Positions 1-14,179 of a stretch of 14,179 nt of DNA are shown here, piece by piece. Both the position numbers and the translations under genes were made by a program. The stretch is from Sphaerochaetaceae bacterium (lineage in GTDB: Bacteria; Spirochaetota; Spirochaetia; Sphaerochaetales; Sphaerochaetaceae): contig JAILRW010000089.1 of assembly GCA_024698005.1 (NCBI GenBank), positions 1 to 14,179 of the forward strand, in the 5' to 3' direction. Under the pieces are notes generated by a model that did no database searches, was not told the origin of the DNA, and saw only the letters and a list, made by a program, of their open reading frames with translations. How positions within the stretch are numbered: the first letter of the stretch is position 1; every line of letters starts with the position of its first letter.

Positions 1-585
1 TGTGTGTTGAGAGAGTGTGATTGGTTTTCCCTGGATCACGCTTGCTTGAAGACTGCGACAAATGGAGAAGTTTTCAGGGATGATCTAGGAGTATTCTCTG
101 CATTTAGAAACTATCTTCTTGGCTATTATCCAGACAGAGTCTGGAAATCGAGAATAGCAGAGAAGCTCCATGAATATGCAGCTGCTCTTCAGGTAAACTA
201 TGCAAGATGCATGACAAGAGGAGATGTTGTAACAGCAAATCTATGCAAAGCAAGAGGTGTAAGTGCTGCTATGGAGCTCTTCTTCCTTATGAAGAGGGAG
301 TACCCACCTTACTATAAATGGACATTCCGTGCACTCAAGGAGCTGGATACTGAGGGAAACTTTGCAAGAAAGATCCAGGAGCTTTCTGAAGAGGCAATCC
401 GTTTGGAAAACTGGGAAGGTACAAGATACCAGCCCAATCGTTTGAATTATCGTGATCCTATAGTCTCTATCTCAGAGGAACTTGCTTCCGAAATAGAGTT
501 CATGATGATAGAAAACAATTTGACAAAAATTAGAAGTAGATATTTAGAGACTCATGTTGATGAGGTACTTCCATTTAATACTTAG
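1..585 (+). CDS. DUF4037-like protein, C-terminal part (5' end lies upstream of the window)
   Basis: Frame 1 is open from base 1 to the TAG at 583-585, so the GTG at 4 in the ORF track is probably internal. The segments ATNGEVFRDDLGVFSAFRNYLLGYYPDRVW and PPYYKWTFRALKEL match my recollection of the conserved DUF4037 core, which usually follows a nucleotidyltransferase domain. It is convergent with the minus-strand cluster. Confidence 0.6.
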   Translation, partial: CVLRECDWFSLDHACLKTATNGEVFRDDLGVFSAFRNYLLGYYPDRVWKSRIAEKLHEYAAALQVNYARCMTRGDVVTANLCKARGVSAAMELFFLMKREYPPYYKWTFRALKELDTEGNFARKIQELSEEAIRLENWEGTRYQPNRLNYRDPIVSISEELASEIEFMMIENNLTKIRSRYLETHVDEVLPFNT

Positions 586-693
586 AGTTTTAGGGACACA
601 GTTTTCCTCTCTGTGAATAACTTTAAGTTTGAAAATTCAAAACTTAAGCTCTTGAGAGAAATCAATTATCTATGAATTGTTTCTTATTCTCTT

Positions 694-1491
694 TCAATTA
701 GGGATGGAGAAGAGTTTTTCTGCAGTTCTGTGGAAGATGTTCTCATACTCTTCGCTTGTGAGGTTCAAGGAAAGCATTGCATCAAGCTCAGGATCAACAT
801 CCCACATTGGGAAATCTGAACCAAACATAATCTTTTCAGAGCCGAATGTTCTTATATACTTTTTGACCTTATCTTTTTCTACCCAGTGGAAGGTGGATGA
901 GGTATCTACAAACAAATTGTCATAAGTGTGAAGCCTCTCTACAGCCTCATCCCAGACCGACCAGCCTGAAAAATGAGCTCCGATGAAGGTTGTTTTTGGA
1001 AACATCCTTAACACAGGTTCTAGCTGATCAGGATTGGAGTAGTTATAGCGGTAATCTCCAGTATGGATAAGCACAGGAAGTCTTCCTTCACAAGCCTCGT
1101 AGAGTGGAAGAAGTCTTTTGTCGTTTATTGCACATAACTGTGTATCAGGATGGAGCTTTATACCTTTTAGTCCCAGAGAGATGATTTTATCAACAATTCC
1201 ACCCATATCAGGATAGTCCTGATGTACAGTACCTAGTCCTGTAAAAAAGCCATCTCCGAGAAGAACGGTGTTTGATATGAATGCATTTATACTATCAGTC
1301 TGAGCGAGCCTTGTTGCAACTGAAAAGATCACGGCATGGTCTACGCCACTATTTTCCCAGTGCTTTTTCATGCTGGCTGCTCTGCCATCTCCATAGCTAT
1401 GGATCCCATCATAGAAATCAGAGACACTCTTTACTGCCTTCATGGCAATTGCCTCAGGATATACATGACAATGGGAATCGATAATACGCAT
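694..1491 (-). CDS. Amidohydro_2 (PF04909-type) metal-dependent TIM-barrel hydrolase
   Basis: ORF 694-1503. I prefer the ATG at 1491 (MRIIDSHCHVY) because GGAG at 1498-1501 lies 6 nt upstream and the TTG at 1503 sits in the terminator U-tract. Hallmark strand motifs are present: DSHCHV (HxH), GIKLHP, PVLIHTG, GAHFSG, DTSS, IMFGSDFP. Confidence 0.8.
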   Translation of the reverse strand: MRIIDSHCHVYPEAIAMKAVKSVSDFYDGIHSYGDGRAASMKKHWENSGVDHAVIFSVATRLAQTDSINAFISNTVLLGDGFFTGLGTVHQDYPDMGGIVDKIISLGLKGIKLHPDTQLCAINDKRLLPLYEACEGRLPVLIHTGDYRYNYSNPDQLEPVLRMFPKTTFIGAHFSGWSVWDEAVERLHTYDNLFVDTSSTFHWVEKDKVKKYIRTFGSEKIMFGSDFPMWDVDPELDAMLSLNLTSEEYENIFHRTAEKLFSIPN

Positions 1492-1501
1492 ATTTTGCTC
1501 C

Positions 1502-1536
1502 AAAAGAAGCTATATCCGAGAATCCTCGGATATAGC
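1502..1536 (-). terminator. Rho-independent terminator downstream of the oxidoreductase gamma gene
   Basis: Perfect 12-bp inverted repeat gctatatccgag (1509-1520) / ctcggatatagc (1525-1536) with a 4-nt loop. On the minus strand it is followed by UUCUUUU (1508-1502). It lies 33 nt after the stop codon at 1570-1572. Confidence 0.8.
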
Positions 1537-1569
1537 AATTAATAACTTTATTAAGATGTCAGCTAGAAC

Positions 1570-2106
1570 TTACTCTTCTATATAGTTATAGCCAGCATCA
1601 ATTGCCTTCAAGTTGAGATCGTACATCTCTGGATGTTTTGCAGAGACGACCTTCTTGAGAGCTTCTTCAAGATAACCTCTTGAGAGTTCAGAATCCTTCA
1701 GCACCTTACCGATAAGTACGATGTTTGCAAGATTTGAAGCGCCAATATCCTGGGCAATTTTAGTTGCAGGAATATAGAAAGCTTCTACATCTTTTCTCTG
1801 TACCTTTCTTCCGACCAAGGATGAGTCGACAAAAATTGCACCACCTGGTTTTACAGTAGATTCATAACGATCTAAGGAAGGAAGGTTCATTACAATGAGA
1901 ACATCAGGATTATCGATGATAGGGGAACCGACAGGCTCGTCACTGATAGTGACAGAGCAGGAAGCAGTACCACCTCTCATTTCAGGACCATAGGAAGGGA
2001 GCCAAGAGAGCTCTTTTCCCTCTGAAAGTGCCTTGTAGGCAAGCAGCTTGCCAGAGAAGAGAATACCCTGACCTCCGAAACCAGCGATGAGAATCTGTGT
2101 TGTCAT
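1570..2106 (-). CDS. 2-oxoacid:ferredoxin oxidoreductase, gamma subunit
   Basis: 178 aa. The N-terminus [22 protein letters not shown] carries the GGQG motif typical of POR/KOR/VOR gamma subunits. The ATG at 2104-2106 overlaps the beta stop codon (ATGA), indicating translational coupling. Confidence 0.85.
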
Positions 2107-2855
2107 GCCTTTGCCTCCTGGTCCTTATCCTTGAAAACTCCGAGTGGGTAGTAAGGAATCATGTTGTTATCAACCCATTCAAGTGCCTTCTGAGGTGTCA
2201 TGCCCCAGTTTGTAGGACAAGCTGAGACAACTTCGATAAGTGAGAAGCCCTTACCCTCAATCTGGTTTCTGAAAGCCTTTTCAATTGCTTTCTTTGCTTT
2301 GAGTACATTCTTTACATTGTTTGCTGCAACACGCTCAATGTAGTATGGAGCATCGAGTGCAGAAAGCATCTCACAGACTTTGATAGGATAACCTGCGACC
2401 TTTACATCACGGCCATAAGGTGAGGTCTGAGTGACCTGACCTGGCAGTGATGTAGGAGCCATCTGGCCACCTGTCATACCATAGATTGCATTGTTGACGA
2501 AGATGATTGTGATATTCTCATTTCTGGTAGCAGCATGGACTGTTTCAGCCATACCGATACTAGCGAGGTCTCCATCACCCTGATAGGTAAAGACAATATT
2601 TCCAGGAAGAGCTCTCTTGATACCTGTTGCAACTGCAGGTGCTCTGCCGTGAGCGGCTTCTACCATATCACAAGAGAAGTAATCATAAGCCATAACAGCA
2701 CAGCCTACTGGTGCAACACCAATAGTTCTTCCTTCGATGCCGAGTTTGTCAATTGCCTCTGCTACGAGACGATGGATGATTCCATGAGGACAACCTGGAC
2801 AGTAGTGGAGCTCCTTTGAAGTGAGGCTCTTTGGTTTTTCAAATACAATTGCCAT
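2103..2855 (-). CDS. 2-oxoacid:ferredoxin oxidoreductase, beta (TPP-binding) subunit
   Basis: TPP motif YQGDGDLASIG...IIFVNNAIYGMTGGQ and the CPGCPHG cysteine cluster. I chose the start at ATG 2853-2855 (MAIVFEKPK) because it overlaps the alpha stop codon (TAATG). The extra 35 codons in the ORF-track call (to 2960) lie inside the alpha CDS. Confidence 0.85.
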   Translation of the reverse strand: MAIVFEKPKSLTSKELHYCPGCPHGIIHRLVAEAIDKLGIEGRTIGVAPVGCAVMAYDYFSCDMVEAAHGRAPAVATGIKRALPGNIVFTYQGDGDLASIGMAETVHAATRNENITIIFVNNAIYGMTGGQMAPTSLPGQVTQTSPYGRDVKVAGYPIKVCEMLSALDAPYYIERVAANNVKNVLKAKKAIEKAFRNQIEGKGFSLIEVVSACPTNWGMTPQKALEWVDNNMIPYYPLGVFKDKDQEAKA

Positions 2856-3922
2856 TAGTTCTTTCCTCCTTCTGCAAGTTCCTTTGTGACCTTGATAATC
2901 TGATCGACACTTGGAATCATACCGCCAGCTCTGTTGCAAAGAACAACAGGTCTGAGGCACTCTTCTGCGAGTTTTACATCTTCGATCATCTGACCCATTG
3001 AAAGCTCTACACTGACAAAGCCTTTTACCTTATCGGCTGCTTCTCTGATTGCCTTCTTAGGGAATGGCCAGATTGTGATAGGTCTGATAAGACCGACCTT
3101 CAAGCCTTCCTTTCTCATAGCTGTGATTGCATTCTTTGCAACACGAGCTGCAATACCAAAAGCAACGAGAGCATAATCTGCATCGTCCATCATATAGCTT
3201 TCGTATCTGACCTCGTTCTTTTCGATTTCAGCGTAGCGTTCGAAACGCTCGAAGTTGGTCTTCTCAAGTACTTCTGGGGAAAGATAGAGGGAGTTGATTA
3301 TATTGTGTTCTCTCTTCATCTGTGTACCAGTTACAGCCCAAGGCTTTTCTATTCCAGATTCTTTTTCTTCAGGCAGGGCAACTGGCTCCATCATCTGGCC
3401 CATTGTACCATCAGCAAGCAGCATTGCAGGACAGCGATACTTATCGGCAAGATCGAAAGCGAGGCTTGTAAGGTCTGCCATTTCCTGAACAGAACTAGGT
3501 GTGAGAACTATAAGATGATAGTCTCCATGTCCACCGCCTTTGGTTGCCTGGAAGTAGTCGGACTGGGATGGCTGGATGCCACCAAGGCCTGGACCACCTC
3601 TCTGGACGTTTACAATTACTGCTGGAAGATCTGCACCAGCAATGTAAGAAATACCTTCCTGCTTGAGTGAAATTCCAGGGGAGGAAGAGCTGGTCATAAC
3701 ACGCTTACCGGTGCCTGCGACACCGTATACCATGTTGATTGCACTGATTTCACTTTCAGCCTGTAAAAAGACACCGCCTTCCATCTTGGGAAGCTTCTTT
3801 GCCATGTAGGCAGTAAGCTCTGTCTGTGGAGTGATCGGGTAACCGAAATAATGTCTGCAGCCAGCACGGAGAGCAGCCTCTGCAATGGCCTCATTTCCTT
3901 TCATCAATACTTTTTCTGGCAT
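2855..3922 (-). CDS. 2-oxoacid:ferredoxin oxidoreductase, alpha subunit (VorB/KorA-like)
   Basis: MPEKVLMKGNEAIAEAALRAGCRHYFGYPITPQTE is the typical alpha-subunit N-terminus. The start at ATG 3920-3922 is preceded by AAGGGGG (3928-3934) at 5-nt spacing. The ORF-track start at 3943 would overlap the delta gene. Confidence 0.85.
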   Translation of the reverse strand: MPEKVLMKGNEAIAEAALRAGCRHYFGYPITPQTELTAYMAKKLPKMEGGVFLQAESEISAINMVYGVAGTGKRVMTSSSSPGISLKQEGISYIAGADLPAVIVNVQRGGPGLGGIQPSQSDYFQATKGGGHGDYHLIVLTPSSVQEMADLTSLAFDLADKYRCPAMLLADGTMGQMMEPVALPEEKESGIEKPWAVTGTQMKREHNIINSLYLSPEVLEKTNFERFERYAEIEKNEVRYESYMMDDADYALVAFGIAARVAKNAITAMRKEGLKVGLIRPITIWPFPKKAIREAADKVKGFVSVELSMGQMIEDVKLAEECLRPVVLCNRAGGMIPSVDQIIKVTKELAEGGKN

Positions 3923-3932
3923 CCGAACCCCC

Positions 3933-4139
3933 TTATCTCTCAACCGTTATAACGCAGTCTGGACACATAGTTGCGCAGAATGCACAAGCTATGCACTTGC
4001 TCTGGTCAGTCATTACGGCAGGGTTGTGTCCCTTTTTGTTGATCTTGTTTCTGTCAAGCGCAAGTATGTGCTTTGGACAGGCGTCTACACAGAGCCCACA
4101 GCCCTTGCAGATGTCCTCATTGAATGTCACTTTCGCCAT
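3933..4139 (-). CDS. 2-oxoacid:ferredoxin oxidoreductase, delta subunit (2x[4Fe-4S] ferredoxin)
   Basis: 68 aa with two CxxCxxCxxxCP motifs (CKGCGLCVDACP and CIACAFCATMCP). It sits immediately upstream of the alpha subunit, giving the delta-alpha-beta-gamma order of four-subunit VOR/KOR/POR enzymes. Confidence 0.85.
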   Translation of the reverse strand: MAKVTFNEDICKGCGLCVDACPKHILALDRNKINKKGHNPAVMTDQSKCIACAFCATMCPDCVITVER

Positions 4140-4155
4140 AGGAATACCCCATAAT

Positions 4156-4800
4156 TTATATTTCGAATGGTCGTCTCTGAAGTTTCAGAGGGACCATATC
4201 CTCAGTTGCAATACTCTCTTCTGCAGCAGTATAGACAAGAGGAAGAAAAGTGGTCTCAGAGAGCTTCTGGGCTCTCTCATAAGTTGCTTGTATCTTCTCT
4301 ACTGTTGTCTCCTGTCCCAGATTCGAGTTGTTTATTATCCCAGTGAATTTAAGTCCACACGCTCCCTCTATCTCCCTCATGACCTCGATAGCTTCATCAA
4401 CTGTAGTAGTAAGAGGGCGATAAAAGTTGACGACATAGAACATGTCATAGTCATTTTCTTCCAAGATATATGGAACAAAACGGCCAAGAGCATAGGCTCC
4501 ACGGTCATCACCTCCGATATCGAGAACGGCGTAGCGGCTTTTATCCTCCACCAGAGCATACGTCTCGCTTGGTAAGGCAGGTAGGTCAACGCTACTGTTT
4601 GCAAACGGTAGCGCTATTACCTTTACACCTTCTTTTTCAAGCAGGTCTTTACTATCCTTGGACCTGAAATATGGGTTAACTATGTCTATATCTGCCAGAC
4701 TTACAGGAAGATTCTTCCTTCTGAGATAGAGGGCATAGTTTACGGCAAGATTGGTCTTGCCACTGCCATAGTGTCCACAGAATAGTGTCATTCTCTTCAT
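4156..4800 (-). CDS. P-loop NTPase of unknown function
   Basis: Walker A GHYGSGKT near the N-terminus and a Walker-B-like hhhhD segment AVLDIGGDD. The ATG is 3 nt after the aminotransferase stop codon. I could not assign a finer family by eye. Confidence 0.6.
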   Translation of the reverse strand: MKRMTLFCGHYGSGKTNLAVNYALYLRRKNLPVSLADIDIVNPYFRSKDSKDLLEKEGVKVIALPFANSSVDLPALPSETYALVEDKSRYAVLDIGGDDRGAYALGRFVPYILEENDYDMFYVVNFYRPLTTTVDEAIEVMREIEGACGLKFTGIINNSNLGQETTVEKIQATYERAQKLSETTFLPLVYTAAEESIATEDMVPLKLQRRPFEI

Positions 4801-4803
4801 GTT

Positions 4804-5898
4804 TTAAGCCTTGAGACCGAGCTTGTAGACCCAGCCCATGAAGTCTTCAACCTTGCCAGTCTGCATACCGTAGAGGTTGTCATAGAGCTTCTGAGCAACA
4901 GGACCGACCTTGCCATCACCTACGACGTAATCTTCACCCTTTACACAGAGTGTGCCGATAGGGGAGATGACTGCAGCAGTGCCGGAAGCGAAGATTTCCT
5001 TGAGGTGACCGCTCTTGCTTGCTTCCATGATCTCATCAATTGAAAGCTTTCTTTCTGTAATCTTGATGTTCCAGTGCTTGAGGAGCTGGATTACAGAGTC
5101 ACGAGTGATACCAGGAAGGATTGTCTCAGAGTCGAGTGGGGCTGTAATTACCTCATCATCGATCATGAAGAAGGCGTTGGATGTACCAATCTCTTCAACA
5201 TACTTGTGTTCAGCAGCATCGAGCCAGAGTACGTCCTTACAGTTGTACTTCATTGCATCCTGGCTTGCTCTCATGCCACCACCGTAGTTGCCACCGACCT
5301 TTGCATAGCCTGTGCCACCCTTGGCAGCACGGATGTACTTATCCTGGACGTAGATTCTAGTTGTAGATAGACCTCCATCGTTAGCAGCATAGTAGGAACC
5401 GGTTGGAGAGAGGATTACCATGAAGCGGTAGTGCTTTGCAGGAAGTACAGAGAAGGAAACCTCATCACCAAAGATGAATGGTCTGATATACAGTGCAGTA
5501 CCTGGTGCAGTTGGAACCCAATCAATATCTTCCTTGATAACAGCCTTGATACCAGCAAGAAGAATGTCACCTGGGAGCTCAGGAATACACATTCTTTCAT
5601 TGGTGCGTGCCATTCTCTTGACGTTCATATCTGGTCTGAAGATCTGGATATCGCCTTCGCTGGTTCTGTAAGCTTTCATGCCCTCGAACATCATCTGAGC
5701 ATAGTGAAGTACGCAAGATGCTGGTTCAATAAGAATTGGTTCGTGTGGAACAACTCTACCATCGTGCCATCCCTGACCCTCATCCCAGTCCATGCAGAAC
5801 ATGTGATCGGTGAAATACTGTGCGAATCCGAGCTTGGTCTGGTCAGTTGGCCTCTTTTTCGGATGTGTGGTCCTAGTTACTGGAAAATTGTACTCCAT
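4804..5898 (-). CDS. ilvE: Branched-chain amino acid aminotransferase (fold-type IV)
   Basis: GFAQYFTDHMF, HYAQMMFEGMKAYR, ALYIRPF, LSPTGSYY, GGTGYAKVGGNYG, EIGTSNAFF and LPGITR closely resemble long-form BCATs such as Bacillus YbgE/YwaA. I chose the start at ATG 5896-5898 (MEYNFPV) because AAGGAG lies 9 nt upstream. The ORF-track start at 5925 is a TTG that overlaps the preceding gene. Confidence 0.9.
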   Translation of the reverse strand: MEYNFPVTRTTHPKKRPTDQTKLGFAQYFTDHMFCMDWDEGQGWHDGRVVPHEPILIEPASCVLHYAQMMFEGMKAYRTSEGDIQIFRPDMNVKRMARTNERMCIPELPGDILLAGIKAVIKEDIDWVPTAPGTALYIRPFIFGDEVSFSVLPAKHYRFMVILSPTGSYYAANDGGLSTTRIYVQDKYIRAAKGGTGYAKVGGNYGGGMRASQDAMKYNCKDVLWLDAAEHKYVEEIGTSNAFFMIDDEVITAPLDSETILPGITRDSVIQLLKHWNIKITERKLSIDEIMEASKSGHLKEIFASGTAAVISPIGTLCVKGEDYVVGDGKVGPVAQKLYDNLYGMQTGKVEDFMGWVYKLGLKA

Positions 5899-5921
5899 AA
5901 AGCATATCTCCTTTTCCATAA

Positions 5922-6710
5922 TCAATTTACTTTGTATATATCAGGTCTTCTATCAGCAAAGACATTGATACTTGTTCTTATACCATCGAGAATGCTTGGG
6001 TCAAGAGTTGCATAAAGTATTTCTTCCTTATCCTTTGCATGTGCGATGGTTTCTCCCCATGGATCTGTAACAGAGCTGTTACCACCAAATACAGTTCCTG
6101 GAGCCTTGCCTGCTGAATTGCAGCAGACGACAAACATCTGGTTCTCAATAGCTCTTGCTTTTGTGAGTGCATCAAGGTGAGGCACTCTGACAAGTGGCCA
6201 CTGGGATACCATGAAGAGAACGTCGAGTCCCTTTGTGCTCATTGTTCTGATGAGCTCAGGGAAGCGAACGTCATAACAGATAATTACACCACATTTGAGT
6301 CCATCGAGGGTGAAGGTGGAAGTGTGGTTTCCTTTTTTGAAGAACTTGTCTTCCCCCATTGGTGAAAATAGGTGAGTCTTATCGTACTCAGCTACTACAT
6401 TTCCCTCGCGGTCGAATGTGTAGGATGTGTTGTAGATACCATCTGCTTTTTTATTGGCAATACTACCTGCAACAATGTTTACACCCAGCTCCTTGGCAAG
6501 AGGAGAGAATGTCGCTTTAAGCATTGCACCATCCTGATCTGCAAGCTTTTCCAGGTTTTCCTCTGGGAAAAAACCTACATTCCAGGTCTCTGGCAGAAGA
6601 ATGACATCAGGCTTCTTCTCTGCTGCTTCACGCACAAGAGCTACTGCCTTCTTGAAATTGTCTTCTGGCTTTGCAAAAGCCATATCCATTTGAATACAAG
6701 AGACCTTCAT
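5922..6710 (-). CDS. Carbon-nitrogen hydrolase (nitrilase superfamily; omega-amidase/Nit2/MtnU-like)
   Basis: 262 aa. Glu-Lys-Cys triad contexts are present: ILLPETW, YDKTHLF, GVIICYDVRFPE. GAGGAGG lies upstream of the ATG at 6710. Confidence 0.8.
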   Translation of the reverse strand: MKVSCIQMDMAFAKPEDNFKKAVALVREAAEKKPDVILLPETWNVGFFPEENLEKLADQDGAMLKATFSPLAKELGVNIVAGSIANKKADGIYNTSYTFDREGNVVAEYDKTHLFSPMGEDKFFKKGNHTSTFTLDGLKCGVIICYDVRFPELIRTMSTKGLDVLFMVSQWPLVRVPHLDALTKARAIENQMFVVCCNSAGKAPGTVFGGNSSVTDPWGETIAHAKDKEEILYATLDPSILDGIRTSINVFADRRPDIYKVN

Positions 6711-6721
6711 TATCTTCCTCC

Positions 6722-8983
6722 TCAGAGCATATTGCGGATAATCTTTCCGCTGATTGTCTTAGGAAGCTCGTCCCTGAAGACAATCTGTCTTGGATACTTG
6801 TAAGGTGCGGTGTGCGACTTTACATAGTTCTGGATTTCCTTCTTGAGATCCTCTGATGGTTCTGTTCCCTTTGTAAGAACGATAGATGCCTTTACAATCT
6901 GTCCTCTTACAGGATCTGGAGCAGCAGATACACCACACTCGAGAACGTAAGGGAGCTCCATGATTACAGACTCTACTTCGAATGGTCCGATTCTGTAGCC
7001 AGAGGACTTGATGATGTCGTCTACGCGACCGACATAGAAGAAGTAGCCATCCTCATCCTGCCATGCAGTATCACCTGTGTGGTAGAATCCATCGTGGATT
7101 GCTTCCTTGGTCTTCTCCTCATCCCTGTAGTACTCAGTAAAGAGACCAACTGGTCTTCCTTCAGAAAGATCGATGACGATTTCACCAACTTCACCTGGTG
7201 GTACTGGCTTTCCTTCATTGTCAACAAGCATGACCTTGTACTGAGGAGAAGCCTTACCCATAGAACCGAGCTTGACCTTTCCACCACCGAAGTTTGCAAC
7301 GGTAAGGGTTGTTTCGGTCTGGCCAAAGCCTTCGCAGATCTCCAATCCTGTTGCCTTGTAGAACTGTGTTGCAACCTCTGGGTTGAGTGCTTCGCCAGCT
7401 GTGGTCATATGCTTGACTGAACTGAAGTTGTACTTTGAGAGATCCTCTTTTATCATCATCCTGAGCATTGTAGGAGGTGCACAGAAGGTCTTGATCTGGT
7501 AGTTTGCAAACATAGGCATGATATCGTCTGCGTGGAAGCGATCGAAGTCGTAGACAAAGACAGCGCCTTCACACATCCACTGGCCATAGAGCTTGCCCCA
7601 GAGGGACTTGCCCCAGCCGGTATCGGAGATGGTGAGGTGAAGTCCATCAGGCTCGCAGCAGTGCCAATACTTTGCAGTGAGGAAGTGACCCAAAGCATAG
7701 GTGTGCTTGTGCTCGACCATCTTTGGGTTTCCTGTAGTACCAGAAGAGAAGAACATGAGTGCGGCTTCATCACCACATGGAGTCTTATCAGTTCTTCTGA
7801 GGGAGCTCTTGAATCTTGGATACTCCTCATTGAAGTCTCTCCAACCATCTCTCTGACCATTTACGATCATCTTGAGCTTAAGTGTTGGACAGTTTGGCTG
7901 TACCTTATCAACTGTTTCTGCACAGTCTCCATCAGCAGTACATACGATTGCCTTTATACCTGCAGCGTTGAAGCGGTATTCGAAGTCGTGCTCTCTGAGC
8001 TGGTAGGTTGCAGGAATAGCAACTGCTCCGATCTTGTGAAGAGCAACCATAGCAGGCCAGAACTGGTAATGTCTCTTGAGAACAAGCATTACCTTATCCC
8101 CTTGTTCGATTCCCAATGAGAGGAAGTAGTTTGCGACTCTGGCACTTTCCTTCTTTATATCCATGAAGGTAAGACGACGCTCTACCTTGTTCTTGTCAAG
8201 GTGGATCATAGCAAGTCTATCAGGATACTTTTCAGCAATTGCATCGACAACATCGTAACCGAAGTTGAACTTCTCTGTATTCTTGAATTTGACGTCTTTC
8301 AGGACACCCTTTTCATCTTCGATACAGTCGACGAACTTGTTGATAAGCAGTTTGCGTGTTGATGGTGCAGGTGCAAGAGATGCAGCTATGCTTGTATCAC
8401 CATTCTCATCCTCGCCAGGAAGGACAACTGCTACGAAGAGACAGTCCTTGCCGTCGATTGCAATCATGCCGTGTGGGGTAGAGGAGTTGTAATAGATACA
8501 GTCACCTTCATGGAGAACTTCCTTATTGGTTCCGACCTGTACAAGGAGAGAACCCTGGATGACGATATCGAATTCCTGTCCAGCGTGGGTTGCAAGCTGG
8601 ATTGGTTTTCCCTGAAGTTCTTCCGAGTAGTCGTACTTTACCCAGTAAGGCTCTGCAATCTTGTTCTTGAATTTAGGAGCAAGGTTCTGGATATCTATAC
8701 CCATCTCCTTTGCGGTCTGCTGACCCATGCCCTTACGGGTTATTGTGTAGGATGAAAGTCTTGTAGAATGACCTTCAAGCAGATCGGTAATATCGATTGC
8801 GAAAACCATTGCACACTTGTGAATGAAAGAGAAAGGAAGGTCTGCTTCTCCACTTTCATAAGCCTTGTATTCTGCAAGGGTCAGGTCAGTTTTCTGAGCC
8901 ATGGTGTTCTGAGAGAAACCCATGATCTCGCGCATGTCTCGAATTCTGGATGCGACTTCCAGAAGCTGTGATTCAGTATCCAC
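6722..8983 (-). CDS. Fusion protein: XRE-type HTH plus cupin (aa 1-190) joined to an ACSM-type medium-chain acyl-CoA synthetase (aa 211-753)
   Basis: GTG start at 8983 with GGAGG (8990-8994) 6 nt upstream. The N-terminus (REIMGFSQNTMAQKTDLTLAEYKAYESG) is an HTH_3-like segment. It is followed by cupin strands (HAGQEFDIVIQGSL...LHEGDCIYYNSSTPHGM). The C-terminal 540 aa carry AMP-binding motifs FFSSGTTGNPK, DTGWGKSLW, GFGQTETT, YHTGD, GRVDDIIKSSGYRIGPFEVE and LPKTISGKIIR, and resemble ACSM/MACS enzymes (APDPVRGQIVKA, APYKYPRQIVF). Confidence 0.85.
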   Translation of the reverse strand: MDTESQLLEVASRIRDMREIMGFSQNTMAQKTDLTLAEYKAYESGEADLPFSFIHKCAMVFAIDITDLLEGHSTRLSSYTITRKGMGQQTAKEMGIDIQNLAPKFKNKIAEPYWVKYDYSEELQGKPIQLATHAGQEFDIVIQGSLLVQVGTNKEVLHEGDCIYYNSSTPHGMIAIDGKDCLFVAVVLPGEDENGDTSIAASLAPAPSTRKLLINKFVDCIEDEKGVLKDVKFKNTEKFNFGYDVVDAIAEKYPDRLAMIHLDKNKVERRLTFMDIKKESARVANYFLSLGIEQGDKVMLVLKRHYQFWPAMVALHKIGAVAIPATYQLREHDFEYRFNAAGIKAIVCTADGDCAETVDKVQPNCPTLKLKMIVNGQRDGWRDFNEEYPRFKSSLRRTDKTPCGDEAALMFFSSGTTGNPKMVEHKHTYALGHFLTAKYWHCCEPDGLHLTISDTGWGKSLWGKLYGQWMCEGAVFVYDFDRFHADDIMPMFANYQIKTFCAPPTMLRMMIKEDLSKYNFSSVKHMTTAGEALNPEVATQFYKATGLEICEGFGQTETTLTVANFGGGKVKLGSMGKASPQYKVMLVDNEGKPVPPGEVGEIVIDLSEGRPVGLFTEYYRDEEKTKEAIHDGFYHTGDTAWQDEDGYFFYVGRVDDIIKSSGYRIGPFEVESVIMELPYVLECGVSAAPDPVRGQIVKASIVLTKGTEPSEDLKKEIQNYVKSHTAPYKYPRQIVFRDELPKTISGKIIRNML

Positions 8984-8998
8984 AACTTACCTCCGTAT

Positions 8999-9045
8999 AA
9001 AAAAAGCTCGTCTCAAAGACTTGCGAATTATCTTTGAGACGAGCT
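8999..9045 (-). terminator. T-box expression-platform terminator
   Basis: 15-bp perfect stem AGCUCGUCUCAAAGA (9045-9031) / UCUUUGAGACGAGCU (9019-9005) with an 11-nt loop, followed by a run of U to 8999. The 5' arm (CUCAAA, 9038-9033) can alternatively pair with UUUGAG (9093-9088) of the T-box motif to form the antiterminator. Confidence 0.9.
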
Positions 9046-9287
9046 ACATATCCAATCAAAGAATGAGATATGATACCCGCGGTACCACTCAAATTGCGCA
9101 TTTCTGCGCCACTCAGGCTCTATCAAGCCGTATGCCCTAACGCGGCAGGATCGGGGGCCCATTACTCACCATAAAATGGCTTTCCTTTCCCCAGCTCGGA
9201 AGTGATAGGATTACAGGCCCTTCGCTACTGGCTCACACCGTACCCAGCTCGCTGATGCTATCTTCCTGGTCCCTCTTCGTCTTAGCT
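8999..9287 (-). promoter_or_regulatory. T-box riboswitch leader (tRNA-sensing transcription attenuator), probable Ile (AUC) specifier
   Basis: Read on the minus strand. The K-turn-like stem I base is AGC-UAA-GA-C-GAAG (9287-9275) with CUUC-C-GA-GCU (9202-9193). AG box AGCGAG is at 9253-9248. The distal stem CUGG/CCAG carries a loop containing GGUGUGAG (9239-9232). Stem III is GCGCA-GAAA-UGCGC (9109-9096). The T-box motif AAUUUGAGUGGUACCGCGGG is at 9095-9076, and its UGGU bulge implies an A73 tRNA. An antiterminator/terminator alternative is present. The candidate specifier AUC (9206-9204) plus purine A (9203) lies directly 5' of the closing CUUC. Confidence 0.85.
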
Positions 9288-9296
9288 ATTAATTCG

Positions 9297-9325
9297 CTTT
9301 TACCATTTCAGAAAAAAAGAGTCAA
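9297..9325 (-). promoter_or_regulatory. Putative sigma-A promoter for the T-box leader
   Basis: Minus strand: -35 TTGACT (9325-9320), 17-nt spacer ending in TGG (extended -10), -10 TAAAAG (9302-9297). The -35 element overlaps the TGA stop codon (9322-9324) of the upstream ligase gene. The -10 is weak, so this call is tentative. Confidence 0.4.
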
Positions 9326-11778
9326 CAAAGATTGAACCTTTTTTCTGAAACCTCTTTCATTTTATATTTCAAGATCTTTCCCGCAGCGTTCATTGGGAAA
9401 CTTTCTACGAATACAAAGTAGCGAGGCACCTTGTGCTTTGCCATTGATTTGTAACCGTAATCCTTCATCTCTGCTTCGTCTGCACTCTGGCCATCATGCA
9501 AGATTACCCAGGCACAGGCCTCCTCGCCATAGACGTTATCCTTGACGCCGACTACCTGAACATCCTTTATCTTTGGATTTGTGAGATAGAACTCCTCGAT
9601 TTCTCTTGGATAGATATTCTCTCCTCCACGGATGATCATGTCCTTGAGACGACCTGTTACCTTGAAGTAGCCATCTGGGGTGCGGCAGCAGATATCGCCT
9701 GTATGGAGCCAACCATCGGCATCGATGGTCTTTGCTGTAGCTTCAGGCATCTTGTAGTAGCCTTTCATTATGTTGAAGCCTCTGGCAACGAACTCTCCAT
9801 TTTCTCCATCTGGCAGGTCTTTGCCAGTTTCAGGATCGATGATCTTGCACTCGACACCAGGGAAGGCAGAGCCTACAGTGTCTACTCTGTGGTCAAGGTC
9901 CTCATTTACTTCTCCCATGGTACAGCCAGGGGAGGATTCAGTCTGGCCGTATACGGACAGGATTTCCTTCATGTTCATTTCAACAGAGGCTCTTCTCATA
10001 AGATCTGCAGGGCAGTTTGCACCAGCCATGATTCCGGTTCTCATGTATGAGAAATCGGTCTTGGCAAAGTCAGCATGGTTGAACATTGCAATGAACATTG
10101 TAGGAACACCATTGAAGCAGGTGATTTTCTCTTGGTTTATGCAAGCAAGTGATGAGCGGGGTGAGAAGTATGGCATTGGACAGATGGTTCCACCGTGAGT
10201 CATCAGGTTAGTCATAGAAAGTACCATACCAAAGCAGTGGAACATAGGGACCTGGATCATCATTCTGTCTGCAGTAGAGATGTCCATTCTATCCCCGATA
10301 GTCTTACCGTTGTTGATGATATTCTTATGTGTCAGCATGACTCCCTTAGGAAAGCCAGTGGTTCCTGATGTGTACTGCATGTTACATACATCATCAGGTC
10401 TTACCATTGAAGCTCTTCTTCTGACCTCTTCCTGAGGAATGCTATCTGCACGCTCAAGCATCTGGTCCCAGTTGAGAGCCCCTTCCATGTCGAACCCGAC
10501 AGTTATTACATTTCTCAAAAAAGGCAGTCTCTTGGCAAAGAGAGGTTCTCCCTTCTTGTGCTTTTCAAGCTCAGGACAGAGCTCCTGGACAATTTCCTTG
10601 TAGCCAATATCCTTGAGGCTCTCGATCATGACGAGAGTGTGGGTATCTGACTGTCTGAGAAGATACTCGACTTCATGGATTTTATAAGCTGTGTTGACAG
10701 TGACAAGTACGGCACCGATCTTGGTCGCAGCCCAGAAGGATAAAAACCAGGCTGGGATGTTGGTTGCCCAGACAGCTACGTGGTAGCCAGGCTTTACTCC
10801 AAGGGAAATAAAGGCAGCAGCAACTGTATCTACATCCTTCTTGAATTCACTGTATGTCCTTGTGTAATCAAGGGTTGTATATTTGAATGCATACTGATCC
10901 GGATACTTTTCAGCCATAGTATCCAGAACCTCTCCAAAAGTTTTGTTTATAACCTTGTATTTCTTCCAAGGGAATGTGCCTGTTCTAGAGCGATTGAAAT
11001 AGATGGTGTCCTTCTTCTGGTTCTCTCCAGAAAGACGGGAGATGAAGGTTCCAAAGTGAGTGAGAACGATATCTGCATCCTGAACTTCATCATTCCAGTC
11101 AACTGCGAAGAAGCCTTCGTAGTTGAGGGACCTCAGGGCCTTGAGGAAATCCTCAACAGGAAGCTTTCCTTCACCGATAAGGACATTGGTATCATCAAGG
11201 CGGTCACCGATACGGACATATCGAATGTAGGCACCAAGTGTCTTTATTGTAGTCTCTGCACTCTCTCCTGCGAAGAAATAGCTCTCTCTAACATTCCAGG
11301 CAGCCCCGATAGCAGGGGAAGCAAAGACATTTATTATATCCAGAAGCTCACTGGTCTTTGAGAGAGGACCACTAGTTTCAAAGAGGATATCAATATTCTT
11401 CTTTTCCGCTATTTCTATGGCCTGCTCAAACTTCTTCAGGAGCTCTGTTGCATCCACTTGATCATCGATAGATACGATTACATTCTCAACTGATGATAGG
11501 GCAGCCATATCAATATACTGGACGAGAGATACAGCTGAAACCTCAGCGTGGTTTACTGGAAGAGGAAAGGTGATCGCGGAAACTTCTACAGAGTGGTTTC
11601 TCTGGGCAATTCTTCCTTCAGAGATCGACTCTGCTCTCAGAACACTGTCCGAGTGCTTATTTCTCTCTTCTGCTGCATCGTAGATTTCAAAACCATCCAT
11701 GCCATATTCAGAGGCAAAGCGACAGAGTGATGAGAAGGATGGCAGGTCAACATATCTTGTTGAAAAAGCTATCTTCAT
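9322..11778 (-). CDS. Fusion protein: xylose-isomerase-like TIM barrel (aa 1-250) joined to an AMP-dependent acyl-CoA ligase (FadD/ACSF2-like, aa 270-818)
   Basis: The N-terminal segments GMDGFEIY, ILFETSG, YIRYVRIGD and GEGKLPVEDFLKALRSLNYEGFFAVDW follow the pattern of AP_endonuc_2 / sugar-phosphate isomerase-epimerase barrels. The C-terminal part has QYTSGTTGFPKGVMLTH, YGQTESSP, GWLHTGD, GRLKDMIIRGGENIYPREIE and NAAGKILK. The ATG at 11778 overlaps the stop codon of the upstream gene by 4 nt (ATGA). Confidence 0.8.
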   Translation of the reverse strand: MKIAFSTRYVDLPSFSSLCRFASEYGMDGFEIYDAAEERNKHSDSVLRAESISEGRIAQRNHSVEVSAITFPLPVNHAEVSAVSLVQYIDMAALSSVENVIVSIDDQVDATELLKKFEQAIEIAEKKNIDILFETSGPLSKTSELLDIINVFASPAIGAAWNVRESYFFAGESAETTIKTLGAYIRYVRIGDRLDDTNVLIGEGKLPVEDFLKALRSLNYEGFFAVDWNDEVQDADIVLTHFGTFISRLSGENQKKDTIYFNRSRTGTFPWKKYKVINKTFGEVLDTMAEKYPDQYAFKYTTLDYTRTYSEFKKDVDTVAAAFISLGVKPGYHVAVWATNIPAWFLSFWAATKIGAVLVTVNTAYKIHEVEYLLRQSDTHTLVMIESLKDIGYKEIVQELCPELEKHKKGEPLFAKRLPFLRNVITVGFDMEGALNWDQMLERADSIPQEEVRRRASMVRPDDVCNMQYTSGTTGFPKGVMLTHKNIINNGKTIGDRMDISTADRMMIQVPMFHCFGMVLSMTNLMTHGGTICPMPYFSPRSSLACINQEKITCFNGVPTMFIAMFNHADFAKTDFSYMRTGIMAGANCPADLMRRASVEMNMKEILSVYGQTESSPGCTMGEVNEDLDHRVDTVGSAFPGVECKIIDPETGKDLPDGENGEFVARGFNIMKGYYKMPEATAKTIDADGWLHTGDICCRTPDGYFKVTGRLKDMIIRGGENIYPREIEEFYLTNPKIKDVQVVGVKDNVYGEEACAWVILHDGQSADEAEMKDYGYKSMAKHKVPRYFVFVESFPMNAAGKILKYKMKEVSEKRFNLC

Positions 11779-13169
11779 TTCTGGCTCTCCTCATAGGCAA
11801 TCTTGTTGAGTGCGTTGATGTATGCACGTATTGAAGCACCGACGATGTCGGAAGAAAGGCCATTTCCTGAGTAGAGCTTTCCATCACTTCTAAGTCTTAC
11901 AAGAGCACTTCCCAATGATTCCTTGCCTTCTGTTACTGCCTGGATCTGGAAATCATCAACCTCATACTGGTGTCCTACACACTGTTCTATTGCCATGAAG
12001 GCTGAATCGATAGGGCCACCACCTACGCCATTGCCACTGAGGTTTTCACCTCCCTTGTCGAGAACAACGTTGGTAACGCTGTTTACCTTGTTTGAGGTAG
12101 TAACAACGAAGGAAATCAAGTTGTAGGTTGCAGGGAACTGCATTGCACTTGATGCAATTATTGCCTCAAGCTCCTTGCTGGAAATGGAAGATTTCTTCTC
12201 GCAAAGGCTCATGAGAGCTTCGTAGACCTTGCCATTGTCATCTGGAGAGAGGTCGTATCCCAAGGATTTAACTGCTTCGGTTACCTGCTCTATGGAGCTT
12301 TCAGAGTCGAGGAAGATTGCTGAACCATCGAGGTGGAAATCCTCTTCCTCCTTCTTCTTGTTCTGTATCTTCTTGAGCATTGATTCGATATCGGAGTGAA
12401 GCTCAGTAAAGCGCAGGTTTGTAGCGATATCGAGATCACTTCCCTTGATCTTGAGAGCCTGGGCAAAGCTGTCGATTTTCAACGCATCCTTACCGTTTAT
12501 GCTGACTTTGACGCCATCTACGCCTGCCTTTATGGCCTGGAGAGCATTGGCAACAGCAAGGCTTATGCTATCAGATACTTTTACCATTACAGGAAGCTTT
12601 ACATTCTCTTTTATCTCTTTTACGAGAAGTGCGAAATCCTCTGGCATCAAGATTCCTGCATCATCAGAGATTGTGATGATGCCAGCACCTGCTTCCTTTG
12701 CAGCCTTGCAGGCCTGGATCAGGATTTCCTTGTCACTTCTTGTTGCATCGAGGGCCTCGAATTCTACATCTTCACAAACTCCTCTAGCCGCAAGCACAAG
12801 CTCCTTGAGCTTTTCAAGAAGTTTAGGTTCCTTAAGCCTGTACAGATACTCCATCTGAACGGTTGAGACAGGAAGTGAAATCTGAAGCCTTGGATGGAAT
12901 GCACTCTTGATGGATTCTGCAGCCAGCTTGACCTCTTCAACTTTGATTCCTGCAGGGATTGCAATGATTCTGTTCTTTACAGATTCAGAGATTGTCTTTG
13001 CGACAATCTTGTCTTCTCTAGGGTTCTTTATATAAGGTAGTTCGATCACATCAGCACCGTACCTACATAGACCTAGGGCAATAGCAAGCTTTTCTCTGAA
13101 TAAAAGCTGTGACTTTCCACTGCCACCAAGTTCTTTCAATGTGTAATCGGAAATAGTGATTCTTCTCAT
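11775..13169 (-). CDS. 2-isopropylmalate/citramalate synthase-like protein with a degenerate active site and a conserved LeuA-type C-terminal regulatory domain
   Basis: Start at ATG 13167-13169 (MRRITISDYTL) with AAAGGAG (13175-13181) 5 nt upstream. It is colinear with LeuA: the HMGL-like barrel (VEFEALDATR, ITISDDAGILMP, LAVANALQAIKAGVDGVKVSING) and the C-terminal domain (GNGVGGGPIDSAFMAIEQ...GKESLGSALVRL...GNGLSSDIVGASIRAYINALNKI). The catalytic motifs are replaced; see findings. Confidence 0.75.
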   Translation of the reverse strand: MRRITISDYTLKELGGSGKSQLLFREKLAIALGLCRYGADVIELPYIKNPREDKIVAKTISESVKNRIIAIPAGIKVEEVKLAAESIKSAFHPRLQISLPVSTVQMEYLYRLKEPKLLEKLKELVLAARGVCEDVEFEALDATRSDKEILIQACKAAKEAGAGIITISDDAGILMPEDFALLVKEIKENVKLPVMVKVSDSISLAVANALQAIKAGVDGVKVSINGKDALKIDSFAQALKIKGSDLDIATNLRFTELHSDIESMLKKIQNKKKEEEDFHLDGSAIFLDSESSIEQVTEAVKSLGYDLSPDDNGKVYEALMSLCEKKSSISSKELEAIIASSAMQFPATYNLISFVVTTSNKVNSVTNVVLDKGGENLSGNGVGGGPIDSAFMAIEQCVGHQYEVDDFQIQAVTEGKESLGSALVRLRSDGKLYSGNGLSSDIVGASIRAYINALNKIAYEESQK

Positions 13170-13216
13170 GTGATCTCCTTTCATGCTATTTGAGTAAATA
13201 GCTTTGCATGCTCACA

Positions 13217-13244
13217 ATTATTGCGAAACAGTTTAAAGAGTCAA
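13217..13244 (-). promoter_or_regulatory. Putative sigma-A promoter for the synthase-like/ligase genes
   Basis: Minus strand: -35 TTGACT (13244-13239), 16-nt spacer, -10 AATAAT (13222-13217). It lies about 45 nt upstream of the ATG at 13169, inside a 412-bp AT-rich intergenic region. Confidence 0.45.
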
Positions 13245-13581
13245 CAGAGTTTAGAATTCAAATCAATATAATTTTGTTTAAAAACTACATAATTATGCAA
13301 AAAGTTGCAAAAAAACATTTTGATGATAATCTGTTGTTTTAATAATAACAAATATAGCTCTCTCCAAATGTATGAATCGCTTGAATTTGCAGATATGAAA
13401 ATGTACATAAAGAGTTAAAAAAATAACTCTGAGTATGCGGGAAATGGAATTGCTAATGACAATTAACAGGAGTGTTGAAGTAATAATACAGGTATGTAGG
13501 CATCTCAATACAAATACTTCAGGCCTGTTTGAATCTGATATTAATAATATGTATATAGGTTGGTTATCAGATTATTTGCTC

Positions 13582-13905
13582 TCACATGATTCTGATAAGA
13601 AGCATGTAGCAAAGTGTTCCCACAATTATAGAAAGGTACATGTTCCTTCTTGTCCACTGAAGTAGGACTACAAGGAGGGATGAGATTATTTCAGGTAGAC
13701 CGAAAGGGTAAGAGGTGAAGTTACTGTTCCTGAGCAGGTAGATGACAAGGGTTGTCATTATGGCAGGTGGCAGCACTTTGCCAAGGTAAGAAAGCCACCA
13801 AGGGAGGCTTTTACCGGAAAAGAGCAGGAATGGAAGTGCTCTGAGAGTTGTTGTAACAGCTGCAATTGTCAAAATTGATACCAGGATTGTGGCTGTATCA
13901 TTCAT
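13582..13905 (-). CDS. azlD: Branched-chain amino acid transport protein AzlD
   Basis: 107-aa hydrophobic protein (LRALPFLLF...LPPAIMTTLV...) with the size and pattern of AzlD. Its ATG (13903-13905) overlaps the end of the upstream AzlC-like ORF by 8 nt. Confidence 0.8.
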   Translation of the reverse strand: MNDTATILVSILTIAAVTTTLRALPFLLFSGKSLPWWLSYLGKVLPPAIMTTLVIYLLRNSNFTSYPFGLPEIISSLLVVLLQWTRRNMYLSIIVGTLCYMLLIRIM

Positions 13906-14179
13906 ATATGATTCCCTCCTGCTTTTCTATTTTCCTGTGAAGAGTGATGAGGAGAATGGATGTGATAATGAGGGATGGGATAATGAAGTAATCCTTTCCG
14001 ATCAGCACAATCAGAACAAGGGAAACTGTTGATGCCAGGAAGAAGGGCAGTTTTGTTCTATACCTTCTTATCTGGTCTACTACAACTACTATGAAAAGGG
14101 CAGTTGCAGAGAAATCGATGCCTGCCGTATCGATACCGAATGCTCTTCCTGTGTAGGCACCGATGAAACAGCCAACAAT
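13898..14179 (-). CDS. azlC: AzlC-family branched-chain amino acid permease/exporter subunit, C-terminal part (start lies beyond the window)
   Basis: Not in the ORF track because no start codon falls in the window. My manual translation of the minus strand from 14179 gives IVGCFIGAYTGRAFGIDTAGIDFSATALFIVVVVDQIRRYRTKLPFFLAS...HRKIEKQEGIIYE, ending at the TGA at 13898-13900. It is hydrophobic, AzlC-like, and sits in the canonical azlC-azlD arrangement. Confidence 0.65.
   Translation of the reverse strand: MVGCFIGAYTGRAFGIDTAGIDFSATALFIVVVVDQIRRYRTKLPFFLASTVSLVLIVLIGKDYFIIPSLIITSILLITLHRKIEKQEGIIYE

Follow-up and report, generated by a model that had tools for sequence, protein, structure and literature searches.

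A T-box-controlled operon of a rumen spirochaete predicted to make isoleucine from exogenous 2-methylbutyrate

An operon of eight co-directional, tightly packed genes on the minus strand (8983..1570) was identified by ORF and domain searches in a 14,179-nt stretch of DNA from a rumen spirochaete (Sphaerochaetaceae bacterium, assembly GCA_024698005.1, contig JAILRW010000089.1, positions 1 to 14,179, here called the window). In order, the genes encode an HTH-cupin::acyl-CoA ligase, a Nit2-like C-N hydrolase, a branched-chain aminotransferase (BCAT), a SIMIBI P-loop NTPase and a four-subunit VorB-family 2-oxoacid:ferredoxin oxidoreductase (VOR). Judged from sequence, the operon is likely a T-box-controlled salvage and biosynthesis unit that would make isoleucine from exogenous 2-methylbutyrate. 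We infer the anabolic direction, already proposed in the initial annotation, and the substrates; the similarity of the ligase to MacsMa, the VorB model, the Ile specifier, the synteny and the T-boxes of the ligase paralogues all support such a reading.

The T-box leader at the 5' end, the intrinsic terminator at the 3' end and the eight genes between them were all located as described in the initial annotation (Table 1). The enzyme set reported there (ligase, oxidoreductase and BCAT) was recovered too, though the C-N hydrolase and the P-loop NTPase had gone unnamed. Intergenic distances are, in gene order, 11, -4, 3, 16, 10, -1 and -4 nt, with the ATG of the beta subunit gene sharing 1 nt with the stop codon of the alpha gene and the gamma and beta genes overlapping by 4 nt. 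The earlier description of 0-16 nt spacing with overlapping stop and start codons thus holds, save for the choice of the BCAT start codon: an alternative ATG at 5898 (364 aa), preceded by a good AAGGAG ribosome-binding site and used by NCBI, is the likely start, and would change the hydrolase-BCAT gap from -4 to +23 nt.

Table 1. Features of the window.
Feature	Coordinates	Strand	Evidence or description
Amidohydro_2 family protein, just past the terminator	694..1503	-	PF04909 at 8e-29
Intrinsic terminator closing the operon	1509..1536	-	12-bp stem, 6 GC pairs, T-rich tail
Oxidoreductase gamma subunit	1570..2106	-	PF01558 at 5e-41
Oxidoreductase beta subunit, TPP-binding	2103..2855	-	PF02775 at 4e-23
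Oxidoreductase alpha subunit, POR_N + PFOR_II, VorB family	2855..3922	-	NF005507 VorB, 553.6 bits (cutoff 399)
Oxidoreductase delta subunit, 2x[4Fe-4S] ferredoxin-like, 68 aa	3933..4139	-	Fer4; OGOR_delta and PorD_KorD under cutoff
P-loop NTPase, SIMIBI class, uncharacterised, 214 aa	4156..4800	-	Weak CbiA match, under cutoff
BCAT, class IV, ilvE_II type	4804..5925	-	NF009897, 446 bits (cutoff 307); TIGR01123, 356 (cutoff 250)
C-N hydrolase, Nit2/Nit3 (omega-amidase) branch	5922..6710	-	PF00795 at 8.4e-53; E-K-C triad present
HTH_XRE-cupin::MACS/ACSM-type AMP-forming acyl-CoA synthetase, 753 aa	6722..8983	-	Pfam, NCBIfam, PDB 3ETC match
T-box leader	8999..9292	-	Stem I with K-turn, specifier loop, T-box core, intrinsic terminator
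Xylose-isomerase-like TIM barrel::AMP-forming acyl-CoA ligase, 818 aa	9322..11778	-	Pfam; NF009233, 648 bits
LeuA-like pseudoenzyme, HMGL-like barrel + retained LeuA_dimer regulatory domain	11775..13184	-	Pfam
AzlD, small subunit of BCAA transporter	13582..13905	-	PF05437 at 1.5e-22
AzlC-like C-terminal fragment, cut by the window edge	13897..14179		Not recognised by Pfam

The T-box is genuine, though divergent: with RF00230 the leader scores 46 bits (E 1.4e-7) against a gathering score of 93, so that the default Rfam search missed it. The register of the Rfam model gives AUC (Ile, 9206..9204) as the specifier, and the T-box core AAUUUGAGUGGUACCGCGGG is present at 9095..9076 with its UGGU at 9087..9084. 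Folding of the window leader gave an antiterminator with a 7-nt UGGUACC bulge and a terminator (9045..8999) formed by a 16-bp stem followed by a U run. Orthologous leaders elsewhere score 96-101 bits, above the Rfam threshold, and AUC is invariant in the 46 that were aligned (46/46), confirming the Ile specifier that had been called probable. In the six closest loci (L002-L007) the leader is kept, with L004 lacking its 5' end; specifier and core do not vary there, while the stems vary compensatorily (e.g., CUGG/CCAG vs CCGG/CCGG). As is well known, an uncharged cognate tRNA is the signal by which T-boxes turn genes on. Where T-boxes were surveyed, the specifier agreed with the function of the regulated gene (PMC2494555).

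The ligase gene, whose GTG start has a GGAGG 6 nt upstream, encodes an ACSM-type AMP-forming enzyme, as previously claimed, but with a fused N-terminal extension that had been missed: an HTH_XRE domain (~8950..8771) and a cupin (~8599..8426) precede the synthetase (8311..6725). This full-length fusion is conserved in 80 loci at ~70% identity. The synthetase domain shares 53% identity over 526 residues (E 1.5e-188) with MacsMa (PDB 3ETC); Trp259 of the MacsMa pocket corresponds to Trp462 in the window ligase, and the YHTGD and PKTxSGK motifs are conserved between the two. 2-Methylbutyrate is the preferred substrate of MacsMa, which carries it through to the CoA thioester but does not do so with most other acids (PMC10455477). 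The best NCBIfam match is MbcS, but at 442 against an equivalog cutoff of 850; MbcS of S. aureus is a branched short-chain acyl-CoA synthetase with a role in branched-chain fatty acid synthesis (PMC10026030, PMC11167679). The closest characterised relatives thus both activate branched short-chain acids, and the window ligase is predicted to be a 2-methylbutyrate-CoA ligase.

The assignment of a four-subunit VOR/KOR-type oxidoreductase is borne out by the alpha subunit, which passes the curated VorB model (presumably named after the methanogen enzyme) and has 1YD7 as best PDB match. Beta, gamma and delta matched only generic or 2-oxoglutarate-type models, all under cutoff, and the beta subunit is named '2-oxoglutarate oxidoreductase' by NCBI. 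The aminotransferase passes an equivalog model, in accordance with the class IV BCAT first proposed. The hydrolase matches 3P8K, mouse Nit2 (2W1V, 1.3e-35) and yeast Nit3 (1F89) in the PDB, and passed none of the curated amidase models in the NCBIfam search; it co-occurs with the high-identity BCAT type in 12 cases out of 12, and never with the other BCAT type, in the synteny comparison. A PDB sequence search with the P-loop NTPase found no homologue; its AF2 model (pLDDT 83) gave SRP Ffh/FtsY G domains as best Foldseek matches (TM 0.6-0.67), and its gene lies directly upstream of vorD in 58/58 loci.

Synteny was compared among 80 related loci from Sphaerochaetaceae and gut or rumen Clostridia, with counts restricted to the 47 having enough sequence. 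The ligase gene(s), the NTPase gene and vorDABG are kept together in 43 of these 47, in 40 of them with the BCAT gene too, and across the 80 loci each riboswitch is followed directly by a ligase gene. Flanking genes elsewhere are unrelated housekeeping genes, the cluster being therefore a self-contained unit. The specifier is AUC (Ile) in 76/77 T-boxes of window-ligase orthologues, GUA (Val) in 54/57 of those preceding a tandem ligase paralogue, and CUC (Leu) in 21/24 of those belonging to a third ligase, whose partner is a catalytically inactive LeuA-like protein; covariance-model alignments above the Rfam threshold confirmed these assignments. In Clostridia, Ile, Val and Leu T-boxes with three ligases are found around one VOR and one BCAT, an arrangement which, on comparative grounds, would be very hard to explain by anything other than acid-to-BCAA synthesis. 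Where Clostridial loci have two ligases, it is the Val T-box that precedes the VOR genes, so that Ile starvation alone would not obviously induce them; this counts against the isoleucine model. Clostridia appear to be the source from which the spirochaete obtained its version, riboswitch included.

The TIM-barrel::ligase upstream of the leader, only 26% identical to the operon ligase, is a candidate isovalerate-activating enzyme. In the adjacent LeuA-like protein RDGEQ is replaced by KELGG and HxH by KVS, and GERAGN is lost, a loss of catalytic motifs common to all orthologues; the protein, earlier seen as reinforcing the BCAA theme, does so only as the probable leucine-sensing partner of this third ligase. 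The pair sits behind a CUC (Leu) T-box in Clostridia, and in related loci each ligase gene has its own T-box; the window pair differs in having none. As for the AzlCD transporter reported at this locus, AzlD was confirmed, and AzlC corresponds to the edge fragment of Table 1. At the other end, the Amidohydro_2 gene travels with the cluster in other genomes.

Taken together, these data suggest the following model. The RNA parts of the switch are present, and by analogy with established T-boxes uncharged tRNA-Ile would pair through its anticodon with the AUC specifier and through its free 3' end with the UGGU bulge, stabilising the antiterminator, so that RNA polymerase would pass the leader terminator and transcribe the eight genes. 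The MacsMa-like domain would then convert 2-methylbutyrate to 2-methylbutyryl-CoA, with ATP cleaved to AMP and PPi; the VorB-family oxidoreductase, using reduced ferredoxin and CO2, would reductively carboxylate the acyl-CoA to 3-methyl-2-oxopentanoate, from which the BCAT would form isoleucine. AMP-forming ligases run towards acyl-CoA, and 2-oxoacid:ferredoxin oxidoreductases are reversible. More speculatively, the Nit2-like hydrolase probably clears a by-product of transamination (2-oxoglutaramate being a candidate, if the amino donor is glutamine), pulling the last step forward, the SIMIBI NTPase probably helps to assemble or mature the oxidoreductase, and the HTH-cupin domain of the ligase is probably a second, ligand-sensing layer of control.

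Isoleucine might instead derive from propionate, activated by the ligase and carboxylated by the oxidoreductase as a 2-oxobutyrate synthase, with IlvBN, IlvC and IlvD following and the operon BCAT acting last. Control would likewise be Ile-specific, the rumen is rich in propionate, and Ile synthesis from propionate is known in anaerobes. Propionate can indeed be adenylated by MacsMa (PMC10455477), yet the thioester step of that enzyme favours 2-methylbutyrate; moreover, the alpha subunit is of the VorB family, none of the inspected loci has ilvBN, ilvC or ilvD within the cluster or next to it, and the paralogue behind the Val T-box shares the same VOR and BCAT although valine is not derivable from propionate, which makes this route unlikely. 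To a similar degree we doubt that the ligase, like MbcS in S. aureus, primes the synthesis of membrane fatty acids with branched acyl-CoA made from scavenged acids, with VOR and BCAT working to the same end from amino acid to acyl-CoA. MbcS is the best NCBIfam match, its lipid role is established, and rumen bacteria incorporate branched volatile fatty acids into lipids; however, three amino-acid-specific T-boxes fit a need for amino acids and not lipid status, the cluster contains no fatty-acid synthesis genes, and a cell short of Ile would work against its own needs by inducing BCAT and VOR to degrade it. Lipid synthesis could still profit, as a secondary effect, from the acyl-CoA that the ligase makes.

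Least probable, and hardly to be expected, is a catabolic operon that gains energy from BCAA, oxidised by BCAT and VOR to acyl-CoA, with no more than an incidental role for the ligase. Both enzymes are reversible, and work oxidatively in peptide fermenters such as Pyrococcus (PMC3942289), but energy conservation uses ADP-forming synthetases or phosphotransacylase/kinase pairs and not AMP-forming ligases, it is lack of the cognate amino acid that switches T-box genes on, and the position of the ligase behind each riboswitch speaks against an incidental role. It is also very unlikely that the window T-box is a non-functional relic of horizontal transfer, leaving the operon constitutive or driven by an upstream promoter. 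Its low Rfam score and the fact that T-boxes are mainly a Firmicutes device (PMC2494555) would fit such a relic, as would the promoter scan, which scored a sigma-70-like promoter upstream of the LeuA-like gene and none directly upstream of the leader. Against this, the window leader retains every functional part intact, and the closest loci show the conservation and compensatory stem changes described above.

The preferred reading, isoleucine synthesis from 2-methylbutyrate, has partial counterparts among known systems. The reductive-carboxylation route is known from classical labelling studies of anaerobes of the rumen and gut, and Methanothermobacter has an anabolic VOR. Starting from 2-methylbutyrate, it is an accepted Ile route in some rumen organisms and was invoked for Methanobrevibacter ruminantium (PMC2812497). 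The same steps are predicted here (activation of the acid to acyl-CoA, conversion to the 2-oxoacid by a ferredoxin-dependent VOR, and formation of the amino acid by BCAT); unlike in that work, a single bacterial operon would cover them all, with a ligase of its own and under a riboswitch. The literature searched on the route gives physiological or VOR-only assignments, with no operon, dedicated ligase or regulator. MacsMa (Methanosarcina acetivorans MA4008) and MbcS, like the predicted function of the window ligase, are branched short-chain acyl-CoA synthetases, but lack its 224-residue HTH_XRE-cupin extension, and the window ligase differs further in lying behind a T-box and sharing a transcript with VOR and BCAT; the role of MbcS is in lipid synthesis, and the window ligase scores under its equivalog cutoff.

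BirA, both biotin protein ligase and repressor, also carries an N-terminal helix-turn-helix fused to an adenylate-forming enzyme. The analogy would be functional, with DNA binding by the window protein putative; there is no sequence relationship, and BirA has no cupin domain. Pairs of glutamine transaminase and omega-amidase (Nit2/Nit3), as in methionine salvage, resemble the strict pairing of a Nit2-branch hydrolase with an aminotransferase, but in the window the hydrolase goes with a class IV BCAT, an enzyme class not known to use glutamine, and the hydrolase falls outside the curated amidase models. T-box-regulated BCAA genes of Firmicutes (ileS, valS, leuS, the ilv-leu operon and BCAA transporters) share riboswitch architecture and logic, the specifiers AUC, GUA and CUC, and a UGGU bulge suiting an A73 discriminator; they encode tRNA synthetases, the acetolactate pathway or transporters, whereas here the genes are those of an acid-activating ligase, VOR and BCAT, and the host is a spirochaete. 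The T-box targets named in a 2008 survey include no genes related to acyl-CoA, ferredoxin or oxidoreductases (PMC2494555).

Full-text literature searches found no paper assigning this cluster. If the proposed function is true, the operon would provide a gene-level explanation for a 60-year-old observation on rumen and gut bacteria.

ORF calling and domain search resolved eight genes from nt 8983 to nt 1570, with all relevant genes on the minus strand: an acyl-CoA ligase, a C-N hydrolase, a class IV aminotransferase (BCAT), a P-loop protein and the vorDABG genes of a 2-oxoacid:ferredoxin oxidoreductase (VOR). Successive gaps are 11, -4, 3, 16, 10, -1 and -4 nt, the second becoming 23 nt if the BCAT starts from the ATG at 5898, which is the start chosen by NCBI and is preceded by the better ribosome-binding site. 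The coordinates and description of the operon in the initial annotation are therefore correct, as ORFs, gaps and closing hairpin all agree. The window makes up nearly all of its contig, which belongs to a metagenome-assembled genome of the Sphaerochaetaceae (Spirochaetota). NCBI proteins MCR5732121-MCR5732129 cover the window with generic names only, namely, from ligase to delta subunit, 'AMP-binding protein', 'carbon-nitrogen family hydrolase', 'branched-chain amino acid aminotransferase', 'hypothetical protein' and '4Fe-4S binding protein', and, from alpha to gamma, 'VorB', '2-oxoglutarate oxidoreductase' and '2-oxoacid:acceptor oxidoreductase family protein'.

Directly past the operon terminator lies a gene for an Amidohydro_2 (PF04909) protein; in about 11 Clostridial loci it is found between the gene of a TIM-barrel::ligase fusion and the Ile T-box, and it thus travels with the cluster. 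The Amidohydro_2 family takes in reversible decarboxylases. A DUF4037 protein, encoded by the plus strand close to the edge of the window and syntenic in L002 (one of the related loci closest to the window), has no visible relation to the operon.

Features of the locus, listed along the minus strand from upstream to downstream
Feature	Position (nt)	Strand	Place in operon	Content or basis
TTGACTCTTT, copy upstream of LeuA-like gene	13239-13244	-		
LeuA-like protein	13184..11775	-		
TIM-barrel::ligase fusion	11778..9322	-		818 aa
TTGACTCTTT, copy upstream of T-box leader	9320-9325	-		
T-box leader, RF00230 match	9292..9061	-		Rfam covariance model
T-box core AAUUUGAGUGGUACCGCGGG	9095..9076	-		
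Leader terminator	9045..8999	-		16-bp stem, U run
Ligase (753-aa protein)	8983..6722	-	first of eight	HTH_XRE, cupin, AMP-binding, AMP-binding_C domains
HTH_XRE + cupin module of ligase	8312-8983	-		N-terminal
C-N hydrolase	5922-6710	-	second of eight	CN_hydrolase domain
Class IV aminotransferase (BCAT)	5925/5898..4804	-	third of eight	domain search
P-loop protein (214 aa)	4156-4800	-	fourth of eight	
VOR delta, 2x[4Fe-4S] protein (68 aa)	4139..3933	-	fifth of eight	Fer4 x2; domain search
VOR alpha	3922..2855	-	last three genes	POR_N + PFOR_II; domain search
VOR beta	2855..2103	-	last three genes	TPP (TPP_enzyme_C); domain search
VOR gamma	2106..1570	-	last three genes	POR; domain search
Operon-closing terminator	1536..1509	-		12-bp hairpin, T-rich tail
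Amidohydro_2 protein	694-1503	-		PF04909
DUF4037 protein	4-585	+		

The default Rfam search of the window, with the RF00230 gathering threshold at 93 bits, was empty; once an E-value threshold was applied, a match scoring 46 bits with an E-value of 1.4e-7, short of the gathering threshold, emerged upstream of the ligase gene. Orthologous Clostridial leaders of the related locus L013 score 96-101.5 bits, above that threshold. Stem I of the window leader comprises a K-turn at the base, an AG bulge and a distal loop, and AUC-A-CUUC occupies the codon-plus-purine position of the model, in a register identical to that of the leaders above threshold; the Ile specifier first guessed is thus confirmed as AUC. 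The antiterminator folds into helix A1, a 7-nt UGGUACC bulge and helix A2 (-18.6 kcal/mol). It has the sequence CUCAAAG in common with the leader terminator, so that the two structures are mutually exclusive. The terminator lies directly upstream of the ligase gene and was overlooked by the automatic scan because of its 9-nt loop. Past it come GGAGG, a 6-nt spacer and the GTG with which the ligase gene begins. When 46 non-identical leaders of orthologues were aligned, no variation was seen in AUC (46/46), in the core or in the shared GUCUCAA, and the stems differ with compensating changes. The UGGU of the bulge implies a putative A73 discriminator, which is usual in tRNA-Ile, -Val and -Leu. 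All the functional parts of a T-box are, by prediction, present in the window despite the sub-threshold score.

In the promoter scan, the stretch immediately before the leader yielded no consensus promoter. By eye, a weak TTGACT-17-TAAAAG with TG was seen there; it overlaps the stop codon of the gene before it, as does the TTGACTCTTT copy next to the leader; a promoter-like score was obtained only for the copy upstream of the LeuA-like gene. The two copies may be -35 elements.

In a scan of one genome per species, at least 583 stretches were found to encode relatives of the HTH-cupin::ligase fusion, and the best 80 loci were analysed. They belong to Sphaerochaetaceae and, mostly, to rumen or gut Clostridia (Acutalibacteraceae, Oscillospiraceae, Christensenellaceae), with fusion proteins about 70% identical across all 753 residues. 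Closest among the species genomes is a Spirochaetales MAG from roe-deer rumen, with a ligase 94% identical. Downstream of the last ligase gene, 47 loci extend for 6.5 kb or more; the P-loop gene and vorDABG are found in 43 of them, and the BCAT too in 40 of those 43. Since this gene set is conserved while the flanks vary by locus and consist of unrelated housekeeping genes, the cluster is a self-contained unit. The T-box of the window, like those of loci L002-L007, is one in a Spirochaetota genome. Cluster proteins of the spirochaete and the Clostridia are 70-92% identical, and Spirochaetes are absent from the phyla reported as T-box carriers in a 2008 survey (PMC2494555); together, these observations point to a horizontal movement of the operon with its riboswitch between Clostridia and the spirochaete.

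Many Clostridia carry two tandem HTH-cupin::ligase paralogues, each copy preceded by its own T-box. When specifiers were read in the register set by the Stem I basal helix, AUC (Ile) was found for 76 of 77 orthologues of the window ligase and GUA (Val) for 54 of 57 copies of the second paralogue. CUC (Leu) is the specifier in 21 of 24 cases of a third T-box, which stands ahead of the genes for the LeuA-like protein and the TIM-barrel::ligase. The same three codons were placed at the specifier position by covariance-model alignment of the three above-threshold leaders of L013. In the T-box survey, the specifier agreed with gene function in every experimentally verified case (PMC2494555). Clusters with all three T-boxes include L009, L013 (7026-7265, 9979-10219 and 2804-3030), L015 and many other related loci. 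In these Clostridial clusters the VOR genes stand behind the Val T-box, and starvation for Ile or Leu alone would not obviously induce them.

The window ligase matches PF00501 (6.9e-65) and PF13193 (4e-21) and contains the adenylation motifs YHTGD and PKTISGK. Over residues 225-750 it shares 53% identity (E 1.5e-188) with MacsMa of Methanosarcina acetivorans (PDB 3ETC), an enzyme with a preference for 2-methylbutyrate that holds the adenylate and completes the thioester with that acid only (PMC10455477); Trp259, a critical residue of the alternate acyl pocket of MacsMa, aligns with Trp462 of the window ligase. Human ACSM2A is the next structural relative, which makes the label 'ACSM-type' used in the initial annotation a fair one. 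Among NCBIfam models the best score, 442 bits, belongs to MbcS (the branched short-chain acyl-CoA synthetase of S. aureus) and lies below the equivalog cutoff of 850. From this homology and the Ile and Val T-boxes we infer a preference of the ligase for 2-methylbutyrate and of the Val-type paralogue for isobutyrate.

Fifteen positions separate Ile-type from Val-type ligases. Only three, C443V, G458A and A578P, fall inside the ligase domain, where they are suggestive; the other 12 fall within the HTH-cupin module, which hints that this module senses something branch-specific. The module is 31-40% identical to stand-alone XRE-cupin regulators of about 185 aa, and may be a feedback sensor or part of a BirA-like enzyme and repressor.

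Of the four VOR subunits, alpha passes the curated VorB model NF005507 (553.6 bits, cutoff 399); beta, gamma and delta gave only below-cutoff matches to generic 2-oxoacid or 2-oxoglutarate models. An assignment as a 2-oxoglutarate enzyme is disfavoured by the VorB model and by the gene context, and the latter suggests that the VOR would act on branched 2-oxoacids and branched acyl-CoA and would be reversible in vivo. The BCAT passes two equivalog models, NF009897 (446.5 versus 307) and TIGR01123 (356 versus 250).

The observations cover how the leader RNA is built, to which families the alpha subunit and the BCAT belong, what the ligase is homologous to, and how gene order and specifier are paired in a conserved way; from them, a prediction of the substrates, direction and induction of the operon can be made. 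Uncharged tRNA-Ile would stabilise the antiterminator, leading to transcription of the operon; the ligase would convert 2-methylbutyrate to 2-methylbutyryl-CoA, the VOR would carry out its reductive carboxylation with reduced ferredoxin, and the BCAT would perform the last step to isoleucine. We consider this anabolic function, already proposed in the initial annotation, probable. Separate activation of isobutyrate, 2-methylbutyrate and isovalerate followed by common carboxylation and amination leads one to expect three tRNA-gated ligases, one VOR and one BCAT, and the anabolic reading is indeed supported by the three ligases with Ile, Val and Leu specifiers found around one VOR and BCAT. The same arrangement opposes a catabolic role of the operon, as do the AMP-forming ligase and the logic of T-box control, and we reject that role. 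Isoleucine might also be reached from propionate, were this the acid activated by the ligase; against such a route stands the paralogue with a Val T-box around the same VOR and BCAT, as valine cannot be derived from propionate.

The remaining genes of the operon point to accessory functions. The C-N hydrolase (PF00795, 8.4e-53) shows in translation the Glu-Lys-Cys triad in LPET, YDKTHLF and ICYDVRFPE; it is nearest to the S. aureus protein 3P8K, to Nit2 (1.3e-35) and to Nit3, with all NCBIfam models below cutoff. It is present in 12 of 12 loci whose BCAT is of the 75-99%-identical type and in none of those with the 45-51% type, which suggests that hydrolase and its BCAT type form a functional aminotransferase-amidase pair. 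Conceivably, the hydrolase clears a transamination by-product such as 2-oxoglutaramate. For the P-loop protein, no Pfam family exceeded its threshold and no sequence homologue turned up in the PDB; unnamed homologues number more than 8,000. In a fold search its AlphaFold model (pLDDT 83) resembled SRP-type SIMIBI GTPase domains with TM 0.6-0.67, a generic similarity. Its gene lies directly upstream of vorD in 58 of 58 loci, and the NTPase may, we speculate, serve maturation of the VOR.

Upstream of the operon, the LeuA-like gene overlaps the TIM-barrel::ligase gene by 4 nt, indicating translational coupling. The initial annotation had counted the LeuA-like protein among the BCAA genes of the locus. 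The homology stands, with the LeuA_dimer allosteric domain kept (PF08502, 1.2e-28), but the isopropylmalate synthase motifs are lost: RDGEQ is replaced by KELGG, HxH by KVS and GERAGN by NGKDAL, every LeuA model is below cutoff, and the catalytic and metal-binding motifs are gone from all the orthologues as well. Motif loss rules out a working isopropylmalate synthase, and the protein is, judging from its sequence, a catalytically dead pseudoenzyme. The TIM-barrel::ligase fusion is only 26% identical to the window ligase. In Clostridia this gene pair lies behind the CUC (Leu) T-box; in the window it has instead of a T-box an AT-rich region with a sigma-70-like site.

A wider reading can be drawn from these parts, which, with all its elements taken jointly, we regard as rather unlikely. 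The cluster would be a self-contained, horizontally mobile module for making branched-chain amino acids (BCAA) from acids, having two sensing layers, an accessory NTPase and an omega-amidase, and having crossed from Clostridia into Spirochaetota. In the first layer, Ile, Val and Leu T-boxes would each gate one acid-activating ligase, around a shared anabolic VOR and BCAT. The second would consist of sensors built into the ligases, with the HTH-cupin of two of them serving either as a receptor for feedback or, in the manner of BirA, in a combined enzyme-and-repressor role, and the third paired with a dead LeuA that keeps its leucine-binding domain. To make the VOR, or to drive it reductively, a dedicated SIMIBI NTPase would be required, the omega-amidase would render the final amination irreversible, and the whole unit, riboswitch included, would have made the crossing between phyla.

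Many rumen and gut anaerobes require or profit from isobutyrate, 2-methylbutyrate and isovalerate, and labelling has shown since the 1960s that these acids are converted to Val, Ile and Leu via reductive carboxylation. The chemistry predicted for the operon is the same as that of this classical route, and the enzymes and the riboswitch are also of known kinds. The route has been invoked for Methanobrevibacter ruminantium (PMC2812497). In full-text literature searches and in the 2008 T-box survey (PMC2494555) we found no prior assignment of the cluster and no published bacterial gene set for the entire acid-to-BCAA route; many subscription papers lie outside this coverage, and earlier work is possible. 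What appears to be new is that one bacterial operon is assigned the whole route, that T-boxes with matching specifiers control it, and that accessory parts go with it.

The cluster thus offers a candidate gene set for the long-known route from branched acids to BCAA. It extends T-box regulation to a new class of genes, provides an apparent example of a riboswitch crossing phyla along with its operon, and draws attention to three protein types that are uncharacterised: the fusion of HTH-cupin and ligase, the LeuA-like pseudoenzyme and the SIMIBI NTPase that accompanies the VOR. The cluster is compact, relatives of its ligase occur at no fewer than 583 places, and the putative substrates of the three ligases are tagged, within the cluster itself, by the Ile, Val and Leu specifiers. 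Organisms living on branched acids might be told by genome-based prediction from those that make or import BCAA, which would be of use both for interpreting branched-acid supplements in ruminant feeding and for more refined models of how gut communities cross-feed amino acids.

Follow-up and report, generated by a model that had tools for sequence, protein, structure and literature searches.

The window analysed here, a stretch of 14,179 nt of Sphaerochaetaceae DNA from a gut or rumen spirochaete, carries on its minus strand a gene (6722..8983) in which one uninterrupted frame of 753 codons joins a helix-turn-helix (HTH)-like domain and a cupin to an acyl-CoA synthetase (ACS). The gene begins with a GTG start codon (8983-8981, minus strand), and a GGAGG ribosome-binding site read from the sequence (8990..8994, minus strand) lies 6 nt ahead of it. 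From the N terminus, the protein is composed of an XRE-type five-helix HTH-like domain (aa 8-72; 8768..8962), assigned from Pfam HTH_19 and AlphaFold helices; a cupin beta-barrel (aa 88-190; 8414..8722), assigned from the Cupin_2 profile, invariant columns and a pLDDT of 93-98; a flexible linker of Pro, Ala, Ser and charged residues (aa 191-222; 8318..8413) whose sequence is not conserved; and a short/medium branched-chain acyl-CoA synthetase (aa 223-753; 6725..8317) ending at the stop codon (6722-6724), all on the minus strand. A Pfam scan detected AMP-binding at aa 248-605 (220 bits), AMP-binding_C at aa 669-747 (76 bits) and Cupin_2 at aa 129-186 (41 bits, exceeding its cutoff of 27.2), whereas the HTH scored slightly below the Pfam cutoffs, with HTH_19 at aa 12-71 reaching 27.4 bits against 30.2 (E 3.3e-6) and HTH_3 at aa 14-68 reaching 22.2 bits against 23 (E 1.4e-4). 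This sub-threshold HTH call is backed by full-length homologues, the AlphaFold model and Foldseek matches. Hence, the architecture described in an earlier note on this DNA, an HTH_3-type domain, a Cupin_2 domain and a linker ahead of a full ACSM/Macs-type ligase, was borne out by profiles, AlphaFold and Foldseek.

The fusion is widespread. All 80 retrieved loci, each from a different species genome, contain it without interruption, and across Sphaerochaetaceae and Clostridia, and thus two phyla, more than 80 species-level genomes share the architecture at 69-94% identity. Because the same continuous fusion recurs across different species genomes, a frameshift or assembly artefact is excluded, in agreement with the earlier note, which had argued against a frameshift from the single 753-codon frame.

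AlphaFold modelled the HTH-cupin module as five helices and a beta-barrel (pLDDT 85.7), with helices at aa 3-21, 25-31, 36-43, 51-61 and 65-70 and a pLDDT of about 90 for the helical domain; the recognition-helix equivalent comprises aa 35-43. The model of the full-length protein is poor (pLDDT 63.8, pTM 0.50) and uninformative on how module and ligase dock. Part of the linker (aa 191-210, pLDDT <50) is the least confidently modelled stretch, and the linker is also the least conserved part of the protein, with none of 25 columns invariant over aa 191-215. The cupin carries His133, Glu137 and His171, which are invariant in alignments of 97 and 49 sequences, as well as a GD..YY..S..PHGM motif. 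Non-synonymous divergence (dN) was 0.27 for the HTH, 0.17 for the cupin and 0.57 for the linker, the folded domains spanning 0.14-0.27; dS (1.4-2.1) is saturated, so these estimates of selection are rough. The HTH is the least conserved among the folded parts, with 13 near-invariant residues compared to 24 in the cupin. Judged from these alignments it is under purifying selection, and the suggestion that it could be a vestige is contradicted by its divergence, about half that of the linker, and by those 13 near-invariant residues.

The fusion gene is the first behind a T-box leader, as had been proposed. The leader (RF00230; 9061..9292, minus strand) was detected by Rfam with an E-value threshold (46 bits, E 6.9e-9), while no Rfam match was obtained at the gathering score of 93. 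We consider the leader real though weak by the Rfam standard: it contains a stem I whose specifier codon, at 9206-9204, is AUC (Ile) with a purine (A) after it, the conserved T-box sequence AGUGGUACCGCG at 9089-9078, and an intrinsic terminator (8999..9045, minus strand) made up of a 16-bp stem (9045-9005) and a U7 tract (9005-8999). The terminator RNA folds at -26.4 kcal/mol (z -4.99), and 0 of 200 shuffles were as good. A T-box leader is kept upstream of almost every orthologue, and in a 131-sequence alignment the specifier column reads ATC in every row of the first gene copy among those listed. Ahead of the leader lies a probable sigma-70 promoter of the operon, read from the sequence (9297..9325, minus strand), with a -35 element TTGACT (9325-9320) that overlaps the stop codon (TGA) of the gene upstream and, after a 17-nt spacer, an extended -10 element TGgTAAAAG (9305-9297). 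A pattern scanner missed this promoter because the -10 element ends in G; orthologous loci have TTGACA-17-TATAAT in the same place. The region 9290-9330, put forward earlier as a binding site for the regulator, is therefore occupied by -35 and -10 elements overlapping a stop codon, and a second suggested region (13170-13260) falls within 13100-13700, where no recognisable RNA element was found.

Several metabolic genes follow on the minus strand. A carbon-nitrogen hydrolase of the nitrilase superfamily (5922..6710; Pfam CN_hydrolase, E 8e-53) is found in part of the orthologous loci, and behind it lies a branched-chain amino acid aminotransferase (4804..5925; NCBIfam PRK13357, 446 bits, cutoff 307). 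A P-loop protein, weakly CbiA/MinD-like (4156..4800; Pfam CbiA, 23.5 bits, below cutoff), directly precedes the oxidoreductase genes in most loci long enough to show it. These encode a 68-aa 2x[4Fe-4S] ferredoxin-like delta subunit with two CxxCxxCxxxCP motifs (3933..4139) and the alpha (2855-3943), beta (2103-2960) and gamma (1570-2106) subunits of a 2-oxoisovalerate-type 2-oxoacid:ferredoxin oxidoreductase (1570..3943; Pfam POR_N/PFOR_II, TPP_enzyme_C and POR). For the alpha subunit, NCBIfam VorB scores 553 bits, exceeding the cutoff of 399, and by its profiles and motifs the enzyme is of the four-subunit 2-oxoisovalerate:ferredoxin type (VOR). The last gene on the strand encodes an Amidohydrolase_2 family protein (694..1503; Pfam E 8e-29) and is co-located in Sphaerochaetaceae loci. 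A LeuA_dimer domain occurs in a neighbouring gene.

The ligase part contains the adenylation motifs SSGTTGNPK, GFGQTE, YHTGD, GRVDDIIKSSGYRIGPFEVE and PKTISGK in its translation. Its nearest solved structure is MacsMa of Methanosarcina acetivorans (PDB 3ETC; E 1.2e-188, whole-length alignment), and the alignment shows that the alternative acyl-pocket Trp is kept as LTAKYW (AKYW motif). In MacsMa, the alternative Trp of the AKYW motif serves the acyl pocket, 2-methylbutyrate is the favoured substrate, and the enzyme is active by itself (PMC10455477). The activity of MacsMa alone implies that the HTH-cupin module is accessory and not catalytic for ligation; the roughly 40 residues that precede the aligned region of MacsMa are too short for such a module. 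The best NCBIfam model for the ligase is MbcS, at 442 bits against an equivalog cutoff of 850 that is not reached, so that by profile score the ligase is in the MbcS subfamily and is not the same named protein. MbcS of S. aureus is described as supporting the use of branched carboxylic acid precursors for branched-chain fatty acid synthesis. To our knowledge, MbcS is without an HTH-cupin module.

Fibre degraders of the rumen and gut have a long-recognised requirement for isobutyrate, 2-methylbutyrate and isovalerate. Homology to MacsMa, the Ile T-box and the content of the operon together indicate that the substrate of the ligase is probably 2-methylbutyrate. In the proposed scheme, the ligase would open an isoleucine salvage route in a step that consumes ATP, turning 2-methylbutyrate into 2-methylbutyryl-CoA, which the VOR-type ferredoxin oxidoreductase would reductively carboxylate to 3-methyl-2-oxopentanoate and the branched-chain aminotransferase would convert to isoleucine, while the Ile-specific T-box would gate transcription of the operon. 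Rumen organisms are recognised to convert 2-methylbutyrate to isoleucine by reductive carboxylation (PMC2812497), and from the gene content we infer that branched acids are salvaged into amino acids in the same manner here.

Many Clostridia possess a second, tandem fused gene behind a GUA (Val) T-box. Going by the specifiers of the leaders, one ligase paralogue belongs to Ile and its counterpart to Val, for which isobutyrate would be the substrate. Three ligase positions separate the Ile and Val paralogues, among them C443V and G458A, which adjoin the pocket residue Trp440 and the DTGWGK motif, and several paralogue-specific positions are also situated in and ahead of the cupin. The cupin motifs themselves are nearly identical between the two paralogues, and a common ligand therefore fits better than end-product-specific sensing.

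The module also exists as a separate protein. Free-standing HTH-cupin relatives of 183-196 aa, labelled XRE-family regulators in the source databases, align over aa 5-188 (E 1e-25 to 1e-47). Five independent lineages were sampled (three Clostridia, Muribaculaceae/Bacteroidales and Prolixibacteraceae), and in each of them an AMP-binding gene of 549-556 aa comes next after the HTH-cupin gene in the same orientation. The spacing lies between an overlap of 1 nt and a gap of 28 nt, and the two genes are probably co-translated. The ligase of these pairs is 50-57% identical to the ligase part of the fusion and, by this similarity, is its orthologue. Two split pairs also lie behind T-boxes (83 and 104.5 bits), both of whose specifiers may be read as AUC by analogy with the first gene copy, while no T-box was seen at the Bacteroidota split pairs. 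In a rough tree the fused forms fall within the split ones, and the linkers of separate fused forms are unrelated, which suggests repeated fusion or fission. Pairing of HTH-cupin and ligase, whether fused or as adjacent genes, thus recurs across three bacterial phyla. Such a pattern weighs against the module being an evolutionary relic, that is, a regulator gene fused through loss of a stop codon and now functionless or a mere solubility or dimerisation tag. The freely varying linker, the HTH as the least conserved folded part, and MacsMa, which works without the module, would all suit a relic. We nevertheless judge it very improbable, since the module is kept in more than 80 species-level genomes from two phyla and in both paralogues, has dozens of invariant residues and a dN well under the linker's, and belongs to a gene pairing conserved across three phyla.

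The domain order of the module (HTH, then cupin) and its size are those of the E. coli regulators PuuR and SutR (about 185 aa), whose cupin His/Glu/His positions are also present here; the similarity is weak yet full-length (18% identity to PuuR), and unlike PuuR and SutR the module is always coupled to an ACS. The recognition helix reads T-L-A-E-Y-K in this protein, with S-E-E-E-Y as the consensus of the family, in contrast to the PuuR/SutR-type sequences T-H-S-A-I-S and S-K-A-M-L-G. This resemblance raises the alternative of a bifunctional enzyme and transcription factor, in which the HTH would bind DNA as a cupin-mediated dimer and a ligand or the catalytic state (bound acid, acyl-AMP or acyl-CoA) would switch binding, adding substrate-dependent control of its own or other operons (de novo ilv, leu or cimA) on top of the T-box. 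The significant HTH_19 and HTH_3 matches, a PuuR-like full-length alignment (NCBIfam PuuR, aa 8-186, E 3e-5) and the top Foldseek match, 1Y9Q, whose deposition names it a transcriptional regulator of the HTH_3 family, are consistent with a transcription factor, but the Pfam HTH scores are under curated cutoffs and the PuuR equivalog score is 23.6 against a cutoff of 211. Purifying selection on the HTH, with Arg13, Arg18 and Lys31 conserved, points the same way as these matches, and so does the regulator-first layout of the split forms, including those of Bacteroidota where no T-box was seen; production in a 1:1 ratio with an abundant metabolic enzyme would, however, be unusual for a regulator. 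A regulator-first operon is also a normal autoregulator arrangement.

The surface of the HTH argues against sequence-specific DNA binding. Its net charge is -5 in the window protein and -6 to -9 in the family (averaging -6.5 and -6.2 for the two fused groups, and -8.0 for the free-standing relatives), compared with +1 for PuuR, +5 for SutR and +4 for the 434 repressor. Negative net charge alone does not exclude DNA binding. When the HTH is aligned to the 434 repressor, the contact positions Gln28, Gln29 and Ser30 are replaced by Glu, Asp or hydrophobic residues that vary among orthologues, the equivalent of Lys40 is an invariant Asp, and that of Arg41 is hydrophobic; Arg18 (equivalent to 434 Arg10) and the Ser/Thr helix caps are retained. 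The HTH thus does not present a polar or basic DNA-contact surface on a non-acidic domain. Furthermore, the 121 promoter regions (75 + 46) compared at orthologous and paralogous operons conserve only the -35 element, the -10 element and A-tracts and share no operator, and their inverted repeats are no longer than shuffled ones (6.1 vs 5.6 nt). AT-rich imperfect palindromes upstream of some Bacteroidota split pairs would favour a DNA-binding role, but they differ between lineages and are of the size expected in AT-rich DNA. The earlier proposal of an enzyme that autoregulates its transcription is therefore weakened by the acidic HTH, the variable contact positions and the lack of a shared operator at the 121 loci, and we regard it as the less likely reading.

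Enzymes fused to DNA-binding domains are established in BirA, PutA and NadR. BirA, whose adenylate intermediate serves as corepressor in operator binding, bears an N-terminal HTH on an adenylate-forming enzyme, a design that would let the catalytic state control DNA binding. The same layout is seen here as an architectural analogy only: the folds are unrelated, BirA combining a winged HTH with a class II synthetase-like fold, and unlike BirA the present fusion has an interposed cupin, an acidic HTH and no operator found in the 121 operon promoters. An acyl-CoA ligase that regulates through ligand-dependent DNA binding has a precedent in FadD1 of Pseudomonas aeruginosa. This member of the ANL family is reported to bind promoter DNA as well as a fatty-acid signal, with DNA binding attributed to a leucine-zipper motif instead of an XRE HTH-cupin module such as that found here (PMC12754631).

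Structural comparison of the module gave matches to HTH-plus-cupin structures with a best E of about 1e-14, divided about equally between the uncharacterised HTH_3 regulator 1Y9Q and the enzymes HppE, Psf4, HEPD and MPnS. These are non-haem iron enzymes of phosphonate pathways. Their HTH-like domain is structural, an XRE-like fold that is not known to bind DNA, and in HppE it helps form the active site. Many of their structures are among the best matches over both domains (E 1e-14 to 1e-9, TM about 0.5), and their two-domain fold with a 2-His-1-carboxylate site is also present in the module, where the invariant His133-x3-Glu137 and His171 reproduce the pattern. Together with the strict 1:1 coupling to the ligase, these features could indicate that the cupin is catalytic, an HppE/KdgF-like metal-dependent enzyme acting on the substrate or product of the ligase, for example by isomerisation or by hydrolytic editing of mis-activated acyl-adenylates, with the HTH-like domain helping to form the active site. 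We find this improbable: the regulator PuuR has the same His/Glu/His pattern by alignment, identity to HppE is only about 19%, and no additional chemical step is required by the pathway. No phosphonate genes, the context of HppE/HEPD-type enzymes, occur within the window or related loci. The chemistry of those enzymes depends on oxygen and is unlikely here, since the hosts are probably, for the most part, strict anaerobes of the gut or rumen, as judged from the sources of their metagenome-assembled genomes. The acid that the Val paralogue would activate, isobutyrate, is moreover achiral, leaving no rationale for an epimerase.

Of the three readings offered by the earlier note, the cupin as a ligand sensor for the ligase fits best, and it is strengthened by the split module gene that lies directly ahead of the same ligase in other phyla. 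We therefore favour, at somewhat less than even probability, the module as a ligand-sensing regulatory partner of the ligase that acts at the protein level, over the less likely transcription factor. As a protein-level partner, the HTH-cupin would be a dedicated accessory module of the ligase family, made 1:1 with the enzyme as a fused or separate subunit. The cupin pocket with its His-Glu-His triad would bind a small ligand or metal, candidate ligands being the substrate acid, the amino acid end product or an acyl-CoA, and the cupin and HTH-like alpha domain would control ligase activity or oligomeric state. The HTH-like domain would then serve as a structural or interaction domain and not as a sequence-specific DNA reader.

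Regulatory domains or subunits are familiar on entry enzymes of branched-chain amino acid synthesis, namely IlvA, IlvN/IlvH, LeuA and CimA, and these sensors occur both fused and separate. As in the arrangement proposed here, a small sensor in these systems is fused to or encoded beside the first committed energy-consuming enzyme; their sensors have ACT or LeuA-dimer folds, whereas the present one is an HTH-cupin and its allostery is hypothetical. It is also possible, though we hold this still more tentatively, that HTH-cupin proteins fused or adjacent to Macs-type ligases constitute a hitherto unrecognised class of subunits that regulate adenylate-forming enzymes.

The locus provides a concrete, T-box-labelled gene set for branched-acid salvage, consisting of ligase, VOR and aminotransferase. 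If the assignments are correct, the Ile and Val T-box specifiers would pin down long-sought genes that turn branched volatile fatty acids into branched-chain amino acids. The conserved coupling of module and ligase, fused or split in three phyla, would be, as proposed, a testable control point beyond the T-box. If the module acts on the enzyme, many 'XRE family transcriptional regulators' of gut and rumen anaerobes would be mislabelled, and a phage-repressor-type HTH would have been re-used for protein-level control in which metabolite sensing switches branched-acid activation, a new way of regulating adenylate-forming enzymes. If the module binds DNA instead, the fusion would represent a new BirA-like enzyme-repressor.

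The window gene occupies 6722..8983 on the (-) strand as a single 753-codon frame, with a GTG start at 8983-8981 and GGAGG six bases before it. Of the Pfam models, HTH_19 (aa 12-71, E 3.3e-6, 27.4 bits) and HTH_3 (aa 14-68, 22.2 bits) fall slightly short of their curated cutoffs, and Cupin_2 (aa 129-186, 41 bits) exceeds its own; AMP-binding and AMP-binding_C cover aa 248-605 and 669-747. Every adenylation core motif is present in the translation. The same four Pfam domains are found in >120 close homologues. The earlier note had read this gene as an XRE-type HTH and a cupin fused in one uninterrupted frame to a full acyl-CoA synthetase (ACS), and had proposed a survey of the domain architecture. 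Scanning one genome per species gave no fewer than 583 related loci; the top 80 all cover ~1-753 at 69-94% identity. Their hosts are Sphaerochaetaceae/Spirochaetales and, in the majority, Clostridia (Acutalibacteraceae, Oscillospiraceae, Ruminococcaceae, and Christensenellaceae), and those related loci with a named source come from rumen, gut, or faecal MAGs. Because these 80 loci share the same ORF, a frameshift or assembly artefact is ruled out; the fusion is real and widespread, and the architecture proposed from the sequence holds.

We searched aa 1-215 against 1.8 billion cluster representatives and obtained 1824 matches at E <= 1e-3 and 494 at E <= 1e-10, including other long fusions (758-768 aa, 40-51% identity). 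Some 50 free-standing proteins of 180-197 aa match aa 5-188 at 31-46% identity, indicating that the N-terminal module corresponds to a complete HTH-cupin unit. Five free-standing relatives were sampled from unrelated contexts (three Clostridia, one of them Anaerotruncus, one Bacteroidales/Muribaculaceae, and one Prolixibacteraceae), and in all five the next same-strand gene, separated by anything from a 1-nt overlap to 28 nt, encodes a 549-556-aa AMP-binding protein with 50-57% identity to the window ligase part. Two of the Clostridial split pairs lie behind T-boxes (83 and 104.5 bits), whose specifier, read by analogy with the window-type fused gene, would be AUC. A Clostridial contig with a split pair (L087) also carries a ZMP/ZTP riboswitch at 1437-1514 (-) (59.6 bits, above gathering), which is unrelated to the HTH-cupin-ACS finding; the gene downstream of it is PFL-like/glycyl-radical in the syntenic loci L088 and L089. 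Some fused forms fall among split forms in a rough neighbour-joining tree, and linker sequences show no relationship from one fused lineage to another; both observations suggest that fusion or fission happened more than once. The pattern is that of a Rosetta stone, pointing to 1:1 cooperation between the HTH-cupin and this subfamily of ligases in Bacillota, Bacteroidota, and Spirochaetota. Because MacsMa, the Methanosarcina acetivorans acyl-CoA synthetase, is active without such a partner (PMC10455477), we take the HTH-cupin to be accessory and, most simply, regulatory.

Rfam at the gathering threshold returned no match anywhere in the window, whereas at an E-value threshold a full-length T-box match was found at 9061-9292 (-) (46 bits, E 6.9e-9), in agreement with the T-box that the earlier note had placed ahead of the fused gene. 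The leader contains AGUGGUACCGCG at 9089-9078, and its specifier position reads AUC (isoleucine). A terminator hairpin at 9045-8999 (16 bp and a U7 tract, -26.4 kcal/mol, z -5) was confirmed by folding, and the promoter TTGACT-17-TGgTAAAAG shares bases with the stop codon of the preceding gene, with TTGACA-17-TATAAT at the same position in orthologues; a promoter/terminator scanner missed both, the -10 ending in G and the terminator having a 9-nt loop. The presence of this T-box operon in a spirochaete MAG, with a fused protein 69-73% identical to its Clostridial counterparts, suggests that the whole unit may have been acquired horizontally from Bacillota. Upstream on the same strand lie an 818-aa fusion (9322-11778) of a xylose-isomerase-like TIM barrel (AP_endonuc_2, aa 20-231) to a complete AMP-binding ligase, a 469-aa LeuA/CimA-like synthase (11775-13184) that has a LeuA_dimer regulatory domain and scores below all NCBIfam equivalog cutoffs, and an AzlD branched-chain amino acid transport protein (13582-13905). 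No RNA family matched 13100-13700, upstream of the CimA-like gene. The TIM-barrel::ACS fusion directly follows the CimA/LeuA-like gene in many related loci, at 65-92% identity.

Downstream, also on the (-) strand, are a carbon-nitrogen hydrolase of the nitrilase superfamily (5922-6710), a branched-chain aminotransferase (NCBIfam, above cutoff), and a 214-aa P-loop protein (4156-4800) with a weak CbiA/MinD-like match and no matching NCBIfam model. These are followed by a 68-aa 2x[4Fe-4S] ferredoxin with two CxxCxxCxxxCP motifs (3933-4139), an ORF that an 80-aa cutoff would miss, and by the alpha, beta, and gamma subunits of a 2-oxoacid:ferredoxin oxidoreductase, of which alpha matches VorB above the NCBIfam cutoff. 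Lying between the P-loop gene and alpha, the ferredoxin is probably the ferredoxin-like delta subunit of this 2-oxoisovalerate-type enzyme (VOR). In most loci of sufficient length the P-loop gene directly precedes the VOR genes, and its product may help the oxidoreductase to mature or serve it as an accessory factor. In related loci that extend far enough the order is conserved: CimA-like gene, TIM-barrel::ACS fusion, T-box, HTH-cupin-ACS, (CN hydrolase), aminotransferase, P-loop protein, VOR. Neither the nitrilase-superfamily hydrolase nor an Amidohydro_2 protein further downstream on the same strand (694-1503) has an obvious role in an acid-to-amino-acid route.

The ligase part matches MacsMa (PDB 3ETC) at E 1e-188 and keeps its unusual acyl-pocket Trp; the preferred substrate of MacsMa is 2-methylbutyrate (PMC10455477). 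Its best NCBIfam model, below cutoff, is MbcS, an S. aureus acyl-CoA synthetase reported to support branched-chain fatty acid synthesis. In most Clostridial loci, including L008 and L012-L016, a second full-length HTH-cupin-ACS paralogue (~60% identity) follows the first directly, ~350-450 nt on, behind its own T-box with specifier GUA (Val), whereas the window and other Sphaerochaetaceae loci have the Ile copy only. Nearly every copy of both kinds has its own T-box ~100 nt upstream, and among the rows listed from a 131-leader alignment the specifier is ATC (Ile) in orthologues of the window gene and GTA (Val) in paralogues. Only three positions of the ligase domain cleanly separate the two groups; C443V and G458A are two of these and lie beside the pocket Trp440 and the DTGWGK motif. 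Taken together, the MacsMa match, operon genes, specifiers, and separating positions lead us to infer a salvage route in which a branched acid would be converted to its acyl-CoA by the ligase, to a 2-oxoacid by reductive carboxylation on VOR, and to an amino acid by transamination, with one paralogue specialised for Ile and the second for Val. Reductive carboxylation is the classical rumen route from 2-methylbutyrate to isoleucine (PMC2812497).

An AlphaFold model of the module (97 sequences, pLDDT 85.7) comprises five helices and a cupin barrel with a floppy hinge at aa 73-76. A PDB sequence search with the module gave marginal matches only (E >= 0.1). The top PDB match in Foldseek is 1Y9Q from Vibrio cholerae, deposited as an HTH_3 family regulator, and many matches of the same significance are to HppE, Psf4, HEPD, and MPnS, iron enzymes that share the module's two-domain build of an HTH-like alpha domain and a cupin. 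In these enzymes the HTH-like domain is not known to bind DNA. Across the module family, His133, Glu137, and His171 never vary; they make up a 2-His-1-carboxylate pattern that is also shown by PuuR. We regard a catalytic cupin, to which the iron enzymes lend a structural likeness, as improbable. An epimerase role in particular was rejected because the substrate proposed for the Val paralogue is achiral.

The earlier note had allowed that the HTH might be a vestige. Estimated dN is 0.27 in the HTH and 0.17 in the cupin, against 0.57 in the linker (aa 191-222) and 0.07-0.14 in the ligase (dS is saturated and ratios are rough), and 13 HTH positions are near-invariant; given this purifying selection we reject a vestigial HTH, and we consider a relic very unlikely. 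The same selection is compatible with the main rival reading, that of a true enzyme-transcription factor resembling BirA, for which FadD1 offers a reported precedent (PMC12754631). Other observations weigh against it. Conserved HTH residues are mostly core or salt-bridge positions, while exposed recognition-helix positions 35-38, 40, and 41 vary even between orthologues. In the alignment, Glu, Asp, or hydrophobic residues stand in place of 434 repressor Gln28, Gln29, and Ser30, the equivalent of Lys40 is an invariant Asp, and that of Arg41 is hydrophobic. Net charge of the HTH is -5 in the window protein, with means of -6.5 and -6.2 for the two sets of fused proteins and -8.0 for the free-standing ones. 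The comparators are positive: 434 repressor has +4, and PuuR and SutR of E. coli, both annotated in the E. coli record as DNA-binding transcriptional regulators, have +1 and +5. Finally, the 130 nt upstream of 75 and 46 T-boxes were analysed for k-mers and inverted repeats, which revealed no shared operator in these 121 promoter regions; only the -35, -10, and A-tracts were common, and the longest inverted repeats barely exceeded shuffles. Palindromes upstream of the Bacteroidota pairs likewise included none common between lineages. Charge, contact positions, and promoter survey thus argue against canonical operator binding, as arguments rather than proof. The autoregulator suggested earlier is thereby weakened, and we consider an enzyme-transcription factor less likely than not.

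We therefore lean, with somewhat less than even confidence, toward a module that would sense a ligand or metal and, as a regulatory domain or separate subunit, control the ligase at the protein level, at the ATP-costly entry to branched-acid salvage, with the T-box supplying transcriptional control. A parallel exists in the sensor modules, whether fused or separate, of IlvA, IlvN/IlvH, LeuA, and CimA. A full-length AlphaFold model, built from an alignment of close ligase homologues only, was too poor to judge docking of the module (pLDDT 63.8, pTM 0.50).

Full-text literature searches found no paper on the HTH-cupin-ACS architecture, the gene pair, or the T-box-labelled operon, an absence that is not proof, and nothing relevant on T-box control of VOR/ligase genes or on the HTH of HppE. 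Source annotations read only "AMP-binding protein", the name given to a Sphaerochaetaceae MAG record identical to the window protein, "cupin domain-containing protein", or "XRE family transcriptional regulator". The architecture is already present in public domain annotations; what it means appears not to have been described. We place it among known kinds of protein, either pathway-entry enzymes that carry a regulatory domain or fusions of enzyme and regulator. It is widespread and testable, and may change how many proteins now annotated as regulators are understood.

Follow-up and report, generated by a model that had tools for sequence, protein, structure and literature searches.

An isoleucine-codon T-box leader ahead of a predicted 2-methylbutyrate-to-isoleucine operon in Sphaerochaetaceae

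What is a T-box riboswitch doing in front of a metabolic operon in a spirochaete? The question arises on the minus strand of a 14,179-nt stretch of DNA from a Sphaerochaetaceae bacterium (contig JAILRW010000089.1), analyzed as a whole and called the window here. A sequence-only reading had described a complete class I-style T-box before this operon and judged the cargo unusual for a tRNA sensor. Every landmark that it listed was found in its position, and the fold is supported by covariation, but the specifier codon had been left unread; we now read it as AUC (isoleucine) at 9206–9204. Given this specifier, the cargo fits an isoleucine-producing route, and its oddity was overstated. The explanation that we consider likely as a whole is a tRNA-Ile T-box joined to an operon for converting 2-methylbutyrate to isoleucine, the two having been acquired together from Clostridia.

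A complete transcriptional T-box leader occupies 9292–8999, and a putative promoter of its own precedes it.

8999–9292, minus strand: complete T-box leader RNA (Stem I, Stem II, IIA/IIB, extra hairpin, Stem III, antiterminator/terminator), from RF00230 and covariation
9297–9325, minus strand: putative sigma-70 promoter with −35 TTGACT (9325–9320), a 17-nt spacer ending in TGG (extended −10) and −10 TAAAAG (9302–9297), from sequence and comparison

In a permissive scan of the region, RF00230 matched 9292–9061 over model positions 1–219 of 219 with 46 bits and an E-value of 4.9e-9 (1.4e-7 for the entire window), which is significant by E-value though below the gathering score. Because that score is 93, the default Rfam scan returned no RF00230 match in the window. 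The other spirochaete leaders (n = 5) scored 53–76 bits (E 1e-8 to 1e-14). Orthologous leaders such as L019 (105.2) and L079 (103.8) exceed the 93-bit threshold, and all spirochaete-clade leaders and most of the clostridial orthologs scanned lie under it, so standard annotation misses these leaders. Of 80 related loci, 79 have the T-box motif ahead of the orthologous gene. Together, the landmark set, the RF00230 match and the architecture of the orthologs are far beyond chance. Minimum free energy folding of the whole leader did not reproduce the T-box fold, and its stability was not significant (z = −1.58); the structure was therefore taken from comparative analysis of about 75 orthologous leaders (75 for the 5′ domain, 76 for the 3′ domain).

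Each of 15 leaders compared has a TTGAC-type −35 box and a (TG)n −10 box at an equal distance upstream of Stem I. In the window, the preceding gene has its TGA stop (9324–9322) within the −35 box, and a consensus scanner overlooked the promoter because the −10 box ends in G. The 13-nt inverted repeat about the −35 box (9351–9339/9317–9305) was rejected as an operator for the HTH-cupin domain, as it occurs only in the window and in one related locus (L001) and is unconserved.

Which amino acid the leader reads is decided in Stem I.

9193–9287, minus strand: Stem I, with K-turn base, specifier internal loop, AG bulge and distal loop; RNAalifold helices, mostly with compensatory changes
9287–9285 (AGC) with 9195–9193 (GCU), and 9281–9280 (GA) with 9197–9196 (GA), minus strand: K-turn base, from sequence
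9253–9248, minus strand: AG bulge AGCGAG, from sequence
9239–9232, minus strand: distal loop GGUGUGAG, from sequence
9204–9206, minus strand: AUC specifier codon for isoleucine, with A9203 as the next base; the helix above the K-turn has its CUUC strand directly 3′ of this site; an invariant ATC column in 75 aligned leaders

RNAalifold predicted the fold of the 5′ domain independently. Over this domain, 94.4% of cells were paired and 33 of 43 pairs showed compensatory changes; none of 500 shuffles did as well, and register shifts gave 33–44%. The Stem I helices occupy alignment columns 4–6/106–108, 13–16/99–102, 19–21/91–93, 24–26/82–84, 37–39/73–75 and 48–53/67–72 of the 5′ domain; in two variable ones, a one-column slip of the MAFFT alignment brings the pairing values down to 79.6% and 88.4%. 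The K-turn pattern AGC-UAA-GA ... GA-GCU has invariant GA dinucleotides and covarying flanking helices, and this sequence pattern suggests a three-dimensional kink. Both the AG bulge (AGCGA in the window, AGAGA in the family consensus) and the distal loop (GGUGUGAG against a consensus of GGUGNRA) are conserved in the alignment, and the intervening helix is 95.5% paired.

All 77 of 77 orthologs carry AUC as specifier; of 53 paralog leaders, 52 have GUA at the same structural position, and the LeuA-like leaders have CUC there. RNAalifold leaves the codon unpaired in its consensus. The alternative frames UAU, CAC and UCA were ruled out, since only the AUC column changes to GUA or CUC in the paralogs and adjoins the conserved helix. 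The base after the codon is A in the window and C, not a purine, in 23 of 77 orthologs, and the compact specifier loop, with 2 nt facing 5 nt, shows no obvious AGUA/GAA S-turn. As read from this codon, the leader is specific for isoleucine, with tRNA-Ile as its predicted ligand. No tRNA genes were found in the window.

Between Stem I and the switch, the remaining elements of a T-box follow.

9154–9192, minus strand: Stem II with a conserved AGUA; alignment columns 109–113/154–158, 96.3% paired, compensatory changes in 4 of 5 pairs
9133–9153, minus strand: candidate Stem IIA/IIB pseudoknot with the F-box-like CGCGUUA (9144–9138), from pairing across leaders
9115–9130, minus strand: extra short hairpin between IIA/IIB and Stem III; alignment columns 182–187/192–197, 96% paired, compensatory changes in 5 of 6 pairs
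9096–9110, minus strand: Stem III with a GAAA tetraloop; 94.3% paired, compensatory changes in 4–5 of 5 pairs

In IIA, C9153 and G9152 pair with G9141 and C9142 (97.3% paired, invariant); in IIB, UGC at 9147–9145 pairs with GCA at 9135–9133 (98.2% paired, compensatory changes in all three pairs). The CGUUA/CGUAA of the F-box region is conserved in the leader alignment.

The 3′ domain contains two mutually exclusive structures built on one shared strand.

9076–9095, minus strand: T-box sequence AAUUUGAGUGGUACCGCGGG, the 5′ strand of the antiterminator, invariant in 76 leaders
9093–9088, minus strand: UUUGAG, 5′ strand of helix A1, 98.5% paired with the shared strand (76 leaders)
9087–9081, minus strand: 7-nt bulge UGGUACC, of which UGGU (9087–9084) is predicted to pair with the tRNA 3′ end ACCA
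9080–9076, minus strand: GCGGG, 5′ strand of helix A2, 93.7% paired with the shared strand (76 leaders)
9044–9075, minus strand: 32-nt insert folding as an extension hairpin within the antiterminator loop; no other family member has one as long (median 15 nt)
9033–9043, minus strand: shared strand CUCGU-CUCAAA (CUCGUCUCAAA), serving as antiterminator 3′ strand (A2′, A1′) or as terminator 5′ strand, never both
8999–9045, minus strand: intrinsic terminator, a 16-pair hairpin (9045–9030/9020–9005) with a U-tract (9005–8999), from the minimum free energy fold and the leader alignment

Across 76 leaders, the antiterminator is 95% paired and the terminator about 92.4%, with compensatory changes in 7 of 15 terminator pairs, although both draw on the same strand. 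The pairing of UUUGAG with CUCAAA (9038–9033) stands as the sequence-only reading had proposed, the alternative pairings are conserved, and the 15-bp terminator followed by a U-run that this reading described resolves into 15 Watson–Crick pairs plus one G–U pair at 9045–9005. In a larger set of 140 leaders, all five A2 pairs are present in 112, all 11 terminator pairs in 112 and the U-run in 138. For a nascent RNA ending at CUCAAA, the plain minimum free energy structure is the antiterminator (−26.4 kcal/mol). Over the full 3′ domain, the terminator (−43.6 kcal/mol) is favored by ~11 kcal/mol over the fold with the antiterminator enforced (−32.3 kcal/mol). Rfam places the antiterminator 3′ strand at a nearer CUCA (about 9073–9070), misled by the 32-nt insert; the family alignment and the nascent-RNA fold rule out this placement and identify CUCGUCUCAAA at 9043–9033 as the partner. 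UGGU is invariant across the 76 leaders and agrees with the A73 discriminator of bacterial tRNA-Ile, tRNA-Val and tRNA-Leu.

In the proposed mechanism, the sigma-70-type promoter at 9325–9297 would start a leader of ~290 nt, Stem I would offer AUC to the GAU anticodon, and the tRNA elbow would stack against the platform of AG bulge and distal loop. When uncharged, tRNA-Ile would pair with UGGU through its free ACCA-3′ end and stabilize the antiterminator (UUUGAG/CUCAAA plus GCGGG/CUCGU). With charged tRNA-Ile, the shared strand would instead enter the more stable 16-bp terminator, and transcription would stop at the U-tract. We infer both the tRNA binding and the induction by isoleucine starvation from the sequence.

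Could the switch have lost its function? The window leader has the lowest Rfam score and the longest antiterminator insert of its family, and its AG bulge departs from AGAGA, as might be expected of a decaying relic of horizontal transfer that has lost its response to tRNA in the spirochaete and is either a constitutive attenuator or inert. We regard this as highly improbable. The six spirochaete leaders have diverged to 71–93% identity, but their antiterminator is still 100% paired and their terminator 97.8%; AUC and UGGUACC do not vary among them, and several stems show compensatory changes. Moreover, a constitutive 16-bp terminator ahead of eight conserved genes would silence them.

In its order of parts, the window leader matches canonical T-box leaders: K-turn, specifier loop, AG bulge and distal loop, Stem II, IIA/IIB with F-box, Stem III, a T-box with the 7-nt UGGNACC bulge, and competing antiterminator and terminator. 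It differs from them in its sub-threshold Rfam score, the 32-nt insert in the antiterminator loop, the compact specifier loop and the extra hairpin before Stem III. Like the ilv-leu T-box, as PMC2494555 presents the work of Marta et al. 1996, it is predicted to gate the making of branched-chain amino acids and not an aminoacyl-tRNA synthetase, but the genes that it controls are other than those of the acetolactate-synthase (ilv) pathway. The mechanism is ordinary and textbook; what is notable is the route that it controls and the phylum in which it occurs. None of six Spirochaetota genomes was T-box-positive in a 2008 survey, and the phylum is absent from those listed in 2013.

The controlled genes form an operon of eight, running from 8983 to 1570, tightly packed on one strand and conserved in order across loci.

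6722–8994, minus strand: ribosome-binding site GGAGG (8994–8990), GTG start (8983) and gene 1, an HTH-cupin-acyl-CoA synthetase of 753 aa, predicted 2-methylbutyrate-CoA ligase
5922–6710, minus strand: carbon-nitrogen hydrolase, Nit2/Nit3 (omega-amidase)-like; Pfam CN_hydrolase, PDB relatives 3p8k, 2w1v (Nit2) and 1f89
4804–5925, minus strand: branched-chain amino acid aminotransferase (BCAT), ilvE type II; NF009897 446.5 bits (cut-off 307), TIGR01123 356 bits (cut-off 250)
4156–4800, minus strand: P-loop NTPase, a distant MinD/ParA/CbiA relative; Pfam CbiA 23.5 bits, below the cut-off of 25.4
1570–4139, minus strand: four-subunit VOR-type 2-oxoacid:ferredoxin oxidoreductase, with delta 4139–3933, alpha 3943–2855, beta 2960–2103 and gamma 2106–1570
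1509–1536, minus strand: terminator-like 12-bp hairpin, the likely end of the T-box-controlled operon, from a consensus scan only

The start codon of gene 1 lies 15 nt beyond the end of the U-tract at 8999, rather than the 16 nt first counted. In Pfam, the gene 1 product has AMP-binding, AMP-binding_C and Cupin_2 domains above cut-off, with HTH_19/HTH_3 (XRE-type) just below. Its synthetase domain is 53.4% identical over 526 aa to MacsMa, the medium-chain acyl-CoA synthetase of Methanosarcina acetivorans (PDB 3ETC). The aligned residues span the whole catalytic region, and MacsMa lacks the ~230-residue N-terminal XRE-type HTH and cupin region of the window protein. MacsMa prefers 2-methylbutyrate (PMC10455477), in agreement with the isoleucine specifier of the window. 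The best NCBIfam model is MbcS (442 bits against an equivalog cut-off of 850), the methylbutyryl-CoA synthetase of Staphylococcus aureus, which feeds fatty-acid synthesis and for which no association with VOR, BCAT or a T-box is described. As the domain falls below every NCBIfam equivalog cut-off, its substrate is predicted from 53% identity to one characterized enzyme. Assignment of the oxidoreductase to 2-ketoisovalerate:ferredoxin oxidoreductase (VOR, EC 1.2.7.7) draws on the shared alpha/beta/gamma/delta organization, the NCBIfam model NF005507 "VorB" for the alpha subunit (553.5 bits, cut-off 399), and the Pfam domains POR_N, PFOR_II, TPP_enzyme_C (beta), POR (gamma) and Fer4, with delta being a 2x[4Fe-4S] ferredoxin-like protein.

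These assignments suggest a three-step route, whose enzyme substrates and VOR direction we infer from the sequence. The MacsMa-like AMP-forming synthetase would convert 2-methylbutyrate to 2-methylbutyryl-CoA, VOR with its ferredoxin subunit would carboxylate this reductively to 3-methyl-2-oxopentanoate, and BCAT would transaminate the keto acid to isoleucine. Production of isoleucine from exogenous 2-methylbutyrate is the most likely role of the eight-gene operon. Although the direction of VOR cannot be told from sequence, its place in one predicted transcript with BCAT and a dedicated synthetase, behind a riboswitch specific for an amino acid, argues for the anabolic one. The cargo agrees with T-box logic because the AUC specifier (isoleucine) is matched by GUA (valine) in the paralogs and CUC (leucine) in the LeuA-like leaders. 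Conversion of 2-methylbutyrate to isoleucine and of isovalerate to leucine is long-known physiology of rumen organisms (PMC10658910), and the gene-level route of branched-chain volatile fatty acid carboxylation has been treated as hypothetical (PMC7709123). Compared with classical reductive carboxylation in rumen anaerobes and methanogens, VOR in the window sits with synthetase and BCAT under a riboswitch. A literature search found no publication tying a T-box to a synthetase/VOR operon, although Vitreschak et al. 2008 could mention one.

The same riboswitch might instead serve membrane lipids. MbcS, the top NCBIfam model for the synthetase, activates 2-methylbutyrate and isobutyrate and supports branched-chain fatty acid synthesis from them (PMC10026030, PMC11167679), and VOR and BCAT are reversible; the operon could then mainly supply branched-chain acyl-CoA primers, with isoleucine starvation signifying a shortage of the isoleucine-derived primer 2-methylbutyryl-CoA. 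This we judge quite unlikely. The synthetase alone would be enough for primers, whereas the co-transcribed VOR, ferredoxin and BCAT connect the acyl-CoA to an amino acid. T-boxes also sense tRNA charging, and with it amino-acid demand, and the valine and leucine paralog units obey the same amino-acid logic.

The relatives bear on how specialized the predicted isoleucine route is. At least 583 species-level genomes from gut and rumen carry the locus. Sphaerochaetaceae loci have one HTH-cupin synthetase, while most Clostridia have an isoleucine-linked and a valine-linked copy. In Clostridia, the isoleucine module adjoins the valine-specific (GUA) paralog and a leucine-specific (CUC) unit, and the VOR genes stand behind the valine T-box, not the isoleucine T-box, so the isoleucine–VOR link is specific to the spirochaete arrangement. 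The window also has a LeuA-like and TIM-barrel::synthetase unit upstream of the isoleucine T-box; a search with RF00230 (E < 0.1) found no second T-box upstream of this LeuA-like gene, and its clostridial homologs carry one.

VOR and BCAT enzymes generally act on all three keto acids. With a single HTH-cupin synthetase where most Clostridia have two, the spirochaete might thus salvage isobutyrate, 2-methylbutyrate and isovalerate alike through a shared VOR and BCAT, using tRNA-Ile as a proxy for general branched-chain amino acid shortage; the adenylation step of MacsMa does take a range of acyl substrates (PMC10455477). We think this unlikely. In a quick neighbor-joining tree without support values, the retained copy belongs to the isoleucine-linked ACS1 clade, cleanly separate from the valine-linked clade, which argues that the paralogs are specialized, and the window keeps its separate LeuA-like and TIM-barrel::synthetase unit.

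In the same tree, the spirochaete synthetases form one clade nested within the clostridial ACS1 clade. The closest loci belong to six Spirochaetota MAGs from independent studies, their taxonomy being assigned by MAG binning, and massive gene uptake from Clostridiales has been described for Sphaerochaeta (PMC3372971). Leader and operon probably moved together from Clostridia into rumen or gut Sphaerochaetaceae (Spirochaetota), which would make the locus an example of a cis-regulatory RNA crossing phyla along with its operon and being kept under selection.

Rumen fiber degraders have for decades been known to need branched-chain volatile fatty acids, which are also given to dairy cattle in feed. 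On a broader reading, which we hold tentatively and at somewhat less than an even chance, the locus family is an undescribed genetic basis for the assimilation of these acids by rumen and gut anaerobes: leucine (CUC), isoleucine (AUC) and valine (GUA) T-boxes would each gate a dedicated synthetase feeding a shared VOR and BCAT, with the isoleucine module and its riboswitch transferred from Clostridia to Sphaerochaetaceae. If true, this would make the isoleucine switch a functional T-box in Spirochaetota. The value of the leader lies in annotation and ecology and not in a new T-box mechanism. Its specifier codons act as built-in labels, giving a testable prediction of the amino acid (isoleucine, valine or leucine) served by each of three acyl-CoA synthetases, whether paralogous or fused, and they also argue that the adjacent VOR works anabolically, fixing CO2.

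Two genes of the operon appear to be conserved accessories, outside the predicted three-step route. No PDB relative was found for the P-loop NTPase, which is kept at its operon position in nearly all loci, and the Nit2-like amidase always accompanies the same BCAT subtype.

The sequence-only reading had placed a complete T-box at 8999–9287, in front of a metabolic operon. All of its landmarks are present at those positions when the minus strand is read from 9400 to 8900. The leader comprises the following features:

9325–9297 (minus), putative promoter by sequence reading: −35 TTGACT (9325–9320), 17-nt spacer with a terminal TGG, −10 TAAAAG (9302–9297)
9287–9280 (minus), Stem I K-turn base by sequence reading, AGC-UAA-GA, opposite GA-GCU (9197–9193)
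9253–9248 (minus), AG bulge, AGCGAG
9239–9232 (minus), distal loop, GGUGUGAG
9192–9154 (minus), Stem II
9153–9133 (minus), IIA/IIB region, containing CGCGUUA
9130–9115 (minus), extra hairpin between IIA/IIB and Stem III
9110–9096 (minus), Stem III with a GAAA loop
9095–9076 (minus), T-box sequence, AAUUUGAGUGGUACCGCGGG
9045–9005 (minus), terminator, a 16-pair hairpin followed by U's to 8999
8994–8990 and 8983 (minus), translation signals GGAGG and GTG

The TTGAC-type −35 and (TG)n −10 elements are kept at a fixed upstream distance in all leaders inspected. A 13-nt A/U-rich inverted repeat (GTTTCAGAAAAAA, 9351–9339; TTTTTTCTGAAAT, 9317–9305; minus strand) flanks the −35 box together with the last bases of the preceding gene. 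Among the leaders compared, the window and its nearest relative (locus L001) alone have this repeat, which is therefore unlikely to be a conserved regulatory site.

Relatives of the 753-aa first downstream protein were sought in one genome per species; at least 583 encoded one, and 80 loci (L001–L080) were kept. The six closest derive from Spirochaetales, Sphaerochaetaceae, or Ornithospirochaeta MAGs (74–94% identity) from rumen, horse, bird, and other gut samples, and the others from Clostridia (Acutalibacteraceae, Oscillospiraceae, Christensenellaceae; ~70% identity). The motif UGGUACC[G/A]CG precedes the gene in 79 of 80 loci, mostly by ~85–160 nt.

Scanned with Rfam at default settings, the window gave no match to any family. 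With permissive filters, the RF00230 search that the sequence-only reading had proposed returned a full-length match to 9292–9061 (model positions 1–219 of 219), significant by E-value (4.9e-9 for the region, 1.4e-7 for the whole window) though its 46 bits fall below the gathering score of 93 bits; no other Rfam family came near this match. Several orthologous leaders pass the gathering score (e.g., L019, 105.2 bits; L079, 103.8 bits), which marks the window leader as a divergent, alignable member of a bona fide Rfam T-box family. Five other spirochaete leaders matched over the full length at 53–76 bits (E-values 1e-8 to 1e-14), all sub-threshold, and only two of the 15 Ile-type leaders scanned, neither from a spirochaete, were reported at the gathering score. 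All of the scanned leaders, including those below threshold, are clear T-boxes by E-value and covariation. The window and L001 share the longest antiterminator-loop insert (32 nt; family median 15), because of which the Rfam alignment of the window matches the T-box sequence to an incorrect CUCA that lies closer; the mispairing and long insert plausibly lie behind part of the low score. At standard Rfam thresholds, default annotation systematically misses the spirochaete T-box clade. A 2008 survey recorded T-boxes in none of six Spirochaete genomes (PMC2494555).

To evaluate the switch, the 3′ domains of 76 Ile-type sequences were aligned with MAFFT and pairs were counted:

Stem III: 92% of cells paired, compensatory changes in 4 of 5 pairs
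Antiterminator helix A1: 98.5% of cells paired, mostly invariant, as expected of the T-box sequence
Antiterminator helix A2: 93.7% of cells paired, mostly invariant
Terminator: 92.5% of cells paired, compensatory changes in 7 of 15 pairs

In 500 shuffles, neither the pairing nor the covariation score of the real alignment was attained, and register shifts gave 36–51%. For the 5′ domain, RNAalifold applied to 75 aligned sequences independently yielded Stem I, Stem II, an IIA-type hairpin, the extra hairpin, and Stem III, with N-AUC-N unpaired and compensatory changes in 33 of 40 predicted pairs. Adding the second IIA/IIB pseudoknot helix gave 94.4% of cells paired and compensatory changes in 33 of 43 pairs; again, 0 of 500 shuffles did as well, and shifted registers gave 33–44%. 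Across all 140 leaders of the loci, helix A2 is intact (5/5 pairs) in 112, the terminator core (11/11) in 112, and the U-run in 138. By plain minimum free energy, window nascent RNA ending at CUCAAA folds into the antiterminator (A1, a 7-nt bulge, A2, and an extension hairpin; −26.4 kcal/mol), whereas the complete 3′ domain favors the terminator (−43.6 kcal/mol) over an enforced antiterminator (−32.3 kcal/mol). Such predicted energetics are typical of T-boxes, whose antiterminator would prevail only with the help of tRNA. Two of the checks named beforehand, folding of the two conformers and conservation of their pairings in orthologs, bear out the proposed switch. Because six spirochaete leaders that are only 71–93% identical retain 100% pairing in the antiterminator and 97.8% in the terminator, with compensatory changes in several stems, the spirochaete riboswitch, as judged from these alignments, is not a decaying passenger.

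The window specifier is AUC (9206–9204) followed by A. It lies directly 5′ of the nucleotide adjoining the CUUC strand above the K-turn, and AUC occupies this position in all 77 of the leaders found in front of orthologs with 66% identity or more. A paralogous synthetase (~60% identity), present in most Clostridia as an additional copy, has a T-box too, and the specifier column of these paralog leaders reads GUA in 52 of 53 and AUA in one. A clostridial T-box before a LeuA-like gene (112.8 bits in L033) has CUC. That a single structural position switches among AUC, GUA, and CUC between leaders of one locus is, from within the data, strong support for this reading of the codon. UGGU is invariant in the leaders, fitting the A73 discriminator common to bacterial tRNA-Ile, -Val, and -Leu. 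We regard the leader, on this comparative evidence, as almost certainly a real, complete, Ile-specific transcriptional T-box, and its mechanism is standard. A CUC specifier has been experimentally established for the Bacillus subtilis ilv-leu T-box (Marta et al. 1996, as cited in PMC2494555). The specifier loop of the family is compact, its 5′ strand being 2 nt and its 3′ strand 5 nt long (columns 17–18 and 94–98 of the 5′-domain alignment, alignment A2; window 9274–9273 and 9207–9203), and no obvious AGUA/GAA S-turn was seen in it in that alignment. The post-codon base is C rather than the usual purine in 23 of the 77 Ile leaders.

The densely packed minus-strand operon encodes the following:

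8983–6722 (minus), fusion of an XRE-type HTH (just under the Pfam cut-off), a cupin, and an AMP-forming acyl-CoA synthetase (ACS1)
6710–5922 (minus), carbon-nitrogen hydrolase
5925–4804 (minus), branched-chain aminotransferase (BCAT), exceeding NCBIfam cut-offs
4800–4156 (minus), P-loop NTPase, weak CbiA/ParA match
4139–3933 (minus), 2x[4Fe-4S] protein
3943–1570 (minus), 2-ketoisovalerate:ferredoxin oxidoreductase (VOR) alpha, beta, and gamma; alpha scores 553 bits with the VorB model (cut-off 399)
1536–1509 (minus), terminator-like hairpin after the gamma gene

By a wide margin, the nearest solved structure to the synthetase domain is 3ETC (631 bits; 53.4% identity over 526 residues), MacsMa of Methanosarcina acetivorans, which prefers 2-methylbutyrate (PMC10455477). 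The best NCBIfam model is MbcS, the Staphylococcus aureus 2-methylbutyrate/isobutyrate-CoA ligase, with a score under the model cut-off. Given the Ile specifier and this cargo, the simplest reading is a route in which the synthetase would convert 2-methylbutyrate to 2-methylbutyryl-CoA, VOR would reductively carboxylate the latter to 3-methyl-2-oxopentanoate, and BCAT would transaminate this product to isoleucine. We consider this assignment probable. Rumen organisms have long been known to make Ile and Leu from branched-chain volatile fatty acids (PMC10658910), and a ferredoxin-oxidoreductase route from these acids to amino acids has been called "theoretically possible" but "not proven yet" in the organism studied (PMC7709123). 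The cargo had initially been considered unusual for a tRNA-charging sensor; this view does not hold for non-synthetase cargo as such, as genes for amino-acid biosynthesis rank second in frequency among the classes under T-box control. Within the incomplete coverage of the full-text literature, we found no description of a T-box before this synthetase/VOR/BCAT operon, which is provisionally undescribed. The specifier codons offer predictions of substrates in a rumen and gut pathway that is widespread but poorly annotated.

Clostridia usually carry three units: a Leu T-box with LeuA-like and TIM-barrel::synthetase genes, at times followed by an Amidohydro_2 gene; an Ile T-box with HTH-cupin::ACS1; and a Val T-box with HTH-cupin::ACS2, sometimes amidase-BCAT or BCAT, then NTPase, ferredoxin, and VOR alpha/beta/gamma. 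In clostridial loci among L008–L080 (e.g., L033:8312–8562), the Val T-box and ACS2 directly follow the Ile T-box and ACS1, with the VOR genes only beyond. Transcripts freed by Ile starvation alone would there hit the Val terminator before VOR, unless a second promoter or read-through intervenes. In spirochaete loci, the window among them, ACS1 is the sole HTH-cupin synthetase and immediately precedes amidase, BCAT, NTPase, ferredoxin, and VOR, an order that removes the dependence of VOR on the Val terminator. In a neighbor-joining tree of 130 synthetases (no support values), ACS1 separates from ACS2, and the seven spirochaete sequences form one clade six nodes deep within an 81-tip clostridial ACS1 clade. 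This nesting and the ~70% protein identity across phyla point to transfer of the operon from Clostridia into spirochaetes, the switch apparently crossing phyla with it. In keeping with such a transfer, metabolic genes are documented to have passed, largely in one direction, from Clostridiales to Sphaerochaeta (PMC3372971).

Upstream of the T-box operon, the window also encodes a LeuA-like protein (HMGL-like and LeuA_dimer) and a xylose-isomerase-like TIM barrel::acyl-CoA synthetase fusion (9322–13184, minus), a unit that may be the isovalerate/leucine counterpart. A CUC T-box precedes the clostridial unit (L033:699–937; equivalents in L012, L014, L023, L027, L049, L065, and L066), and none was found upstream of it in the window or in spirochaete loci L004 and L005. 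Just upstream of the LeuA-like unit, an AzlD-family branched-chain amino acid transport protein (PF05437, 80 bits; 13582–13905, minus) extends the branched-chain theme beyond the T-box operon. In spirochaete loci, an Amidohydro_2-family gene (694–1503, minus, in the window) comes after the putative operon terminator; many Clostridia instead have a homolog (~41–50% identity) between TIM-barrel::synthetase and the Ile T-box.

Several conserved accessory parts are also of interest. The N-terminal XRE-type HTH (HTH_19 and HTH_3, just sub-cut-off) and cupin span synthetase residues 1–230 (gene at 6722–8983, minus), and the fusion is kept full-length in all 80 relatives and in both Ile and Val paralogs. 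Joining an adenylate-forming enzyme to a DNA-binding domain recalls, by analogy, BirA-type enzyme/repressors; no conserved operator for the HTH was found in the leader upstream regions inspected. The Nit2/Nit3-like hydrolase (5922–6710, minus) is tied perfectly to one BCAT subtype (4804–5925, minus), adjoining it in 12 of 12 loci with a BCAT at least 75% identical to that of the window (L001–L006, L010, L012, L013, L016, L018, and L049) and occurring in none of the 15 with the 45–51% type. Its PDB relatives include the omega-amidases Nit2 and yeast Nit3, and we speculate that it cleaves 2-oxoglutaramate, making glutamine-dependent transamination irreversible. The 214-aa P-loop NTPase (4156–4800, minus; Walker A GHYGSGKT) reached no Pfam cut-off (CbiA, 23.5 bits; NUBPL-type ParA, 16.9 bits) and had no PDB relative. 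It sits between the synthetase/BCAT and ferredoxin/VOR genes in nearly every locus and could have a putative role in VOR maturation or Fe-S delivery.

Follow-up and report, generated by a model that had tools for sequence, protein, structure and literature searches.

Organization of the locus

The window, by which we mean the whole 14,179-nucleotide stretch of Sphaerochaetaceae DNA analysed here, encodes on its minus strand a LeuA-like protein that is 100% identical to the NCBI 'hypothetical protein' K6G51_04250 of a Sphaerochaetaceae MAG. The features of the locus, with their basis in brackets, are as follows.

13217..13244 (-), promoter-like TTGACT-16-AATAAT upstream of the LeuA-like gene (-35 GTTGAC(A/T)C kept in related spirochaete loci)
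11775..13169 (-), LeuA-like coding sequence, 464 aa plus stop (ORF reading, domain and homologue searches)
12396..13160 (-), residues 4-258, degenerate HMGL-like (DRE-TIM) barrel (Pfam, alignments, model)
13122..13142 (-), residues 10-16, TLKELGG, remnant of the TLRDGEQ active-site motif (both alignments, see below)
12294..12395 (-), residues 259-292, unconserved Lys/Glu-rich linker in place of subdomain I (alignment gap, pLDDT, identity)
12150..12293 (-), residues 293-340, helical subdomain II with the motif LGYDL...VY..F (alignment and model)
11778..12149 (-), residues 341-464, LeuA-type regulatory (dimerisation) domain (Pfam and alignments)
11775..11778 (-), ATGA overlap of the LeuA-like stop and ligase-fusion start, GGAGAG 8 nt upstream (direct reading)
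9322..11778 (-), partner gene, 818 aa, TIM barrel fused to an AMP-forming acyl-CoA ligase (domain searches)
9061..9292 (-), T-box leader in front of the second ligase and of the shared BCAT/VOR genes, with AUC (Ile) as specifier
8998..9045 (-), intrinsic terminator after the T-box, 15-16 bp stem and T run (direct reading)
6722..8983 (-), second ligase, MbcS-like acyl-CoA synthetase with an N-terminal HTH-cupin, 753 aa (domain searches)
5922..6710 (-), carbon-nitrogen hydrolase (domain searches)
4804..5925 (-), branched-chain amino acid aminotransferase, BCAT (NF009897: 446 bits, cut-off 307)
4156..4800 (-), CbiA/ParA-like P-loop protein (domain search, recurrence in loci)
1570..4139 (-), 2-oxoacid:ferredoxin oxidoreductase, four subunits (NCBIfam models)
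3933-4139 (-), its delta ferredoxin subunit
2855-3943 (-), its alpha subunit (VorB model: 553 bits, cut-off 399)
about 2103-2960 (-), its beta subunit
1570-2106 (-), its gamma subunit
694..1503 (-), Amidohydro_2 protein (domain search)

AzlC and AzlD, forming an AzlCD transporter, are encoded directly upstream of the LeuA-like gene. The start codon of this gene is likely the ATG at 13169 and not the upstream ATG at 13184 given by the ORF lister, because AGGAG lies 6 nt upstream of it and homologues begin MRxIxISD. The predicted overlap of its stop codon with the start of the TIM-barrel/ligase fusion was read directly in the DNA.

Fold and active site of the LeuA-like protein

The original prediction held the protein to be colinear with LeuA, and domain profiles and alignments to solved structures agree that it is. 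Pfam places HMGL-like (PF00682) at residues 4-258 (1.1e-32) and LeuA_dimer (PF08502) at residues 329-457 (1.2e-28), the order expected of 2-isopropylmalate synthase (LeuA or IPMS, EC 2.3.3.13). The scores lie below equivalog level: no NCBIfam LeuA model gives more than 268 bits, and the cut-offs are 532-748 (267.8 against 532 for the best, NF002086; 240 against 598.7 for TIGR00973). The predicted model, a monomer, has a pLDDT of 80.9, exceeding 90 in the barrel and of low confidence at residues 406-435 of the regulatory domain, and its barrel superposes on solved IPMS at 1.8-2.1 Å rmsd. The top Foldseek match was BjMAMS (6E1J), with 3rmj_B at 1.8 Å rmsd over 278 columns, 3ewb at a TM of 0.90 and 3EEG also matched, while the proposed comparison with Mycobacterium tuberculosis LeuA (MtLeuA) gave matches to the full-length enzyme, Leu-bound 3FIG included, at E about 1e-17.

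Catalytic columns were read from a residue-level alignment to solved IPMS/MAMS chains and from a MAFFT alignment with E. coli LeuA. Both return the predicted replacements of TLRDGEQ by T10-L-K12-E13-L-G-G16 and of the metal-binding HxH by K197-V-S199, and both place L140 at the catalytic Glu of 'CEDAGR' and D170 at the substrate Thr of 'PDTVG'. The window protein lacks the LeuA metal ligands, Asp (TLRDG) and His-x-His, which align with E13 and K197-V-S199; in the alignment to solved chains it also lacks the active-site Arg, helix Gln, catalytic Glu and substrate Thr (K12, G16, L140 and D170, respectively). In 6E1J numbering the changes are R89 to K12, D90 to E13, Q93 to G16, E227 to L140, T257 to D170 and H288/H290 to K197/S199, and His388 and Tyr399 are gone together with subdomain I. 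The residues exchanged or missing here include every one found important by mutagenesis in the homologous MAM synthase. In BjMAMS itself activity is lost in R89K, Q93N and E227A/D and in most variants at H388 (PMC11532901).

Two of the predicted changes required refinement. NGIGERAGN is indeed altered, but not residue for residue, since the alignment shows a four-residue deletion of the GIGE(R) loop; and a linker does stand in place of HSSGIHQDG, through the outright deletion of subdomain I (about 40 aa), with its general-base His and stacking Tyr, which is absent from 106/106 family representatives. The loop deletion is likewise universal in this set. The linker shows 16% pairwise identity within the family and a pLDDT below 50 at 273-283 in the window's model.

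The family, of which one set of 106 representatives was aligned, comprises at least 106 clusters at 50% identity from Clostridia/Bacillota, a code-4 lineage (UGA=Trp) and Spirochaetales/Spirochaetota. As the same degenerate pattern recurs across these clusters, the degenerate motifs are not due to chance. The former catalytic columns, metal ligands included, vary among the representatives, the Asp column reading E18/Q13/N11/K10/D9/S9. Across the family the DRE-TIM metallolyase fold is kept, but conservation of the Asp-Arg-Glu signature has been lost at Asp and Arg, and only the beta-2 Glu persists (E43, which we take to be the E of DRE by equivalence to HMG-CoA lyase E72). The loss of catalysis that had been predicted is borne out by profile and structure-based alignments, by the BjMAMS variants and by the free drift of these columns, and the status of the protein as a pseudoenzyme is, at the level of sequence, well supported. 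Weak partial matches to the carboxyltransferase domain of pyruvate carboxylase and oxaloacetate decarboxylase alpha (E 1e-13 to 1e-6, residues about 149-297) were rejected: that metal site has HxH and a carbamylated Lys, the latter presumably on the 'KDMAG' strand, and the window protein has S168-D-D-A-G and K-V-S.

The regulatory domain and its link to leucine

The C-terminal LeuA-type domain, predicted to be well conserved, is in fact the most conserved part of the protein, with a pairwise identity of 57% versus 33% for the barrel and 25.4% versus 5.8% of columns conserved at 90% or more. In the family alignment 10 columns are invariant and about 46 nearly so, and the protein is a LeuA paralogue without catalytic residues that is under purifying selection. 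Its regulatory-domain motifs are G383-G-G-P-I-D-S, an ELDDF-like element at 403-407, G415..G420 and G435-x-G-x-S-S-D-I. Both Gly-rich loops at helix N-termini (GxGxGP.. and GxGxS/T-T-D-I) are retained; G383, G385, G435, G437 and D441 are invariant in the family, and G420, which aligns with G462 of E. coli LeuA, is Gly in 99%.

For the pocket comparison we used what we take to be the leucine-contact residues of MtLeuA listed by Koon et al. 2004. In the profile alignment the first MtLeuA loop, G531-N-G-P-L535-A536, corresponds to G383-G-G-P-I387-D388, and V551, Y554, A558 and A565 correspond to V404 (L in the family), F407, A411 and S418 (A in the family); E. coli LeuA has V/L/Y/A/A at the pocket-aligned positions. 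The allosteric site of LeuA is a hydrophobic pocket at the dimer interface in which the ligand carboxylate sits between two helix N-termini (PMC11057210). The sequence features of a LeuA-type domain that binds branched-chain amino acids (BCAA) are thus all found here, in the Gly-rich loops and in I387, L/V404, F407, A411 and A/S418, and the pseudoenzyme may well bind L-leucine.

The original prediction had proposed sensing of either a BCAA or a 2-oxoacid. The second option is unsupported, because the 2-oxoacid and metal ligands are precisely what the pseudoenzyme has lost. The first can be narrowed to leucine, the binding itself being putative, since the T-box leaders found upstream of family members, mainly in Bacillota, carry a Leu specifier in 15/15 cases (CUC in 14, CUG in 1). 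This Leu-specific control in relatives points to leucine as the relevant metabolite, and the link of the family to leucine is well supported. T-box leaders before cupin-ligases have AUC (Ile). Upstream of the window's own pseudoenzyme no Leu T-box was detected at E <= 10 in 13100-13650; the spirochaete loci have in common only the promoter-like GTTGAC box.

Coupling to an acyl-CoA ligase and operon context

The partner protein starts with a xylose-isomerase-like TIM barrel (about residues 1-260; 10999-11778), the metal ligands of which are degenerate in the window, followed by an intact AMP-forming acyl-CoA ligase that is best placed as PRK12583-like (649 bits against a cut-off of 832). In all 10 loci reached from the pseudoenzyme side, which extend down to 32% identity and include a UGA=Trp organism, the pseudoenzyme lies directly upstream of this fusion, and a survey from the ligase side found the two adjoining in 48/66 loci with gaps of 0-29 nt. 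Genetic coupling of the pseudoenzyme to the TIM-ligase is conserved across phyla. The small gaps and overlaps suggest matched expression, and the two proteins may form a physical complex. The E/D/H/H/E metal ligands of the TIM domain do not vary in ligase fusions that lack a pseudoenzyme partner (21-22 of 22), whereas those of the paired clade have degenerated, to E134/N162/R164/R189/D227 in the window.

Among NCBIfam models the second ligase scores highest with MbcS (NF047394; 442 bits, cut-off 850), which supports branched short acids as substrates of the operon. BCAT and VorB-type genes recur in five other loci (L002, L006, L009, L035 and L094); L008 and L096 contain the pseudoenzyme-ligase pair without BCAT or VOR. 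In other loci the commonest gene right after the pair is Amidohydro_2, and the resulting triad recurs in 22 loci. This most frequent third gene has no role in the three-step leucine route proposed below.

Discussion

We propose, with a probability of about 0.5, that the pseudoenzyme binds leucine and, without catalytic activity of its own, regulates an isovalerate-activating ligase as its partner in a reductive-carboxylation route to leucine. A leucine sensor is the likeliest function because catalysis is lost, the leucine domain is kept, the ligase is adjacent and the operons of relatives are induced by leucine starvation. In this view the protein is a paralogue of the short-form isopropylmalate synthase of bacteria in which catalysis is dead; its barrel no longer binds metal, 2-oxoacid or acetyl-CoA, and its regulatory domain is held by strong selection. 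It would dimerise through this domain, bind L-leucine at the dimer interface, as in IPMS, and join the TIM-barrel/acyl-CoA ligase made from the overlapping downstream gene, rendering ligase activity leucine-dependent; the direction of this regulation is conjectural. The ligase would catalyse the ATP-consuming entry step, isovalerate, its presumed substrate, to isovaleryl-CoA, which the VorB-type oxidoreductase would reductively carboxylate to 2-oxoisocaproate for transamination to leucine by BCAT. Synthesis of BCAA from branched acids by reductive carboxylation in rumen organisms is established physiology (cited in PMC2812497). Thus, a non-IPMS route would gain IPMS-type end-product feedback, exerted on a separate, unrelated enzyme and, if the proposal is true, leucine exerts feedback on the isovalerate-to-leucine route in gut and rumen anaerobes.

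It could be argued that the pseudoenzyme is instead an obligate structural or activating subunit of the TIM-ligase (scaffold or chaperone-like), or a bridge between ligase and oxidoreductase, in which the regulatory domain serves only to dimerise and senses no leucine. This is consistent with the conserved gene pair and overlap, with the role of PF08502 in dimerisation as well as allostery, and with the decay of the partner's metal site only where the pseudoenzyme is present. Dimerisation alone, however, leaves unexplained both G420 and the near-invariant Gly-rich loops, which in IPMS hold the ligand carboxylate, and the Leu-specific T-boxes indicate leucine as the relevant metabolite, making this explanation rather unlikely.

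More doubtful is a repurposed enzyme, with a new metal-independent active or ligand site in the barrel that, together with the TIM domain and Amidohydro_2, performs an unrecognised leucine-supply step. A conserved patch does lie on the old active-site face (P100-V-S-x-V-Q-M-E-Y108, K113, F24 and D141-A-T-R144), in which F24 and K113 are 100% conserved and P100, S102, Q105, M106, E107 and Y108, after beta-4, are at least 87% conserved; this patch might accommodate a ligand instead of serving to dock a partner, and the chemistry of the 22-locus triad has no assignment. The barrel, however, is the least constrained folded part of the protein, every known catalytic position drifts, and S-x-x-[HQ]-M-E-Y occurs also in ordinary LeuA (Listeria and Neisseria chains), so the element is ancestral and not new.

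Less probable again is a free-standing leucine-binding protein acting on another target such as BCAT, the oxidoreductase or the AzlCD transporter, for which adjacency to the ligase would reflect shared regulation only. The operon often includes BCAT and VOR, and AzlC and AzlD adjoin the gene in the window, but the ligase is the sole invariant neighbour, AzlCD occurs in no other surveyed locus, two loci have the pair without BCAT/VOR, and the tight gaps and overlaps suggest expression matched to the ligase. Finally, a decaying, functionless leuA remnant would explain the lost catalytic residues but is refuted by the conservation pattern, namely intact full-length ORFs in all three lineages and the invariant and near-invariant columns.

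Comparison with known systems places the proposed leucine-binding partner close to short-form LeuA (TIGR00973/PRK00915; 3RMJ, 3EWB, 3EEG), the models of which are its best NCBIfam matches and with which it shares barrel, helical subdomain II and LeuA_dimer in the same order; in contrast with these enzymes it lacks the R/D/Q, Glu, Thr and metal His residues, the GIGER loop and subdomain I, and its scores do not reach half the equivalog cut-offs. The regulatory domains of MtLeuA (3FIG, Leu-bound) and Leptospira citramalate synthase (3F6G/3F6H) have the same beta-beta-beta-alpha x2 architecture (profile matches of 9.5e-10 to 3F6G and 1e-4 to 1SR9/3FIG) and the Gly-rich loops before two helices. 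Those domains, however, regulate their own barrel, whereas that of the pseudoenzyme, with its putative ligand, would act on a separate, non-homologous enzyme. Methylthioalkylmalate synthase (BjMAMS, 6E1J) is likewise a LeuA descendant in which domain loss changed function, but in the opposite sense: MAMS has dispensed with the regulatory domain and remains catalytic (PMC11532901), whereas the present family retains the regulatory domain and has lost catalysis.

MbcS of S. aureus, a branched short-chain acyl-CoA synthetase, is the best match of the window's second ligase, which differs in scoring below the cut-off and in its N-terminal HTH-cupin; the pseudoenzyme's own partner belongs to a different, PRK12583-like subfamily. 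IlvH and IlvN, the small subunits of acetohydroxyacid synthase, likewise regulate branched-chain amino acid synthesis as separate subunits that bind BCAA, but they have an ACT fold, are not dead enzyme copies and target a ThDP enzyme. HisZ, a catalytically inactive paralogue of HisRS, is the regulatory subunit of the short-form ATP phosphoribosyltransferase HisG(S) and thus a regulatory protein for a catalytic partner. Histidine exerts its allosteric inhibition through HisZ, which also activates HisG(S) (PMC9734150). HisZ shares no homology with the pseudoenzyme and serves another partner enzyme and pathway, and the complex and allostery that are known for HisZ are hypothetical for the protein described here.

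Results

Organization of the locus

The window holds a single minus-strand string of genes, running from about 13250 down to 694 and opening with a LeuA-like gene that, with the ligase fusion following it, is referred to here as the pair. The features are:

13582-14179, minus strand: AzlD (107 aa) and an AzlC-like membrane protein (C-terminal part), upstream of the operon
11775-13169, minus strand: LeuA-like putative pseudoenzyme (464 aa), first gene of the string
9322-11778, minus strand: xylose-isomerase-like TIM barrel fused to an AMP-forming acyl-CoA ligase (TIM-ligase)
6722-8983, minus strand: XRE-type HTH and cupin fused to an MbcS-like acyl-CoA synthetase
5922-6710, minus strand: CN-hydrolase, with a 4-nt overlap with the start of the BCAT gene
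4804-5925, minus strand: branched-chain aminotransferase (BCAT), scoring above the NCBIfam cut-off
4156-4800, minus strand: CbiA/ParA-like P-loop protein, matching no NCBIfam family
minus strand: 2-oxoacid:ferredoxin oxidoreductase of four subunits, the alpha subunit passing the VorB model
3933-4139, minus strand: 2x[4Fe-4S] ferredoxin of 68 aa, the delta subunit of the oxidoreductase
694-1503, minus strand: Amidohydro_2 protein, last gene of the string

The ferredoxin gene at 3933-4139 escapes ORF lists with an 80-aa minimum. A spacer of 340 nt lies between the TIM-ligase and HTH-cupin genes, and an AT-rich spacer of 410 nt separates the operon from AzlC/AzlD, a branched-chain amino acid transporter pair that adjoins the pair in the window only, among the loci examined. 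At the contig end the opposite strand (4-585, plus) carries part of a DUF4037 protein, which appears unrelated to the operon. The CN-hydrolase best matches nitrilase, amidase and deaminated-glutathione amidase models, every one below cut-off; it could act as an omega-amidase, pulling glutamine-dependent transamination forward. The CbiA/ParA-like protein is kept between the BCAT and oxidoreductase genes in several phyla (loci L002, 7374-8039; L035, 7546-8151; L094, 10664-11335; L numbers denote the other genome or metagenome loci compared) and may be an Fe-S or assembly factor. The HTH-cupin/acyl-CoA synthetase is an unusual fusion, with further copies in L006 (14254-16569) and in L010 (14322-16589 and 16941-19238), where the two stand in tandem and an isoleucine T-box precedes the first. 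Each branched-acid ligase seems to carry an N-terminal sensor-like module of its own.

Loss of the catalytic apparatus

The window protein is 100% identical to the NCBI 'hypothetical protein' K6G51_04250. An ATG at 13184 was dropped as the start in favour of 13169 on the basis of ribosome-binding-site spacing and homologue N-termini. The original prediction had described a LeuA-like protein with altered active-site motifs, and the ORF, the domains and the motif changes it listed were all found where it had placed them. Two of its readings needed amendment. The NGIGERAGN loop, taken for a colinear substitution, is indeed altered, by a 4-residue deletion in the MAFFT alignment; subdomain I, the IPMS part that carries HSSGIHQDG, is gone, with about 40 residues deleted rather than swapped one for one.

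When the catalytic columns were scored against the BjMAMS chain 6E1J (HMMER) and E. coli LeuA (MAFFT), the residues proved to be replaced or deleted. The 6E1J alignment reproduces the published residue numbering, and the window residues can therefore be read against BjMAMS mutagenesis (PMC11532901).

Catalytic residues of BjMAMS and their window counterparts (variant activities from PMC11532901)
Arg89, active-site Arg: K12; R89K inactive
Asp90, metal ligand: E13
Gln93, positions acetyl-CoA: G16; Q93N inactive
Glu227, supports Tyr399/His388: L140; E227A/D inactive
Thr257, binds substrate: D170; T257A inactive, T257S active
His288 and His290, metal ligands: K197 and S199
His388 (general base) and Tyr399 (stacking partner): absent; most His388 variants inactive

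His388 and Tyr399 belong to subdomain I, which is wholly missing. Four of the six defining features of IPMS were found wanting when tested, and the window protein is thus not functionally an IPMS enzyme; that it is a pseudoenzyme is well supported and highly probable. Carboxyltransferase and HMG-CoA lyase identities were rejected, since both matched only weakly and in part, and since their metal ligands too are missing from the protein.

Conservation across the family

When 1.84 billion cluster representatives were searched exhaustively with HMMER, more than 100 full-length members (455-480 aa, 32-61% identity) came up, ranking above proteins of ordinary LeuA length. With 106 of these representatives aligned to E. 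coli LeuA (MAFFT), the deletion of subdomain I is universal and that of the GIGER loop near-universal, with gaps in 92 to 105 of the 106 at its four columns. The catalytic Asp column is now occupied by E (18), Q (13), N (11), K (10), D (9) and S (9), the first metal-His column by E (24), Q (14), S (11) and C (10), and the second by S (59) and others. Judged from the alignment, the old catalytic columns are unconstrained in the family, beyond being merely changed.

Conservation by region
Barrel: pairwise identity 33%; columns at least 90% conserved, 5.8%
Linker: pairwise identity 16%
Subdomain II: pairwise identity 41%; columns at least 90% conserved, 12.5%
Regulatory domain: pairwise identity 57%; columns at least 90% conserved, 25.4%

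The conservation of the family thus runs inverse to that expected of an enzyme, and the regulatory domain, which had been predicted to be well kept, has the highest pairwise identity of any region.

Carriers are Clostridia (Christensenellaceae, Oscillospiraceae, 'Clostridiales'), Spirochaetales MAGs and one UGA=Trp contig; a homologue search from the Christensenellaceae member gave MAG proteins only, and no cultured host. A scan of genome contigs with the single protein gave five loci, two of them true members with usable context. Members are named in databases 'hypothetical', 'alpha-isopropylmalate synthase regulatory domain-containing protein' or, by JGI, '2-isopropylmalate synthase'. Locus L012 (1-4533) requires the UGA=Trp code, its ligase gene having seven in-frame TGA codons; it keeps the pair, with a pseudoenzyme 32% identical to the window protein. 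Partly degenerate LeuA-like proteins of about 500 aa also occur (L011, 2005-3516, protein P0255; L013, 8001-9494, P0243; P0239; P0248), with motifs such as TLCEGER/HSQND or TLRDGAE/HCHNT and with HSSGIHQDG lost; among their genes one lies directly upstream of a LeuC-like gene and another adjoins an AHAS small-subunit gene. These proteins may be intermediate stages or independent decays.

The partner ligase

The predicted overlap of the two genes is read directly as ATGA (11775-11778), which GGAGAG closely precedes. In all ten loci examined from the pseudoenzyme side (the window, L002, L006, L008, L009, L010, L012, L094, L095 and L096) the TIM-ligase is the next gene, usually with a gap of at most 30 nt or an overlap. 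From the ligase side 80 metagenome loci with TIM-domain relatives were fetched, 66 of which had enough upstream sequence; the pseudoenzyme lies directly upstream on the same strand, with a gap of 0-29 nt, in 48. The other 18 form a separate subclade in another context, adjoined by AraC and B12-radical-SAM genes (L052, L067 and others), in which the TIM domain has an invariant set of metal ligands, E/D/H/H/E, each kept in 21-22 of 22. Members of the paired clade show decay of these ligands (D30/N26, H33/R26 and E31/D14/other), and the window TIM domain (10999-11778, minus), with E134/N162/R164/R189/D227, has lost most of them. The ligase domain is highly conserved and its ANL core motifs are intact (YTSGTTGFPKG, YGQTE, GRLKD). 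The window thus places two degenerate TIM barrels ahead of one intact ligase, an arrangement that, on sequence grounds, would suit a docking or regulatory role for the barrels better than a catalytic one.

T-box leaders link the pair to leucine

In 15 relatives (L002, L008, L009, L010, L024, L029, L032, L033, L035, L039, L042, L057, L081, L095 and L096) Rfam places a T-box leader immediately ahead of the pseudoenzyme gene. With the register taken from the cmscan alignments (the codon, then one base, then five, then GAG), the specifier is CUC in 14 and CUG in one, all leucine codons. As T-boxes respond to uncharged cognate tRNA by turning their genes on, the pair very probably serves leucine supply, not leucine breakdown, a role that is well supported. 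The cupin-ligase leaders of L010, L024, L033 and the window carry AUC (isoleucine). The window isoleucine T-box (9061-9292, minus) scores 46 bits against an Rfam gathering score of 93 and is followed by an obvious strong intrinsic terminator (8998-9045); the same arrangement in Clostridia bears full-scoring T-boxes. T-boxes being chiefly a Bacillota feature, their presence in a Spirochaetota MAG suggests that the operon may have come from Clostridia by transfer. Upstream of the window pseudoenzyme no leader RNA was found, 13100-13650 giving only noise at E <= 10, and the spirochaete versions show no T-box, seven aligned upstream regions having nothing in common but a promoter-like GTTGAC box. 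In spirochaete loci the sole leucine-responsive element could be the pseudoenzyme.

Structure and the predicted leucine pocket

An AlphaFold2 model built with 83 homologues has a mean pLDDT of 80.9, above 90 in the barrel and below 50 in the linker (273-283); the regulatory domain is uncertain in part, which accords with its being dimeric in IPMS. Foldseek matched IPMS catalytic domains (3RMJ_B, rmsd 1.8 A over 278 columns; 3EWB and 3EEG, TM 0.90-0.91) and full-length M. tuberculosis (Mt) LeuA, leucine-bound 3FIG included. Gly-rich loops before both helices of the regulatory domain are invariant (G383-x-G385-P-I-D and G435-x-G437-x-S/T-T-D441-I), as is the G415...G420 loop, in which G420 aligns with E. 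coli G462; we take G462D to be the classical feedback-resistant allele. A single-sequence PDB search reached no solved regulatory domain, and a C-terminal-domain profile from 15 sequences was needed, which matched the Leptospira CMS regulatory domain (9.5e-10) and MtLeuA (1e-4). This profile pairs Mt L535, V551, Y554, A558 and A565, which Koon et al. in 2004 reportedly found to contact leucine, with I387, V404 (L in the family), F407, A411 and S418 (A in the family), and the pocket-aligned window residues are the same as, or conservative changes from, those of E. coli LeuA. The site in Mt lies at the dimer interface: a hydrophobic pocket with a capping loop, in which the N-termini of two helices flank the carboxylate of leucine (PMC11057210).

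Discussion

The most economical mechanism, to which we give a probability of about 0.5, is that the pseudoenzyme is a predicted leucine-binding regulatory subunit that would make the co-translated, probably isovalerate-specific ligase sensitive to feedback. A structural subunit blind to leucine, an unlikely but serious alternative, would fit the conserved pairing and the decayed TIM metal site, and would leave the invariant Gly-rich loops unexplained. Less likely again is that the old active-site face has gained a new catalytic or ligand site around F24, K113 and P100-Y108; the barrel bearing it is the least conserved of the folded regions. Lower still comes a sensor acting on another target, which would reduce the coupling to the ligase gene to shared regulation. 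A functionless relic, suggested by the lost catalytic residues, is very improbable beside the invariant loops of the regulatory domain.

Labelling and nutrition studies have shown for decades that rumen organisms carboxylate isovalerate, 2-methylbutyrate and isobutyrate reductively, giving Leu, Ile and Val. The classical rumen route from branched short-chain acids to branched-chain amino acids consists of an AMP-forming ligase, ferredoxin-dependent reductive carboxylation and transamination (PMC2812497). Genes for BCAT and a VorB-type oxidoreductase occur together with the pair in the window and in L002, L006, L009, L035 and L094. This three-step scheme leaves the Amidohydro_2 protein unexplained: its gene is the commonest directly after the pair (22 loci, e.g. 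L042, 6490-7290) and is also present in L008 (13968-14768), it has no NCBIfam match, and the solved chains nearest to it (3IRS) are themselves uncharacterised. In the searchable literature we found no gene-level account of the isovalerate-to-leucine route, no dedicated gene set or control logic tied to the pseudoenzyme family, and no description of a LeuA pseudoenzyme of this kind.

More tentatively, and with the odds somewhat against it as a whole, a LeuA-derived pseudoenzyme may have been exapted as the trans-acting leucine-feedback subunit of a non-homologous isovalerate-CoA ligase whose TIM barrel has turned docking domain, and which, with Leu/Ile T-boxes, cupin-fused ligases, VOR and BCAT, would define a genetically uncharacterised, end-product-controlled pathway from branched short-chain fatty acids to branched-chain amino acids in gut and rumen anaerobes. 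The locus type offers a gene set and control logic for branched-acid reductive carboxylation, with separate Leu- and Ile-branch ligases, each with its own T-box and an extra N-terminal sensor-like module. It should be emphasized that the JGI name '2-isopropylmalate synthase' would wrongly credit carrier genomes with the IPMS step, an annotation that is corrected here. If the feedback-subunit reading is true, the LeuA allosteric domain would here be seen for the first time to act on a different enzyme; the pseudoenzyme would also be a clean natural example of an enzyme turned regulatory subunit and would offer biosensors a leucine-binding module ready for use. In concept it would then stand to its ligase as HisZ does to HisG(S), and MAM synthase would be its mirror image.
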